From Candidatus Eiseniibacteriota bacterium (GTDB lineage Bacteria; Eisenbacteria; RBG-16-71-46; JABDJR01), in NCBI GenBank assembly GCA_963783375.1, contig CAWANH010000029.1, positions 1,472,001 through 1,536,000 of the forward strand: 64,000 bases of DNA. The letters are read 5' to 3'. This document shows, piece after piece, positions 1-64,000 of this stretch; positions within the stretch are counted from its first letter, which is position 1, and each line of letters opens with the position of its first letter. The position numbers were made by a program, and so were the translations under genes. The notes beneath the pieces are model-generated. The model worked only from the letters and a program-made list of their open reading frames with translations. It ran no database searches and was not told where the DNA came from.

Positions 1-912
1 AAAGGCGCACGCGACCGGATAGTTGAACTGGCCGGGGCCGTGGCCGAAGCCACCGATGCGGCCCAGGTAACCGCCCCGGCGATCGAAGACGCTGATCGAG
101 TGACGGATGGTGTCCACCACCCAGAGGTTCCCGTTGGGGCCCCAGGTCGCTCCCACGGCCATCGAGAAGGTGCCCTCACCCTCGCCGTGCTCGCCGAACG
201 CGAAAAGCGGGGTGCCGTCGGTGGCGTTGACCAGGACCGACTTCTCACCCATGGGGTCCACCACCGCCATCATGGTCTCTTCTGCGTTCACCGCCAGAGC
301 CACCGGCGAGGTGAACGGGCCCTTCTCCACCGGTCCGAAGCCCAGGCTTACCAGCGGCTCACCCACCGGATTCAGCACCACCAGGCCGGGGCGGTTGCCG
401 GAACAGAGCACGTAAATGCGCCCGCTGCGTCCGATCACCACGTCCTGGAGATGGACCTTGGTGGTGAGCTCGGCGGGAAAGATGGGACGGAACGAGGTGA
501 TGTGCGATCCCTGGGAGGTCATGACCTCGATGTAGTCGCTGAGCTGGTCGGCCACGAACATGCGGCCGTGATCGTCCAGCGCCACCGAGGCCGGCTCCGC
601 GCTCGACCCCGCCGATCTGCGGATCTCGTAGTCCAGGGTACCCCGGGAGCGCCAGTTGGAGTCGAAGATGACCAGGCGGTGGTTCCCGGTGTCGGCGATC
701 ACCACCACCCCCCGGGTGCTGTCGGCCACCATGCCCCGAGGGCGGCGGAAGGCGTCGAGCGGGGCGGGACCGGTGACGATGTCGAGGACGTTGAGGATGG
801 AGGGGGCGGGATCTTCGGGGATGGGCTCCGCGGGGTAGGCCGGAACCGCGGCCACGGCCGAAGCCGAGGCGGCAAGAACCAGGCACAGTACCGCTCCGCG
901 GAACGCAGACAT
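1..912 (-). CDS. Secreted NHL-repeat (beta-propeller) protein, runs off the window start
   Basis: Read by hand from ATG 912 (not in the ORF track because there is no stop in the window): signal peptide MSAFRGAVLCLVLAASASAVAA, NHL repeats FRRPRGMVAD...VIADTGNHRLVIFD and GFGHGPGQFNYPVACAF. Confidence 0.85.
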   Translation of the reverse strand, partial: MSAFRGAVLCLVLAASASAVAAVPAYPAEPIPEDPAPSILNVLDIVTGPAPLDAFRRPRGMVADSTRGVVVIADTGNHRLVIFDSNWRSRGTLDYEIRRSAGSSAEPASVALDDHGRMFVADQLSDYIEVMTSQGSHITSFRPIFPAELTTKVHLQDVVIGRSGRIYVLCSGNRPGLVVLNPVGEPLVSLGFGPVEKGPFTSPVALAVNAEETMMAVVDPMGEKSVLVNATDGTPLFAFGEHGEGEGTFSMAVGATWGPNGNLWVVDTIRHSISVFDRRGGYLGRIGGFGHGPGQFNYPVACAF

Positions 913-1320
913 TTGGGCTCCCCCAGAAGCATCCCTGCCGGTGTCATGAACCGACGGGGGAGAACGTGATCCAGCCGATGCGACGAATCATAGCGTTACG
1001 GCGGTCTCCACAAATCCTTCATAAAAGTGATAGCCCAAATCGACCACTCTACCGGGGCATCCGACCCACCTCCCGCCCTTGCCCCGACTGCATTTCCGAT
1101 AACATGATAAAGTTTGTCGTAATATAGCGCGAAGGGAACGGGGCAACCGGCGCGCAACAAAGCGTTTCGATTTCCGGCCAGGAATTCAACAATCTCGGCG
1201 CGAGCCCGTCCCCGCGAAGCAGGTCCGTTGAGCACACCGTCACCGGCCGGAACTCCACCGCCGGGAACCTACCGAACCCTCCCGGGCGCGGGATCCCGCC
1301 CCCGCAGCCCCGGACTCCCC

Positions 1321-1360
1321 CAAATAAAACCGGCCCTCCGGAACGGGTCCGGAGGGCCGG
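1321..1360 (-). terminator. Rho-independent terminator after the c554-like gene
   Basis: Perfect 13-bp stem CCGGCCCTCCGGA / TCCGGAGGGCCGG (1330-1360) with a 5-nt loop, followed on the minus strand by TTTTATTTG. Confidence 0.8.
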
Positions 1361-1407
1361 CGAACGAACTTTCCCCGCGGTGTCGCGGGTGGGGGGGGAA
1401 CTTTCCC

Positions 1408-2001
1408 CTACTTCCCCTCGGCCTTGGGAATCGGGTGCACGATCTTCTTCAGGTACTCGTCGTACTTGAACTCCTTGTGGAAGGGGTTCCCCTCGGCCAC
1501 GTGACACTTGAGACAGGTCTTCTCGTCGACGACGTTGAGCCCGACGGACTCGGGCTTGATCGTGCCGGCGTAGAGCTCTTTCATGACCTTCAGGCCCTTG
1601 TACCCGCTCCCGGGACCGTGACAGCTCTCACAGGAGATCCCCTCCTCGAGGGTGATCTTCTGGTTCTCCAGGTCCCCCATCACCGGGAAAGCGGTGACGT
1701 GGCACTTCAAACAGGCGTCGGCCTTCTGGGGATCGTCGATTCCCAGCTTCTTCGCGGCCGCCTTGGATTCGTCGCTGGCCAGGGCCTCGTAGGCCTTGGC
1801 GTGCGCGGTTCCCGCCCACACCTTGTGCTGGTCACCGGTCGCCGCCTTGCTGTGGCACATCTTGCAGGTCTTGACGCCTACGTAGGTGTACTCGGCCTTC
1901 TTGGCCTCGTCCTTCTTCGCATCCTGGGCCGCAGCCACCAGCCACGTTCCGGCCAACGCCAGACCCACGGAAAGGACGATCAGGGTTCTCTTGCCTCTCA
2001 T
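1408..2001 (-). CDS. Periplasmic tetraheme cytochrome c (c554-like)
   Basis: Signal peptide; CKMCH, CLKCH, CESCH, CLKCH; YVG..C..CH, W..TAHAKAY and GISCESCHGPGS are c554-family hallmarks; GGAGG RBS. Confidence 0.9.
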   Translation of the reverse strand: MRGKRTLIVLSVGLALAGTWLVAAAQDAKKDEAKKAEYTYVGVKTCKMCHSKAATGDQHKVWAGTAHAKAYEALASDESKAAAKKLGIDDPQKADACLKCHVTAFPVMGDLENQKITLEEGISCESCHGPGSGYKGLKVMKELYAGTIKPESVGLNVVDEKTCLKCHVAEGNPFHKEFKYDEYLKKIVHPIPKAEGK

Positions 2002-2088
2002 AGTTTACCTCCCTGTCCGACCGGGCACCCGGCTCGGACGCTCACCTTCACCAGAACTCGTCGCGCAACCATACAGGACGACTCCAAC

Positions 2089-3600
2089 CTAGTAAATGGA
2101 ATCGTCACCGGAATGACAGTCGTAACAGTGCATCTCCTTCCAGGCCCCATCGATATCCACCGGGTGCTTGAACTCCAACCCCTGGGTGGTCACCGTGTCC
2201 CCCAGATCCTCGGCCAGACCCTGGGCGATGATCGTGTGGCAGAGGTTGCAGTTCGAGCTGATCTGCTCTCCGTCGGCGTTCCGGAGTTCCGAGCCGTGGC
2301 ACCGGAAACAACCGGGAAACAAAAAGTGACCGCGATTATCCGGATACCTGTCCCAACGCACTTTCATGGCCGGGAACATGTTCTGGTTGTAGATACCCTG
2401 GACCGCGGGAATTGCTTCCACGGGGAGGTCGACCCCCTTGCCGGCGTAGAAGTCCTTCAACGAGGCGGCGATGGAGTCCATGGCCCCCGCCTCGGTCTCG
2501 TAGTTCCGCGACAGGACGGCCACCGCCTCCTGCTTGATCCACGGGATGCCCGGGCTCAGAACCCCCGCCGCCATGGCGGTGTTCACCGCCTGCATGGGAG
2601 AGAGGTAGTTGTGGGAGGGGCGGTTGTGGCAATCGATGCAGTCGAGCTGCCGTACCAGCCCCTTGGCGCTCCGCGTGGTCATGACCGAGTCGGGGAGCGG
2701 CTCCCCGGTCCGCGAGAACACGACCTCTTTCCCATCCTTCATCCAGGTCACCTGGTCGAAGGCCTGCCGGGAGGAATCGGTCGAGACGTAGGTCATGTGG
2801 TTTTCCTTGTCGATGTGCCAGTGGATGCCCGATGCGTGGCCCTGGCTCGACGCCGAGGTTCCCCCCACCTTGAACAGCATCTCGATCTTCCAGTGGGTGT
2901 TCTCCTTGTCCCCGAGGTAGTGGTCGTGGGTCACCTCGTTGGCCGGATAGAACTTGGCCGGCCAGTGGCACTGCTCACAGGTCTCCTGGGCGGGCCGGAG
3001 ATTCTGGACCGGGGTCTCGATGGGGGTGGGATAGGTGTGCAGGATGGTCTTGAAAACCTGCCGGGCCCCGGAGAGCTTGCTCCGGACGTACCATCCGGCC
3101 CCGGGCCCGATGTGGCAGCTGACGCACTCCACCCGGGCGTGGGCCGACCTGAGGTACGCGGTGTGCTCCGGCTGCATGACGGTGTGGCAGGTCGTCCCGC
3201 AGAACTCCACCGACTCGGTGTACTGGTACCCCTGGTAGAGCCCGATGGTGGTGACGAGGAGGAAGACGCAGGTGCCGGCCACGAAGGTGATCAGGGCGTT
3301 TCGATGATGGGGGTTCCCGAGGTCCACCACCACCGGCCGCAACTGCCCCCGCTCCCGGCGCTTCTTCTCCCGCCACATCCCAAGGGGGATGAGGAGGAGA
3401 CCCAGGACCAGCACCCCCGGGAACACCATGTAGATGAAGATCCCGATGTAGGGGTTGGTCCCCCCCGAAAAGACGTTGAGGAGGTAGAGAATGACCACCG
3501 CGGCAAGGCCGAAGAGCGCGGCGGCCGCCCCGAGCAGGGTGATGACGTTGTAGGCCAACCCCGGATAAAGTTGCTTCTTCTTTTCGTTCTTCGCGTTCAC
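2089..3600 (-). CDS. Membrane-anchored NapC/NirT-family multiheme cytochrome c (7 heme motifs)
   Basis: Three N-terminal hydrophobic helices; FCGTTCH, CVSCH, CEQCH, CIDCH, CFRCH, CNLCH, CYDCH. Confidence 0.9.
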   Translation of the reverse strand: MNAKNEKKKQLYPGLAYNVITLLGAAAALFGLAAVVILYLLNVFSGGTNPYIGIFIYMVFPGVLVLGLLLIPLGMWREKKRRERGQLRPVVVDLGNPHHRNALITFVAGTCVFLLVTTIGLYQGYQYTESVEFCGTTCHTVMQPEHTAYLRSAHARVECVSCHIGPGAGWYVRSKLSGARQVFKTILHTYPTPIETPVQNLRPAQETCEQCHWPAKFYPANEVTHDHYLGDKENTHWKIEMLFKVGGTSASSQGHASGIHWHIDKENHMTYVSTDSSRQAFDQVTWMKDGKEVVFSRTGEPLPDSVMTTRSAKGLVRQLDCIDCHNRPSHNYLSPMQAVNTAMAAGVLSPGIPWIKQEAVAVLSRNYETEAGAMDSIAASLKDFYAGKGVDLPVEAIPAVQGIYNQNMFPAMKVRWDRYPDNRGHFLFPGCFRCHGSELRNADGEQISSNCNLCHTIIAQGLAEDLGDTVTTQGLEFKHPVDIDGAWKEMHCYDCHSGDDSIY

Positions 3601-3616
3601 GCTATCCCCGTTTTCA

Positions 3617-3651
3617 AGATCGTTTCGGCTCGTTGAAACAGATCGTTTCGG
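3617..3651. promoter_or_regulatory. Tandem 12-bp direct repeat, putative operator
   Basis: AGATCGTTTCGG at 3617-3628 and 3640-3651, just upstream of the NapC-like start. Confidence 0.45.
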
Positions 3652-3909
3652 TTTTGCTTTCGTTCCGCGTATCCTGCCACGACCCCTTGGCGACGCGACA
3701 TCTTAATGAGCAAATCCAGAATTTGTACAGCGGACCTTCCCGGTCGGGGATGAGCGCCGATCGGGGCCTCGGACGGAGGGTCCGGTCGAGGGCTGCGACC
3801 GCCGTTCCGGGGCCACGATCCCGCCCGAAGACGATTGGACAATCTCCCCCCCGAACGGAGATCATCAAGGACTGCACGGGAACGGAAGCCCCGTCAAGGA
3901 GGAGGATCA

Positions 3910-4908
3910 ATGGAGTACGTGAAGCTCGGCGACACCGGGCTCGAGGTCTCGCGAATCTGCCTGGGATGCATGTCCTACGGGGACTCCGGCTGGCGGTCCT
4001 GGGTGCTGGACGAGGATGAGACTGCGTCTCACTTCCGGACCGCAGTGGAGGCCGGGATCAACTTCTTCGACACCGCGGACATGTACTCCCGGGGACGGAG
4101 CGAGGAGGTGACGGGGCGCTACCTGCGCGAGCTGACCCGGCGCGACGAGACGGTGGTGGCGACCAAGGTCTTCTTCCCCGTGCACCGCGGTCCCAACGGC
4201 GGGGGGCTGAGCCGGAAGCACATTCTCGACGCCTGCGACGCCTCGCTCCGGCGCCTGGGGCTGGATCACATCGATCTCTACCAGATCCACCGCTTCGATC
4301 ACGGGACACCGATCGAGGAGACGGTGGACGCGCTGGACTCCCTGGTGCGGGCGGGCAAGGTGCGGTACCTGGGGGCCAGCAGCATGGCCGCCTGGCAGTT
4401 CGCCAGGTTCCTGTTCGCCGCCGACCGGAGCGGCGCCCACCGGTTCGTCTCCATGCAGAACCACTACAACCTGGTCTACCGGGAGGAAGAACGGGAGATG
4501 ATCCCCCTCTGCCGGGATCAAGGGGTGGGGATCGTGCCCTGGAGCCCGCTGGCCCGGGGACTCCTGGCCGGGAACCGGTCCCGCGAGGGGGCGGAGCCGA
4601 CCGAGCGCGCCCGGACCGACGGCTACGCCAAGGATCTCTACGGTCCCGACGACTTCGACGTGGTGGACGCGACGGTGGAGGTGGCCAGGGCGAGGGGGGT
4701 GAAACCGGCCCAGATCGCGCTGGCCTGGCTCCTCCAGGCGCCGGGGGTGACCGCCCCCATCGTGGGGGCCACCCAGGTCCACTACATCACCGAGGCGGTG
4801 GAGGCATTGGCCATCCGGCTGGATCCCGAGGAGGTGGAGCGGCTCGAGGCCCCCTACCGGCCGCACCCGGTCCTGGGGCACCGGCCGCCGCGAGGGGTGG
4901 GGCGCTGA
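3910..4908 (+). CDS. Aldo/keto reductase
   Basis: ATG 3910 after AGGAGGAGG; LGCMSYG, FFDTADMYSRGRSEE, DLYQIHR, PWSPLARG. Confidence 0.95.
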   Translation: MEYVKLGDTGLEVSRICLGCMSYGDSGWRSWVLDEDETASHFRTAVEAGINFFDTADMYSRGRSEEVTGRYLRELTRRDETVVATKVFFPVHRGPNGGGLSRKHILDACDASLRRLGLDHIDLYQIHRFDHGTPIEETVDALDSLVRAGKVRYLGASSMAAWQFARFLFAADRSGAHRFVSMQNHYNLVYREEEREMIPLCRDQGVGIVPWSPLARGLLAGNRSREGAEPTERARTDGYAKDLYGPDDFDVVDATVEVARARGVKPAQIALAWLLQAPGVTAPIVGATQVHYITEAVEALAIRLDPEEVERLEAPYRPHPVLGHRPPRGVGR

Positions 4909-4958
4909 CGGAGACGGGTCGTTGGGGGCGGACGGCGCCCTGTCAGGCGTCCACCGCC

Positions 4959-5969
4959 TCAGGTGCGCGGGAAGGGTTCGACCGGCTCCGCTTCGAAGAG
5001 TTCAGGTCGTTTCTCGGCCAGCCCGGAGAGATAGTGCTCGGCGTCGAGCGAGGCCGCGCACCCCGCTCCCGCCGCGGTGACCGCCTGGCGGTAGCGCTTG
5101 TCGTGAACGTCTCCGGCGGCGAACACTCCCGGGACGCTCGTTTCCTGGTGGCGCTTGAGCACGATGTATCCGTCGTCGTCGGTCACCACCTGGTCTCCGA
5201 GAAACGCGGTGTTGGGAACGTGGCCGATGGCGTAGAAAAGCCCCCCGACCTCCAGCGTCCGCCGCGAGCCGTCCTCGGTGGAGACGAGGGAGATCCGCTC
5301 CAGCTGCTTCTCCCCCTGGAGCTCCTCCAGCTCGTGGCTCCAGATCACCTCGATCTTGGGGTTGGCCAGCACCCGTTCCTGCATGAGCTTGCACGCCCGG
5401 AACTCGTTCCGGCGATGGATGATGTAGACCTTCGAGGCGTACTTGGTGAGAAAGCTGGCCTCCTCCATCGCGGTGTCCCCCCCGCCGATCACCGCCAGGG
5501 GCTTGTTCCGGAACATGGGAAGCGCGCCGTCGCACACCGCACAGGCGCTCACCCCGTTCTGCCAGAACTGCTTGCTCCCCTTGGGATCGAGCTTCTTGGC
5601 CCGAGCGCCGGTGGCCACGACGATCGACAGCGCGGCGATCTCCTTCCCCTCGGAAGTATGGAGGCGGAAGGGTACCTGGTCGAGATCGGCCCGCACCACG
5701 TCCACCTGCTCGGTCCGGGCCCCGAAATGCACGGCCTGGGCCCGAAAGTGGTCCATCAGGTCGGCCCCGCCGATCCCCTCGGGAAAGCCCGGGAAGTTCT
5801 CGATGTCGGTCGTGGTCATGAGCTGGCCGCCGGGGATCTCCCCGCGTTCGTTGGCGATCGACCCCTCCAGGACCAGGGGAGCCAACTCGGCCCGGGCGGC
5901 GTAGATGGCCGCGGTGAAGGCCGCAGGTCCCGATCCGATGATGACCATGGTTTCCGGTTTGTCTGCCAC
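4959..5969 (-). CDS. trxB: Thioredoxin-disulfide reductase
   Basis: IIGSGPA, CAVCDG redox centre, [24 protein letters not shown]. Confidence 0.95.
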
Positions 5970-6163
5970 GCCCTAGCCTCCGGTGATTGATTCCAGGCCC
6001 CCCGCCCCCTTCGAGCGGATCGCGGGGAAAACCGATGTGTTGCCGGCTCCCTCAAACAGGACGCAATCGCCCCGCCGGGGTCACCAGGAACCCCCATTCA
6101 TAGTACACATGGGTATTCCGGGGGTCAGGGGAAAACGGGGCGTCCGGGGAGGATGGCCCGGTT

Positions 6164-6658
6164 CTATCCGGCGACTTCGGCTCCGACCCGCTCCTTGATG
6201 AGGAGGACGGGGACATCGAGGGCCCGCGCCACCTTCTCGGTCTTGCTCCGGAGCAGGGTCTTCCCCTCGTGGATGGGGAGCAGGACCAGGGTGGCCTTGC
6301 AGTCCCGGGCCGCCTTGGCGATCCCCTCCACCACGTCCTCCCCCATCAGGGTCTCGTAGTGCAGGCAGGGGGTGCCCAGGCAGATGCTCTCTCCGAACAT
6401 CCGAAGCTGGTTCCGGGTCTCGTCCTTCACGTCCCCTTCGGACCAGGGAGCGCCGAGCCCGCGGATGAAGTCGTCGTTCTCCCCGAACTTGCTGAGGCGG
6501 AAGACGTGCAGCTCGGAGCCGTACTTCCGGCGCATCTCACAGGCGGCGATGATTGCCTGCCGGGAGGCGGGGGTGAAATCGATGGGCACCAGAATGACCT
6601 TGAAGAGCCCGGTTGGATCGAATTCTGCAGGATTTCCGGGACAGTCGTTGATTTCCAT
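6164..6658 (-). CDS. Universal stress protein (UspA domain)
   Basis: FKVILVPIDFTPAS at the N-terminus and S.TEKVAR..DVPVLLIK at the C-terminus. Confidence 0.85.
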   Translation of the reverse strand: MEINDCPGNPAEFDPTGLFKVILVPIDFTPASRQAIIAACEMRRKYGSELHVFRLSKFGENDDFIRGLGAPWSEGDVKDETRNQLRMFGESICLGTPCLHYETLMGEDVVEGIAKAARDCKATLVLLPIHEGKTLLRSKTEKVARALDVPVLLIKERVGAEVAG

Positions 6659-6961
6659 GGCCGTGAGCCTCCTCCGGGCCTCGCCGGCGTCCTTGCCGGG
6701 GGCTTTCTTGCGAGTCTACCCGATCTATCACTCAGGAGATCATCTTTATTCCCTAACTGGCTATTCCTCCTCGCCGGAGATCGAGGCCCGTTCTCCCCGC
6801 GCCGGCCGGCGCCGACCCGTTACCGGCAAGTGATACGACAATTCAAGATTCGGCCCTCGACGGACCGGGGGAGACTCCGTAGAATCCCCGTCGTTTGGCT
6901 TCCGCCGGAAACGGCCCGGCGGGGCCCGGATACGGGACAATTTCAATAAGCGAGGATCAGG

Positions 6962-8119
6962 ATGGCGACGCTCTTTATCCCAAGGGAGACCGTTCCCGGT
7001 GAGACGCGTGTGGCCACGAATCCGGACACGGTGAAGCGGCTGGTCAAGGAGGGGCACACCGTGACCGTCGAGGCGGGTGCGGGGGAGGGAGCCTCCATTC
7101 CCGACCAGGCCCTGACCGAGGCCGGGGCCACGGTAAGTTCGGATGTGGCAGCCCTGTACGGCGGTGCGGACGTGGTATTGAAGCTCCACCCCCCCCGCAT
7201 GAACGACACGTCCGGGAAGCACGAGGCGGAGATGGTGCGGGAAGGCGCCATCCTGGTGTCCTTCCTGTGGCCCCTGGAAAACCTGGACGCGGTGAAGATC
7301 CTGGCCCGGCGCAAGGTCACCGCGTTCGCAATGGACCAGATGCCGCGGATCACCCGGGCCCAGAGCATGGACGCCCTGTCCTCCCAGGCCAACCTCGCCG
7401 GGTACAAGGCGGTGATCATGGCCGCGGAGAAGCTCCCCAAGATCTTCCCGCTCATGATGACCCCCTCCGGGACCATCGCCCCGTCCAAGGTGGTGATCAT
7501 GGGGGCGGGGGTGGCCGGCCTGCAGGCCATCGCCACCGCCAAGCGGCTCGGAGCGGTGGTCGAGGTCTCGGACGTCCGCCCCGCGGTCAAGGAGCAGGTG
7601 CTGAGCCTCGGGGGCCGGTTCATCGAGGTCCCCACCGACGAGGCCATGGAGACCGAGGGCGGCTACGCCAAGGAGGCCTCCGAGGAGTTCCTCCGGAAGC
7701 AGCGCGAGGTCGTCCGCAAGCACGTGGTGGAGGCCGACGTGGTGATCACCACCGCGCTCGTCCCCGGAAAGCCCGCCCCGAAGCTCATCTCCCCGGACAT
7801 GGTCAAGGAGATGCGCACGGGATCGGTCATCGTGGACCTGGCCGCCGAGCGCGGCGGAAACTGCGAGCTCACCGAACCCGGGAAGACGGTGGTGAAGGAA
7901 GGGGTCACCATCATGGGGACCCTCAATATTCCCGGGACCGTGCCCTTCCACGCCAGCGACATGTACGCCAAGAACCTGCACTACGTGATGCAGCATCTCT
8001 ATCCGAAGGGCGAACTCAACCTCGACCTCGAGGACGAGATCAACGCCGCCTGCATGGTCACCCACGGCGGCGAGGTCAGGCTGCCCGCGGTCGCGGAGCG
8101 GCTGAAAGGAGGGGAGTAA
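6962..8119 (+). CDS. pntAA: NAD(P) transhydrogenase alpha subunit, part 1 (dI)
   Basis: GETRVA, PRITRAQSMDALSSQANLAGYKAV, GAGVAGLQA, DLAAERGGNC. Confidence 0.95.
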   Translation: MATLFIPRETVPGETRVATNPDTVKRLVKEGHTVTVEAGAGEGASIPDQALTEAGATVSSDVAALYGGADVVLKLHPPRMNDTSGKHEAEMVREGAILVSFLWPLENLDAVKILARRKVTAFAMDQMPRITRAQSMDALSSQANLAGYKAVIMAAEKLPKIFPLMMTPSGTIAPSKVVIMGAGVAGLQAIATAKRLGAVVEVSDVRPAVKEQVLSLGGRFIEVPTDEAMETEGGYAKEASEEFLRKQREVVRKHVVEADVVITTALVPGKPAPKLISPDMVKEMRTGSVIVDLAAERGGNCELTEPGKTVVKEGVTIMGTLNIPGTVPFHASDMYAKNLHYVMQHLYPKGELNLDLEDEINAACMVTHGGEVRLPAVAERLKGGE

Positions 8120-8121
8120 CG

Positions 8122-8478
8122 ATGTTGCCCCTGGACGTTCTCGCCGGTAACGGCGTCCTCATGATCGGCGTGATGACGGAAACCTACAAGCTTCCGTACC
8201 ACCCGCTCCTGGTGGCGCTCTACGTGGCGATCCTCGCCACCTACGTGGGTTTCTACGTGATCTCGAAGGTGCCGCCGACCCTGCACACCCCCCTCATGTC
8301 GGGATCCAACGCGATCTCCGGCATCACGATCGTGGGGGCCCTGTTCCAGGCCAGCCAGCAGAACTTCGAGGTCGGCACGCTGCTCGGGATGTTGGCGGTG
8401 TTCTTCGCGATCACCAACGTGGTGGGCGGTTACGCAGTGACCGACCGGATGCTTCAGATGTTCCAGCGGAAGAACTAG
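8122..8478 (+). CDS. pntAB: NAD(P) transhydrogenase alpha subunit, part 2 (membrane)
   Basis: C-terminal part of ORF 7267-8478, from ATG 8122; VPPTLHTPLMSGSNAISG, NVVGGYAVTDRMLQMF. Confidence 0.92.
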   Translation: MLPLDVLAGNGVLMIGVMTETYKLPYHPLLVALYVAILATYVGFYVISKVPPTLHTPLMSGSNAISGITIVGALFQASQQNFEVGTLLGMLAVFFAITNVVGGYAVTDRMLQMFQRKN

Positions 8479-8490
8479 GAGAGGCCGGCC

Positions 8491-9933
8491 ATGAGAGATC
8501 TTATCCAAGTCACATACATGATCGCCGCCGTCCTCTTCATCATTGGACTGCAGCGATTGTCCCGGGTCCGATCCGCCAGGGGCGGAAACCGGACCTCGCT
8601 GGTGGGCATGGCGATCGCCATCCTGGCCACCGCCGCCGATCTTCTGACCGGGGGGCAGTTTCACATCCTCTACATCATCATCCCCATCATCATGGGTTCG
8701 GCGCTGGGGCTCTTCTGGGCCTACACCGTGCCCATGACCTCGATGCCTCAGATGGTGGGGGTGTTCAACGGGTTCGGGGGGTTGGCTTCGATGTTCGTGG
8801 CCTACTCCTACTTCTACGAGCACTCGATCAAGCTCGGGGGCGGCGTGCTGTCCAAGATCGGAGCGCCCTTCGGGGGGCCCGACGTGGCCATCACCGTCAT
8901 GCTCTCGGTGCTGGTGGGAGCGGTGACCTTCTCCGGCTCCATCATCGCCGCGGGCAAGCTCCAGGGCTGGGTGAACGAGCAGCCGGTGCTCTTTCCCGGC
9001 CGCCACATCGTCAACATCGTGTTCCTGGTGGCCGCGGTCGCCCTCGGGGTGTGGGCCGGGTTCATGGGCGGCACCGAGACCGCGATGATCGTGGGCGTGG
9101 TGGTGCTGGGCATCGCCGCCCTCTTCCTCGGGGTCGGGCTCACCATCCCCATCGGCGGAGCCGACATGCCGGTGGTGATCTGCCTCCTGAACGCCTACTC
9201 CGGGATCGCCGGCGCCCTCACCGGCTTCGTGATCAAGAACAACCTCCTGATCATCGCCGGGTCCCTGGTCGGCTCCTCGGGCATCATCCTCACCGACATC
9301 ATGTGCAAGGCGATGAACCGATCCCTGGCCAACGTCCTCTTCGGCGGCTTCGGGGCCACCGCGGCCACCGGCGACGCCGGCAAGGGCGGCTACACCAACG
9401 TCAAGTCGGTGGGGGCCGAGGAAGTGGCGATGCTCCTGGAGACCGCGAGCAGCGTGGTCTTCGTCCCCGGCTACGGTCTGGCCGTGGCCCAGGCCCAGCA
9501 CGCCGCCGCCGAACTGGGGAGCCTGCTCGAGAAGAACGGGATCAAGGTCTCCTACGCCATCCACCCGGTGGCCGGCCGCATGCCGGGACACATGAACGTG
9601 CTCCTGGCCGAGGCCAACGTTCCCTACGAGAAGCTCTTCGAAATGGACGCCATCAACGACGACTTCAAGAACACCGACGTGGCCATCGTTCTGGGGGCCA
9701 ACGACGTGGTGAACCCGGTGGCGCTCCACGACAAGACGAGCCCCATCTACGGCATGCCCATCCTCAAGGTTCACGAGGCCCAGACGGTGATCATCGTCAA
9801 GCGGAGCCTTGGGGCCGGATTCGCGGGCATCAAGAACGAGCTGTTCGAGTACCCGAACGCCATGATGTTCTTCAGCGACGCCAAGGCGGCGCTGCAGAAG
9901 ATGAAAGAGGAGTTCATCGCCCTCAAGAAGTAG
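8491..9933 (+). CDS. pntB: NAD(P) transhydrogenase beta subunit
   Basis: MPQMVGVFNGFGG, IGGADMPVVI, PGYGLAVAQAQ, HPVAGRMPGHMNVLLAEA, GANDVVNP. Confidence 0.97.
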   Translation: MRDLIQVTYMIAAVLFIIGLQRLSRVRSARGGNRTSLVGMAIAILATAADLLTGGQFHILYIIIPIIMGSALGLFWAYTVPMTSMPQMVGVFNGFGGLASMFVAYSYFYEHSIKLGGGVLSKIGAPFGGPDVAITVMLSVLVGAVTFSGSIIAAGKLQGWVNEQPVLFPGRHIVNIVFLVAAVALGVWAGFMGGTETAMIVGVVVLGIAALFLGVGLTIPIGGADMPVVICLLNAYSGIAGALTGFVIKNNLLIIAGSLVGSSGIILTDIMCKAMNRSLANVLFGGFGATAATGDAGKGGYTNVKSVGAEEVAMLLETASSVVFVPGYGLAVAQAQHAAAELGSLLEKNGIKVSYAIHPVAGRMPGHMNVLLAEANVPYEKLFEMDAINDDFKNTDVAIVLGANDVVNPVALHDKTSPIYGMPILKVHEAQTVIIVKRSLGAGFAGIKNELFEYPNAMMFFSDAKAALQKMKEEFIALKK

Positions 9934-9960
9934 GGCGGGAACATCGGAGTTTCGGAGTTC

Positions 9961-9995
9961 GAACCCGGCCGGATCCTCCCGGCCGGGTTCTCTCA
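9961..9995 (+). terminator. Hairpin terminator after pntB
   Basis: GAACCCGGCCGG-ATCCTC-CCGGCCGGGTTC, a perfect 12-bp stem followed by a pyrimidine-rich tail. Confidence 0.7.
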
Positions 9996-10035
9996 TTCTG
10001 GAGCGCCCGCCCGGGATCCGGGTTAAGATAGGCCC

Positions 10036-10401
10036 ATGCTCAAGAAGCGCCTCATGGTGGTCGGCGACCACGTCATGGTCCGGCCGGAAATCCCGGGGAA
10101 GACCCGTTCCGGCCTCTACCTCCCTCCCTCGGTCGCGGAAACCGAGACGGTGCTGGGGGGATGGGTGATCCAGGTGGGACCGGGTCTCGCCGTGCCCGAT
10201 CCCTTCGACGCCGATGAGGAGCCTTGGAAGCGCCGCGAACGCCGCGCCCGCTACATTCCTCCCCAGGCCCAGGATGGGGACTACGCGATCTTCCTGCGCA
10301 AGGCGTCGGTGGAGATCACCTTCGAGGAGCAGAAGTACCTGATCGTCCCCAATGCCGCGGTGCTGGCCCTGGTGCGCGAGGATCTGGCTCCGATCGAGTG
10401 A
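10036..10401 (+). CDS. GroES/Cpn10-family co-chaperonin (divergent; no groEL nearby)
   Basis: VGDHVMVRP...KTRSGLYLP...G.VIQVGPG...EITFEEQKYLIV. Confidence 0.8.
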   Translation: MLKKRLMVVGDHVMVRPEIPGKTRSGLYLPPSVAETETVLGGWVIQVGPGLAVPDPFDADEEPWKRRERRARYIPPQAQDGDYAIFLRKASVEITFEEQKYLIVPNAAVLALVREDLAPIE

Positions 10402-10425
10402 TGGGTCCGCGCCCCCGCGGGCCGG

Positions 10426-11608
10426 TCAGCGAACCACCAGGATGCCCACCGTGCCGTTGAACTCGTCCCGGACCGCGGTCAGGCCGGGAGGCGCAGACCA
10501 GGCCGCCCCGTTCGCCCGGACGCACACCCGGTAGGTTCCGGGAGCCAGGGGGAACGCGGCCCCCCACCGGCCCTCGACGTCCCGGGAGAGGTTCACCGGA
10601 AGCCAGTCGGTGAAGTCCCCCATCAGCTCCACCCGGGAAGCCTCGGGGAGCCGGACCCGGATGAGAACCCAGCCCTCCTCCACCGTTCGCGCGGAGAACG
10701 CGCCGTCCCCGGGCGGCGAAGCCGCGCGGTCCTCGGGCGCCGGGGCCGGCGCGAATCCGAAGCTCAGCCCCAGGGCGGCCACGTTTCCGGCGGGGATGCC
10801 CTCTTCGGGGACCGAGGGTTCGCGCCCGGCGCGCAGCGCCACGCTCAGGTTCCGGGTGAGCCGGTAGCCGCCGGTCACCATCGCCCAGACCCGGGTGTCG
10901 AGGGCATAGTCGCCGAACCGGAGACCCACCCGGGCTTCGGAGGACCAGCGACCACGTTCCCATCCCAGATGGAGGCCGGCGTCGGTGTAGGCCGGTGCCC
11001 AGGCGCCGCTCATCGGTGACGCGCACCCGGTGCAGGGTGCTATCCGGGAAGAGAATCAGGCTATCGCGGGAGGATATGACGACCCGGTGGCCGAGGGCGG
11101 TCCGCTCGTCCAGGCCGATCTCGAACCGGCCGAGGCGCAGGACGCCACCCGCGGTGAGGAGGCGCGAGGTGGACCAGCGATCGCCGCTCCGGGCGCGAAG
11201 CGCGCCGCCTCCGACGAACCCGCTCACCGGACCGCGGGCGGCGCGAAGCCGGGCCACGGACTGGTAGCGCTCGCTCGCCGGGCGGCCGGGATATCTCCGG
11301 GTTCCTCCCTCGGCGTCGAGGTCCAGGGCCAGGCCCCCGAACAGGGAGCGGCGGTACCCCGCTTCGGCCCGGCCCTCCCCGTCCCATCCCCCGCTCCCGG
11401 AGGCGCGGAGAAGGCCCGACCCGCGAAGAAAGGCGGTCTCGTCGCCCACCACGACATCGGGGGTGAAGAGGATCGAGCGGTCGATGGCGAGCCCGGCGGG
11501 TTCGAGGCTCCTCGCCCCCACGCCGAGGTCCCCCCGGATCGCCCCTCCCGCTGAACCCGCGGCGAAGATCAGCCATCCGGCGGCGAGGAGCGCGACGGCG
11601 CGGCTCAC
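10426..11608 (-). CDS. Secreted beta-rich protein with C-terminal CBM48/AMPK-beta-like glycogen-binding domain (one frameshift near 10991)
   Basis: GTG 11608 overlaps the upstream stop; signal peptide; the frame switches near 10991 into YTDAGLHLGW...; C-terminus ASRVELMGDFTDW...LAPGTYRV...NGAAW...DEFNG. Confidence 0.75.
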
Positions 11609-12276
11609 GGCCCCGCTCCTTCACCGGGCTTCGGCGCCCGGGATCCGGAGACGGGGGCGGTCGGAGCCGCCGGAGCCAGGACACGAACCCGGGAGGCCAT
11701 CGCCGCCTCGGGCGGAGATCCCGAGAGAATGGCCGCTTCCACCCCCCGCCGGAGATCCAGGTAGACGTCGTCGCCGGTCCCGCTCCGGCCCCAGTCGAGG
11801 ATCACCGCCGATGCGTGCCTCCGGGAAACCCCGCGGCCGATGAGATCGGCGAGCACCACCAGCCGCACGGTCAGATCCCGGTCCGGGGCGTCGGTCCGGA
11901 TCCGCTCCACCGTCGCGGAGTCCACGCCGGCCTGGAGCGCGCCCGCTGCCGCCACCAGCTCGGCCGGGCTGCTCGCCTCCCCGATGAGTTCCCGCGAGAT
12001 GCGAAGGCGCCGAAGCAGCGCGTTCACCGCGGCCACGATCTTCGGACCGGGAGCCCCCTTGGTGGCTCCCTCCAGGGCCCGCTGCACCAGGGGCTCGACG
12101 GGAAGGGAATCGGCCCGGGCGCGGGCCACCAGATCCTCCACCCCCTTGGCCGAGGCCTCGTCGAGCCGGGCGGCGAGGCGCGGATCGGGCGACATGGGCC
12201 CGGCCCCGGCAAGGGGCGCCGCCGCGGTCACGAACAGGAGGCCCCAGAAGAACGGAAGCGAACGCGCGCGAATCAT
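11605..12276 (-). CDS. Secreted helical hypothetical protein
   Basis: ATG 12276 (ATGA overlap); signal peptide MIRARSLPFFWGLLFVTAAAPLAGA; LPVEPLVQRALEGATKGA; coupled to genes on both sides. Confidence 0.75.
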   Translation of the reverse strand: MIRARSLPFFWGLLFVTAAAPLAGAGPMSPDPRLAARLDEASAKGVEDLVARARADSLPVEPLVQRALEGATKGAPGPKIVAAVNALLRRLRISRELIGEASSPAELVAAAGALQAGVDSATVERIRTDAPDRDLTVRLVVLADLIGRGVSRRHASAVILDWGRSGTGDDVYLDLRRGVEAAILSGSPPEAAMASRVRVLAPAAPTAPVSGSRAPKPGEGAGP

Positions 12277-12875
12277 GACGCACCCTCCACCAGTACCACC
12301 GAGCTTCCCCCGCCGAACTCGTCCGCCGGGGCGCGGGGGGCGTCCACGTCCCCCGCTCGGATCCGGCCGTCCACCAGGTAGGAGTACTGATAGAGACCGG
12401 GCTCGAGCGCCAGGGACGCGGTCCAGACCCCACCCGGCTCGGAGCGGACGAGGGGAGTGGCGCGCGGATCCCAGTCGTTGAAGTCCCCGACCACGAACAC
12501 GTTCGCCGCCTCGGGAGCCACGAGCACGAAGTTCACCGGGCGCAAGCCGGCCGCGGCGGAGACCGTCGGCGTCGCGCGCCCGTCCATCGGCGCCGAAGCC
12601 CCGCGGGGACCGACGGCCAGGTGGGAGCCCAGCGCCACCGCCACCGCCACCACCGCCGCCCCGACCAGGCCCGCCAGTGGGGATACCGGCACCGGGCGCG
12701 GCCGGTTGAGCCAACACCACGCCTTCCGGAACCACCCGGCGGACGGCGTCCCCTCGGCGCGCACCCGATCGAGCACCGCCCGGCGAGCGCGCGACTCCCC
12801 GGGCGCCGGGCGCTTGAGCTCCCGAACCGCCTCGTCCAACCAGCCTTCTCGTTCGTCGCCGGGATCAGTAAACAT
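12273..12875 (-). CDS. Putative anti-sigma factor: single TM helix plus CBM48 (isoamylase early-set) domain
   Basis: ATG 12875 overlaps the sigma stop; TM LAGLVGAAVVAVAVALG; APEAANVFVVGDFNDW, GVW...LEPGLYQYSYLVDG, DEFGG. Confidence 0.8.
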   Translation of the reverse strand: MFTDPGDEREGWLDEAVRELKRPAPGESRARRAVLDRVRAEGTPSAGWFRKAWCWLNRPRPVPVSPLAGLVGAAVVAVAVALGSHLAVGPRGASAPMDGRATPTVSAAAGLRPVNFVLVAPEAANVFVVGDFNDWDPRATPLVRSEPGGVWTASLALEPGLYQYSYLVDGRIRAGDVDAPRAPADEFGGGSSVVLVEGAS

Positions 12876-13394
12876 GGTCGAGCCGCCTCCGCATGGCATC
12901 ACGGGCACGCATCACCCGCATCTTGAGCGCGGAAACCCCGTCTCCCGTGGCTTCCGCCATTTCCTCGTAGCTCATGTCCTCCACGTACTTGAGGAGGAAC
13001 GCCTCCCGCTGATCGGGGGGGAGTTCCGCCAGGGCTTCGTGGATGCGGCGCCGCTCCAGGGGGTCTCCGGGTCCGCGGTCGGGGGCCGGGCGCTCGCCCA
13101 GCTCCGAGAGCGGAACGAGCGGCGCCCTGACGCGCTTCATGCGGACCGCGCGGGTGCGGCACCGGTTCACCAGGATCCGGAAGAGCCAGGCCCGGAACCG
13201 GTCCCGGTGGTCGTACCCCCCAGTCCCCGGTAGGCGCGGACGAACGCGTCCTGCACCGCCTCCTCGGCGTCCTCGGGGCTCCCCAGCATGCGCGCCGCGT
13301 AGCGGAGGCATCCGGCATGATAGCGCTCGACGAGAACCTCGAAGGACTCCACGTCCCCCTCGGTCACCCGGCGAACAGCGTCTCCATCGGACAT
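12865..13394 (-). CDS. ECF RNA polymerase sigma factor (one G missing in the run at 13216-13221)
   Basis: Region 2 FEVLVERY..DAEEAVQDAFVRAY joins, by adding one G, to YDHRDRFRAWLFRILVNRCR and region 4 LPPDQREAFLLKYVEDMSYEEMA...KMRVMRAR. Confidence 0.88.
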
Positions 13395-13401
13395 CCACAA
13401 C

Positions 13402-13434
13402 TCCAAGAACCCCGGGAAGGCCGGATCGGTCACA
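13402..13434 (-). promoter_or_regulatory. Putative ECF promoter (autoregulatory), TGTGAC-N15-GGGGTTCTTGGA
   Basis: Boxes and spacing identical to the element at 13560-13592 on the opposite strand. Confidence 0.65.
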
Positions 13435-13559
13435 TCCCGCGGCGCCGACACCGGCAACCCGTTGAAGCTTCATCCTATCCTACCCCGTCCCCAGACCGCG
13501 GTTCCGCTCCTGGAGACCACGGGATCCCCCCCGACGGCCTCGCCCTTCGCTCCCCCCGG

Positions 13560-13592
13560 TGTGACGCTCCGGTCCGGGTCGGGGTTCTTGGA
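13560..13592 (+). promoter_or_regulatory. Putative ECF promoter of the divergent lipoprotein gene, TGTGAC-N15-GGGGTTCTTGGA
   Basis: TGTGAC 13560-13565, 15-nt spacer, GGGGTTCTTGGA 13581-13592. Confidence 0.65.
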
Positions 13593-13722
13593 AGCGGACG
13601 GGTCGAGGTCGGGGGGCGGACGGTCCCCTCACCACCGCTCCGGGTCGCGGACGGCGACTCCGACCCCTGGCCCTTCCCCGGCGCCGGTTCCGGCGCGCGG
13701 CGGCATGCGAGAGGAGAAACCC

Positions 13723-14709
13723 ATGAACACCCCGAAAATCGTCTTCAAACCCCTGCTGGTCCTGGCCGCGGCGGCGGCGGTCCTGGCCCTGGGTCCCGCC
13801 GGCTGCGGCGACGATCCCACCGGGCCGGAGCCGGGCCCGCTCTCCACCGGCCTCGTACAGGGCGTGGTGCTCCAGGAAGGCGTCCCGGTTAGCGGTACCA
13901 CCGCCCTCGGCCTGGGGAACGACCGCGCCATGATCCGCTCCACCGTGACCGACGCCCAGGGGCGGTTTGCCTTCGCCGACGTGGCGACGGGAACCTATCG
14001 ACTCTGGGTTACTCCGCCGGATCGGTTCAGGGTCGCCCAACCGACACCGGGCGAATTCCGGGTGGAGGTACTCGCGAACCGGACGGCCACGGTGGACATC
14101 GAGCTGGCCGCCGAGGATTCGACCGGCGGGGATCCGATCGAGACCGGCACCCTGGCGGTTTCGGCCCGGGCGGGCGAGGATCCGGTGGCCGGCGCCTACC
14201 TGAGCCTCTCGCACGCCGGCACCGGTGAGTGGGCGGGCTCCGGAAGAACCGGCGCCGACGGCCGGGCGTGGTTCGATCTCGCCGCCGGCGCCTACGAGGT
14301 CGCGTTGCTTCCCCCGACCTGGTACGAAGTGGACGGGGAGGCGGTGGCCGCCGCCTCGGTGGCGGTGGACGAAACCACCGAGGTCGCCTTCTCCCTCACC
14401 CGGCGGGCGAGCCTCCCTCCCGGCCAGCTCATGGTTTATGTGGACGCGGACAGCCTGCCGGTCGCCGGGGTGCGGGTGTACGCCCTCGACGAAAACGGCG
14501 CCGAGCGCCTGGACAGCGGGGTGACCGACGACCGGGGCCGCGTCGCGTTCACCCTGGACTCCGGACTCTACTCGGCCGAGATCGAGGTGCCTGAAGGCTA
14601 CGATCTCTACTCCGGCCAGCCGAATCCGATGGGAGCCTTCACGGTCCAGGCGGGCGAGACGACCTGGGCGGGCTTCTACCTCCGACTGATCCCCTGGTTC
14701 GAGCCCTGA
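13723..14709 (+). CDS. Lipoprotein with three prealbumin-like / carboxypeptidase-regulatory-like (CnaB-type) repeats
   Basis: GAGGAG RBS then ATG 13723; lipobox LGPAGC; repeats TDAQGRFAF..GTY, TGADGRAWF..GAY, TDDRGRVAF..GLY. Confidence 0.8.
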   Translation: MNTPKIVFKPLLVLAAAAAVLALGPAGCGDDPTGPEPGPLSTGLVQGVVLQEGVPVSGTTALGLGNDRAMIRSTVTDAQGRFAFADVATGTYRLWVTPPDRFRVAQPTPGEFRVEVLANRTATVDIELAAEDSTGGDPIETGTLAVSARAGEDPVAGAYLSLSHAGTGEWAGSGRTGADGRAWFDLAAGAYEVALLPPTWYEVDGEAVAAASVAVDETTEVAFSLTRRASLPPGQLMVYVDADSLPVAGVRVYALDENGAERLDSGVTDDRGRVAFTLDSGLYSAEIEVPEGYDLYSGQPNPMGAFTVQAGETTWAGFYLRLIPWFEP

Positions 14710-14733
14710 GGCGGAAGGACCCTCGGAATAGCG

Positions 14734-14764
14734 GACGGGCCCCGGCTCGGCGCCGGGGCCCGTC
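14734..14764. terminator. GC hairpin between convergent genes
   Basis: GACGGGCCCCGGC-TCGGC-GCCGGGGCCCGTC, a perfect 13-bp stem. Confidence 0.65.
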
Positions 14765-14800
14765 GATCCGTTCGCTTCTCCACCGGATCGGCGGGGACGC

Positions 14801-15763
14801 TCAGCGCGTCGCCGCCTCCGCGTCCCCGGCGGACTCCGGCTTGACCTCATAGGTGATGGTGCGGGTGACGTCGGCCAGCGGCAGCCCGTCCACCTCGACG
14901 TAGGCGCCGGCGGGAACATAGTTGAGCGGCGGGCCCTCCATCCCCTCGAGCTTGACGTCGCGACCCTTGGAAAAGGAGATCCGGTCGGCGTCGAGATGGC
15001 CGAAGAAGTAGTTCTCCTTCTCCGGATGCTTGTCCGCCTCGGAGATGTCCACCGGGTTCCAGGCCCCGGCCTTGTAGTACCAGGCCCAGCAGTGGTATCC
15101 CCCCGCCTGATCGACCTCGCCGTTGGGGGTGGTCGGGTAGCCCATCTCGAAGTAGGTGGGGATGCCCTGGGCGCGGGCCAGGGACATGAAGAGGGAGTGG
15201 AAGTCGGTGCAGTTCCCCTTCCCCACGTCGCAGGCCCGCTCGGAGTCCCCGCGCCCCCATCCCGGTACCGACTTGTCGTAGTCCATCTTGGCCAGCACGT
15301 AATCGTACATGGCCCGGGGGTCCGGCCCCACGCTGTCGGCGATGGCCCGGATCCGCGGGCTGATGGTCACCAGCGCTTCCGCCCGGGTGTAGAGCCTGTG
15401 CTCCGCGTCGGAGAGGGAGGCGGGCTCGGGGGTCTCGACCGGAAAGCGGCGCACCTTGGCCGCGAGGTCCACCGTGAATTCCCGGGGGGGATCGACCACG
15501 GTCACCAGGGCCACCTTGTTGTGGAAATCGGGGTCGCTCACGAACTTCCAGTCCCAGTCGCCCTTCACCTGGAGATCGGAGACCCTCTGTTCCTGGCGCT
15601 CCTGGGGCACGGCTATCCATACCATGGCGGTGCGGGCGCCGGCGGGAACGCCGTTCACGTGGATGGTCCAGCTCAGATCGTAGTCCTTGGCGTCGGGGTT
15701 GCCTTTCAGGGAGCAGCCGCCCACGAGCAGAAGGACCAGGGAGAGGCCCAGAATGCGTTTCAT
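14801..15763 (-). CDS. Transglutaminase-like domain lipoprotein
   Basis: Lipobox LVGGC; Cys-His-Asp triad in GNCTDFH, GYHCWA, PVDISE. Confidence 0.88.
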   Translation of the reverse strand: MKRILGLSLVLLLVGGCSLKGNPDAKDYDLSWTIHVNGVPAGARTAMVWIAVPQERQEQRVSDLQVKGDWDWKFVSDPDFHNKVALVTVVDPPREFTVDLAAKVRRFPVETPEPASLSDAEHRLYTRAEALVTISPRIRAIADSVGPDPRAMYDYVLAKMDYDKSVPGWGRGDSERACDVGKGNCTDFHSLFMSLARAQGIPTYFEMGYPTTPNGEVDQAGGYHCWAWYYKAGAWNPVDISEADKHPEKENYFFGHLDADRISFSKGRDVKLEGMEGPPLNYVPAGAYVEVDGLPLADVTRTITYEVKPESAGDAEAATR

Positions 15764-16020
15764 CGAGTATCTCCGGATGCGGCGAACCGGGTCCGCCCGG
15801 GTTGCACGGGGAATGGGGCGTGATTCATTGTGAAGGATGAGGCCGCCCCGGGTCCAGGGTCCCCCCTGAGCTATCCCGGCCCGGACGGGGTAATTCCTTC
15901 CCGGCCGGGCGGCGGGCGCCCGAGAATTGTCGTGGTCGGCGGGGCGAGGGCGCTATACTCCTTCCCTTCGCCGGCGCGCGTGGGTCTTCGTGGGGGCGCT
16001 CCCCCCGGGAGGGTACGGCC

Positions 16021-18099
16021 ATTTCCAAGAAACCCTGGGGCATCAAGAATGCCCTCGAGCTCTACAACGTCGAGGGCTGGGGTACGGGCTACTTCGGGAT
16101 CAACGAGGACGGGCGGGTGGCCGTCCACCCGGACAAGGACCCCTCCCGGGGCCTCGATCTCTACGATCTCGCCCTGGACCTCCACCAGCAAGGGGTGGGA
16201 CTCCCCCTTCTCATCCGCTTCTCCGACATCCTGAAATCGCGGATCGAAACCCTGGCCGGCTCCTTCAGCGCGGCCATCCAGGAGACCGGCTACCAGAACG
16301 GATACACCGCGGTCTACCCGATCAAGGTCAACCAGCAGCGCCACCTCATCCAGGAGGTGGTGGAGTTCGGGCGGTCGATGGGGGTCGGCCTCGAGGCGGG
16401 CTCCAAGCCGGAACTCCAGGCGGTGCTTGCCCTCACCGAGGACACGTCGCACGTCATCGTGTGCAACGGATACAAGGACGAGGAGTACATGCGCCTGGCC
16501 CTCATGGGCCAGAAGCTCGGGCACCGGGTGTTCATCGTGCTGGAAATGGTCCAGGAGGTCGACGTCCTGCTCAAGGTGGCCCGGGAGATGGGCATCAAGC
16601 CCACCGCGGGGATCCGGATCAAGCTGGCCTCGGCGGGCTCGGGCCGGTGGGCGGGGAGCGCGGGCGAGAAGAGCAAGTTCGGGATGACCCCTCCCCAGCT
16701 GGTTCGCGTGCTGGACAAGCTCCGCGCCACGGACAACCTGGACATCCTGAAGCTCATCCACTTCCATCTGGGGTCGCAGATCCCGGACATCCGCACCATC
16801 AAGGCCGCCCTGACCGAGGTGGCGCGCTACTATGCCGAGCTTCGCGGGGTGGGGGTCGACATCACCCACGTGGACGTCGGGGGCGGGCTGGGAGTGGATT
16901 ACGACGGTTCGCGCTCGGGACGGGCCTCGAGCACCAACTACTCGCTCCAGGAATACGCGAACGACATCGTCTACACCCTGAACGAGGTGTGCGAGGAGAA
17001 CGACCTTCCCGCGCCGCACATCTTCACCGAATCCGGGCGGGCGCTCACCGCCCATCACGCCATGCTCCTCATCAACGTGATCGACGTGGAGAGCCAGCAG
17101 GTGGCCCCCGACGTGCCGGTGGACCCGGAAAACGACAACCAGGTGCTGGTCACCCTTCAGGAAAGCCTGAACGATGTCTCGGTGCGGAGCCTGCGCGAGG
17201 TCTACCACGACGCGATCTTCGCCAAGGAGCGGGCGCGCGACCTGTTCAATTCCGGGGTCCTGAACCTTCGCGACCTGGCCCGGGCCGAGCAGCTCTATCT
17301 CAAGATCCTGGACGCGGTGCTCCGGGTCGCCGACCCCCATGCCCACGAGGACATCGCGGCCGAGGTGCTGGAGACCCTGACCGACCGCTACTTCCTCAAC
17401 TTCTCGCTCTTCCAGTCGCTTCCGGACAGCTGGGCCATCGACCACCTCTTCCCCATCATGCCGGTGCACCGCCTGGACGAGGAGCCGACCCGGCGCGGCA
17501 CCCTCCAGGACATCACCTGCGACTCCGACGGGAAGATCGACACCTTCGTGGGCGGGAGGCGGATGAAGCGGACCCTGGAGCTTCACGCCCTGCGTCCGGG
17601 GGAGCCGTACATCCTGGGGGTGTTCCTGACCGGGGCCTACCAGGAGATCCTGGGAGACCTGCACAACCTCTTCGGCGACACCAACGCGGTCCACATCCGG
17701 CTCCGGAACGGCGGCTACGAGATCACCGACGTGGTTCACGGGAACACGGTGACCGAGGTGCTGGAGTACGTGCAGTTCCATCCCTCGGACCTGGTGGCCA
17801 CCTTCCGCCGCAAGGTGGCGCGCGCCGCCGGGCTCTCCCGCGAGGAAGCCAACACCTTCATCGCCGATTTCATGGAGGGTCTGGACGGCTACACCTACCT
17901 GGAGTCGCCGATCGAGCTGGAGGAAGAGGACGAGTCGGCGATCGAGCCCACCGCGCCGGAGAGCGCGGGCGCGAACTCAGGCATCGCGGGAGCAGCGGCC
18001 GGAGGCCGCGAAACCCGGACTTCCGAAGGCTCCTCCGGTGAAGACGCGTCGCGCCGCGGGAACGGAGCCAAGGACGAAGCGGAGAGCCCCAGGCACTGA
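16021..18099 (+). CDS. speA: Biosynthetic arginine decarboxylase (probable ATT start at 16021)
   Basis: YPIKVNQ (PLP Lys), LEAGSKPE, HFHLGSQI, DVGGGLG, ESGRA, TCDSDG, GAYQEILG; conserved N-terminus WGIKNALELYNVEGWGTGYF lies in frame upstream of the ORF-track start 16117. Confidence 0.95.
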   Translation: MSKKPWGIKNALELYNVEGWGTGYFGINEDGRVAVHPDKDPSRGLDLYDLALDLHQQGVGLPLLIRFSDILKSRIETLAGSFSAAIQETGYQNGYTAVYPIKVNQQRHLIQEVVEFGRSMGVGLEAGSKPELQAVLALTEDTSHVIVCNGYKDEEYMRLALMGQKLGHRVFIVLEMVQEVDVLLKVAREMGIKPTAGIRIKLASAGSGRWAGSAGEKSKFGMTPPQLVRVLDKLRATDNLDILKLIHFHLGSQIPDIRTIKAALTEVARYYAELRGVGVDITHVDVGGGLGVDYDGSRSGRASSTNYSLQEYANDIVYTLNEVCEENDLPAPHIFTESGRALTAHHAMLLINVIDVESQQVAPDVPVDPENDNQVLVTLQESLNDVSVRSLREVYHDAIFAKERARDLFNSGVLNLRDLARAEQLYLKILDAVLRVADPHAHEDIAAEVLETLTDRYFLNFSLFQSLPDSWAIDHLFPIMPVHRLDEEPTRRGTLQDITCDSDGKIDTFVGGRRMKRTLELHALRPGEPYILGVFLTGAYQEILGDLHNLFGDTNAVHIRLRNGGYEITDVVHGNTVTEVLEYVQFHPSDLVATFRRKVARAAGLSREEANTFIADFMEGLDGYTYLESPIELEEEDESAIEPTAPESAGANSGIAGAAAGGRETRTSEGSSGEDASRRGNGAKDEAESPRH

Positions 18100-18131
18100 A
18101 CCCGCCCGGGGCGTCCGTCCGGGGGGATCCG

Positions 18132-19229
18132 TCAGATCGCGTCGCCCCGGTGGTCCACCCACGCCCGCTCCAGGGCCTCGAGGTCGAGGCCCACGCCGAG
18201 GGGGGCGAGGACCGCGAGCGTCGCCGCGGGATCGGTCCGTAGCTTCCGGGCGGCGGCCCCGAACCCGAGCTTCCACACCCGCGCCAGGTCCCGCGGGGTG
18301 AACCGGGCGCGGATGAGCGCGAGCGCTTCCGCGGGCTCGGGCCGGAAGTGCAGGGTCACGAGATCCGGGCGCGCGCGCCGGAGAGCGGCCTCGGCGGGGG
18401 CGCACTTCACCTCGGCGCTCACCCGGCTCATCTGGTCCATCACCCCCGAGGTCCCGGTCTCCCGCACCCGGCGCTCCCCCGGCCCCGGACGGTAGGCGAC
18501 CAGTGGGCTGACCGCGAGGATCGCCTTCACCTCGGGCCGGGCGGCCAGGTCGAGATGAATGGGATGGGCGATCTGGCCGTCGATGACGTCGCGCTCCCCG
18601 ATCCGTACCGGAATGAAGTAGCCGGGGATGGCGGTGGAGCCCCGGACCGCGGTCGAGACCGGGGGGCCCGGATCGTGACCCGGCCCGAAGACCAGACGCT
18701 CGCCGCCGTCGAGATCGGTGGCGGTCACCAGGAGCGGAACCGGGAGGGCGTCGAACCGGTCCTCGATCCCCTGCCGGCGCGCCGCCCGCCGCACCAGCCG
18801 CCCCACCCCGGCGTTGGAGAAGAACCCGGCGGGGAGCCGCTCCTGGAAATCGTGGACCAGATCTCCCCAGCGGGGAACGCCGTCCCCGGAGCGGCGCCGG
18901 AAGTCGGCGGGGAGCGCGCCCAGCGCCCTCCCCCACCCGCGTAGGTGCTCGCCCCAGGGAACCCCGGAAAGCCGGCGAAGCCGCGGGGCCAACGGGTGCC
19001 GCCGGTCGCCGAGGGCGGCCAGGGCCTCGGCGGGGTCGAGCCCCATGGCCAGGACCGCGCCGACCAGGGCCCCGCAGCTCGTCCCCACGATCACCCGGGA
19101 ACGGACCGGCGACCAGCCGGTGAGGGCCGCGTCGAGGGCGGCCACCGCCCCGAACTCGAAGAACGCCCCGGGAAAGCCGCCCCCGGCCAGGCAGAGGCCG
19201 ATCGGGGGACGCAGGGGAGCCTCGTCCAT
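18132..19229 (-). CDS. Patatin-like phospholipase
   Basis: ATG 19229; LAGGGFPG oxyanion loop, GTSCG nucleophile elbow, STAIPGYF.P, IDG. Confidence 0.88.
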   Translation of the reverse strand: MDEAPLRPPIGLCLAGGGFPGAFFEFGAVAALDAALTGWSPVRSRVIVGTSCGALVGAVLAMGLDPAEALAALGDRRHPLAPRLRRLSGVPWGEHLRGWGRALGALPADFRRRSGDGVPRWGDLVHDFQERLPAGFFSNAGVGRLVRRAARRQGIEDRFDALPVPLLVTATDLDGGERLVFGPGHDPGPPVSTAVRGSTAIPGYFIPVRIGERDVIDGQIAHPIHLDLAARPEVKAILAVSPLVAYRPGPGERRVRETGTSGVMDQMSRVSAEVKCAPAEAALRRARPDLVTLHFRPEPAEALALIRARFTPRDLARVWKLGFGAAARKLRTDPAATLAVLAPLGVGLDLEALERAWVDHRGDAI

Positions 19230-19237
19230 CCGCCCCC

Positions 19238-21121
19238 CTACTCTTCCCGCCCCACCGGGTAGAGCCGCCAGCGGGCGTCGGCGTAGGGGGTCCGGTCGTA
19301 GAACCAGCCGAGACGCGCCTCCGGATTCCCGGTGAACTGCGGGTCGGCGGCCAGGGTGTCCTTGAAGGCCCGGGCGAGGGGGGGATCCTCGGCGAGCATG
19401 CGCGAGGCCAGGGGCTCCAGCACGTAGCTCTCCGCGTACTCGGTCTTCTGGAGGATCTCCAGGAAGAACCCCCACTGGAAGAAGGAGTCTCCGGACTGCG
19501 GCTCCAGGAGCGCCGCGGCCAGGTCCCCCAGGGGCTGGTCGGCGGGCACCCGCACCGATCCCGCCGGGTAGCGTTCGGTGTGATGCTCGGCAACCGGAGT
19601 TCCGCTCACCCGTGCGTGGCCTTCGAGGGGCTCGGCGTCGAGCTTCGGATCCCCGATCCGGTACTCGGTGACCTCCACGTCCCGGGGGGCATCCAGCGTC
19701 TCCATACGGATCCCGTGGAGCCGGAGCCGCTCGATCACCTCCGCCCAGGCGGCCGGCACCCACCACGCCCTGGGCCGGGCGACCACGGTCACCGGGCGGG
19801 TGTAGCGAAGGACGGGAACCTCCAGGGTGTCCGGCTCCCCGGTCCAGACCGTGCGGAGCCCGCCGGAGACCGGCGACAGCTCGCGCTTCATCCGGATCCC
19901 CAGGAAGGTCCGGGTGGGCGGCGGACCCTCGGCGACCCGCCACCCCAGGGGGATCTCCTTCCGGTGGAAGGTGCGGTCGGCATCGGTCGCCCGCTCCAGC
20001 GTCCGCGCGTTCTCTCCGAGGACCCGGAGCGCGGTCTCCAGGAACACGTAGGTCCCCAGCACCCGGCGGTCGTAGGACTTGAGGGAGTGGGTTTCCACCA
20101 GCACGGTGGGGTTGTGGCGGATGTCGCCGTAGCCGTCGGAGAAGCGCGGGGTCGGGGTCCAGTCGATGACCCCCTTCGAGAGGTCCGCGTCGTCCGCGGC
20201 GAAGAAGAACGGTCCGGGAACGTGGCCCATGGCGGTGAGGTCGTGGGTCTCGGCCGGGGTGAGGACGGCGTCGAGCCAGGCCGCGGCATTGGGGGAGTAG
20301 GCGTGGGGGCCGGGGTAGCCCCAGGTCACGTCGTACTGGCAGTCGATGCCGTCGGTGACGTGCACGTCCACCGCGAGATCCGGGTCCCACGCGTTCAGCA
20401 TCGCCACCTCCGCGCGAACCTCGGGGGTATCGAGCTTGGCGTAGTCCCGGTTCAGGTTCAGGTTCCGGGCGTTGGTCCGCCAGCCCATCTGCCGGGGACC
20501 GCGCTGGTTGATGCGCCCGTAGGGGGAGAACCGTTCGTGTCCGTCCACGTTCAGGATGGGAACGAAGAGGAGGTTGGCGCCCGCCAGAAGCGCGGCCTGG
20601 TTCCCCCGCACGGTGAGGTCGCGAAGGAGCATCATCCCCGCGTCCTTCCCGTCGATCTCTCCGGCGTGGATCCCCGCCTGGACGTAAAGGGTGGGCTTTC
20701 CCGACTTAGCCAGCGCCTCCGCGGTGAACGCCCGGTCGGCGGAGGCCACCACCATCCAGATCGTTCGTCCCTCCGGGCTCGTTCCCAGCGCGACCATCTC
20801 CACCTCGGGGGAGGCGTCGGCCAGCTTCCCGAGCCAGGCCACGGTCTCGTCGTAACGCGGGGTGTCGGTGAGGCCGCTCTTCTCGAAGGGGGTGGCCCAG
20901 GGGTCGTCGCCGGGGACCGCCAGCCGCCGGCTCGCCCCGTCCCAGGGCGTCTCCGGAGGGAGGGTCTGCTCGAAGAGCGAGGTCCCGGGATAGAGGGTGG
21001 CGCCGGGGGCGGGGGCGTCCTGGCCTCGGGCGGGGAGGGCTAGCGCCGCGGTCAGGCCGGCCGCGGCGATCAGGAATCGCGAAAAACAGCGAAAGGACAT
21101 GGAATTCCTCCGGGGGATCAC
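19238..21121 (-). CDS. Secreted M14-family zinc carboxypeptidase
   Basis: Signal peptide; GIHAGEIDG, NLNRDY, DVHVTDG. Confidence 0.9.
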   Translation of the reverse strand: MIPRRNSMSFRCFSRFLIAAAGLTAALALPARGQDAPAPGATLYPGTSLFEQTLPPETPWDGASRRLAVPGDDPWATPFEKSGLTDTPRYDETVAWLGKLADASPEVEMVALGTSPEGRTIWMVVASADRAFTAEALAKSGKPTLYVQAGIHAGEIDGKDAGMMLLRDLTVRGNQAALLAGANLLFVPILNVDGHERFSPYGRINQRGPRQMGWRTNARNLNLNRDYAKLDTPEVRAEVAMLNAWDPDLAVDVHVTDGIDCQYDVTWGYPGPHAYSPNAAAWLDAVLTPAETHDLTAMGHVPGPFFFAADDADLSKGVIDWTPTPRFSDGYGDIRHNPTVLVETHSLKSYDRRVLGTYVFLETALRVLGENARTLERATDADRTFHRKEIPLGWRVAEGPPPTRTFLGIRMKRELSPVSGGLRTVWTGEPDTLEVPVLRYTRPVTVVARPRAWWVPAAWAEVIERLRLHGIRMETLDAPRDVEVTEYRIGDPKLDAEPLEGHARVSGTPVAEHHTERYPAGSVRVPADQPLGDLAAALLEPQSGDSFFQWGFFLEILQKTEYAESYVLEPLASRMLAEDPPLARAFKDTLAADPQFTGNPEARLGWFYDRTPYADARWRLYPVGREE

Positions 21122-21456
21122 TCCTCTTCGGGGGGGGCGGTTCCGGGAAGCGGCGCCGACGGGAGGGAAATCCGGGGTTCCTCGGGGTGGCGGCGATAGA
21201 GGAGGATGGTGCGTCCGAGGACCTGCACCACTTCGGAGCCGGAGCGGTCGGCCAGGTCCACCCCCACTTCCTTCCGGTGGATGGGGCAGGTGTCGAGGAC
21301 CTTGAGCTTGATCAGCTCCGCGGAGCGATGGGCGGATTCCAGGGCGCCCAGCACCTCGTCCGAAACCCCGTCCTTGCCCACGAACACGGTCGGCTTGAGC
21401 GCGTTCCCGAGGGCGCGCAGGGCGCGCCGGTCGGCTCCGGTGAGTTGAATATCCAT
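21118..21456 (-). CDS. yhbY: YhbY/CRM-domain RNA-binding protein
   Basis: ATG 21456; LRALGNALKPTVFVGKDG, ELIKLKVL, VQVLGRTILLYR. Confidence 0.9.
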   Translation of the reverse strand: MDIQLTGADRRALRALGNALKPTVFVGKDGVSDEVLGALESAHRSAELIKLKVLDTCPIHRKEVGVDLADRSGSEVVQVLGRTILLYRRHPEEPRISLPSAPLPGTAPPEEE

Positions 21457-21726
21457 GGCGGGAAGGCTACCACACCCGATCCGTCCCGGCGCGGCGCGTC
21501 CGCCGCGCGCAGATCCGTGAGGGTCCGGAAGCGTGCCGGTCGGCGGCGGACCCGCCATCGCGGGGGCGGCTCCGCGGGGTTTCCCGGGGCGTGGACAATC
21601 CCCGGTGGCATCCGCCCCGTCCTTGTGATGGAATGAGGGACTCAACCGACCCGTGGAGCGTAACCTTCAGGAAACGGGCCGCCGGTCCCTCGATCGGGCC
21701 GGCGCCGGACCCGGGAGTTTCAGACC

Positions 21727-22383
21727 ATGGCCGAAAGTCCCCGTCGCGACCCCATGCCCATGACCTTCAAGCCTCATCCCTGGCACGGCATCCCCATCGG
21801 GCCCAAGGCCCCGGAGATCGTCACCGCCTACATCGAGATCGTGCCCACCGACACCGTGAAGTACGAGATCGACAAGGTGACCGGGTATCTCAAGGTGGAC
21901 CGCCCCCAGAAGTACTCCAACGTCTGTCCCAGCCTCTACGGCCTCATCCCCCGCACGCTCTGCGCGGAGCGGGTGGGCGAGTTCTGCTCGGAGCGGGCGG
22001 GCCGGAAGGACGTCCCCGGTGACGGCGACCCCATGGACGTCTGCGTCCTGTCGGAGCGCAACTTCACCCACGGGAACTTCCTCCTCCGCGCGGTTCCCAT
22101 CGGCGGGCTCCGCATGCTCGACAAGGGACAGGCCGACGACAAGATCATCGCGGTGCTGGACGGCGACGTGGGGTATGGGAGCTGGAAGGACATCGAGGAC
22201 TGTCCCAAGGGACTGATCGAGAGGCTCCGCCACTACTTCCTCACCTACAAGGAGCCCCCCGGAGCCCACCGGCCGGTCACCGAGATCCTCGACGTCTACG
22301 ACGCCGCCGAGGCCCGGCTGGTGATCGAGCGCAGCCGGGAGGACTACCGGAACCACTTCCCGGGGATGTTCGGCGCGGAATGA
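21727..22383 (+). CDS. ppa: Inorganic pyrophosphatase (family I)
   Basis: HPWHG, KYEIDK, YGLIPRT, DGDPMDV, DDKIIAV. Confidence 0.95.
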   Translation: MAESPRRDPMPMTFKPHPWHGIPIGPKAPEIVTAYIEIVPTDTVKYEIDKVTGYLKVDRPQKYSNVCPSLYGLIPRTLCAERVGEFCSERAGRKDVPGDGDPMDVCVLSERNFTHGNFLLRAVPIGGLRMLDKGQADDKIIAVLDGDVGYGSWKDIEDCPKGLIERLRHYFLTYKEPPGAHRPVTEILDVYDAAEARLVIERSREDYRNHFPGMFGAE

Positions 22384-24872
22384 GCGACGCGCCCTGGACG
22401 GTCCACAAGTTCGGGGGGACCTCGCTCGCCGACCCGGCCGGTTACCGGAACGCGGCGCAGCTCATGGCCGCGGACGGAAACGGGCGGGCGGCGGCGGTGG
22501 TGTCCGCCCCGGCCGGGGTCACCGACGCCCTGATCGACGCGGTGGAGCGGGCGGCCGGCCAGGATCCCGGCTACCCGGCCGGATTGCGGAGCCTCGAATC
22601 GCGGGTCCGGGGGATCGGCGAGCGCCTCCTGGGCGGTGCGCGCGCCCAGGAGGTCGCGGTCTCGCTCCAGAAGGACGTGGCCGACCTCCTGGACATCCTC
22701 CGCGGGGTGAGCCTCACCCGGGTCTACGCCGAGGAGACCCTGGAGCTGGTGGCGGGCTACGGGGAACTGTGGTCCGCGCGCATCCTCCACGCGCACCTCC
22801 TCTCCGAGGGGGCGGACGCGGACCGGCTCGACGCCCGCGAGGTGCTCGTGGTGGCGCCCGGCGAGACCGGCCCCTCGGTGGACTGGGAGGTGACCGTGGA
22901 CCGGTTCGAGGCCTGGCGGAAGCGTCACCGGTCCCCGCGGCTGGTCATCACCGGCTACGTCGCCTCGAACCCGGCCGGCATCCCCACCACCCTGAAGCGG
23001 AACGGAAGCGACTTCTCGGCCTCGATCTTCGGCGCCCTGCTCCATGCCGACGTCATCACCATCTGGACCGACGTGGACGGGGTGCTGAGCGCGGATCCCC
23101 GGCGGGTGCCCGACGCCCACGTCCTCCCCCGCCTCTCCTACAACGAGGCCATGGAGCTGGCCTACTTCGGGGCCAAGGTGCTCCATCCCCACACCATGGC
23201 TCCGGCCATCCGGGAAGGGATCCCCATCCGCATCCGGAACACCTTCCGCCCCGATCTCCCGGGTACCCTCATCCACCGTCGCGAGACCCCGGCGGGGGCG
23301 GTGGCGGTCCGGGCCGCGGTCAAGGGGTTCTCCTCGGTGGAGCCGGTGGCCCTGGTGAACGTGGAGGGAACCGGGATGATCGGGGTGCCGGGGGTGGCTC
23401 ACCGGCTGTTCGGGGCGCTCCGCGAGGCGGGGATCTCGGTGATCATGATCTCCCAGGCCAGCTCCGAACACTCGATCTGCTTTGCGGTGCCCGAAGACCA
23501 GGCCGACCGCGCCCGCCGCGCGGTGGAGGACGGGTTCTTCGCGGAGATCCACCACGGGCAGGTGCAGACGGTGGACGTGGTCCGCCCCTGCAGCATCGTG
23601 GCTGCGGTGGGCGACGACATGGTCCGCACCACCGGGGTGGCGGCGCGCTTCTTCGGGGCGCTGGGGAAGGCGGGGGTGAACGTCCGCGCGGTGGCCCAGG
23701 GCTCCTCGGAACGGAACATCTCCGTGGTCGTGGACGCCGAGGCCTCCACGCGGGCGATACGGGCCCTCCACGCCGGGTTCTATCTTTCCGACCAGACCCT
23801 GTCGGTGGGGCTGGTGGGGCCGGGATCGATCGGATCCGAGCTGCTGCGCCAGATCCAGGCCCAGCGGGAAGCCTTGAAGACCCGGTTCTCCATCGACCTC
23901 CGGATTCGCGGCATCATGAACTCCCGGGCCATGGTCCTGGACGAGACGGGACTCGACCCCGCCGAATGGGAGGCGGCGCTCGCCGGGCGCGGCGCCCTTC
24001 CGGATCCCGGCGCGTTCGTGGATCACGTTCACGGCGGGCACCTCCCCCACTCGGTCATCGTCGACTGCACGGCCAGCGAAACCATGGCCGCGCGCTACGC
24101 CGACTGGCTCTCGCGGGGGGTGCACGTGATCACGCCCAACAAGAAGGCGGGCTCGGCGGACTACGCTTCCTATCGGAAGCTCCGCGAGCTGGGCCGGAAG
24201 ATGAACACCCACTACCTCTACGAAGCGACGGTGGGGGCCGGCCTCCCCGTCATCACCACCCTCCGCGATCTGCTCCAGACCGGGGACCGGGTGATCTCGA
24301 TCGAAGGCGTGCTCTCGGGGACGGCGTCGTTCATCTTCAACGAGCTGGGAGCCGGCCGGTCCTTCTCGGAGCTGGTGCGGGAAGCGGCGCGGCGCGGCTA
24401 CACCGAGCCGGACCCGCGCGACGATCTCTCCGGGATGGACGTGGCCCGGAAGGCGGTGATCCTGGCCCGGGAGATGGGGACGGAGCTGGAGCTGGCCGCG
24501 GTGCCGGTGGAATCCCTGGTGCCGGAGGCGCTGGCCACCACGGATTCGGTGGGGGCGTTCCTCGACGGGTTGGCCGCGCGCGACGAGGAGATGGAAGGCC
24601 TGCGTTCGGCGGCCGAGGCCTCGGGCGAGGTGCTCCGGTACGTGGCGGCGATCGGGGAAGACGGCCGGGCATCGGTGGGTCTCCGCCGCTATCCCGCCGA
24701 CCATCCGTTCGCGCGCATCACGGGGACCGACAACATCATCGCCTTCCGGACCGAGCGCTACGACGCCCAGCCCCTCTTCGTTCAGGGACCGGGGGCGGGA
24801 CCGGAGGTCACCGCGGGGGGCGTGTTCGCCGATCTATTGAGGTTGGCCTCCTACCTGGGAGCGCCGTCATGA
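22380..24872 (+). CDS. thrA: Bifunctional aspartate kinase / homoserine dehydrogenase I
   Basis: KFGGTS, TLKRNGSDFSA, DVDGV, two ACT domains, G.G.IG, YEATVGAGLP, GPGAGPEVTA. Confidence 0.97.
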   Translation: MSDAPWTVHKFGGTSLADPAGYRNAAQLMAADGNGRAAAVVSAPAGVTDALIDAVERAAGQDPGYPAGLRSLESRVRGIGERLLGGARAQEVAVSLQKDVADLLDILRGVSLTRVYAEETLELVAGYGELWSARILHAHLLSEGADADRLDAREVLVVAPGETGPSVDWEVTVDRFEAWRKRHRSPRLVITGYVASNPAGIPTTLKRNGSDFSASIFGALLHADVITIWTDVDGVLSADPRRVPDAHVLPRLSYNEAMELAYFGAKVLHPHTMAPAIREGIPIRIRNTFRPDLPGTLIHRRETPAGAVAVRAAVKGFSSVEPVALVNVEGTGMIGVPGVAHRLFGALREAGISVIMISQASSEHSICFAVPEDQADRARRAVEDGFFAEIHHGQVQTVDVVRPCSIVAAVGDDMVRTTGVAARFFGALGKAGVNVRAVAQGSSERNISVVVDAEASTRAIRALHAGFYLSDQTLSVGLVGPGSIGSELLRQIQAQREALKTRFSIDLRIRGIMNSRAMVLDETGLDPAEWEAALAGRGALPDPGAFVDHVHGGHLPHSVIVDCTASETMAARYADWLSRGVHVITPNKKAGSADYASYRKLRELGRKMNTHYLYEATVGAGLPVITTLRDLLQTGDRVISIEGVLSGTASFIFNELGAGRSFSELVREAARRGYTEPDPRDDLSGMDVARKAVILAREMGTELELAAVPVESLVPEALATTDSVGAFLDGLAARDEEMEGLRSAAEASGEVLRYVAAIGEDGRASVGLRRYPADHPFARITGTDNIIAFRTERYDAQPLFVQGPGAGPEVTAGGVFADLLRLASYLGAPS

Positions 24873-25987
24873 GCCCGCGCCGGGAGGCCGGACGGGGCGC
24901 CGGGTCCTCGCGGGAGGCGCGCGCCGCGCGCCGGAAGGGGAAGGCGGAGGTCGCCACCGTGGCCACCGCGTTCGCCCCCGCCACCGTGGCCAACGTGGCG
25001 GTGGGCTTCGACGTCCTGGGCTTCGCCCTGGAAGGGATCGGAGACGCGGTCACGGTGACGCGAACCCCGTGGGCGGGCGCCGGCCCGGCGGTGCGGGTGG
25101 AGTCGGTGGAAGGCGACGCGATCGCGCCCGGCTCGGTGCCGCTCGATCCCGACCGGAACACCTCCGCGGTGGCGCTGGCCGCCATGGTGGATTCGCTGGG
25201 CCTTCGCCACGGGTTCTCGGTGGCCATCCGGAAGGGGATTCCCTTGAGCTCGGGGATGGGAGGCTCCGCGGCCTCGGCGGTGGGCGCGGTGGTGGCGGCC
25301 AACGCGCTTCTGGACACCGCGCTCTCCCGGGACCGGCTCCTGGCCTTCGCCCTGGCCGGAGAAGCAGCGGCAAGCGGCGCGCCCCACGCCGACAACGTGG
25401 TGCCGTGCCTCTACGGCGGGCTGACCGCGGTGGTGCCGGGGGCCGCCGCGCGGTCCGCCGGGCCGGCGGTGGGAAGCGTCTTGCCGTTCACGGGGGCGGC
25501 GCCGGGCGCCGGAGAGGAGAGCGCGCTCCGGGTGGTGCCGCTCCCCGTACCGCCCGGAGTATCCGCGGTGGTGGTGCGGCCGCACCTGGAGCTGGATACC
25601 CGCCGGGCCCGGGCCGCGCTCGCGAAGACGGTGCCCCTGGAGCGGTTCGTGGAGCAGTCGGCGTTACTGGCCGGGTTCGTGGCCGCGTGTTTCAGCGGGG
25701 ATCTGGGGCTGGTGGCGTGCACCCTTCGGGACGTGGTGGTGGAGCCACAGCGGGCGGCCCTGGTGCCGGGTTTTCCCGAGACGCGCGACGCGGCCCTGGC
25801 CGCGGGGGCGTTGGGGTGTTCGCTCTCCGGATCGGGGCCCTCGGTCTTCGCCTGGGTGGCTTCGGCGGCCGCCGCCGAGGCGGTGAAGAGCGCGGTGCGC
25901 TCCGCCTTCGCCGCCCGCGGCATCGAAAGCGATGCGTGGGTCTCGGCGGTGGGGGCGCCGGGGGCGCGGGTGGTGGAGAGCCGGTGA
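24869..25987 (+). CDS. thrB: Homoserine kinase
   Basis: APATVANVAVGFDVLG, IPLSSGMGGSAAS, HADNV, LSGSGPS; ATGA overlap with thrA (true start may be a downstream GTG). Confidence 0.92.
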   Translation: MSPRREAGRGAGSSREARAARRKGKAEVATVATAFAPATVANVAVGFDVLGFALEGIGDAVTVTRTPWAGAGPAVRVESVEGDAIAPGSVPLDPDRNTSAVALAAMVDSLGLRHGFSVAIRKGIPLSSGMGGSAASAVGAVVAANALLDTALSRDRLLAFALAGEAAASGAPHADNVVPCLYGGLTAVVPGAAARSAGPAVGSVLPFTGAAPGAGEESALRVVPLPVPPGVSAVVVRPHLELDTRRARAALAKTVPLERFVEQSALLAGFVAACFSGDLGLVACTLRDVVVEPQRAALVPGFPETRDAALAAGALGCSLSGSGPSVFAWVASAAAAEAVKSAVRSAFAARGIESDAWVSAVGAPGARVVESR

Positions 25988-25998
25988 CGGGGGGCGCC

Positions 25999-27363
25999 AT
26001 GAAAACGCCCATTCGGTTCATCAGCACGCGGGGCGGCTCGCCTCCGGTCGGCTTCACCGAGGCCATGATCCAGGGGCTCGCTCCCGACGGCGGGCTCTAC
26101 GTCCCCGAGCGGTTCCCCGCGTTCGATCCGGAAGAGTTCGGCGACGCTTCCGCTCTCCCGGAGCTGGCGGCCCGGGTGCTCGCACCGTTCTTCGAGGGGG
26201 ATCCCCTGGCCGGGTCGCTGGAGGCGATCTCCCGCGAGGCCTTCGATTTTCCGGTGCCGCTGGTGTTTCCCGCGGACCTCGGGGGTTCGACGCCGGAGGA
26301 ACCGTCCGCCGAGGGGCGGTTCTGGGGGACGGCGCTCCACGGCCCGCTCCGCGACACCGCGATCCTGGAGCTTTTCCACGGTCCCACCGCTGCGTTCAAG
26401 GATGTGGGGGCCCGATTCATGGCCGCGTGCCTTTCCCGGGTGGAGGATGTCCATTCCACGGGTCCGAGGACGGTTCTGGTCGCTACCTCGGGGGACACCG
26501 GCGGGGCGGTGGCCGCAGCATTCCACGGCCGGCCCGGGATCGAGGTGGGGATCCTCTATCCGAAGGGCGGGGTCTCGGGGCGGCAGGAAAAGCAGCTCAC
26601 CGCCTGGGGCGGAAACGTCCGCGCCTTCGCGGTGACCGGAACCTTCGACGATTGCCAGCGCGTGCTGAAGGAGGCGTTCGCCAACCCGGGGTGGCGGCGG
26701 GTCCGCCGCCTCACCACCGCCAACAGCATCAACCTCGCCCGTCTGCTCCCCCAGGCCGTCTACCACGCCTTCGCGTCGCTGGAGTACCGGCGCGCGCGGG
26801 GGGCGGCGCCCGGGCTCATCGTCCCCAGCGGCAACGTCGGAAACGTCACCGCCGCTTTCTGGGCCCGGGAGATGGGGTTTCCGGTGGGGCGGCTGGTCCT
26901 GGCCGCCAACGCCAACCGCACGCTGCCGGACTATTTCCGTTCCGGCCGGTGGGAACCCCGGAGTTCGGTGGCCACCCTGGCCAACGCCATGGACGTGGGA
27001 GCCCCGAGCAACATGGAGCGGGTGTTCCGGCTCTTCCCGGACGCCGCCCGCCTGCGCGGGGTGGCGGACGCGGTTTCGGTGGACGATCCGACCATCCGGC
27101 GCACGATCGCCGAGGGACCCTCCCGGTGGGGCCGGATCTGGGACCCGCACACCGCCACCGCGGTCTTTGCGCGGGAGCAGTTGGCTTCGGGAGATTGGGT
27201 GATCGTATCCACCGCCCACCCGGCCAAGTTCGAGACCGTCGTGGAGCCGTTGGCCGGGCGCCCGGTGCCGGTCCCGCCGGATCTGGCCGCGATCCTCGCC
27301 CGGCCGTCGCGATGCACGGAGGTGGAGCCGGACCTGTCTGCGTTTGTTCGGGCCTGGGGGTGA
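25999..27363 (+). CDS. thrC: Threonine synthase
   Basis: GLAPDGGLYVP, LELFHGPTAAFKD, ATSGDTG, NSINLARL, PSGN.GN, TAHPAKF. Confidence 0.95.
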   Translation: MKTPIRFISTRGGSPPVGFTEAMIQGLAPDGGLYVPERFPAFDPEEFGDASALPELAARVLAPFFEGDPLAGSLEAISREAFDFPVPLVFPADLGGSTPEEPSAEGRFWGTALHGPLRDTAILELFHGPTAAFKDVGARFMAACLSRVEDVHSTGPRTVLVATSGDTGGAVAAAFHGRPGIEVGILYPKGGVSGRQEKQLTAWGGNVRAFAVTGTFDDCQRVLKEAFANPGWRRVRRLTTANSINLARLLPQAVYHAFASLEYRRARGAAPGLIVPSGNVGNVTAAFWAREMGFPVGRLVLAANANRTLPDYFRSGRWEPRSSVATLANAMDVGAPSNMERVFRLFPDAARLRGVADAVSVDDPTIRRTIAEGPSRWGRIWDPHTATAVFAREQLASGDWVIVSTAHPAKFETVVEPLAGRPVPVPPDLAAILARPSRCTEVEPDLSAFVRAWG

Positions 27364-27459
27364 GCCCCGGTCGGGCCGCGGCAGGGACGACGAGCGCGAC
27401 CGTTCACCCGTGGAAACCCGGGACGGCAACCCGGCCGGCGGAGCGGACCGCGGCGCTGC

Positions 27460-28383
27460 TCACTCCTCCCCCGGCAGGTCCGCCAGCAGACGGTCCAGCT
27501 TCTCCCGCGGCCGGGAGAGCGCCCGGGCGTGGCGCATCATCCCCTTCCAGGGATCCTCGCGCTGGCCGAGCCGCCGCAGGACGTTCCCCAAGGTGTACCG
27601 CCGAGCGGTCAGACTGGAATCCCCCAGCTCGTCCCAGTCCAGGGGGGCGGCCACCGCGGCCTCGGGGAGGGCACGCACCGCATAGGGGGCGACCGCGGTC
27701 TGCGCGTACACATTCCGCGCGGTGTCCAGGAACAGCCGCCCCCTGCGCTTCTCCCTCCGCACTTGGGTAGTGAGGCGATCGGGGTGGCGCGAGGCCAGCA
27801 CCCGGGCCGCGTCCTGGGCGAAGCCACGCACCGCGTCGAAGTCCGCGCTCCGGTCGAGGGGGGCCAGGACGTGGAGCCCGCGGGAGCCTGTTGTCTTCAC
27901 GAACACGGCCAGCCCCAGGTCCTCGAGCAGCGCCCGCACGTCCCGCGCCGCGTCCTTCACCGCGGCGAACCCGTCTCCCGGAGGGTCCAGGTCGAAGATG
28001 AGCTGGTCGGGATGACGAAGCTTGTCCTTCCGGCTCAACCAGACATGCGGCGTGATGCATCCCTGGTTCGCGACGTATACCAGCGCCGCCGCCTTCTCCA
28101 CCAGCACGTGGTGAACGGTCCCACCTTCCTTTGTCACCGTCACCCGCTCGATCCAGTCGGGAAAGTAGTCCGGGGCCTCCTTGTGATAGAAGCTCTCGCC
28201 GTCGATTCCGTCGGGAAACCGGTGCATGGTGACCGGGCGGCCGGCCAGGTACGGCAACATGACCTCCGCAACGTTCGCGTAGTACGCGAGCAGATCTCCC
28301 TTGGTGATCCCTTCACCGGGGAAGTAGACCTTGTCCTCGTGAGAGGTCTCCACCTCCAGGGATCCGAAGGTTCGTTTGCTCAT
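27460..28383 (-). CDS. ligD: LigD polymerase/primase (AEP) domain protein
   Basis: DKVYFP, RFPDGI, FDLDP, KTTGSRGLH, APYAVRA, PLDWDEL. Confidence 0.92.
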   Translation of the reverse strand: MSKRTFGSLEVETSHEDKVYFPGEGITKGDLLAYYANVAEVMLPYLAGRPVTMHRFPDGIDGESFYHKEAPDYFPDWIERVTVTKEGGTVHHVLVEKAAALVYVANQGCITPHVWLSRKDKLRHPDQLIFDLDPPGDGFAAVKDAARDVRALLEDLGLAVFVKTTGSRGLHVLAPLDRSADFDAVRGFAQDAARVLASRHPDRLTTQVRREKRRGRLFLDTARNVYAQTAVAPYAVRALPEAAVAAPLDWDELGDSSLTARRYTLGNVLRRLGQREDPWKGMMRHARALSRPREKLDRLLADLPGEE

Positions 28384-28474
28384 GGTCGTCCTCGGCTCCG
28401 GTTCGGCCGGCCCAAGCGCCGCCGCCGGATCCGGTGGCCCCGGAGCCGCGCCGCGATCCGGCCGGGCCGGGGTT

Positions 28475-29481
28475 TCACTCCGCGGCCTTCTCCCGCACCA
28501 CGTCGCCGGGCTGCTTGTCCCGGCGCAGCCCCAGAAAGCGCGGGTGCCGGAGCTTCCCCTCCTCCGTCCATTCGGTGAACCCCACCTCCCCCACCAGTTC
28601 CGGGGTCACCCAGTGGACCCCCTTCCGGGGGAGGTCCTCCGCGTCGAACGGCGGGGTCTTCCGTTCCAGCCGTTCCAGGCGGGCATGAAGCCGCTCCAGG
28701 GTCTCCTCGTCGTAGCCGGTTCCGACCTTGCCCGCGAAGCGGAGCCTCCCGTCCTCGTGGTAGCCGATCAGGAGCGCCCCGAAACCGATCCGCGAGCCCT
28801 GGGGCTCGGTGTAGCCGCCGATCACGAACTCCTGCCGGTTCACGCACTTGAACTTGAGCCAGTCCTTGGAGCGTCCCGCGCGATAGGGGCCCGAGGCCCG
28901 CTTGACGATGAGGCCCTCCCAGCCATTTTCGCAGGCCTCCTCGTAATAGGCTTCCCCACCGTTTCGCCGGTGGGCGGTGTAGCGGATCCGGTTGTCGAAG
29001 TCCAGCGCCCGCTCGAGGAGGCTCTTCCGGTCGGTGAGGGCGAGCCCGGTGAGATCGTGGCCGTCGAGGTAGAGGAGGTCGAAGAGGTAGTAGTAGACGG
29101 CGATCCGGCTCGCCTCCGCCTCCTTCCGGTCCTTGATCTGCATCCGGCCCTGGAGTCGCTCGAAGCTCGTACGGGCGCCGTCGAAGGCCACCACCTCGCC
29201 GTCGGCCACGAACCGCGCCGGGCGCGCGTCACCGAAGGCCATTTCCAGCTCCGGGTAGGTGTTGTTGAGCGCCTTCCGGCCCCGGGAAAGGAGCCGCACG
29301 GAGCCCCTCTCCGGAATACGAGGCACCGCTCGCCGTCGAGCTTCCGTTCATAGAGCCATCCGGGGTCCGAGAACCGGTCGTGGGTCAGGGTGGCCAGCGT
29401 CGGCGGGATCCAGGACGGAAACGACGTCTTCTCCAACTCCTCGCGCGCGCCAACCGAGAGAGAATCCAGTAGTCCGCTCAT
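28475..29481 (-). CDS. ligD: LigD ATP-dependent DNA ligase domain protein (one G missing at 29304-29307)
   Basis: ERKLDGER motif I in the upstream frame joins DGEVV, FDLLY, EGLIVKR, WLKFK, KVGTG, LRHPRF in the downstream frame. Confidence 0.9.
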
Positions 29482-29502
29482 CGTGGCCGCCGGCTTCGCG
29501 GC

Positions 29503-30099
29503 TCATTCCCCTTCCTCCTCCGCCACGTCCTCGATGGTGCGTTTGGTGATCACCGATTCGGGCTCACTGCTGACCGGGTTCGGCGCGCGTCGGCCCCCTC
29601 GTCGTCCATCTTCACCAGGAGCCAGCGCGACTCCTTCCCCTGCCCGGTGCGGATGAGGGCGTAGCCCCTTCGAGCTTCTTACCGTGGAGCCGCACCGCGA
29701 GGTGGCCATCCCGGTAGGCTGTCTCCATCGGCACCTCGTTCCGTCCTCGTCCTCCTTCAGGTTGTCGTAGGAGCCGGCGTCCCAGACGAGGACCGCACCG
29801 CCGCCGTACTGGTCCTCGGGGATCACTCCCTCGAAGTCGGCGTAGTCCAGGGGATGGTCCTCGGTGGGCACGGCCAACCGCTTCACCCGGGGATCGGTGG
29901 AGGGGCCCTTGGGGACCGCCCAGGACTTGAGCACGCCGCCGATCTCCACGCGGAAGTCGTAGTGCCGGCTCGAGGCGTCGTGCTTCTGGATGACGAAGAT
30001 CGGGCGCTTGCCGGGTCTCTTCTTCCCGCCGCGAGGCTCTCCGGTCTTCCGGAAATCCCGCTTGTCCCGGTAGGTGTTGAAGGAACTCGATTTGCTCAT
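29503..30099 (-). CDS. ligD: LigD 3'-phosphoesterase domain protein (three single-base deletions near 29740, 29666, 29581)
   Basis: [50 protein letters not shown]; restored tail [14 protein letters not shown]...WLLVK. Confidence 0.88.
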
Positions 30100-30549
30100 G
30101 ACGACCGCTCCACGGAGAAGACCCCAGCCGATTGCATCCAATCGCGGGCTCCGCCCGCACTCCCAGAGTAGCGCTCCCGGCCGGAACGACAAACGGCGGG
30201 CAATTTGGACACTTCGTGGCTTCTCCTTGTCCCCTTCCTCCGTTGTGGAAATTGCGGGGGAATGCTGGTCCTCGGAATGCCAGGACTGCGTACGAGGAGT
30301 CGGCAGATCTGATACGACGCGCTGGGGCTGATGCGCAGGCAGGTTTCCAGGGGACATCAGGCTGCCATTGAGGACTGACGTCGACAATCCTCTCGGCGAG
30401 TGGATCAGGTGAGCGAAGCCTGTCTCATGAGTTGTTACATACTGGAAATTTACTCGTGGGAAGTCGGTCCCGGTCCGGAGTCGGCCGCAACCACGAGAAA
30501 GGGCGGCCACCCTGCGGTGACCGCCCCGATACCGGAACCGAGTCCAGTG

Positions 30550-31133
30550 CTAACGATATTGCGTCTTGATGCTTCCCCAGGTCGTCTTCTCGACGGGAAC
30601 CGGACTGAACGCCCGAACCAACCAGGTCCCGAACAGCGATGCTGCCGCGTCGTCTCCGGCGTTACCGCCAAGGCCCGCGAACCCGGAAGGGTTCTCGGGT
30701 ATGATCTGGAAGGAGTAGAGATCGTGAAACCCCGCGGACTGGGAGGATGCAAACCTGCCATAGTTGTCGTCGCTGCCGGCTCCGCAGTCCGAGGTGCACC
30801 CGAGGAGGGACATCAGGATCTGCACCGGGGCGTAGTTGCTGGTCAGGTTTCCGGGAGTCATTCCCCCGTTCGTCGCCAGCGCATCCAGCTCCTGCCCGGT
30901 CGCCACCCGGAAGCCCTCGAACTGACCGCCGGTTCCCAGTTCACTGACCACGAAATCGAAGGTGAGCCCGGCGGTCTCGGTGATATCGAGCCACTCGAGT
31001 CCGGAGCCCGAATCCTGGGTCAGAAGGCTGTCGCCCACGGCTTGCCAGTCGGCGGACTAATCGCGGCCGTGGCGGGACTGACCGGCAGGCTGGCGAGGGT
31101 GAGGAGAAGCAGGGCTAGGTAGAAACGTCTCAT
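30550..31133 (-). CDS. Secreted protein with C-terminal PVEKTTWGSIKTQYR motif (frameshift near 31055)
   Basis: ATG 31133 with signal peptide MRRFYLALLLLTLASLPVSPATA; continues SADWQAVGDSLLTQDSGSGLEWLDIT...GFRVATGQEL. Confidence 0.7.
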
Positions 31134-31406
31134 GGTGTTGGGGAATCCTTTTGGGTGCAGGTTGAGTCTCCGGGCGAGGTGATTGGGCTGGTGTCGCTGG
31201 CGCCCGGACCAAGCGACAGAATTTGTACTTTATCACACCTTGGTCGAGTCTATTAAAGCCAAATCGGGACGGCCGGACACTCCAAGAAGGGGGCCGCACC
31301 CGGGTTCTGTTGATCCCGAAAGCCCGTCCGGGCTCCCATGCCCCTCCGGTCGACCGCTTTCCGGCTCATCGGACCCGGGGCAGAGGCGCCCCCAGGCGCG
31401 GCGATG

Positions 31407-32244
31407 TCAGCGATGCTCGCGGTAGAGCCTCTTCAGCTCTCCCCGGGTGATCCGCTTTACCGGTGTGGTCTGGGCATCGTAACCCTCGCTGAACTCGATG
31501 GAGAAACATTCCCGGTAGCTGCCCGACGAACCCGGGATCGGATCGTCGACGATCTCGATGACGGGGTCGATCATCCCCGTCGTGCTCCCCGTTCTGGCCT
31601 CCCCACTGGCCATCAGGCCCGCAGAGGCGGCGGTGGACATGCTGACGAGGGTGATCGCATCCAACGGAATCTCCGTGGTCTCATCGATCGTGAACGCGTC
31701 GGAGGCCGGGTTTTTCCGTGCTGGAATTGTCGTCCACGTCCACTCTGTCGATAATGAGCACCCCCGCACCGATGACATGGAAACGGAACACGGAGTTGGC
31801 CACGGGAGAGGTGGCGCCCCGGGCCGAAGCCGAACCCGTCGCCGCTACACGGACGGGAACACCGGTCACGCCGGCGGGCGGGGACGCAGTCTCGACGATC
31901 CTGAACTGGAAATCTATAGCGACGGCGGCGGCTGGCTGGACGGAAGGACCGATCTCGGTAATGTCCCAGGCAAGCAGCAGAGTTCCCTCGGGGGGGCCCG
32001 GAGGGCCGAAAGCCACGCTCAGGTCCAGGTCGTAGCCGATCCCCGAAAGCGCTTAAGAGTGGGGCTCGGGAGCGTACGGATCGGCGCCGTCCAAGGATAC
32101 GCTCTCGTTTCCGGCCGGGAGCGAGATGGTCTCGTCCCAGAGGGCTTTGGAAAGGGAGAACTGCGCGACCGCCGAGACGGGAAGCAGGACGGAGCCTGCG
32201 GCGAGAATGAGAAGGTACGCGGCCATGCGCCGGACTTGTGCCAT
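31407..32244 (-). pseudogene. Secreted beta-sandwich-type protein with degenerate C-terminal motif TPVKRITRGELKRLY; in-frame TAA and one frameshift
   Basis: GGAGG RBS, ATG 32244, signal peptide; TAA at 32053-32055 is in frame with ORF 31681-32016; extra A in the run at 31711-31715 joins it to ORF 31407. Confidence 0.6.
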
Positions 32245-32584
32245 GAAATCCCTCCGGAAAGCGGGCACGACATCGACGGCCACTGTGCCCGCCTGCCCCG
32301 AGCGCCCTGTACAGTGCAACTCGAATTTCATAGGATCTACTCGGCTCTCTCAACCCGGCCGTTCCAGCCGGCGCCACGGAGGGCCCAGGAACCCCGGATC
32401 CTGGTCCGCCAGGGGCCAGGCCCGGGCGAACCCGCCCTCCGGAGGGAGAGGAGGCGGGTGAAGGCGGGGCCGGGGGCGAGGCCTCACCGGGGGGGGCGCC
32501 GGACCAGACCTCGCGGCCCGCTCGGGAGCCGGGGCGCCGACACATCCGGTCCGGGAATCGCGGTGAACGCGCCGGGTCCGTGCT

Positions 32585-33607
32585 CTACCTTCCCCCTTCG
32601 ATAACCCCGTCGAGAAAGGAGTGCACGCACTTCCCGAGTGCCTCGACATTGTATCCGCCTTCCTGGCAGATCAGCGTCGGAATGCCGAGCGACATGATAC
32701 GCCGGCCCACTTCGCGGTAGTCGTCCAGATCAAGCTTGAATCCACCGATTGGGTCGTTCCGGTAGGTGTCGAAGCCCGCGGCGATTATCAGGTAGGCCGG
32801 ACCGAACGCCGCGGCCGCTTCCAGGAACCGGTCGAGCGCGGAAAGGTAGGCTTCGCCACCGCTGCCCAACGGCAGAGGGAGGTTGAGATTGGTCCCCTCT
32901 CCCTGGCCGCGGCCCGTCTCCTCCGCATACCCCCAGAAGTACGGATACTCGACTTCCGGGTCGCCGTGAATCGAGGCGGTGAAGACCGACTTCTGCTCCT
33001 GGAAGAACTCCTGCGTCCCGTTCCCGTGGTGGTAGTCGATGTCGAGGATCGCGACCGTTCCGCGGGGGACGAGGTACTCGGCAGCGGTCGCGACGTTGTT
33101 GAAGTAGCAGTAGCCGCCGAAGACACGCGGCCCGGCATGGTGCCCTGACGGGCGACACAGCGAATAGACGACCCGCTCGGACCCGTCCGTGATGAGCCTT
33201 GCCCCCGTCAACGCGGTCTCTGCCGAGGCCCGGGCTACCTCGTAGGTCCTCTTCATGATGGGGGTAACCGCATCGGTGCACCAGATGCCGCCCCAGAGCG
33301 GTGAGTCGATCCGTTTTGGCAGCCGGGCCCCCTCTCCGGGGAAGAGATCCGGGTAGATCTCCTCCGTGTCGCTCTCGAGGCTCTCGGAGATCGTTCGGAT
33401 GAAATCATGGTACGGGTGGATGTTCGCGATCAGGCGTTCGGGAAACCTCTCGGCCGTGATGGTCTCAAAGCGATCGTCCTTGCCGAGGACGTCCTTGATG
33501 GCCGCCACTCGCATCGGTGTGTCCTTGACCTCGTACGACTCCCTGCCCAACTGAAATTTCCAATATGGGTTGTGAAGGCTGTCGTTGTATTTTTCAATGA
33601 CTTTCAT
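32585..33607 (-). CDS. HDAC-superfamily deacetylase (acetylpolyamine amidohydrolase-like)
   Basis: RPSGHHA, GGYCYFNN, DIDYHHGNGTQ, SIHGDP, GFD, QEGGY. Confidence 0.92.
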   Translation of the reverse strand: MKVIEKYNDSLHNPYWKFQLGRESYEVKDTPMRVAAIKDVLGKDDRFETITAERFPERLIANIHPYHDFIRTISESLESDTEEIYPDLFPGEGARLPKRIDSPLWGGIWCTDAVTPIMKRTYEVARASAETALTGARLITDGSERVVYSLCRPSGHHAGPRVFGGYCYFNNVATAAEYLVPRGTVAILDIDYHHGNGTQEFFQEQKSVFTASIHGDPEVEYPYFWGYAEETGRGQGEGTNLNLPLPLGSGGEAYLSALDRFLEAAAAFGPAYLIIAAGFDTYRNDPIGGFKLDLDDYREVGRRIMSLGIPTLICQEGGYNVEALGKCVHSFLDGVIEGGR

Positions 33608-35743
33608 GGATCTCCTTTCCCGTTCTCAGGATCTCGATCACCCGGTCATGGGGAATCGCCGGCGCAAACCGATCGCTTCTCCCCGACATGCCGCTCGAGC
33701 AGAAGATGGCATTCAGCGCCGCTTCCTCCGTCGCTTCGATCACAGCCTCGTAGATTGCGTCGATGTGGGAGTCCGAGATGCATTTCAAGTCGATGAATCT
33801 CGAAGCCTTGCTCACGCGAGGGCTACGAATGCCCGTGCTGAGCGCAAGGATGAACTCTCCGCTTGTCGATGCGGCATATGATCCGGCGCGACCGAGCCCA
33901 AGCGCGGCCCGTTTGGAAACACGGTTGAGCTGGCTCGCAAGCATCGGCACATCCGTAGCCACGATCACGATAGCCGATCCCTCGGCATTGACGCGCCGCC
34001 CCTTGCGATCGAAGACCATGTCGAGTTCCCGGCCGATGACCTTGCCGTCGATGGTCAGATTCCTCATCTTCCCGAGGTTGGAGAGAATCAGGACCCCGAG
34101 TGTGAATTGCCCTTCCGGAAGCTCCAGCGCGCGTGACGACGTGCCGATACCACCGGCGAAGTCGAAGGACATCATGCCGGCCCCGCTCCCACCGAGCCCT
34201 GCTCAATGGGGCCCGATGTCGCGGTCTGAATGGCGCGAACGGCGTCCTGTACCGTGGACGTACCGACTCGCACATCGTTGAGGAACGAGTCGTCCGCCTC
34301 TCCAACCACTGGAATTGCCACGTCCGTCTCGGTTCCAAGAGTCGGATACTTCCCGGCCAGATAGGCGATCACGCCGGAGTGAACCCGGCCCACGGAATGC
34401 GAGTTCGTGAGCAGGATCGGCGTCTCCAGCCATCCACACTCCTTCACCTGGTTCAGCCCGGCCATCTCACCGACACCGTTGAGAACGAACCCCCCGGCGA
34501 CCACCCGCTTGGTGAAGGTCCGGCCCGCGGACAGGATCGCGGTCACCCCGGTCCGCACCCGCGTCTTTTCAGACAACCCCGGTATCTGGACATCGTCCTC
34601 GATTCGGGTGACATGTCCTACGCGGACCCCCGGAATGTCGGTAATCGAATTGTTCAATCCCGCGCGCATTCGTCCCACCCGGATTCCGAGTTCCCGTAGC
34701 GTGGCCCGCTGGGGAGCGTGCTCCACATCCTCGGTCACCGCCTTCCGGACCGGCCGTATCGCCAAGCCATAGCGCCGGGCGGCCGAGCGGATGATCAAGC
34801 GCATGACCGCCTTGTAGTCGAGGCCCTTCTGTTTCGCCGCCACCATCAACGACGCGTTGGGGTGAAGGCTTGGAAGGGGGTTCAACTCGATGAAGAAGGG
34901 TTCCCCGCTCTCGTTGAGCCTTATGTCGACACGACCCACATCGGGACAGCTCATCGCTTCAAAGACGCGGCGCGCCATCTCGATGACTCTTGCCCCCTCC
35001 GCCTTCGTCGTCGACGCGGGACAGAGAACATGAACCGCTTCCGCGGCTTCTCCGCCTTGCTTCATCTCGTAGTCGTAGACGTTGAACTTCCCACCGCTTC
35101 GTTCCAGATCGAATGTGTGCTCGACGATGTCGAGAACCTGGCCCTGAAAGCTCTCGAGAATGGGGACGCTGAGCTCCTTCCCGTGAATGAACTCCTCGAC
35201 GACGAGTCCGGCGGGGTACCGGTCGAGCAGAATGCCGATTCTCAGTTGCGCGGTGCCCGGGTCCTCGACCACCGACTCCTGCGTGATCCCCTTGCTCGAA
35301 CCTTCCTTGTTGGGCTTGATCATCAAGGGGTATTGAAGGGTGTCGGGCAAGGGCTGGTCCTTGCGCGTCACCAGGATCCCCTGCGGCACCCGAATTCCAC
35401 GTGACGCAAGCACCGTCTTCGCGAGGTTCTTGTCGAGATTCAGGTGCAACAGTGATGCGTTCCCGCCCGTGAACGGAATACCGAGCTGCTCGTAGAGTCC
35501 CGGATAGAACGCTTCCCGTGAACTGCCGATCGTTCCCTCGGCGACATTGAAGATCAGGTCCGGCTCGCTCTGCAGAAGCCGGTCGACCACCTCGTTGGGC
35601 TTTCCGGACACTTCGACCGGCGTGACGGTGTGTCCCAGGGCGGAAATTGCCCCCGAAATCCGCTCGATATCCTCCGCGGTGAGATGCTCGGCCGTTTCCT
35701 CCGACATCACGATCCGCAGATTGTACGCAACAGTGATTCTCAT
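33594..35743 (-). CDS. Fusion of D-Ala-D-Ala-ligase-like ATP-grasp domain and DmpA/P1-family peptidase (one G missing at 34181-34184)
   Basis: ATP-grasp: FNVAEG, GIPFTG, KPNKEGSSKGI, VEEFIHGKE, RVDIR, IELNPLP; DmpA: NSITDIPGVRVGH, RTGVTAI, PVVGEADDSFLND, GSVGAG|AGMMSFDFAGGIGTSSR, GSAIVIVATD, EATEEA. Confidence 0.88.
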
Positions 35744-35828
35744 TCCCGCCCTTTCGCATCGCCGGGTCAGGTCCCGAACGAAACCCACGTGCAATTCGAA
35801 TGTTGCGTCGAGTATACATGAAACGTAG

Positions 35829-36139
35829 GCGCGCCCCGCCGAAGCGAGGACCTTCACCACCATGGTGACCGGCTTGGACAACACCCAGGTAACGTGGACC
35901 GTCGGCGCGGGCGACGTCGCCGGCGATATCCATGCCGCGGTCGATCCGCCGGGGAAGGAATCTCACTGCCGATCCTGACCGTCTTCACCCTCGACGCCAC
36001 CCAAATGAAGGAGTACCTGGTCGGACAGCCGGCCCGGATCGAGCGGGCCAACCCGCCAACCTGGAGCGTGATCATGGTCAACATCGGCTTCCGGGCGGAG
36101 AACGCCGTCATGGGTTCTCCGTGGCCCGGCGCCCCTTGA
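35829..36139 (+). pseudogene. 5'-truncated remnant with an Ig-like strand motif
   Basis: TFTTMVTGLDNTQVTWTV resembles bacterial Ig-like domains; preceded by an in-frame TAG at 35826; frame break before LPILTVFTLDATQMKEY... Confidence 0.35.
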
Positions 36140-36211
36140 GTTCGGACCCGGTACCCGCACCGGGGTCGTGATGCCACCCCGGCCGGCGGGAAGTCCCGGT
36201 CGCGGGTGGGG

Positions 36212-39200
36212 TCAGATCTGGTCCTTGATGTGCCGGTACAATTTCTTCAGAAAGCCGAGGCCCTCCACCTCGGGGTATACCGCGTCGAATTCCGCTTCGT
36301 CCGAAGGCCAAGTCGCGCTGCCCAGAACAAACATGAAGTCGGGGAGCGTGATCAAACCGTCCCGACCGGACACCGCCACCAGGGCCTCCCCGTCCAGGAG
36401 CATCCCACGGCGGTCCTGGTTCTGGGACCCGACGAACAACCGGGCGATGGGCCGTCCGTCCTTCCCCGGAGGCGAGGACGCGAACGTGGAATCCAGGATC
36501 GCCCCCATGGCGCTCGCGGCTCCCCCGCCGGACGGCGCGTCGAGGATGTCGGGGACGATCCCCTCGGTATCGCGGCCGTAGACCTGTCGGGACCGGATCT
36601 CGAGGTACCTCTCCAGCACGGCGGCCCATTCCGGCCGGGTCAGGCTCTGGAGCACCCCCCGGGTGAAGAACAGGTGCGTCTTGGAGTGGAGGAACGGCCG
36701 GTGCTCGGCGGGGAGTGGGATGATCCCGCCCGCCTCCTGATCCCCGGTGGTGGGAGCGGGGGGGAGGGATGTCTCTTCCTTCCGCAGCACATCCAGCACG
36801 CTCGCGTCGAAGGGGAACTCCGACTCGAGAAACGGGGTGGCCGCCCTGCGTTCCAGGACCTCCCGGATCCGCCCGGGAACGTCGTACACCGGCGTCTTCA
36901 GGTCATAGAAGCCCACGTGGAGAACACCGCCCGCGGACGAGAGCTCGCTCTTGAAATACCGGGATGCGTCGAAGAGCCGGCGCATGTTCTCGCGCATGAG
37001 GACCAGGGTCGGAACGGCACTGCTGGGCGCGTTCTCCGGAACCGGGCTCACCACGTAGACGCGAGCCCCCCGAAGCGCGGCCCCGACGACCATTCCCGCC
37101 CAGTAGTCGCTGATCCAGAGCGAATCGAAGGTCAGAATGCAGCTCTCCCTGGGGGCCAGGTTGTAGCACATGGCCTTGAGGGCGGTGGCCGGCTTCGCTC
37201 CGTAGCCGGTGCGGTTGAACAGAAGCGTCACGGGCGTGGTCCAGCCGCGTTCCCGGAGGGCGCGGCAGCGGGATTCGTAGTCCGGCGGGACGGGGAGTTC
37301 CCGCAGGTATTCGGGGACCTCGTCGGGACGGAATCCCTGACTCAGACAGAGCTCGCGTGTGGAGGTCTTGAGCTTGACCAGGGCGGGTCCGCGGACGCGA
37401 AGACTCCGATCCTCCCAGGTGGCGCCGTTGTAGTGCTCCCCCACCCCCTTGCCGGTGAAGATAGCCTCGCCCGACCCGGGATCCGTCTCGAAGACGTCCC
37501 GAAAACACAACTTCCGGTGGTCCCGGTAGGGGGAATCGGCGGCGAAGGCCCGGTCGAAGGGGTTGGTCACGTTGACCTGGACCCGGATGAGCTCCTCCCG
37601 GCGTTCTTGACTCACTCCCCGGAACGCCGCCGACGCGTCCACGGTCTCGCGCAGGCGGCGTTGGGCGGAATCCAGCCGTCGCCGGAGGTCGTCGGGCCGG
37701 AGGTGGGGCTCGTCGGGCTGGTAGAGGTGCTCCAGATGGGTGATGATCTGTCGCGAGCGGTTGTCCTGGTAGTAGTTCTCGTCGAGAAAGAGCAGGAATT
37801 GGGGGAGCCGCTCCCTCTCTCCCGCGTCAAGCGCCACCACCGCTTCGCGGAAGGCCTCGATGTAGCCGTCGATCACCAGGTCCCAGCCGAAGAGGTCGGT
37901 CTTCCCGCTCTTCCAACGTCCGCGCAGGTCGTGAATGTGCAGGACGTGGTAGGTCTCGGTGTCCCGGATCATCCGCTTGAGCTCGAGGTGGAACTGCTCG
38001 TTGGGGAGGTATTCGATCGTGTTGGCGTCGGTGGAGACTCCCCCGGTCAGCGCCGTCGCCAGGGAGTCCCACTCCTCGGGGGTGTCGTACTGGGAGGGGC
38101 GGAGCCCGTAGTTGAGGGGCAGCCAGACCAGGCGGGACTGCTGCAGCCAGAAGATGATCGATTGCTTCCAACGCTTCCTGGACGCTTCCGCCACCCCGTT
38201 GATCCGGGCCACCGTACGCCGGAATGCCTCCCGGCACCACATCCGCCCCAGTCGGTTTCGCTCCGGATCCGGCCCGTTCAGGGCGGGGTAGGCGGCCAGG
38301 TACGCGTCGAAGTCCATCCGCGCCGCAAGCGCCAGCCCCCACACGTTGTGGGGCTTCTTGTTCTGACCGAACAACCGGTTGAAGGGGATAAGGATCCGCT
38401 TAAGGATCACCGACTCCGCCTCGCGAGCAATCGCCTCACCGGACGCGCCGTCCCCACCCACCGCAATCCGGAAGGCATGGGCCAGCTCCCGATGGTAGGC
38501 GGCGTCCTCCTCCGCAAAGGTGTGGCCCGGGCGGCGGATGTGATCCCGGTAGGCGCGGGCGTCCCCCTCGAATTCGTCCCCGCCCCCGAACCTGGGCGTG
38601 AGCAGCTCGTCCATCCACTTGACCGCGGTTTCCACCCGCTGCATGGAGGCATCGAAGCCCGCCGGCATCTCCGTAGCTACCAGAGCCCGGTCGGGCTTCG
38701 GCCGCTCCCCTTCGGGCAGCGACGCGTGGATCTCCCGCGGGCGGGTCATCCGGTAGGAGCGAAACGGACTGTTGAAGGTGAACCCCACCAGCACCTGCCG
38801 GTCCCAAGGGCGATAGTCCAGGCGGAGTTCATCTCCGTTCCGGAAGAGCCCTCCCCGCTTCAGGGCGATCTCGGCGCAGATGTCCGGGATGTACTCGTGA
38901 TCGGCAAAGCTATACTCGATCCCCGCCTTCACCCACGGAATCTTGAGGTAGGCGCCGATACCCAGGTCGAGAGAGCTCCCTACGGTGCCCACCACCCCTT
39001 CCATGGTCAGGTTGGCCAACCCCACCTGCGGAACGCTCGGAGTGGCGTTCGCAGCGATGAAGAGCCTGGACCTCTGGCGCTCGGCGTCGAAATCGTAGCC
39101 GCCCAGCGGACCCCAGGTGAGGGTCACACGCCGGGGTTGACCCATGGTGCGGGGGGTGTCGGGAAACGGGGCAGGGGGAGCCGCGGTCGCCGGGACGGCG

Positions 39201-39253
39201 GCGAACAGACTGAGCAGAGCCAGACCGAGGGGCCGAAGGCGCGTCCGTATCAC
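36212..39253 (-). CDS. Large secreted phospholipase D-superfamily protein
   Basis: Signal peptide; HRKLCFRD...FTGKGVGEHY...WEDRSLRVRGPA; second motif HSKTHLFF and VGSQNQDRRGMLLDGE. Confidence 0.75.
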   Translation of the reverse strand: MIRTRLRPLGLALLSLFAAVPATAAPPAPFPDTPRTMGQPRRVTLTWGPLGGYDFDAERQRSRLFIAANATPSVPQVGLANLTMEGVVGTVGSSLDLGIGAYLKIPWVKAGIEYSFADHEYIPDICAEIALKRGGLFRNGDELRLDYRPWDRQVLVGFTFNSPFRSYRMTRPREIHASLPEGERPKPDRALVATEMPAGFDASMQRVETAVKWMDELLTPRFGGGDEFEGDARAYRDHIRRPGHTFAEEDAAYHRELAHAFRIAVGGDGASGEAIAREAESVILKRILIPFNRLFGQNKKPHNVWGLALAARMDFDAYLAAYPALNGPDPERNRLGRMWCREAFRRTVARINGVAEASRKRWKQSIIFWLQQSRLVWLPLNYGLRPSQYDTPEEWDSLATALTGGVSTDANTIEYLPNEQFHLELKRMIRDTETYHVLHIHDLRGRWKSGKTDLFGWDLVIDGYIEAFREAVVALDAGERERLPQFLLFLDENYYQDNRSRQIITHLEHLYQPDEPHLRPDDLRRRLDSAQRRLRETVDASAAFRGVSQERREELIRVQVNVTNPFDRAFAADSPYRDHRKLCFRDVFETDPGSGEAIFTGKGVGEHYNGATWEDRSLRVRGPALVKLKTSTRELCLSQGFRPDEVPEYLRELPVPPDYESRCRALRERGWTTPVTLLFNRTGYGAKPATALKAMCYNLAPRESCILTFDSLWISDYWAGMVVGAALRGARVYVVSPVPENAPSSAVPTLVLMRENMRRLFDASRYFKSELSSAGGVLHVGFYDLKTPVYDVPGRIREVLERRAATPFLESEFPFDASVLDVLRKEETSLPPAPTTGDQEAGGIIPLPAEHRPFLHSKTHLFFTRGVLQSLTRPEWAAVLERYLEIRSRQVYGRDTEGIVPDILDAPSGGGAASAMGAILDSTFASSPPGKDGRPIARLFVGSQNQDRRGMLLDGEALVAVSGRDGLITLPDFMFVLGSATWPSDEAEFDAVYPEVEGLGFLKKLYRHIKDQI

Positions 39254-39298
39254 GGAACCCTCCTGGTCAAGGGATTCGCCCGATCCGGACCAACATCA

Positions 39299-39326
39299 AT
39301 TATATCCGATCGTATTTCAAGGACAA
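39299..39326 (-). promoter_or_regulatory. Sigma70-type promoter of the PLD gene
   Basis: TTGTCC-N16-TATAAT on the minus strand in an AT-rich patch, about 45 nt upstream of the start. Confidence 0.55.
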
Positions 39327-39406
39327 TCTTCGGACTCTCAGACGGCCGGCTACCGTTGTCCGCTTCGCTCGGGAGGCGTGGCGCAACCACCGCCCCCGGT
39401 GGGGAC

Positions 39407-39942
39407 TCAGGGGTTCCTCCCGGGGGGTTGATCCCGCGTTTCCGGCTCAGCCAGGGTTCGCAAGTAGGCTAGGTCCACGATCTGCTCACCGGAGAGAGTG
39501 TTTCCATAGGCGGGCATGAGAATCGACTTGTTCATTCCGCGCCCGCCCTGGGACACCACCTCCTTCAGGGTTTCGTCCGAAATGGCGTCCTGGTACTTCA
39601 GGTCGGTGAGATCTCGAGGTTTCGGGTCGAGGTTGTACGCGTTGAAGCCGTCTCCCCGGCCCCCTTCCCCATGGCACGCCGAGCAGTAGTGGTGAAACAG
39701 GCGCATTCCCCGTCGCTCGGCGTAGCTGAAGAGGAAGAGGGTGTCCGGGAGCGCTTGCCCCTCGGCGACGGCCGTCCCCCCCCGGCGGCGGCGGTGGATT
39801 CGGCGACCACGCCCGGGCTGTCCCCCGCCCCGGCCGCCCCGTGGTCCCCATTCGTCTCCGGGCTCGTCTTCACGCATCCGTCCCTGCCGGCCACGACCGG
39901 TCCGAGTGCAACATTCATTGCCGGCCAAGCCCGTCGCATCAT
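39407..39942 (-). pseudogene. Class I monoheme cytochrome c (frameshift in the C8 run at 39776-39783; N-terminus looks damaged)
   Basis: YCSACHGEGGRGDG, PKPRDLT, MPAYG.TLS; ATGA overlap at 39939-39942. Confidence 0.7.
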
Positions 39943-40442
39943 CCTCCCCGTATCGTCATGAGGTAGGCGGCGATACTCTTCGCCTCGTGCTCGCTCATTC
40001 CCGCCTCAGGCTCCATGGTTCCAGGGCGATATCGGGCCGGATCCTCCAACCATCGGACGATCCAGCCTGGCTGTAACCGGTCTTCGGCTCCGTCCAGCGG
40101 AGGCCCCACGGATCCTCCCCGGGAACCGAGGTGACCTCGTGGGAGTAGGCCTTCGCCGAGACCGGATCCGCCGGGGGGGACGGGTTGCGCTCGCCGGAGA
40201 GTCGGCTCACCACCAGCCGGTGCGCGCAGAAGTCGAGAGACATCGAGAACTGGCTCCGGTCGTAGGGTATCGCCGAGGTCGTGAATCCCTCGGGTCACGT
40301 ACAGCGGTGCGCGCCACCAGTGGTTGAGCCGGCGCGCGTGAGCCAGGCGCACCTTGCCCACGATCTGGGTCCAGCGATGCAGGGTCAGATAGGTCGGCTC
40401 CCACTCACCGAGCGGCAACGCGGGCCATGCCGGGGGTTCCAT
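39939..40442 (-). pseudogene. Chimeric remnant: DUF5996-like fragments joined to a cytochrome c C-terminus
   Basis: WPALP..EW..T..TLHRWTQIVGKVRL...NHWW and AYSHEVTS (DUF5996-like), then GGSVGPPLDG...WIVRWLEDP...PGTMEP...IAAYL with no CxxCH. Confidence 0.6.
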
Positions 40443-40461
40443 TCGCTCCCCCCAATCGCCG

Positions 40462-41013
40462 TCAGGCGTCCACGAAATCCACGAACCCCGCCACGTAGCG
40501 GGCCAACCGCTCCCGAACCGCGTCGTCGACCAGCTTGCCGGAATCGTCGAACGCCTGGCCGGCGGCGGGGACGTAGATCTGGCGGCCGGACCAGAGCTGG
40601 ACGCCGAGGACCCGGAGCACCGGCAACCAGGCGGCCTGGGCCATCCGGGTTCCGCCCGAACCGGTGGAAGCGCCGATCAGCCCGACCGGCTTGCCGCCGA
40701 ATACGCGCGGGATGTCCCTTGCCGGCCGGGAAAGCCAGTCGACCGCGTTCTTGAACACGCCGGGGATGGAATTGTTGTACTCCGGGGTCGCCAGCAGCAG
40801 GCCGTCGGCCGCGACGATCCGCTCCTTCAGCGCGCTCACCGGCTCCGGAGACCCGTTCGCGACATCCCGGTCGGCGTCGTAGAGCGGGATGCCGGCGATC
40901 GACGCGGTCTCCAACGTCACTCCGGCCGGTGCGAGCTCCGCCGCCGCCCGCAGCAGGGCGGAGTTGTACGATCCCGCGCGCAGGCTGCCGGCGATTCCGA
41001 TGATGGTGCTCAT
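40462..41013 (-). CDS. NADPH-dependent FMN reductase (flavodoxin-like)
   Basis: GSLRAGSYN, TPEYNNSIPGVFKNAVDWLSR. Confidence 0.93.
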   Translation of the reverse strand: MSTIIGIAGSLRAGSYNSALLRAAAELAPAGVTLETASIAGIPLYDADRDVANGSPEPVSALKERIVAADGLLLATPEYNNSIPGVFKNAVDWLSRPARDIPRVFGGKPVGLIGASTGSGGTRMAQAAWLPVLRVLGVQLWSGRQIYVPAAGQAFDDSGKLVDDAVRERLARYVAGFVDFVDA

Positions 41014-41074
41014 GTATCTCCTCCGATGCCCGGAATCGGACGCGCGCCGCGTCCTCGGGCTGTACTGCTTTCGG

Positions 41075-42109
41075 TCAATATCGATCCCGCCAGGTCATCC
41101 ATGCCCCGTGGATGTCGCAGTCGGCGAGGGACCGGGCATCCCGCTCGCCGCCCCGATACTCCACCAGCTCCAGCCGCGGCCCCGGGTCGTCCCCCAGCCA
41201 CTCGAGCGAGACCTCCATCAGATCCCGGTCCCGGCTCAACTCCGCCAGTCGCGCCGGGAAGGCCGCGCGCCAGTCTTCGCTCATCTGGTAGACGGCGTTG
41301 CTGTGGAAGACGCAGACCGGCATCCGGGGAGGCGCGTCGGCCATCAGCCCTCCCACCGTCTCCAGGGCGTCTCCCCGGACCAGCCGCGGCGGATCCTCCC
41401 GGGCCAGGCCGGCCGCGGCGCGAAGGAGTTCCAGCCGATGCACCTGATCCGGCCAGATGAGGGCTTCCATCCACCGTACGGCGTCGGGATCGGTCACATC
41501 CACCGGCGCGAGGTCGATGCCCACCCGCGCGCCGATCCCGGGGAGCGTCGAGGGAACCGGGCACGGGGCGGGGCCTCGGAGTTCGGTGCGTATCACCGCA
41601 GGAGAGGCGGGGCCGCACTCGCGACCGCCCGAGTACGCGTACCGGTAACGATCGAAGAAGAGGTTCAGGCCGGCGCTGGCCCCCACCTCGATCAGGTAGA
41701 GCGGAGAACGGCCTCCGCTCTCCCAGGCCAGGGAGAGAGCAGGGAGGAGGAGCCCCGATCGTCCGACTTCGTTGGTCTGCACCCGGCGCGTCCGGACCAG
41801 CTCGCGGATCGCGCCCTCGTGCCGCCGGCAGAAGTCGACGAAGACCGGATAGGCCCCGTCCGGGTCCTCACCACCGCCCACCGAGGGGTAAAGACGGCGG
41901 AGGGGGTGCTCCGCGCCGCTCAGGAGAAGATAGTGGACCGCACCGAAGAGGAGGTTCACCGGCGGATGCCCCTGCCGCCCGCCCCGGGCGAGGGAGAGGA
42001 TGGAGTCGTCCGCCGAGACGCCTTCCGCGAGCGCCTCGTAGAGCGGGGCCCGACCGGCGCACATGCCGGCGAAGAACCGGAACTCCCGCGCGATCTCTTC
42101 GAGTTCCAT
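41075..42109 (-). CDS. DUF2332-family protein
   Basis: ATG 42109 after GGAG; LLFGAVHYL, VQTNEVGRS, IEVGASAGLNL..D.Y, GIDLAP, LIWPDQ. Confidence 0.82.
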   Translation of the reverse strand: MELEEIAREFRFFAGMCAGRAPLYEALAEGVSADDSILSLARGGRQGHPPVNLLFGAVHYLLLSGAEHPLRRLYPSVGGGEDPDGAYPVFVDFCRRHEGAIRELVRTRRVQTNEVGRSGLLLPALSLAWESGGRSPLYLIEVGASAGLNLFFDRYRYAYSGGRECGPASPAVIRTELRGPAPCPVPSTLPGIGARVGIDLAPVDVTDPDAVRWMEALIWPDQVHRLELLRAAAGLAREDPPRLVRGDALETVGGLMADAPPRMPVCVFHSNAVYQMSEDWRAAFPARLAELSRDRDLMEVSLEWLGDDPGPRLELVEYRGGERDARSLADCDIHGAWMTWRDRY

Positions 42110-42330
42110 GGGATGCTCCAATCCACGTGGAAGGGGTTGCGGCCCGCCGGCCGATCGGGACGGATCGGGGTCATGCCGACCGGATGACAATGCCACAACC
42201 TCTTCAGGCATCACAATCTCCCCGGTCCCGCCACCCTTCGACCGCGGGCCCTCCGGTTTCGTTTGCGCGGTGGATGCCCTACAATCCTTCGATCCCTAAA
42301 CGCCACCGTCCTCCATCACCGAGACCGTTC

Positions 42331-45300
42331 ATGAGCACTTCCCTCCAGGCTTCCGTCCGCAACTGTTTCGGCTCGGCAACCCGTTCCCGGGGCGACGCCT
42401 ACTACGCCTCCGGCCGGGTGGCCCCGCTCCGGAACGCCGGGCCGGACCGGGTCGGCGCGGTGGTCCGCGGATCGAGAGCGTACCAGGTCGATCTTCGCCG
42501 CTCCGGCACGACCATTCAGGCCTCGTGCACCTGCCCGTTTCTCCAGCGGGAGCTGGAGCCGTGCAAGCACGTCTGGGCGGCGCTTCGGACGGCGCTGGAG
42601 GCGGGGCATCTGGCCGGAGCCGACGGCGAGCCCCCGACCTACGTGAGCGTGGACACCGACGAGCTTCTGGATCACTTTCTCGATGAAGGTGATGAGGACG
42701 AAGAGGATGCCTCCGGGTCCCCCGCCCCGCGGGAGAGCGACCGGGTAGGGCTCCGGTCGCGGAGCCTCGGCGGCGGGCGGACCCGAGGCCGCCGAAAGCC
42801 GCCGCCCCGCCCCAAGCCCGTGAACTGGAAAGAGGCGATCTCCTCGGTGCAAGGCGCTCAGGAGTCCGTTCCGTCCGGAATCGAGCCGGCCGACGATCCG
42901 GACGCCCGGCGGATCATCTACGTCATCGACGTCGAGGAATCGGCCCGATCGGAAGCCCTCTGTGTTTCGGTGGAGACCCAGGAGCGAAAGGTGAACGGAG
43001 ACTGGGGAAAGCCGAAGACCGTTCGCCGTCTTTCCAGTGAGAGCAAGCTCGCGAGTCCCGACGACCGCGGGATTGCCAGCCTGCTGTTCGGCGATTCGTT
43101 CGCCGCGCCTAGGTGGACGAGCTACGGGTACTCGGATTTCGGAAACGGCGATCGATTCAGATACCTCTCGACCTGGGTCGCCGAGACCGCACTTCCCCTC
43201 CTCTGCCGCACCGGCCGGTGCTTCCTGAAAGAGGAGCGAGAGGCGGCCATCGGCCCCGAGCCCCTCCGATGGGACGCGGAGGGGGATCCCTGGCGGTTCG
43301 GGCTGGAACTGGTCCCCACGGAGGGGAAGCCGGGGTACGACCTCCGGGGGATCCTCCGCCGGGACGGCGAGACGCTCCCCCTTTCCGACCCGCAACTCGT
43401 GTTCGCGGGAGGGGCGATCCTGTTCGAGGACCGTGCCGCCCCTCTCGATGTCCGCGGAGGCTCGGCCTGGATCGCGCTCCTGGGGAAGGCGGGCGCAGTG
43501 CATGTCCCCGGCCGGGAAATCGACCGCTTTCTGGCCCGGTTCTACGACACCCACCCTCGTCCCCCCCTGACCCTTCCGGACGAGTTCAAGCTGGAGAGCG
43601 TTCGGAGCGCGCCCCGGTTCCACCTCGAGGTAGCCACCGGTGGACGGGGGAGGCGGCTCAAGACCTCCCGGCTTCCCTGCCGCCTGCTCTTCCGCTACGG
43701 GGATCTGACCATTCCCTGGGCCGGGGCCCACGGCGATCCGGTCGACCTCGCGGCCCGGCGCGTCTTCCTTCGGGACCCCGATGCGGAGCGCGGCGCAGCC
43801 CGGCGCCTTCACGAGCTGGGTCTCCTCCGCCGTCGGGACCGATGGGATGGGCAGGGTTCTTTCGAGATCCCCTCCCGGAGCCTTCCCGAAGTGGTGCGGG
43901 CCCTCATCGAAGAGGGGTGGACGGTGGAAGCGGAAGGAAAGCTCGTCCGCGGCTCGGGGCGGTTCGACGTCCAGCTCGTTTCGGGTGTGGACTGGTTCGA
44001 TCTTCAGGGAGGAGCCACCTTCGGCGGCGGAACCGCCCGGCTTCCGGAGCTCCTTCGCGCCCTCAAGCACGGCGAACACTGGGTGAAGCTGGACGACGGC
44101 TCCTTCGGCATCCTCGCCGAGGAGTGGCTCCAGGGATTCGGGGATCTGGCCCGGTTGGGCGAGGTGGACGGAGACGCCCTTCGTTTCCGGCGCTCGCAGA
44201 TCGGTCTTCTCGACGTCCTCCTGGCCCAGGAACCCAACGTGGACGTGGACGCCGGGTTCCGGCGAGCCCGGGAGGAGCTCCGCAGCTTCGAAGGCATCAC
44301 CCCCGAGGACCCTCCCCCCTCCTTTCAGGGGACCCTTCGGGACTACCAGCGCGAGGGCCTCGGTTGGTTCCGCTTCCTCGACCGGTTCGGCTTCGGCGGC
44401 TGCCTGGCCGACGACATGGGGCTGGGAAAGACCGTCCAGGTGCTGGCCCTGCTCGCCTCGTTCCCCAGGACCACCGGCAAGCGAAAGCCCTCCCTCGTCG
44501 TGGCCCCGCGATCCCTGGTTTTCAATTGGCTGGAGGAGGCCGCTCGATTCACCCCCCGGCTCCGCTGGCGGGACCACACCGGCATCGGCCGGCGCCGGGA
44601 CGCCCGCGCGTTTTCCCGGTGCGACGTGGTGATCACCACCTACGGGACCCTTCGCCGGGACGTCGCTCTCTTCCGCGAGACGGAGTTCGAGTGCATCGTG
44701 CTGGACGAGGCCCAGGCGATCAAGAATGCGCGGACCCAGGCGTCGCGGGCGGTGCGCCTCCTCCGCGGCCGCCGGCGCCTCGCGCTTTCCGGAACCCCGA
44801 TAGAGAACCACCTGGGGGAACTCTGGAGCCTGTTCGAGTTCCTGAACCCCGGCGTGCTCGGCCGCGCCGCCGCGTTCCGATCCATCGCCAAGCAGGCCGC
44901 CGAGGTGGACTCCCGATCCCGGGATCTCCTGGCCCGCGCCGCCCGTCCCTTCATCCTCCGCCGCACCAAGGCGCAGGTCGCCCGGGAGCTTCCCGCGCGA
45001 ACCGAACAGACCCTCTACTGCGAGATGAACAAGGAGCAACGGCGTCTCTACGACGAGCTCCTCGCCCACTACCGTTCCGCGCTCATGTCGCGGGTCGAGG
45101 AAAAGGGGATCGAGCGCTCGCGGATACAGGTTCTCGAGGCTCTTCTGCGATTGCGCCAGGCCGCCTGCCACCCCGGTCTGATCGACCGCGGCCGCCGGGA
45201 GGAACCGAGCGCCAAGCTCGACGCCCTCTTCCCGCAGATTGAGGAGATCCTGACCGAAGACCACAAGGCCCTGGTCTTCTCCCAGTTCACCAGCTTCCTC

Positions 45301-45714
45301 TCCATCGTGCGGGACCGCCTGGACGCGGCGGGAACGCCCTACGCCTACCTGGACGGCCGCACCCGCAAGCGGGCCGGGGTGGTGCGCAGGTTCCAGGAGG
45401 ATCCGGACTGCCCCCTCTTCCTCATCAGCCTGAAGGCGGGAGGGCTCGGCCTCAACCTGACCGCGGCCGAGTACGTGTATCTCCTGGATCCGTGGTGGAA
45501 CCCCGCGGTGGAGGCCCAGGCCATCGACCGGACCCATCGGATCGGGCAGACCCGTCCCGTCTTCGCCTACCGGATGGTCGTCCGGAACACGGTCGAGGAG
45601 CGGATCCTCGAGCTGCAGTCCGCCAAGAAGGAGCTTGCCGACTCCATCATCCGCGCCGACGACCGGACCGGGTTCCGCCTCACCCGGGAGGACCTGGAGC
45701 TCCTGCTCTCGTAG
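42331..45714 (+). CDS. SWIM zinc-finger SNF2-family helicase/ATPase
   Basis: SCTCP...CKH (SWIM); LRDYQ, LADDMGLGKT, DEAQ, SGTPIEN, FSQF, SLKAGGLGLNL, QAIDRTHRIGQ. Confidence 0.95.
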   Translation: MSTSLQASVRNCFGSATRSRGDAYYASGRVAPLRNAGPDRVGAVVRGSRAYQVDLRRSGTTIQASCTCPFLQRELEPCKHVWAALRTALEAGHLAGADGEPPTYVSVDTDELLDHFLDEGDEDEEDASGSPAPRESDRVGLRSRSLGGGRTRGRRKPPPRPKPVNWKEAISSVQGAQESVPSGIEPADDPDARRIIYVIDVEESARSEALCVSVETQERKVNGDWGKPKTVRRLSSESKLASPDDRGIASLLFGDSFAAPRWTSYGYSDFGNGDRFRYLSTWVAETALPLLCRTGRCFLKEEREAAIGPEPLRWDAEGDPWRFGLELVPTEGKPGYDLRGILRRDGETLPLSDPQLVFAGGAILFEDRAAPLDVRGGSAWIALLGKAGAVHVPGREIDRFLARFYDTHPRPPLTLPDEFKLESVRSAPRFHLEVATGGRGRRLKTSRLPCRLLFRYGDLTIPWAGAHGDPVDLAARRVFLRDPDAERGAARRLHELGLLRRRDRWDGQGSFEIPSRSLPEVVRALIEEGWTVEAEGKLVRGSGRFDVQLVSGVDWFDLQGGATFGGGTARLPELLRALKHGEHWVKLDDGSFGILAEEWLQGFGDLARLGEVDGDALRFRRSQIGLLDVLLAQEPNVDVDAGFRRAREELRSFEGITPEDPPPSFQGTLRDYQREGLGWFRFLDRFGFGGCLADDMGLGKTVQVLALLASFPRTTGKRKPSLVVAPRSLVFNWLEEAARFTPRLRWRDHTGIGRRRDARAFSRCDVVITTYGTLRRDVALFRETEFECIVLDEAQAIKNARTQASRAVRLLRGRRRLALSGTPIENHLGELWSLFEFLNPGVLGRAAAFRSIAKQAAEVDSRSRDLLARAARPFILRRTKAQVARELPARTEQTLYCEMNKEQRRLYDELLAHYRSALMSRVEEKGIERSRIQVLEALLRLRQAACHPGLIDRGRREEPSAKLDALFPQIEEILTEDHKALVFSQFTSFLSIVRDRLDAAGTPYAYLDGRTRKRAGVVRRFQEDPDCPLFLISLKAGGLGLNLTAAEYVYLLDPWWNPAVEAQAIDRTHRIGQTRPVFAYRMVVRNTVEERILELQSAKKELADSIIRADDRTGFRLTREDLELLLS

Positions 45715-45813
45715 GTCGACCCATTCAGGAGGCCGTGTCGCGAGGGGGAGCGGATGCCCGCCGCCGCAGCGGGTTCGTGAATGGGTCGGGCCGGCTTGGG
45801 TATACTTCCCCCG

Positions 45814-46875
45814 ATGTCCGCTTCCCCGGCCCCCCACCCCATCGAGTCCCATCTCGTCCACTGGCCCCGGCTCCCGTGGCCGGCGGACTGGGACGCGGTC
45901 TTCGGGCGCGCGGCTCCCCTCGCCCTCGAGCTGGGGTTCGGGAACGGCGAGTTCCTGGAAGGGCTGGTGCGCGAGCGGCCCGACGTGAACTGGGTCGGCG
46001 CCGAGCTCTCCTGGGCCTCGGCCCGCCGGCTCCTCGGCCGCCTGGAGCGTCTGGCGGCGCCGAACGCGCGGGTGCTGGTAGGCGACGGGGTGTTTCTCCT
46101 CGAACATCTCTTCCCCCGCGGCTCCCTGGACGAGATCTACGTCAACCACCCCGACCCCTGGCCGAAGAAACGCCATCACGGGAGGCGGGTCGTCCAGCCG
46201 GGGTTTCTGGATCTGGCGGCCCGGCGGCTCCGGCCGGGAGGGAGGCTGACCGTGGTCACCGACCACGCGGACTACGCGGACTGGATCGCCGGGGTCCTGG
46301 AGGGGCAGGCCGCGCTCGAGCCGGCTCACGGCGCCACCCGCGTCCCGGAGCTTCCGGGCCGCGCCGCCACCAAGTACGAGCGGAAGGGCCGCGAGGCCGG
46401 CTCGCGCATCCACTATTTCGTCTGGCGGAAAACGACGGCGGGAGGGCCCGAGCCCCCCCACGTGGAGACCCTGAACACCATGCCCAACGTCATGCTGGAA
46501 GGCACCGTCTCCGGAACCGATCTGCTTCCGGGGTTCGAACCCCGCACCTGGGCCGAGGAACGGGCGGGCGGCCGCGTCCTCGTCCAACTCCTGGGCGTGT
46601 TCGCCCGCGCCGACGGGGGCGAATGGATGGTGGAAGCCCGCATCCAGGAAGGCGGCTTCACCCAGCACGTGGGCATCTCGGTCATCCCGAAAACCGACGA
46701 GCGCATCCTGATCAAACCGGCCTCCTACGGCTTTCCCCGCCCGACCTTCGGGCTCAAGCGGGCGGTGCGACGGGTGGCCGGACTCGTTCTCGCCGCGCAC
46801 CCGGAACTCAGGATCCACGCTTCGTCGGTGGGCGCGCCGGACCCCGGACCCTCCCCCACCGGGGCCTCGGACTGA
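45814..46875 (+). CDS. trmB: tRNA (guanine-N7)-methyltransferase with a C-terminal extension
   Basis: LELGFGNGE, PDPWPKKRH..RR, TD, TKYERK. Confidence 0.9.
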   Translation: MSASPAPHPIESHLVHWPRLPWPADWDAVFGRAAPLALELGFGNGEFLEGLVRERPDVNWVGAELSWASARRLLGRLERLAAPNARVLVGDGVFLLEHLFPRGSLDEIYVNHPDPWPKKRHHGRRVVQPGFLDLAARRLRPGGRLTVVTDHADYADWIAGVLEGQAALEPAHGATRVPELPGRAATKYERKGREAGSRIHYFVWRKTTAGGPEPPHVETLNTMPNVMLEGTVSGTDLLPGFEPRTWAEERAGGRVLVQLLGVFARADGGEWMVEARIQEGGFTQHVGISVIPKTDERILIKPASYGFPRPTFGLKRAVRRVAGLVLAAHPELRIHASSVGAPDPGPSPTGASD

Positions 46876-46882
46876 CCGCAGC

Positions 46883-46895
46883 ACCCCCCGACACT
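46883..46895 (+). repeat. 13-bp direct repeat, copy 1 (ACCCCCCGACACT)
   Basis: Exact second copy at 53513-53525; both copies are intergenic. Confidence 0.5.
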
Positions 46896-46998
46896 ATCCC
46901 GGAATCCCCAACCCAAACCGCGCCACCGGCTTGCGGCGGGTCGCGAAGTTAGATAAGATGCTATAGATTAGGGACGTGACAGTAATCGGGGAGGCCAC

Positions 46999-47604
46999 AT
47001 GCCGAGGGAGCAGGATCATCTGAAGGACACGTCCGCGACCCCGGCCGACCTGGAGTCCACCGCCGTCCTCCTGGCCCAGGTGCGTGAGGGGGACGAGGCG
47101 GCCCGGAACCGGCTCGTTCGCCGATATCTCCCCATCCTGGAGCGCTGGGCCCGGGGACGACTCCCCGCCCGGGCCCGCGGTCTGGCCGACACCGACGATC
47201 TTGTGCAGGTAACCCTGCTCCGGGCGTTGGATAGGGTGAAGGACTTCGAACCCCGCCGGGAGGGCGCGTTCCTCGCCTACCTCCGGCGGATCCTTCGGAA
47301 CCAGATCCTGGACCATCTCCGACGGGCGGACCGGCGACCGAGCAACGAGTTGCTCGACGAACGCCTTCCCGCCGGGGACCCCTCCCCGCTGGAATCGATG
47401 GTGGGGGTGGAAACCCTGGCCGCCTACGAGGGCGCCCTGGACCGGCTATCCGATGAACAGCGGGAGGCGGTGGTCCTCAGGATCGAGTTCGGCTTCACCT
47501 ACGAGCAGATCGCCGAGGCCATCGGGAGCCCGTCCTGGAACGCGGCCCGCATGACGGTATCCCGGGCCCTGGTGCGGCTGGCGGAGTGCATGCATGCAGG
47601 ATGA
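46999..47604 (+). CDS. ECF sigma factor (kinase-associated)
   Basis: GGAGG RBS; DTDDLVQ, FLAYLRRILRNQILD, LSDEQREAVVLR.E.G.TYEQIA...RMTVSRAL. Confidence 0.92.
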   Translation: MPREQDHLKDTSATPADLESTAVLLAQVREGDEAARNRLVRRYLPILERWARGRLPARARGLADTDDLVQVTLLRALDRVKDFEPRREGAFLAYLRRILRNQILDHLRRADRRPSNELLDERLPAGDPSPLESMVGVETLAAYEGALDRLSDEQREAVVLRIEFGFTYEQIAEAIGSPSWNAARMTVSRALVRLAECMHAG

Positions 47605-49300
47605 ACACGATACCCTGACCCGGCTCGCCCGCTCGGTCTCGGACGGAGACGCCGTCGACTGGGAGAAGGAGCTTCTCGAGAACTCGGGGCTCCGGACGGT
47701 GGTCGAACGTCTCCGCACGGTCCAGAGAATCGGCGAGCTGTCGCAATCGCCCCCCGAGGTTCCGACCCCCGGTGGCCTCTCGCCGGAGGGCGTGATGGGA
47801 ACCATCCGGTTCCACGACCTTCCCACCTGGGGCCCCCTGACCCTGATCGAGCGGATCGGCCAGGGATCCTTCGGAGAGGTCTACCTGGCCCACGATCCCA
47901 CCCTGGACCGCGACGTCGCCCTGAAGCTGCGCAATCCGGGCGTGGTCAAGGACGACTCCACCTTTCTTCGCGAGGCCCGGCGTCTGGCCCGGATCCGCCA
48001 TCCCAACGTCCTCACCGTGTACGGGGCCGACCGCCACGAAGGCCGCGCCGGGCTGTGGTGCGATCTCATCCAGGGGAAGACGCTCGAGGCATCCCTGGCC
48101 GATCAGGGGTCCTTCAGCTCCCGCGAGACCGCCCTGATCGGGGTCGAACTCTGCCGGGCGCTGGCCGCGGTCCATTCCGCGGGCCTGGTGCACGGAGACG
48201 TGAAGACCCAGAACGTCATGCGGGAAGAGGGCGGGAAGATCGTCCTCATGGACTTCAGCTCGGCCATCGACCGGGATCCCGACCGGATCCCGGAAGAGGA
48301 GAAGGGCACCTCGGGAACCCCGCTCTTCATGGCCCCGGAGCTCTTCCACGGGGAAGCCATGACCCCGTCCTCCGACATCTATTCCCTGGGAGTCGTCCTC
48401 TACCGCCTGGTGAGCGGCCGCTACCCGGTGGAAGCCGAGAGCTTCGCGGAGCTTCGGGAAAAGCACGATCGGATGGAGACCACTCCCCTCCTCGACGTAC
48501 GCCCCGACCTGTCCTCCGGTTTCGTCCAGGTCGTGGCCCGGGCCATCGCCCGCGATCCCAAGGACCGGTACCGGAGCGCGGGGGAGATGGAACGCGCGCT
48601 TTGCCTGGCCCTCCACGGGGAGTCGGAGAACCGGCCCGAGTCGCGGTTTCCGCGGCTCCAGGTTTGGATCCTGGCCGCCGCCGCCACCGCTCTGGTAATC
48701 GCCGCCGCGGTCTTCGGCCCGCGCATGCTGGCCACGCCTTTCGAGGCCCGGGCGTCCCTGTTCAGAGTGGGTCCGAACGCCGACGAACGGCTGGTGGAAG
48801 GCGCAGCGATCGCTCCCGGCGACCAGCTCTTCCTCGAGATCGAGGGCTCGAAGCCCTGCAACGTCTACGTGGTGAACGAGGACGACGCCCGCCACGGCTA
48901 CCTGCTCTTTCCCCTGGATGGCCTGGACGTGGTCAACCCACTCCCCGCCGGGACGGCGGTCCGCCTCCCGGGTACGGTGGACGGCACGCCGTTCTACTGG
49001 GACGTGACCAGTTCCGGCGGGAGCGAGGTGCTCCTGGTGGTGGCTTCCCGGAAGCCGCTCCCCGATCTGGAGCGGGAGCTGGCCGGTCTGACCCCCGCGC
49101 AACCGGGGGGACCGGTCGAGATCGGGAAGCCGGAGGTAATCGACCGGCTCCGCGGCATCGGCGGGTTCTCCGCCCGCCGCTCCGAGGCCCCGGAGGGAGC
49201 GCCCCGCGTCGCCGACATCAACCGCCGGGTCTCGCTCAAGACCTCTCGCCATAGCGGCGTCTGGTCGTGGGAGATCCGTCTAGCGAACTCCGGGGCATAG
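47594..49300 (+). CDS. Membrane Hanks-type Ser/Thr kinase with a C-terminal extracytoplasmic DUF4384-like domain
   Basis: IGQGSFGEVY, VALK, HGDVKTQN, DFS, GTPLFMAPE, SDIYSLG; TM WILAAAATALVIAAAVFG; GD.L.LEI...VYVVNED...LLFP...GSEVLLVVASRKP. Confidence 0.92.
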   Translation: MQDEHDTLTRLARSVSDGDAVDWEKELLENSGLRTVVERLRTVQRIGELSQSPPEVPTPGGLSPEGVMGTIRFHDLPTWGPLTLIERIGQGSFGEVYLAHDPTLDRDVALKLRNPGVVKDDSTFLREARRLARIRHPNVLTVYGADRHEGRAGLWCDLIQGKTLEASLADQGSFSSRETALIGVELCRALAAVHSAGLVHGDVKTQNVMREEGGKIVLMDFSSAIDRDPDRIPEEEKGTSGTPLFMAPELFHGEAMTPSSDIYSLGVVLYRLVSGRYPVEAESFAELREKHDRMETTPLLDVRPDLSSGFVQVVARAIARDPKDRYRSAGEMERALCLALHGESENRPESRFPRLQVWILAAAATALVIAAAVFGPRMLATPFEARASLFRVGPNADERLVEGAAIAPGDQLFLEIEGSKPCNVYVVNEDDARHGYLLFPLDGLDVVNPLPAGTAVRLPGTVDGTPFYWDVTSSGGSEVLLVVASRKPLPDLERELAGLTPAQPGGPVEIGKPEVIDRLRGIGGFSARRSEAPEGAPRVADINRRVSLKTSRHSGVWSWEIRLANSGA

Positions 49301-49311
49301 AAGGCCCGGTG

Positions 49312-52300
49312 ATGCACGGATCCGGTCAACGAACGACGGGGGCGCCCCCAACGCGGCGCCCCCGGGGTTCGCGTCTCAGCCGCGTCGTGGTAGGCCTCGG
49401 GCTCCTGGCCTGGCTTCCAGCGCCGCTCGTCGCGGCGGCCGCTCCGCCGGCTTCCGGTCGGTCCGCGGGGATCCCGCGCTCCCCCGCATTCGAAGCCGTG
49501 TACGCCCTTCTCGACGCGAACCGCTACGAGGCGGCGGACAGCCTGGCCCGGTCGGCGCTCTCCCGCGCGGAGCGGGAGCACGGGCCGGAGTCCCTCGAGG
49601 CGGCGCGGGCGCTGGACCTGGTGGTGGACGTCATGGGGCGCCGCGGCGGGGACGCTTCCAAGGAGGCGGAGGACGCCCTGGGACGCGCCCTGGCGATCCG
49701 GAAACGGCTCCTCGATCCCGAGAATCCCGAGCTCGCCGCGTCCATGAGCGGGCTCGGTGACTTCTACGCGCGGGCCGAGAAGTACGACAAGGCCCGGCCG
49801 CTCCTGGAGGAGGCCCTGGCGATCCAGGAGAAGACGTTGCCGCCGGACTCCCCCCGGCTCGCGGCGAGCCTGGGACGCATGGGCCTCTTCCTCATCGAGA
49901 TCGCGGACTATCCGGCGGCCGTCGACGCCCTGGAGCGCCAGCAGGCCGCGCTCGAACTGGCCCCCGAGGTCGACGCCCGGGCCCTCGCCCAGAACGCCTA
50001 CAGCCTGGCCCGGGTGGAGCGGATGCTGGGACGCTACTCCGGCGCGGAGGAGGATTACCGCCGGAGCGTCCGGCTCACCCGGGAGAGCTACGGTCCCGAG
50101 AGCGCCGTCGTTGCGTGGCCGCTGAACGGCTTGGCCACCCTTCACGAGAACGTCGGCGAGTACGTCGAGGCGCGACGCCTCTACGAGCGCGCCCTGGCCA
50201 TCGCCGACAGCACCCTCGAGCCGAAGAACCCCTTCATCGCCTCGTGCCTCAACAACCTGGCCTACGTCCTCGTCAAGCTGGGCGACTACGACGAGGCCCG
50301 GAGCACTCTGGTCCGGGCCCTCGCCCTGGCCAGGGCCGCGCAGGAACCCGACCGGGCCCGGATCGCCGCCATTCTCAGCGTCCTCGCCGGGGTCCAGTCG
50401 AGACAGGGCAACATCTCCGAGGCGCTCTCGCTTCACGACGAAGCACTGGCTCTCCGGGAGAGCTTTCTCGGGCCCGACCATCCCTTCCTGGCCACCAACC
50501 TCCAGGGTCGCGGATTCTGTCTCCTGTGTGAGGGAAAGCCGGGAGAGGCCGAGGCGGATTTCCGCCGGGCGTTGCACATCCTGGAGGCACCCGTGACCGG
50601 GAGCTCGTTCGACGACCTCGCGGTGGCCGCCAAGGGCCTCGGCGACGCGCTCTCCGCCCAAGGGCACCTCGATGAGGCGGCGGAGGCCTATGCGAAGGCG
50701 CTGGATACCGCCCAATCGAAGCTCGGTGGGAACCATCCCCGCGTGGCCGAGGTCTGCTCGGCGATCTCGGCCCTCGACCGCACCCGTGGGAACCGGGAAG
50801 AAGCCCTGGCCATGGCCCTTCGAGCTGAAACCGTCTCCCGGGAGCACCTTCGCCTGACCGCGGCCTCCCTTCCCGAAACGGAAGCCCTGGCCTACGCCCG
50901 GGTGGCCCGCACCGGCCTGGACCAGGCGTTGGCGCTCGCGACGCAGGGCCTTGCCCCCGGGGCGCGAAGATCCGTGTGGGACGCGCTCGTCCGGGACCGC
51001 CTCACCGTTCTCGACGTCATGGCGGCGAGGCATCGGGCCCTGAGGGCGTCCCGTGACCCGGCGACCGCCGACAAGGCCCGCGAGCTGATGGACGCCAGCC
51101 GCGCCCTGGCCCATCTCCTGGTCAGCGGTCCGGAAGCGGGAGAAGGCGGGCGATACGGCGCGAAGCTGGAGGAGGCCACGAAGCGGCGCGAGGAGGCGGA
51201 GCGCGCGCTGGTGGAAACGAGTTCAGGGTACGGGCTGGATCCAGGCGGCGAGCCGGCCGGGTTCGCCGACGTCGCCGGCCGGGTTCCCGCGGGCGGCGCC
51301 CTTCTCGCCTATGCCCGGTACCGCGAGGCGGGCCCGCCGGCCGGGGAGTGCGTCCCCGGCGAGGGCGGCGCCTCCAGGTACCTGGCCTTCGTCCTCATCC
51401 CGGGTACCCGCAAGGTCGAGGTCATCCCGCTGGGCGCCGCGGCGGGTATCGACAGCCTGGTTGGCGAGTGGGCGGGGCAGGCGGGACGCCCGCCCGACGG
51501 GGAGCACGAGGACGCGCTTCGCGAGATCGGATCCCGGCTCCGGGCGACGGTCTGGGACCCGGTGGCCCCGTATCTCCGGGGAGCGGACCGCATCTATATC
51601 GTCCCCGACGGCGCTCTCGCCCTGGTCAACCTGGACGCGCTTCCCTCCGAAGCCTCGAGCTACCTGGCGGAAACCGCTCCCCTCTTCCAGTACCTCTCGG
51701 CCGAACGGGATCTGATCCCGGCGTCCCGGGGCACCCGGGCCAACACGGAGCTTCTGGCCATGGGCGCCCCGGACTTCGATGCCGGGAGCACGGGCCCGGT
51801 GAGCGGGTCCCTGTCCGCCACGGCCCCGGACTCGACCGGGCCGGGCCGGCTTCGCGGACACGGGCGGACGCTGCCGACCCTCAAGGGGGTCAGGTTTCGT
51901 CCCCTGCCCGCCACCGCCACCGAGGTGCGGACGATCGCCGGGGTCTGGCGGGATGTCGCGCGCCGCGGTTCGGCCGGCGCGGGGGGCGGCAAGCCGGTGG
52001 GGCCAGTGCGGCTCCTGACCGGTTCCGCGGCCACCGAGGCCGCCTTCAAGCTCGAGGCCCCCCGGGCCCGGGTGATTCACCTTGCCACCCACGGGTTCTT
52101 CCTCGACGGAAGCGGTACCCCCGGCGGAACGGGCACGCGAGGAATCGCCGGCCTCAGCCCCCGCCGGCCGGCTCCGGCACGGGCCGACAACCCCTTCCTG
52201 CTGGCCGGCCTGGCCATGGCCGGAGCGAACCACCGGGACGCAGACAAGCCGGGATCCGAGGACGGCATTCTCACCGCCCAGGAGATCGCCGTCTTGGACC

Positions 52301-52626
52301 TCACCGGGGCGGACTGGGTGGTTCTCTCCGCATGCGAGACGGGGGTGGGACGCATCAGGACGGGCGAAGGGGTCATGGGGCTCCGCCGCGCCTTCCAGAT
52401 CGCCGGCGCGCACGCCCTCGTCATGAGCCTCTGGGCGGTGGACGACGAGGCCGCCTCTGACTGGATGGAGTCCTTCTACCGCGCGCGGATCACCGGAGAA
52501 AAAGATGCCGCCGCCGCCGCCCGGGCGGCCACTCTCAACGCGCTGGCGCACACCAGGACGAAGACTGGAGGCGACAACCCGTTCTACTGGGGCGGGTTCA
52601 TCGCGGTCGGCGCGGGAGCGAAGTGA
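49312..52626 (+). CDS. Exported TPR-repeat CHAT (caspase-like, clan CD) protease
   Basis: N-terminal signal/anchor RLSRVVVGLGLLAWLPAPLVAAA; many kinesin-light-chain-type TPRs; IVPDGAL, HLATHGF (His), LSACETG (Cys), SLWAVDD, PFYWGGF. Confidence 0.93.
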   Translation: MHGSGQRTTGAPPTRRPRGSRLSRVVVGLGLLAWLPAPLVAAAAPPASGRSAGIPRSPAFEAVYALLDANRYEAADSLARSALSRAEREHGPESLEAARALDLVVDVMGRRGGDASKEAEDALGRALAIRKRLLDPENPELAASMSGLGDFYARAEKYDKARPLLEEALAIQEKTLPPDSPRLAASLGRMGLFLIEIADYPAAVDALERQQAALELAPEVDARALAQNAYSLARVERMLGRYSGAEEDYRRSVRLTRESYGPESAVVAWPLNGLATLHENVGEYVEARRLYERALAIADSTLEPKNPFIASCLNNLAYVLVKLGDYDEARSTLVRALALARAAQEPDRARIAAILSVLAGVQSRQGNISEALSLHDEALALRESFLGPDHPFLATNLQGRGFCLLCEGKPGEAEADFRRALHILEAPVTGSSFDDLAVAAKGLGDALSAQGHLDEAAEAYAKALDTAQSKLGGNHPRVAEVCSAISALDRTRGNREEALAMALRAETVSREHLRLTAASLPETEALAYARVARTGLDQALALATQGLAPGARRSVWDALVRDRLTVLDVMAARHRALRASRDPATADKARELMDASRALAHLLVSGPEAGEGGRYGAKLEEATKRREEAERALVETSSGYGLDPGGEPAGFADVAGRVPAGGALLAYARYREAGPPAGECVPGEGGASRYLAFVLIPGTRKVEVIPLGAAAGIDSLVGEWAGQAGRPPDGEHEDALREIGSRLRATVWDPVAPYLRGADRIYIVPDGALALVNLDALPSEASSYLAETAPLFQYLSAERDLIPASRGTRANTELLAMGAPDFDAGSTGPVSGSLSATAPDSTGPGRLRGHGRTLPTLKGVRFRPLPATATEVRTIAGVWRDVARRGSAGAGGGKPVGPVRLLTGSAATEAAFKLEAPRARVIHLATHGFFLDGSGTPGGTGTRGIAGLSPRRPAPARADNPFLLAGLAMAGANHRDADKPGSEDGILTAQEIAVLDLTGADWVVLSACETGVGRIRTGEGVMGLRRAFQIAGAHALVMSLWAVDDEAASDWMESFYRARITGEKDAAAAARAATLNALAHTRTKTGGDNPFYWGGFIAVGAGAK

Positions 52627-52663
52627 ACCGTCAGGACCGAGTAACGGAAAGGAGACCCAACCG

Positions 52664-53500
52664 ATGAAGCGCACAGGTTCGGAACGACACGGCAAGGCCG
52701 GGCGTCTCGCGGGAACGCTCTCGATGTGTCTGATCCTCTCCCTGCTGCTGACCCTGGGCAGCTGCAGCTGCAGCGACACTCCGGAGCACCTCGTCATCCA
52801 GGACGGCTCCCTCGCGACGTGGATGCCGACCGCCAACTCCTTCTCCAACGGAACCGCAGCGGATCCCAAGGGAACCGGCGACGACGGGAGACCCAACCGG
52901 CTCTTCCGTACCGGCGTGCTCATCCAGGTCGGCGACCACAGTGGTTCGGACATGTACTACGCGGGGTTGGAGTTCCGAAAGGACGGGGAGGCCATCTCGG
53001 CCCCCTCCTTCATGACCGGCAAGACCCTGGGTGCCTCCCGGTTCACGTGGATCAATATCGTCTCGGAGAATCCCCACGACCCCTGTGGGGACGCGAGCCG
53101 GGACACGATCCCCATGGATCCCGCGGACGTGGTCTCCCTCTACCCCTCCACCGTCGAGAGCAGTTGCGAGCTCGACCTGAGCGACCCGTGTCTGCGGAAT
53201 CGCATGCTTCATGCGTACATCCCACCCAAGGCCCTCATCACGTACTGGCAGGGAGAGGCAGGCTACGCGGTCTCGGTGAAACAGGGCGCAGGAAAAACCG
53301 GGTACCACGATGCGCAGGCCTTCACGTTCAACGACCCGTTCCGGGTGGAAGTGTATCGGGCGAACGACACCACCGGCGACCTGGAGCTCGTGCACACCTT
53401 CCGGCCCGGGGAGGTGGACCAGATCGTGGTCGTGGCGGATCCCAGCGGACCGGGCGGCGGCGACCAGCACGAACCAGCATGGCCGCCGATCCAGGGTTGA
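52664..53500 (+). CDS. Hypothetical lipoprotein
   Basis: AAGGAG RBS, ATG 52664; hydrophobic stretch ending LLTLGSCSC; no family recognised. Confidence 0.75.
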   Translation: MKRTGSERHGKAGRLAGTLSMCLILSLLLTLGSCSCSDTPEHLVIQDGSLATWMPTANSFSNGTAADPKGTGDDGRPNRLFRTGVLIQVGDHSGSDMYYAGLEFRKDGEAISAPSFMTGKTLGASRFTWINIVSENPHDPCGDASRDTIPMDPADVVSLYPSTVESSCELDLSDPCLRNRMLHAYIPPKALITYWQGEAGYAVSVKQGAGKTGYHDAQAFTFNDPFRVEVYRANDTTGDLELVHTFRPGEVDQIVVVADPSGPGGGDQHEPAWPPIQG

Positions 53501-53512
53501 GACGGAGGCCAA

Positions 53513-53525
53513 ACCCCCCGACACT
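53513..53525 (+). repeat. 13-bp direct repeat, copy 2
   Basis: ACCCCCCGACACT directly before the GGGAGG RBS of the S8 gene. Confidence 0.5.
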
Positions 53526-53539
53526 GGGAGGATGCACTC

Positions 53540-56011
53540 ATGCCACCTCACGGCGGACCGCACCACCCGGCCCGTTTCCACCAGTTCATCCTGAAGCTGA
53601 GGGAGCCGGATCCAAGCGGAGGGCAGCTCTCCGCGCAGGACTACGAGATGACTCCGGGAACCTCATCCCGTATCCATCACATCCTCTCCGGAACGCGCTA
53701 TACTCTCGGGAAGAGCTTTCCCAGGTACGGGGATCTCCTCCTGGCCAGGGGATACACGACCGCTCTGACTCCGGCAGGTCCTCCCGCCACTCTGGCCACC
53801 TTCTACCGGCTCTTTCTCGCCCCGACCTCCTCCCAGGACCTGCAGGCCATCCGCACGGCCCTGGAGGGTGTGGATCAGGTGGCTTACGTGATTCCGGCCC
53901 GGCCGTTCGGCCCCCCTCCCTCTCCCCCCCCCAGCTCCGGCGACGATCTGGAGCCTTCCCAGGGCTATCTGGATCCGGCCACCGACGGCGGGATCGATGC
54001 TCGGTCGGCCTGGGAAGTGGTCGGGGGCAAGGGAGCGGGAGTGGCACTGGGCGTGGTGGACGGCGCCTACGATCCCGATCACCGGGACCTTCCGCCTGCG
54101 GAAACGCTCGAGTCCCTCTATGAGGACACCGGTCTCTCGATGGAGCATGGGACCGAGGTGCTGGGCATGCTCTGCGGGAGCCGGGATGGAGTGGGGGTGA
54201 CCGGCATCGCGTACGACATCGGCCATATCTACTTCGCCAACTACGTGGACATCCCTCCCGGTTCGGCTCACTGCTTCGATGCTACCGGAGCCGCCGTTCC
54301 CTGCGCCTTCGAGTCGGCCGTGGGGGACGAGTACGACCGGCTCCTCCGCGAGGCCCGGATCATGACGGCCCTGGACGACCTGGCCTTGAAGCTACGGGAT
54401 TGGCCCGATGGTCCGGTCGTCATGCTCCTCGAAGTCACGGCGTACGAGGATCCCGACTCGTACACGTTGGAACGCCCGGTAGAGTTGAATCCGGACATCC
54501 GGACGTATCTGAGGGCGCTGGCCGAGACGGACGGGATCACCGTGATCGAGCCGGCGGGCAACGACTCGAAGCGCCTCGACGACGTCGACGTGCCGAAGAG
54601 CGACGACGGCTCCTCCGCGAAGCTCTGGGGAGCGGATATGGACGACGCCTCCGACTCCCTCGCCGTCATGGTCGGGGCGGGAAAAGTCCCGCCCGAAGAC
54701 CTTTCCGCGCCTGGGACCTGGAGGACCCACGAGGCCATCACCAGCTACGGGACGCGCGTGAACTGCCAGGGTTGGGGCAACAAGGTGGTGACCGCGAGCA
54801 CCGACCTGACCGGGACCATCATCGACGGCAGCGCCTACACGGACGGCTTCAGCGGCACCTCCTCGGCCAGCGCCATGGTGGCCGGGGTCGCGGTGTGCCT
54901 CCAGGGGGCGCGGCTGGGAGCGGGCATGGATCCGCTCTCCCCGGTCGAGCTGCGTGCCCTGCTCGCCGACCCCGACTACGGGAGCCCCCAGCCGGAACTG
55001 GACGCCAGCTCCTACCCCATCGGCCCCCTACCCGATCTCGGGAAGCTTCTCACCCTGTGCTCCGACATCTTCCTCCGGGATCACGTCGGAGACACCGGGG
55101 AGGAGCCGTCATCGGGAACCGGGGTGTGCTGGAGCCCTGACATCATCCTGCGGACGGTGCGCGAGTTCGATCCGGAGGCGGCGTTCGGCGCCGGGGCCTG
55201 GGAGGACGGGTATCTCTGCCAGGATGCGGCCGCCGGCAGCGACAACTACGTCTACATCCGGCTGAGCAATCGCGGGACCTACCCGGACGACGCCCGGATC
55301 ACCGTGTACTGGGCCGACCCCTCGACGTTCCTCTACCCCGACGACTGGCACGAGATCGGGGTGCTGGAGGCGGAGGCGATTCTCCAGGACGAGCAGCGGG
55401 TCATCCCCGATCCCCTGGTCTGGGAGGCCGGGGATCTACCCGCGGCCGGGCACTACTGCCTGATCGCGCTGGCCGAGACCGATTCGGACAAGGTGGACGT
55501 GGCCGGCGCACTGTCCGCGGGCGAGAAGTTCGTCATGCTCGTCCGGGAGCAGAACAACCTGTGCTTCCGGAACATCAAGGTGGTGGAGGCGGCTCCGGGC
55601 TCCGAAACGTCCTCGGCCACGTTCTTCCTGCGGGGGTTGCCGGGGAGATACTTCCCGGATCCCGACAACCGCCACCGCCTGGTGATCCGATCGAGGCTCC
55701 CCCGGGGCGCCGTCGTCCACGTGGACCACACGAGGCTCGAAGTCCTTGGACCCCACCTCGCGGCGGACGGCATCGGAGCACCGCCCCAGCGCGGGGACCG
55801 GCCCCGTGAGCCCCTGATGCTGCAGGGCCTCCTCCCCCACCTCATCGATGGGATCGTTCTCGAGCCGGACCAGAAGGTCCCGGTCACCGTGCGCGTGGCC
55901 CTCCCCCCCCGGACCCCACCCGGACGTTACCTTGTGGCCGCCGAGCAGTACTGGCGGGGGAAGCTCCTGGGCCGGGTGAATTTCGAGGTTCGCGTCCGCC
56001 CGACGGCGTGA
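53540..56011 (+). CDS. S8 (subtilisin-like) serine peptidase with C-terminal beta-sandwich domains
   Basis: VVDGAY (Asp), EHGTEVLG (His), EPAGN (oxyanion Asn), FSGTSSASA (Ser); C-terminal IFLRD..GDTG.EP...WSPDI...NYVYIRLSNRG...GHYCLIA. Confidence 0.9.
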   Translation: MPPHGGPHHPARFHQFILKLREPDPSGGQLSAQDYEMTPGTSSRIHHILSGTRYTLGKSFPRYGDLLLARGYTTALTPAGPPATLATFYRLFLAPTSSQDLQAIRTALEGVDQVAYVIPARPFGPPPSPPPSSGDDLEPSQGYLDPATDGGIDARSAWEVVGGKGAGVALGVVDGAYDPDHRDLPPAETLESLYEDTGLSMEHGTEVLGMLCGSRDGVGVTGIAYDIGHIYFANYVDIPPGSAHCFDATGAAVPCAFESAVGDEYDRLLREARIMTALDDLALKLRDWPDGPVVMLLEVTAYEDPDSYTLERPVELNPDIRTYLRALAETDGITVIEPAGNDSKRLDDVDVPKSDDGSSAKLWGADMDDASDSLAVMVGAGKVPPEDLSAPGTWRTHEAITSYGTRVNCQGWGNKVVTASTDLTGTIIDGSAYTDGFSGTSSASAMVAGVAVCLQGARLGAGMDPLSPVELRALLADPDYGSPQPELDASSYPIGPLPDLGKLLTLCSDIFLRDHVGDTGEEPSSGTGVCWSPDIILRTVREFDPEAAFGAGAWEDGYLCQDAAAGSDNYVYIRLSNRGTYPDDARITVYWADPSTFLYPDDWHEIGVLEAEAILQDEQRVIPDPLVWEAGDLPAAGHYCLIALAETDSDKVDVAGALSAGEKFVMLVREQNNLCFRNIKVVEAAPGSETSSATFFLRGLPGRYFPDPDNRHRLVIRSRLPRGAVVHVDHTRLEVLGPHLAADGIGAPPQRGDRPREPLMLQGLLPHLIDGIVLEPDQKVPVTVRVALPPRTPPGRYLVAAEQYWRGKLLGRVNFEVRVRPTA

Positions 56012-56098
56012 GGCCCCGGCGTCCCCCGCGTGAGCCTTGGGACCGGGACCACGCCCGGGGTTCCCGGCGGAGCCTCGGGTCTGCGATCATGAGCCCCC

Positions 56099-57514
56099 AT
56101 GCTGACCACGATCCTCTGGGTCATCCTCGGCCTCTACGGCCTCGTCATGTTCCTGGTGTCCCCCACCGCGCGCCGGTTCGGGGAGTTCTATGCCGGACGC
56201 CGGGCCGACGACCGCGAGGTCGGCCAGGGGCTCCTGATCGGTTCGGTGGTGATCTCCTGGATCTTCGCCAAGTCCATCACCAACGCGGCCAACCTGGGCC
56301 GGGAGTTCGGCCTGGTGGGGGCGGTGGCTTACGCGGGGTGGTATCTCTCCATCCCGGTGGCCGGGTTCGTGATCTACCGGATCCGAAAGCGCACGCGGGT
56401 GGGGAGCCTCACCGAGTTCCTCACCGCCAAGTACGGCCGCGCCGCCGCGGCGGCGTTCATGCTGGTGGTGATGATCCGGCTGGTGAACGAGGTCTGGTCC
56501 AACACCGCGGTGGTGGGGACGTACTTCGGGCCCGCCGGCACCCTCCCCTACTTCGCCGCCGCCATGGCCTTCGCGCTCCTCACCCTGGCCTACACCCTGC
56601 GGGGCGGGCTCCGAAGCTCCATCCTCACCGACGGCATCCAGTTCGTCCTGGGGCTGGCCCTTCTCGCCGCCGTCCTGGCCTGGGTGGTCCCGGCAGACGG
56701 ACCGCGCCGCCTGGTCCACTCCGGCACCTGGACCCTGGCCGGGGGCGTGGACCTCCTCCTGGTGGCGCTCCTGCAGTCGTTCAGCTACCCCTTCCACGAT
56801 CCGGTGCTCACCGATCGCGCCTTCATCACCGACGCCCGCCGGATGCTCAAGGGCTACCTCTGGTCCGGGGTCATTGCCGCCGCCTTCATCGCGCTCTTCG
56901 GCCTGGTGGGGGTGCACGCCCGAAACGCGGGGCTCGACCCCGGCCAGGACACCCCGTTCCGGGTGGCCCGTTCCTTCGGGCTGGTCGCGCTGGTGGTGAC
57001 CACGGTGCTGATGATGGCCTCCGCCGGCTCCACCCTCGACTCCACCCTGAGCTCCTTCAGCAAGGCGGTGGTGCTGGACCTGGGCGGCGGGCGTGAATCC
57101 GGCCGCACCGCCGGCCTCAGCGACGGCTTCAGCCGGCTCCTGGCCCGCGCGAACAGCATCCGGGTGGGCCGCTGGATGATGGTGCTGGCGGTGGCCATCG
57201 GATCGGTACCCCTGTTCACCGGGGCGGCCATCCTCAAGGCGACCACGGTCAGCGGCACCATGGTGCTCGGCCTCGCGCCCGCGTTTCTCCTGTTCGACTG
57301 GCCGAGGCCCCGCGCCGCCGCCTTCCACCTCGCCCTCTGGCCCGGCATCCTCCTCGGCGTGCTCTACGCCGCGGGGCGCGTGCCGTCGGCGTGGGCCCTG
57401 GGGAACGGACCCAACGCCGCGCTCCTGGGGGTGAACGTGTACGGGACGCTGATCGTGTTCGGCGGCTTCCTGATCGGGGCGGTCCTGGATTCGACCGTCC
57501 GCCGGATCCGCTGA
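56099..57514 (+). CDS. Sodium:solute symporter-family transporter
   Basis: About 13 hydrophobic segments; F..FYAG, SWIFAKS, SL.EFL..KYG, YTLRGGLRSSILTD.IQ, STLDS. Confidence 0.85.
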   Translation: MLTTILWVILGLYGLVMFLVSPTARRFGEFYAGRRADDREVGQGLLIGSVVISWIFAKSITNAANLGREFGLVGAVAYAGWYLSIPVAGFVIYRIRKRTRVGSLTEFLTAKYGRAAAAAFMLVVMIRLVNEVWSNTAVVGTYFGPAGTLPYFAAAMAFALLTLAYTLRGGLRSSILTDGIQFVLGLALLAAVLAWVVPADGPRRLVHSGTWTLAGGVDLLLVALLQSFSYPFHDPVLTDRAFITDARRMLKGYLWSGVIAAAFIALFGLVGVHARNAGLDPGQDTPFRVARSFGLVALVVTTVLMMASAGSTLDSTLSSFSKAVVLDLGGGRESGRTAGLSDGFSRLLARANSIRVGRWMMVLAVAIGSVPLFTGAAILKATTVSGTMVLGLAPAFLLFDWPRPRAAAFHLALWPGILLGVLYAAGRVPSAWALGNGPNAALLGVNVYGTLIVFGGFLIGAVLDSTVRRIR

Positions 57515-57558
57515 GACACGCGCTTCCCGCCCCGAACCGGTCCCCGGAGGTTTACGCC

Positions 57559-57587
57559 TTCACACCCCCCCGCCCGCCGGGTAGAGT
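57559..57587 (+). promoter_or_regulatory. Sigma70-type promoter of the HD-PrpD pair
   Basis: TTCACA-N17-TAGAGT. Confidence 0.5.
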
Positions 57588-57703
57588 TCTCGCGCCCGAC
57601 CGGCCGCGCCGGCCCGGACCCGGCCCGACCGGCCCCCACACGACAGGACGAAAACAGCCCTTTACCCCCCGGACGGCGCCGCCGTCCCCCGGAGGAGACC
57701 GGC

Positions 57704-58246
57704 ATGCGCGACGCGGTAAAGCAACTCTGGCCGGAGCTGGACTGGATCCGGGACGCGGACCTTCGCGAGAAGACCCTGGCCACCTGGGTCCGGGCCTTCG
57801 AGCGAAGCCCCCTGACCCCCGAGGATCTGAAAACGATCCCCTTCACCCTCCTCGTTCCCGACTGCCCGGTGACCTTCATGGAGCACAAGCGGGCGGTGGT
57901 CCACATCTGCCGCCGGTCCGCCGAGGCGATGCGGGAGCACATGGGGGACGCGCTCCCCATCGACATGGACGTGCTGATCGCCGGGGCCATCCTGATCGAC
58001 GTGGGGAAGCTCCTGGAGTACGAGAAGGTGGGCGGGAACGTCCGCCAGAGCGCGCGGGGGAAGGCGCTTCGCCATCCCTTCACCGGGGTGGCGGTGGCCA
58101 TGGAGTGCGGGGTGCCGGATACGGTGTGCCACCTGATCGCCGCCCACTCCGAAGAGGGAAACCTGGTCAAGCGCTCCACCGAGGCGATCATCGTCCACCA
58201 CGCGGACTTCATGAGCTACCTGCCGTTCAAGGCCCTGGCCGGTTGA
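57704..58246 (+). CDS. HD-domain protein (HD replaced by ID)
   Basis: GGAGGAG RBS; EHKRAV, GAILIDVGK, HPFTG, IAAHS, HHADF. Confidence 0.82.
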   Translation: MRDAVKQLWPELDWIRDADLREKTLATWVRAFERSPLTPEDLKTIPFTLLVPDCPVTFMEHKRAVVHICRRSAEAMREHMGDALPIDMDVLIAGAILIDVGKLLEYEKVGGNVRQSARGKALRHPFTGVAVAMECGVPDTVCHLIAAHSEEGNLVKRSTEAIIVHHADFMSYLPFKALAG

Positions 58247-58272
58247 GCGGAACGCGGGAAGGAGACTCGAAC

Positions 58273-59664
58273 ATGACCGACGGGCAGAACGGCACGGTGT
58301 CCGCGCGCATGGCGCGATGGGCCGCGGACCTTCGCTACGAACAGCTCTCGAAGGACGCGGTCTACCAGGCCAAACGGTTCCTGCTGGACTCCCTGGGCTG
58401 CGCCCTCGGGGGCTGGTCCCAGCACGATGTCCGGATCGCCATGGAGGTGCTGGAGGAGATCGCGGGGGACGGCCCGGCCACGGTGATCGGGAGCCCCCGG
58501 AAGCTGGACCCGGTCTCGGCTTCCCTGGCCAACGCCCTCATGATCCGGGTCATGGACTACAACGACATCTACTGGAAGCAGGACCCCTCCCACCCCTCGG
58601 ACCTCATCCCCGCCGCCATGGCCTCGGCGGAACGGGCGGGAGGCGACGGGCGGGAGCTGATCGTGGGGACCGTCCTCGGCCATGAATTCGAAATGCGCCT
58701 TTGCGAGGCGGCCATCCCCGGGATCCGGGAGCGGGGCTGGCACCACGCCACCCTCACCGCCTTCGTGTCGCCGATCGTGGCCGGGCGGATGCTCCATCTC
58801 GACGCGGAGCAGATCCAGCACGCGATCGGGATCTCGGCCAGCCGCCACGCCACCCTGGGGGCGGTGACCGCGGGCAAGCTCACCATGATGAAGAACACCG
58901 TGGACCCCATGGCCACCCAGAGCGGGGTCCTGGCCGCGCTCCTGGCCGAAAAGGGCTACACCGGCCCCGAGCACGTGGTGGAGGGGAAGGAAGGGATCGT
59001 TCATTGCCTGGGGCCGGAGTGGAACCTCGGCGTGCTCACCGACGGCCTCGGGGACGCCTGGCGGATCACGAGCTGCGGAATGAAGTTCTTCCCCACCGAG
59101 GCCCTCACCCACGCCCCCATCTCCGCGGTGCTCGACCTGGTCGAGGAGCACGATCTGAAGCCCGACGACGTGGAGACGGTTCAGATCCGCTCCCTGGCCC
59201 GGGCGGCGGACATCCTGGCCGATCCCTCGAAGTACGACCCCAGGTCCAAGGAAACCGCCGACCACTCCCTTCCCTACGTGGTCGCCGCGGCGCTGGTGGA
59301 TCGCCAGGTCACCCCGGCCCAGTTCAAGCCGGAGAAGATCGCCGACCCGGTGATCCGGGCCCAGCTCCCCAAGGTCAAGGTCGTCGCCGACCCGGAGATC
59401 GAGAAGGTGTTCCCCGCGCTCCAGCGGGTGGCGGTGGCCATCCGCACCGTGGACGGGCGCGAGCTCACCCGGGAGCTGGACTACCCCAAGGGGGACCCCA
59501 GAAACCCGCTCACCGACCGGGAGATCGAGGCGAAGTTCGACGCCCTCGCCGCCGGGGTTCTGGACGGGCCGGGGCGGAAGCGGATCAAGGACGCGGTGTG
59601 GAACCTGGAGGAGCACGCATCGGTCACCGAGGTCCTGGCGCTCACCACCCGGCTCTCGGGGTAG
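58273..59664 (+). CDS. MmgE/PrpD-family dehydratase (2-methylcitrate dehydratase-like)
   Basis: RVMDYND, HPSD.IP, GWHH, KFFPTE..TH, ETADHSLPY, PKGDPRNP. Confidence 0.92.
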   Translation: MTDGQNGTVSARMARWAADLRYEQLSKDAVYQAKRFLLDSLGCALGGWSQHDVRIAMEVLEEIAGDGPATVIGSPRKLDPVSASLANALMIRVMDYNDIYWKQDPSHPSDLIPAAMASAERAGGDGRELIVGTVLGHEFEMRLCEAAIPGIRERGWHHATLTAFVSPIVAGRMLHLDAEQIQHAIGISASRHATLGAVTAGKLTMMKNTVDPMATQSGVLAALLAEKGYTGPEHVVEGKEGIVHCLGPEWNLGVLTDGLGDAWRITSCGMKFFPTEALTHAPISAVLDLVEEHDLKPDDVETVQIRSLARAADILADPSKYDPRSKETADHSLPYVVAAALVDRQVTPAQFKPEKIADPVIRAQLPKVKVVADPEIEKVFPALQRVAVAIRTVDGRELTRELDYPKGDPRNPLTDREIEAKFDALAAGVLDGPGRKRIKDAVWNLEEHASVTEVLALTTRLSG

Positions 59665-59715
59665 GGCCGGAGGCCGCTCCCAAAGCCGCTCTTCCGGGCC
59701 GCCCCGGATGGACGC

Positions 59716-60594
59716 TCAGCCGCCGGCCGGGTCCAGGAAGTCGGCCACGCGCGTCAGGAACTCGCGCACCTCGGAGGGGTCGGCCAGGGCGTAGCGGGCG
59801 ATGGTCTTCCGGCCGCCCGGGGCCACCACGATCCCGATCCCGATGGAACGGATCTCGCGGAACGCGTCCTCATCGGTGAGGTCGTCCCCGAGATAGATCG
59901 GAACGACGTCCTCGTGGTCCAGGCCCAGCTCGCGAAGAATCCAGAGCACCGCGGCGCCCTTGTCCCAGGCCGCGGCCGGCCGGAGCTCCAGAACCTTCTT
60001 GCCGGCGGTCCGGACCAGCGTCGGCTCGCTTTCCGCCACGCGATCCACCGTGCGCTCCAGCTCGCCCACCGAGGCCTCGCCCTCGACCTCGCGAAAGTGC
60101 ACCGCCGCCGCGAACCGCTTCCGTTCGAGCCTCGCCCCCGCGATCCCCTCCACCGCGGTCCGAAGGACGTGCTCCGCCCGGTCGAGCGCGGGGAGGGCGG
60201 CCGTTCCCGCCTCGTGCTGGTGGCGAGCGCCGTCCGGGGCCATAATGTCGAACCCGTGGCTCCCGGCGTAGGTGATGCCTTCGAGGTCCACGTGCCGTCG
60301 CACGTCGGCCAGGTCGCGGCCGCTCACCACCGCCACCGGGCAGAGTCCGGCCAGCCGCCGGACCGCGTCCCGGGCTTCGGGGGCCAGGTTCGCGGCGTCG
60401 GGATCGTTCACGATGGGGGTCAGGGTGCCGTCGTAGTCCAGAAACACCGCGGGACGGCATCCCGCGAGCCGGCCCGCCCACTCCGGTTGCCGCTCCAGCG
60501 CCGAGGGCAGGCGTTCCCCGGACTCCGCCGCCGGCCCGCCCGGAGCGGGGGGACGTTCCTCTCCGGCCGGTTTGGGTCCCCGTTCACCGCTCAC
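59716..60594 (-). CDS. otsB: Trehalose-6-phosphate phosphatase
   Basis: FLDYDGTLTPIV, VVSGR, YAGSHG, KKVLELRP..WDKG, YLGDDLTDEDAF. Confidence 0.93.
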   Translation of the reverse strand: MSGERGPKPAGEERPPAPGGPAAESGERLPSALERQPEWAGRLAGCRPAVFLDYDGTLTPIVNDPDAANLAPEARDAVRRLAGLCPVAVVSGRDLADVRRHVDLEGITYAGSHGFDIMAPDGARHQHEAGTAALPALDRAEHVLRTAVEGIAGARLERKRFAAAVHFREVEGEASVGELERTVDRVAESEPTLVRTAGKKVLELRPAAAWDKGAAVLWILRELGLDHEDVVPIYLGDDLTDEDAFREIRSIGIGIVVAPGGRKTIARYALADPSEVREFLTRVADFLDPAGG

Positions 60595-60713
60595 GTGGTC
60601 CGCTCCTTCCTCCCGGGAAATCCGATCCCGGCTTCCATCCTCCCAGGTTTTCCGGCCGCGTTCCAGACGCGACGACGGTAGAGCCGCCGAATGCCGGACG
60701 GCCCATCACCGGT

Positions 60714-60738
60714 TAACATACTCGAATTAAGCATGTTA
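60714..60738. promoter_or_regulatory. AT-rich imperfect palindrome, putative operator
   Basis: TAACATACTCGAATTAAGCATGTTA (TAACAT-N13-ATGTTA) between divergent otsB and homoaconitase; TATAAT -10 at 60822-60827. Confidence 0.4.
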
Positions 60739-60859
60739 GGCGGTCCGAAGCCCTCTCCGCCCCGGCCCGCTCCTCCCTACGCCGCCCCCGCGGCACCCTG
60801 GGAGAACCCCCGCCGAGGGCCTATAATCTCGCCCTGGTTTACGGGATAGGAGGTTCGCC

Positions 60860-62813
60860 GTGGGTCAGACCGTGGTCGAGAAAATCACCGAGCGCCACCT
60901 GGCCGACGGCCCGCCTCCGCGGCCCGTCCGGGCCGGGGATTTCGTCTCCATAAGGCCGCGCCACGTCATGACCCACGACAACAGCTCGGCGGTGATGGCG
61001 AAGTTCAAGGGTCTCGGCATCACGCGCGTCCACGAGCCCCGGCAGATCGTCTTCACGCTGGACCACGACATCCAGAACCGCTCCGAGGCGAACCTCAACA
61101 AGTACCGGGCCATAGAGGCCTTCGCCGGCGAGCACGGGATCGAGTTCCATCCAGCGGGAAGCGGCATCGGCCACCAGATCATGGTGGAGGAGGGCTACGC
61201 GGTTCCGGGGTCGTTCGTGGTGGCCTCGGATTCGCACTCCAACATGTACGGGGGCCTGGGCGCGGTGGGCACTCCGGTGGTGCGTACCGACGCCGCCGCC
61301 ATCTGGGCCACCGGCGTCTTCTGGTGGCAGGTCCCCCCCACCGTGCAGGTGGTGCTGAGCGGCGCCCTCCGACCCGGGGTGACCGGGAAGGACGTGATCG
61401 TGGCGCTGTGCGGGCTCTACAACCGGGGCGAGGTGCTGAACGCGGCGGTGGAGTTCACCGGCCCCGGGACGGCCTCGCTCTCCATGGACGCCCGCCTCAC
61501 CATCTCCAACATGACCACCGAGTGGGGGGCCCTGGTGGGCTGGTTCCCGGTGGACGAGCGGACCGTCTCCTATATGAAATCGGTTTTCAACCGGTCGGCG
61601 GAGAAAGGCATCCAGCGGTTCGGGGAAGACGACCTCCGTGCCTGGGCGGAGGCGCCCCCCGCGCCGGACCCCGACGCTTCCTACGCCGGGCGCATCCGCC
61701 TGGACCTCTCCAAGCTCACCCCCCACGTCTCCGGCCCCGACTCCGTCCAGGTCATGACCTCGCTGGCGGAGATGGCGGGCCGGAAGGTGGCGATCGACAA
61801 GGCGTACCTCGTCTCCTGCGTGAACTCCCGGCTCGAGGACCTCGAGGCCGCGGCGAAGGTCCTGGACGGCAAGCGCGTGGCCGAGGGGGTCGAGTTCTAC
61901 GTGGCCGCGGCGAGCAAGCGGGTGCAGGAGGAGGCGGAGCGGCGCGGGGTGTGGAAGACGATCGTGGACGCGGGAGCCCGGCCGCTCCCTCCGGGGTGCG
62001 GGCCGTGCATCGGGCTCGGGGTGGGGCTCCTCACCCCCGGCGAGGTGGGGATCTCCGCCACCAACCGGAACTTCAAGGGGCGGATGGGATCGCGCGAGGC
62101 GCAGTGCTACCTGGCCAGCCCCGAGGTGGTGGCCGCCTCCGCGGTGGCCGGGATGCATCACCGGCCCCGGCGACTGGGCCGATCTCGCCCCGGAGCGGAG
62201 CTTCGAACCCCTGGAGCCCGCGGCGGAGAGCGCCCCGGAGACGGTGGACATCCTCGAAGGATTTCCCGAGCGGGTCACCGGGCGGCTGATCTTCCTCCCC
62301 CAGGACAACCTCAACACCGACGGCATCTACGGGAAGGACTACACCTACCGCGAGGACATGACCCGCGAGGACATGGCCCGGGTGGTGATGGAGAACTACG
62401 ATCCGGTTTTCGCGGCCAGGGTGAACGCCGGCGACATCGTGGTGGGCGGGTTCAACTTCGGCACCGGCTCCAGCCGCGAGCAGGCGGTGACCGCGCTCCA
62501 GGCCAAGGGGATTCCCCTGGTGGTGGCGGCGAGCTTCTCCCAGACCTACCTCCGGAACGCCTTCAACAACGGGTTCATCTGCGTGGAGTCTCCCAAGCTG
62601 GTCGAGCGGCTCCGGAGCGACCTCGCCGAGGCCTCGGAGGCCGGACAGAAGACCGTCGTGCCGGGCGGGGGGGTGGAGGTGGACTTCACCACCGGGACCA
62701 TCCGGTGGCGGGGAGGCGCCTACCGGTTCCCGCCCTTGAGCCGGGTGCCCCAGGAACTGGTGACCGCGGGAGGGGTGGAGAACCTGGTGCGACGCCAGGC
62801 CGCCGCCCCCTGA
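60860..62813 (+). CDS. lysF: Fused (large + small subunit) homoaconitase-like hydratase; extra G at 62150-62152
   Basis: HVMTHDN, LDHD, GIGHQIM, SDSHSNMYG, SCVNSR, GCGPCIGLG, TNRNFKGRMG; removing one G joins it to the swivel domain DNLNTDGIY.K..TY, NFGTGSSREQA, RNAFNNG. Confidence 0.8.
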
Positions 62814-62925
62814 CCGCCCCGGTCGTCCGGGCGCGTGCGGACGCACGGCCCCATGAGTTTTCGAGCCTTGGAACGAACATCGAGCGGCCGCGGCCGGCTC
62901 GACAACCTGGAAGGAGCAACACACG

Positions 62926-64000
62926 ATGGCGCGCTTCACGGTGGTGGCGATGCCGGGGGACGGAATCGGCAAGACCGTCCTCCCGGAGGCGGTGCGGGTC
63001 CTGGACGCGGTGGGCTTCGACGCGGAGTACGTGCACGGGGACATCGGGTGGGACTTCTGGGTCAACGAGGGGAACGCGCTTCCCGAGCGGACGGTGGAAC
63101 TGTTGGCCGAGCACAAGCTGGGGCTCTTCGGCGCCATCACCTCCAAGCCCAAGGCGGAGGCGGCCCGCGAGCTCAGCCCCGGCCTCCGCGACAAGGGGTT
63201 CAGCTACTTCAGCCCCATCGTGAGCCTCCGCCAGCGGTTCAACCTGGACAAGTGCGTTCGCCCCTGCCGCTCCTTTCCCGGGAATCCCCTGAACTTCATC
63301 CGCCGGACCCGCGACGGCAGGTTCGAGGAGCCCCTGGTGGACGCGGTCATCTTCCGGCAGAACACCGAGGGGATGTACGCGGGGGTGGAGTGGACCGACC
63401 CTCCCCCGCCGGTGCGCGAGGCCCTGGCCACCCACCCCAAGTTCAAGGCCTTCGCCGGGGTTCCCGGGCCGGACCTGGCCGTCTCCACCCGCATCGTCAC
63501 CCGGACCGGCACCACCCGGATCGTCCGCTCCGCGTTCGAGTACGCGAAGAAGCACGGCTACCGATCGGTGACGGTGTGCGAGAAGCCGAACGTGCTCCGG
63601 GAGACGTCGGGCATGTTCGAGGAAGTCGCCAAGGCGGTGCAGAAGGACTTCCCCGAGGTCCAGCTCCGGTCCACCAACATCGACGCCCAGATGATGTGGC
63701 TCACCAAGAACCCCGAGGACTACGGGGTGCTGGTGGCGGAGAACCTCTTCGGGGACATCGCCTCCGACGCCTTCGCCGGGTTGGTGGGCGGCCTCGGGTT
63801 CGCCTGTTCCGGCAACATCGGGGACGAGGTGGCGGTGTTCGAGCCCACCCACGGGTCCGCCCCCAAGTACCAGGAGCTGGACCCGCCCATCGTGAACCCC
63901 ATCGCCATGATCCTCTCCGCGGCGATGATGCTGGACCACGTGGGCGAGACGGCGGCCGCGGAGCGGGTGCGGAACGCGGTGGCCGCGGTGGTGAAGGAAG
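62926..64000 (+). CDS. Isocitrate/isopropylmalate-family dehydrogenase (homoisocitrate dehydrogenase-like), runs off the window end
   Basis: AAGGAG RBS, ATG 62926; MPGDGIG, FGAITSKP, YFSPIVSLRQ, RQNTEGMY, KPNVL, NLFGDIASD, FEPTHGSAP, NPIAMILSAAMML. Confidence 0.9.
   Translation, partial: MARFTVVAMPGDGIGKTVLPEAVRVLDAVGFDAEYVHGDIGWDFWVNEGNALPERTVELLAEHKLGLFGAITSKPKAEAARELSPGLRDKGFSYFSPIVSLRQRFNLDKCVRPCRSFPGNPLNFIRRTRDGRFEEPLVDAVIFRQNTEGMYAGVEWTDPPPPVREALATHPKFKAFAGVPGPDLAVSTRIVTRTGTTRIVRSAFEYAKKHGYRSVTVCEKPNVLRETSGMFEEVAKAVQKDFPEVQLRSTNIDAQMMWLTKNPEDYGVLVAENLFGDIASDAFAGLVGGLGFACSGNIGDEVAVFEPTHGSAPKYQELDPPIVNPIAMILSAAMMLDHVGETAAAERVRNAVAAVVKE

Follow-up and report, generated by a model that had tools for sequence, protein, structure and literature searches.

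The closest described precedent for the locus analysed here is the DdvA-DdvS system of Myxococcus xanthus, in which, according to the accessible part of PMC11506125, a periplasmic TPR-CHAT protease is proposed to cut a linker loop, the proteolysis itself having the status of a proposal. The same portion of the source describes the periplasmic TPR-CHAT of DdvA as a dimer, and an Arg in an unstructured loop as the kind of site cut by separase. As far as this text allows a comparison, our module and DdvA-DdvS would both rely on a TPR-CHAT, bearing a His-Cys dyad and located in the periplasm (a prediction in our case), for control of an ECF sigma factor across the inner membrane, and both would have a membrane-spanning partner with an unstructured loop as the proposed target of the protease. 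On the other hand, in the DdvA of the accessible text a TM helix joins the TPR-CHAT to a zinc anti-sigma domain within one polypeptide, whereas the TPR-CHAT of the module is a separate, predicted-exported protein; the membrane partner in the module is a Ser/Thr kinase with a DUF4384 domain and, unlike DdvA, shows no anti-sigma domain in its N-terminus; the protease of the module, differently from DdvA, contains a look-alike of the target loop; and, while DdvA-DdvS controls a defence island next to it (CBASS, CRISPR-Cas), none was seen alongside the module among the neighbouring ORFs or by PADLOC. The module is a kinase-linked ECF sigma system that likely represents a split variant of this recently described transmembrane signalling, of which DdvA-DdvS is the closest case.

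The initial annotation of this DNA had pointed instead to type III-E CRISPR and SAVED-CHAT loci. These parallels survive as analogies only, and DdvA-DdvS, which it did not name, is the closer precedent in the accessible text of PMC11506125. In the type III-E craspase (Csx29, Csx30, RpoE; bioRxiv 10.1101/2022.08.17.504292, available portion), a TPR-CHAT cuts the linker of the controller of an ECF-like sigma factor, and DUF4384 forms the C-terminal domain in one group of Csx30 proteins. However, the craspase of that preprint is cytoplasmic, RNA-guided and Cas7-11-bound, whereas the module has a predicted export signal on its protease and no cas gene among the scanned neighbours.

Other ECF groups resemble the module too, and the kinase-linked ones count, beside DdvA-DdvS, among its nearest known counterparts. 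In the ECF43 group (EcfP-PknT, EcfK-PknS; PMC13147305) and in planctomycete ECF62-type pairs (PMC7826278 supplement), a single-pass Hanks kinase is encoded at +1, as in the module; in the searchable text of these sources such kinases, like ours, are extended at the N-terminus and carry an outer sensor domain that varies, with no recognisable anti-sigma gene, and no CHAT partner is described there for either group. The ECF54 context of Actinobacteria resembles the module in that a subtilase and a TPR-CHAT are encoded together with the ECF sigma and a classical anti-sigma is absent, but in the consulted part of the PMC7826278 supplement it places a CarboxypepD_reg-like protein at +1, contains no kinase and is reported only from Actinobacteria, whereas the module belongs to Candidatus Eiseniibacteriota and has the kinase at +1. 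The ECF25 anti-sigmas, finally, are single-pass proteins that regulate an ECF sigma and, like the kinase of the module, have DUF4384 outside the cytoplasm; their cytoplasmic part, however, is a zinc anti-sigma domain and not a kinase, and a CHAT partner is unmentioned in the same part of that supplement.

The module was found in a stretch of 64,000 nucleotides (hereafter, the window) of a Candidatus Eiseniibacteriota genome. It consists of five genes in tandem on the + strand, to which all the coordinates given here refer, and the GC1/GC2/GC3 pattern is that of coding frames. The ECF sigma factor (46999-47604, 201 aa, recognised by Pfam and NCBIfam) overlaps by 11 nt with the receptor Ser/Thr kinase (47594-49300, 568 aa); the TPR-CHAT protease (from an ATG at 49309 or 49312 to 52626) follows after 8 nt, the putative lipoprotein (52664-53500, 278 aa) after a further 37 nt, and the S8 subtilase (53540-56011, 823 aa) after 39 nt. 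These coordinates confirm the five co-oriented genes, the gaps below 40 nt and the 11-nt overlap noticed at the outset. A longer ORF, starting at 52505, does not represent the gene at 52664-53500. The neighbours of the module encode an SNF2 helicase, a trmB-like methyltransferase, an SSF transporter and an HD protein; no cas family was detected among the 13 neighbouring ORFs scanned, which cover part of the window, and the search for defence systems by PADLOC returned only generic kinase-domain and TPR matches. Upstream of the sigma gene no ECF-type promoter motif was found, the only signal being a TAGACT-like hexamer in 10/89 loci; thus, this search gave no sign of autoregulation.

The sigma factor matches the Pfam families Sigma70_r2 (1.8e-16) and r4_2 (2.3e-8). 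Its region 2.2 (A-D-T-D-D-L-V-Q), located by alignments at 47182-47217, retains the acidic DxxD patch as D64-T65-D66-D67, with D64 present in 95%, D66 in 88% and D67 in 100% of 114 unique sigmas, percentages biased by a search pattern that, for part of the set, contained that very stretch. In ECF43 the DxxD of region 2.2 has given way to uncharged residues with a phospho-Thr (QTTA; PMC13147305, accessible text), whereas the module keeps D-T-D-D. The parallel with EcfP/PknT drawn in the initial annotation therefore fails at this point, the ECF43 charge-switch site being absent. Conserved Ser/Thr residues that are candidate phosphosites in the 114 unique sigmas are T21, T65, S129 and S179, of which Ser129 lies in a linker (within 47374-47394, from alignments); because the acidic patch of region 2.2 is kept, a requirement for sigma phosphorylation is not evident from the sequence.

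The kinase is built of an N-terminal extension (aa 1-79), a Hanks domain (Pkinase, 4.4e-40, aa 84-327), one TM span, the only hydrophobic stretch in the sequence (aa 355-376, 48656-48721), a DUF4384 outer domain (1.6e-10, aa 407-488, 48812-49057) and a C-terminal loop-helix-strand, which agrees with the single TM and the DUF4384 ectodomain first proposed for it. The Hanks catalytic motifs VALK, HGD (HRD in the orthologue L014), DFS or DFG, and APE are conserved in all orthologues. DUF4384 forms the core of a predicted beta-sandwich, modelled by AlphaFold2 with confidence (blocks 1-120, mean pLDDT 81-96); when this outer-domain model was compared with the PDB by Foldseek, only generic Ig-like sandwiches were retrieved, none at E ≤1e-3. 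At E 1e-30 the outer-domain family amounts to 694 clusters in a set of 1.84 billion representatives; in the phylum 84/206 genomes contain it, with as many as five copies in one genome.

The N-terminal 55 residues of the kinase are conserved, with the pattern L..A...D....W, in 14/14 aligned kinases, as could be expected if the extension held the sigma factor in the manner of an anti-sigma. Proteolysis of the outer domain would then be followed by intramembrane proteolysis and release of the sigma, as proposed for DdvA in the accessible part of PMC11506125, and phosphorylation would be secondary. The overlap of the sigma and kinase genes and the acidic region 2.2 retained by the sigma would also suit such a sequestration. 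We consider it improbable, however, in view of the fact that the extension retrieved nothing anti-sigma-like from the PDB or from Pfam at E up to 10, that the extension contains no Cys/His zinc motif, and that the catalytic motifs of the kinase are intact in all orthologues.

The third gene encodes a caspase-like protease with strong matches to TPR_12 (3e-82) and CHAT (6.4e-58). An N-terminal signal-like segment (~49309-49446) precedes the TPR array and the CHAT domain, and a signal-like hydrophobic start is found in 12/12 CHAT orthologues; the export signal claimed earlier thus stands as a conserved signal-like segment, and export is predicted. Counting residues from the ATG at 49312, the catalytic dyad is formed by His927 (52090-52092) and Cys1008 (52333-52335), both invariant in 10/10 orthologues, so that the reading of an intact dyad in the initial annotation was correct. 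When the CHAT profile was compared with PDB sequences, the 60 matches listed were all TPR proteins, none of them offering a CHAT structure for comparison.

The association of the CHAT gene with the kinase was followed in a first sample of 80 metagenome loci holding this sigma family, in which a receptor kinase is found directly after the sigma. The kinase is of the DUF4384 type in 12/80 loci. With at least 3 kb of downstream sequence (n = 8), six of these loci contain a CHAT domain and the other two show the start of a TPR before the contig end; by comparison, where the outer domain is of the FG-GAP, PD40 or TPR type, CHAT was found in 0/10 loci. Among the 80 metagenome loci, therefore, CHAT follows only DUF4384-type kinases. 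In loci sampled across the phylum, CHAT adjoins the kinase in 22/39 evaluable cases, and the other 17/39 are without an adjacent CHAT.

Moreover, kinase and protease share a short motif. In the kinase, L-R-G-I-G-G (aa 519-524, 49148-49165) lies in a loop of the outer domain that is predicted to be disordered, with pLDDT <50 at residues 126-142 and 146-156 of the AlphaFold2 outer-domain model, in the stretch that bears the motif; the motif was found in 16/16 kinases, with its Arg and one Gly invariant in all 16. The protease copy, R-G-I-A-G (52138-52152), is carried by an inserted segment that lies between the two residues of the catalytic dyad. A regular expression for the motif matches 8/10 CHAT loops, one more being a variant and one having a gap after the Arg, and a paralogous CHAT of the same genome is without it. 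The candidate site at residue level is thus Arg520 of the kinase and Arg943 of the protease. At the DNA level the kinase and protease loops are identical at 25 of 45 positions, and therefore they are not a recent copy of each other.

In 31 unique cognate pairs, by a shuffling test that takes no account of relatedness among loci, the stretch from the Arg to +11 showed 185 identities vs a shuffled mean of 146.8, a value reached in 0/20,000 shuffles; positions +5 to +11 gave 62 identities vs 38.4, while the control positions -3 to -1 gave 15 vs 13.9 (p 0.40). Cognates that are unlinked match too, as in genome G202, where RGIGGT is present in both proteins, and the motif variants differ between paralogous circuits and agree within a pair. 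Since the shared loop motif co-varies in cognate pairs, a direct coupling between protease and receptor is supported at the sequence level, and the CHAT/DUF4384 linkage taken with the co-varying loop is the pattern that a protease-substrate or docking pair would show. The tie between CHAT and the kinase ectodomain suggested in the initial annotation is, in its DUF4384 part, borne out by gene linkage and by the shared, co-varying R-G-I-G-G loop. The motif is also kept in 16/18 kinases without CHAT detected beside them; therefore, it may have a function beyond the adjacent protease, or unlinked partners may be common. A complex prediction for TPR-CHAT residues 295-1104 and the kinase outer domain gave a score of 0.08 (mark 0.32), to which we assign no weight either way.

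The reading that we prefer, with a probability of about 0.55, is that the predicted-exported TPR-CHAT acts directly on the kinase DUF4384 domain via the shared R-G-I-G-G loop, and that the sigma would in turn be activated by the kinase. According to this model, the protease's own loop would either be autoprocessed or act as a pseudo-substrate latch; binding of a signal to the TPR array would free the CHAT active site, and the freed protease would clip the kinase loop, most likely after the Arg, or dock on it; clipping or docking would change the activity of the kinase in the cytoplasm, and the kinase would phosphorylate the sigma. The pair-specific variants of the motif would prevent cross-talk among the paralogous circuits, of which a single genome has up to five.

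TPR arrays bind peptides, and a coupling through docking without cutting would make the exported TPR-CHAT a co-receptor. Its TPR array or its substrate groove would recognise a short linear peptide in the kinase loop, with the protease loop as a competing intramolecular ligand, and ligand-driven docking or dimerisation would cluster and activate the kinases, the proteolytic substrate being something else. The co-variation, which extends for ~11 residues C-terminal of the Arg and does not appear at -3 to -1, is longer than, and differently placed from, typical protease subsites, and would be no less compatible with a docking peptide than with a caspase-type P4-P1 site; the dimeric state of the periplasmic TPR-CHAT of DdvA (PMC11506125, accessible text) goes in the same direction. 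Nevertheless, the His-Cys dyad is invariant in 10/10 orthologues and therefore catalysis matters, and an Arg in an unstructured loop resembles the sites of separase in the same part of that source; on balance, docking alone seems to us rather unlikely.

A different role for the downstream genes would be that of output rather than input, namely that CHAT, lipoprotein and S8 are members of the sigma regulon, acting as envelope remodelling or defence effectors, and that both proteins bear the motif as a label recognised by a third factor, e.g. a common processing or sorting enzyme. The packing of the five genes as one operon and the many loci in which no CHAT adjoins the kinase are compatible with it. 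By contrast, a single third factor would not explain motif variants that are matched within each pair and different between paralogous circuits, nor is it favoured by a CHAT whose linkage within this sigma family is restricted to DUF4384-type kinases, and the likelihood that we give to this role is small.

Returning to direct action of the protease on the kinase loop, a wider picture is possible and is offered tentatively. Protease-gated receptor kinases could constitute a large undescribed family, in which each TPR-CHAT would carry the loop 'address' of its cognate kinase as an autoinhibitory pseudo-substrate; a periplasmic signal on the TPR array (e.g. a phage, predator or competitor protein) would lead to clipping of the loop and firing of kinase and sigma, address variants would insulate parallel circuits, and the circuit described here would also command a cytoplasmic subtilase. 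The matter bears on how outside signals reach kinase-linked ECF sigma factors and on how bacterial CHAT proteases are activated where no CRISPR system is involved. For both, the genome data single out a candidate pair and, within it, a site defined to the residue (Arg520 in the kinase, Arg943 in the protease), any result on which would apply widely because the outer-domain family is large; if true, the mechanism would be the first split counterpart of that of DdvA.

The last two genes have a more limited distribution. The small lipoprotein-like protein has a candidate lipobox, L-G-S-C, and no Pfam family, and belongs to a rare family; at the lipobox position the orthologue L011 reads F-S-G-C and L014 R-P-L-W-C, a non-standard lipobox. 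Its profile had no match among PDB sequences at E up to 1, and the AlphaFold2 model, built from 7 sequences, was too poor for a structure search (mean pLDDT 50.9). The fifth protein is a divergent subtilase, with a weak Peptidase_S8 match in Pfam (1.7e-7) and only weak subtilisin matches of its profile among PDB sequences. As read from the start, its triad is intact: Asp174 (54059), His203 (54146) and Ser441 (54860), together with Asn341 (oxyanion), are invariant in 4/4 orthologues. The N-terminus is propeptide-like and the C-terminal part, of ~300 aa, is without family match; no signal peptide was found in 4/4 orthologues, and the in-frame stretch upstream amounts to only 13 codons, the gene having its own GGGAGGA and ATG. 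Lipoprotein and S8 accompany the module in 5/206 genomes of the phylum and in 0/80 metagenome loci. The pair is a rare, lineage-restricted add-on travelling with the CHAT gene; its proposed role as a general set of variable envelope input or output modules does not agree with these counts, nor with an S8 without export signal.

The genes of the module do co-occur elsewhere, as seen in Eiseniibacteriota genomes, in metagenome loci and in the phylum sample. The same five-gene order was found in three other Candidatus Eiseniibacteriota genomes (G002, G006 and G013), and in G054 it is kept up to the lipoprotein. Between G000 and G002, where CHAT, lipoprotein and S8 diverge, dN/dS stays at 0.18-0.37 even though dS rises abruptly, three- to five-fold; for this reason positive selection was rejected as the cause, and recombination is the better reading of the divergence. 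Within the genus, the cassette is present or absent as a clean 9-kb unit, inserted or deleted between the trmB-like gene and that of the SSF transporter.

On the + strand of the window, which has a G+C content of 70%, the observation of a five-gene set in the initial annotation was confirmed by five open reading frames at 46999–56011, all with the GC1/GC2/GC3 pattern of real genes. The first encodes an ECF-type sigma factor (Pfam Sigma70_r2 1.8e-16, r4_2 2.3e-8), whose top NCBIfam match is TIGR02984, a planctomycete subfamily, at 97 bits, under the cut-off of the model. The kinase gene overlaps it by 11 nt and encodes 568 aa; the first 80 or so residues form an N-terminal extension, ahead of a Hanks kinase domain (4.4e-40), a single hydrophobic span at aa 355–376 and a DUF4384 domain (1.6e-10, both Pfam), which the kinase places outside the membrane. 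The third product is a TPR-CHAT protease (Pfam TPR_12 3e-82, CHAT 6.4e-58), with an N-terminus in which a basic stretch is followed by a hydrophobic run and A-A-A-P; this export signal is conserved in 12 of 12 CHATs. The fourth, a lipoprotein of 278 aa with the lipobox L-G-S-C, has no family match in Pfam, and the last gene encodes a divergent S8 subtilase (1.7e-7) whose catalytic triad is intact. The gaps after the kinase, CHAT and lipoprotein genes are 8, 37 and 39 nt, respectively. The flanking genes are ordinary: a SNF2 helicase and a trmB-like methyltransferase upstream, a SSF transporter and a HD protein downstream. Elsewhere in the window, a 1027-aa minus-strand ORF (36212–39295) has no Pfam family match, and the minus-strand ORFs at 29500–36000 have a third-position G+C below the rest of the window.

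The genes of the protease and the kinase are linked, and their products share a co-varying loop. In 16 aligned kinases the motif L-R-G-[IV]-G-G, with invariant Arg and Gly, is found between the DUF4384 sandwich and the conserved last strand. An AlphaFold2 model of the outer domain, built from the 16 sequences (mean pLDDT 77.9), shows a confident beta-sandwich (blocks 1–120, pLDDT 81–96), then a stretch including the motif in which residues 126–142 and 146–156 have pLDDT <50, past which a helix and a strand rejoin the fold. In the CHAT alignment the motif is part of a segment inserted between the two catalytic residues, His and Cys; the pattern R-[GSA]-[IVLM]-[GA]-[GA], which has a background of 1.1e-4 per residue in the genome of the window, fits 8 of 10 loops, and the remaining two have RGVGR (L034) and a gap after the Arg (L011). 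In a CHAT paralogue from this genome, linked to neither sigma nor kinase, a short stretch separates His from Cys and the motif is absent.

Cognate loops are alike beyond the core, and several loci have the same unusual residue at the same position in both partners. When the partners of 31 unique cognate pairs (of 32) were shuffled 20,000 times, the 185 identities observed from the Arg to +11 (shuffled mean 146.8) and the 62 observed from +5 to +11 (shuffled mean 38.4) were both reached in 0 of 20,000 shuffles, in a kind of test that is inflated by the relatedness of loci; the three residues before the Arg, used as a control on the same pairs, gave 15 identities vs 13.9 (p 0.40). Such a pairwise likeness of two unrelated proteins is difficult to explain by common ancestry alone. 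Moreover, the two loops of the window have only 25 of 45 bases in common and are, thus, not a recent DNA copy of one another.

These sequence data lend specific support to the central idea of the initial annotation, namely that the protease may act on the outer domain of the kinase. We suggest that the loop of the kinase would be recognised by the protease, most probably as a substrate cleaved behind the Arg; PMC11506125 describes separase, which is related to the TPR-CHAT proteins, as cleaving after Arg in unstructured motifs. The main rival is that the protease docks on the loop by binding it, with no cutting, a reading with which the position of the co-variation agrees no less well. In the reading suggested here, the copy of the motif in the protease itself would be an autoprocessing site or a latch. 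The kinase, once the protease has recognised its loop, would act on the sigma factor.

The outer-domain profile matched 84 of the 206 genomes of the phylum (50 of the 121 high-quality ones), with up to 5 copies per genome. From about 130 listed places, 40 were fetched, taken from the upper and middle parts of the list and not at random, and scanned with profiles from our own alignments. A sigma gene was located upstream in 34 of 39 evaluable loci. In 22 of the 39, a TPR-CHAT gene adjoins the kinase gene: 20 of these follow it in the same orientation, one is convergent and one precedes it; the remaining 17 had no TPR-CHAT within about 6.5 kb. The motif was kept in 16 of 18 kinases with no CHAT detected alongside, and in two genomes with such a kinase (G202 and G098) an unlinked CHAT has a matching loop. 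DUF4384-type kinases with neither a sigma nor a CHAT gene as neighbour, and with the motif kept, were observed at L144, L147, L148, L156 and L162, four of these five being from family f9. Against 1.84 billion representatives, the same profile retrieved 3154 clusters at E 1e-3, 1273 at 1e-10 and 694 at 1e-30; in the last 110 residues of the best 150 representatives the loose motif occurred in 141 and the strict motif in 103.

The sigma alignment, used to scan metagenomes, yielded over 351 confirmed relatives, of which the best 80 loci were kept. The kinase gene starts right after sigma in every locus with enough downstream DNA, and the outer domains of the kinases differ: DUF4384 (n = 12), TPR (n = 6), FG-GAP (n = 3) and PD40 propeller (n = 1). 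Downstream sequence of 3 kb or more is available for eight of the 12 DUF4384 loci, and a CHAT domain was found in six of these, once after an inserted ffh-rpsP pair; in the other two the start of a TPR is visible before the contig ends. The 10 long loci whose kinases have a different outer domain showed no CHAT; 9 of these 10 were covered by Pfam. The FG-GAP, PD40-propeller and TPR-type kinases accompanying the same sigma family are those of L055, L068, L075, L056, L092, L094, L095 and L098–L100, and the TPR type is convergent with a CarboxypepD_reg/TonB-type outer-membrane protein. Two further loci (L048:7034–10618 and L070:3–1739) encode a kinase-STAND-sigma fusion, in which Pfam matches place an ECF sigma of this family in one polypeptide with a protein kinase domain, an AAA/NB-ARC-like ATPase and TPR repeats.

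On the cytoplasmic side, region 2.2 of the sigma factor keeps D-T-D-D where ECF43 sigmas have uncharged residues and a phospho-Thr, as described in PMC13147305, so this is not a switch of the ECF43 type. The conserved Ser/Thr residues are T21, T65, S129 (in the linker) and S179, in a tally for which part of the sigma set was picked by a pattern containing T65. The 55 N-terminal residues of the kinase are conserved but match no anti-sigma domain in Pfam or the PDB. Upstream of the sigma gene, a TAGACT/TAGATT hexamer occurs in 10 of 89 loci (window 46950–46991), with about 0.9 expected from base composition, and the 12-mer CAGTAATCGGGG (window 46980–46991) is also found upstream of sigma in L014.

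The closest known system is DdvA-DdvS of Myxococcus xanthus, in which, according to PMC11506125, a periplasmic TPR-CHAT likewise controls an ECF sigma and loop cleavage has been proposed; there, however, TPR-CHAT and a zinc anti-sigma domain form one fusion protein (PMC11506125). For the kinase-linked groups ECF43, ECF59–62, ECF217, ECF267 and ECF283, the searched text of PMC13147305 and PMC7826278 names no CHAT partner. The PMC7826278 supplement, in the searched text of which later groups may be incompletely covered, lists a subtilase as well as a TPR-CHAT for ECF54, and no kinase. DUF4384 is one group of the C-terminal domains of Csx30, as reported in bioRxiv 10.1101/2022.08.17.504292. It is also given as a C-terminal domain of one kinase family in a kinase atlas. 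No description of a module of sigma, DUF4384-kinase and exported CHAT was found among the open-access papers searched.

The whole cassette was searched for in 41 related genomes, with the S8 as query and tblastn then run on the retrieved regions, and the five genes occur in identical order in three genomes, of the same genus (G002), the same family (G006) and another family (G013). The lipoprotein profile matches 5 of the phylum's 206 genomes; in G054, the fifth of them, sigma, kinase, CHAT and lipoprotein run up to the contig end, and only 5 proteins of this family were found among 5.8 billion clusters. In G001 and G003, the remaining two genomes of the genus, the SSF transporter gene directly follows the trmB-like gene, so the 9-kb cassette is a clean insertion or deletion.

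Between the genome of the window and G002 (window 49312–56011 compared with L012), synonymous divergence is 0.15–0.20 in sigma, kinase and the first 100 CHAT codons, and 0.58–1.04 in the remaining CHAT, the lipoprotein and the S8. Since this jump leaves dN/dS flat, at 0.18–0.37 across all five genes, it points to recombination with a breakpoint within the CHAT gene; positive selection as the cause of the divergence was rejected on the same values. On this evidence, the lipoprotein and S8 genes move together with the CHAT portion of the cassette. They were absent from all the metagenome loci kept (the best 80 of more than 351 sigma relatives), and the S8 has no signal peptide in 4 of 4 orthologues, so its predicted location is the cytoplasm, unless an unrecognised route exports it. 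Given this and the 5 of 206 genomes, the earlier proposal that the two serve as variable input or output modules is unsupported. The S8 gene has its own ribosome-binding site (GGGAGGA) and ATG, and shares its reading frame with the lipoprotein gene, with one TGA and 13 codons between them, in the window (53498–53540), L012 and L011, unlike in L014. A second signal-less S8 paralogue of G013 (L013:12223–14574) lies outside any cassette, adjoining FlgD_ig-tailed proteins and a PD40-type kinase.
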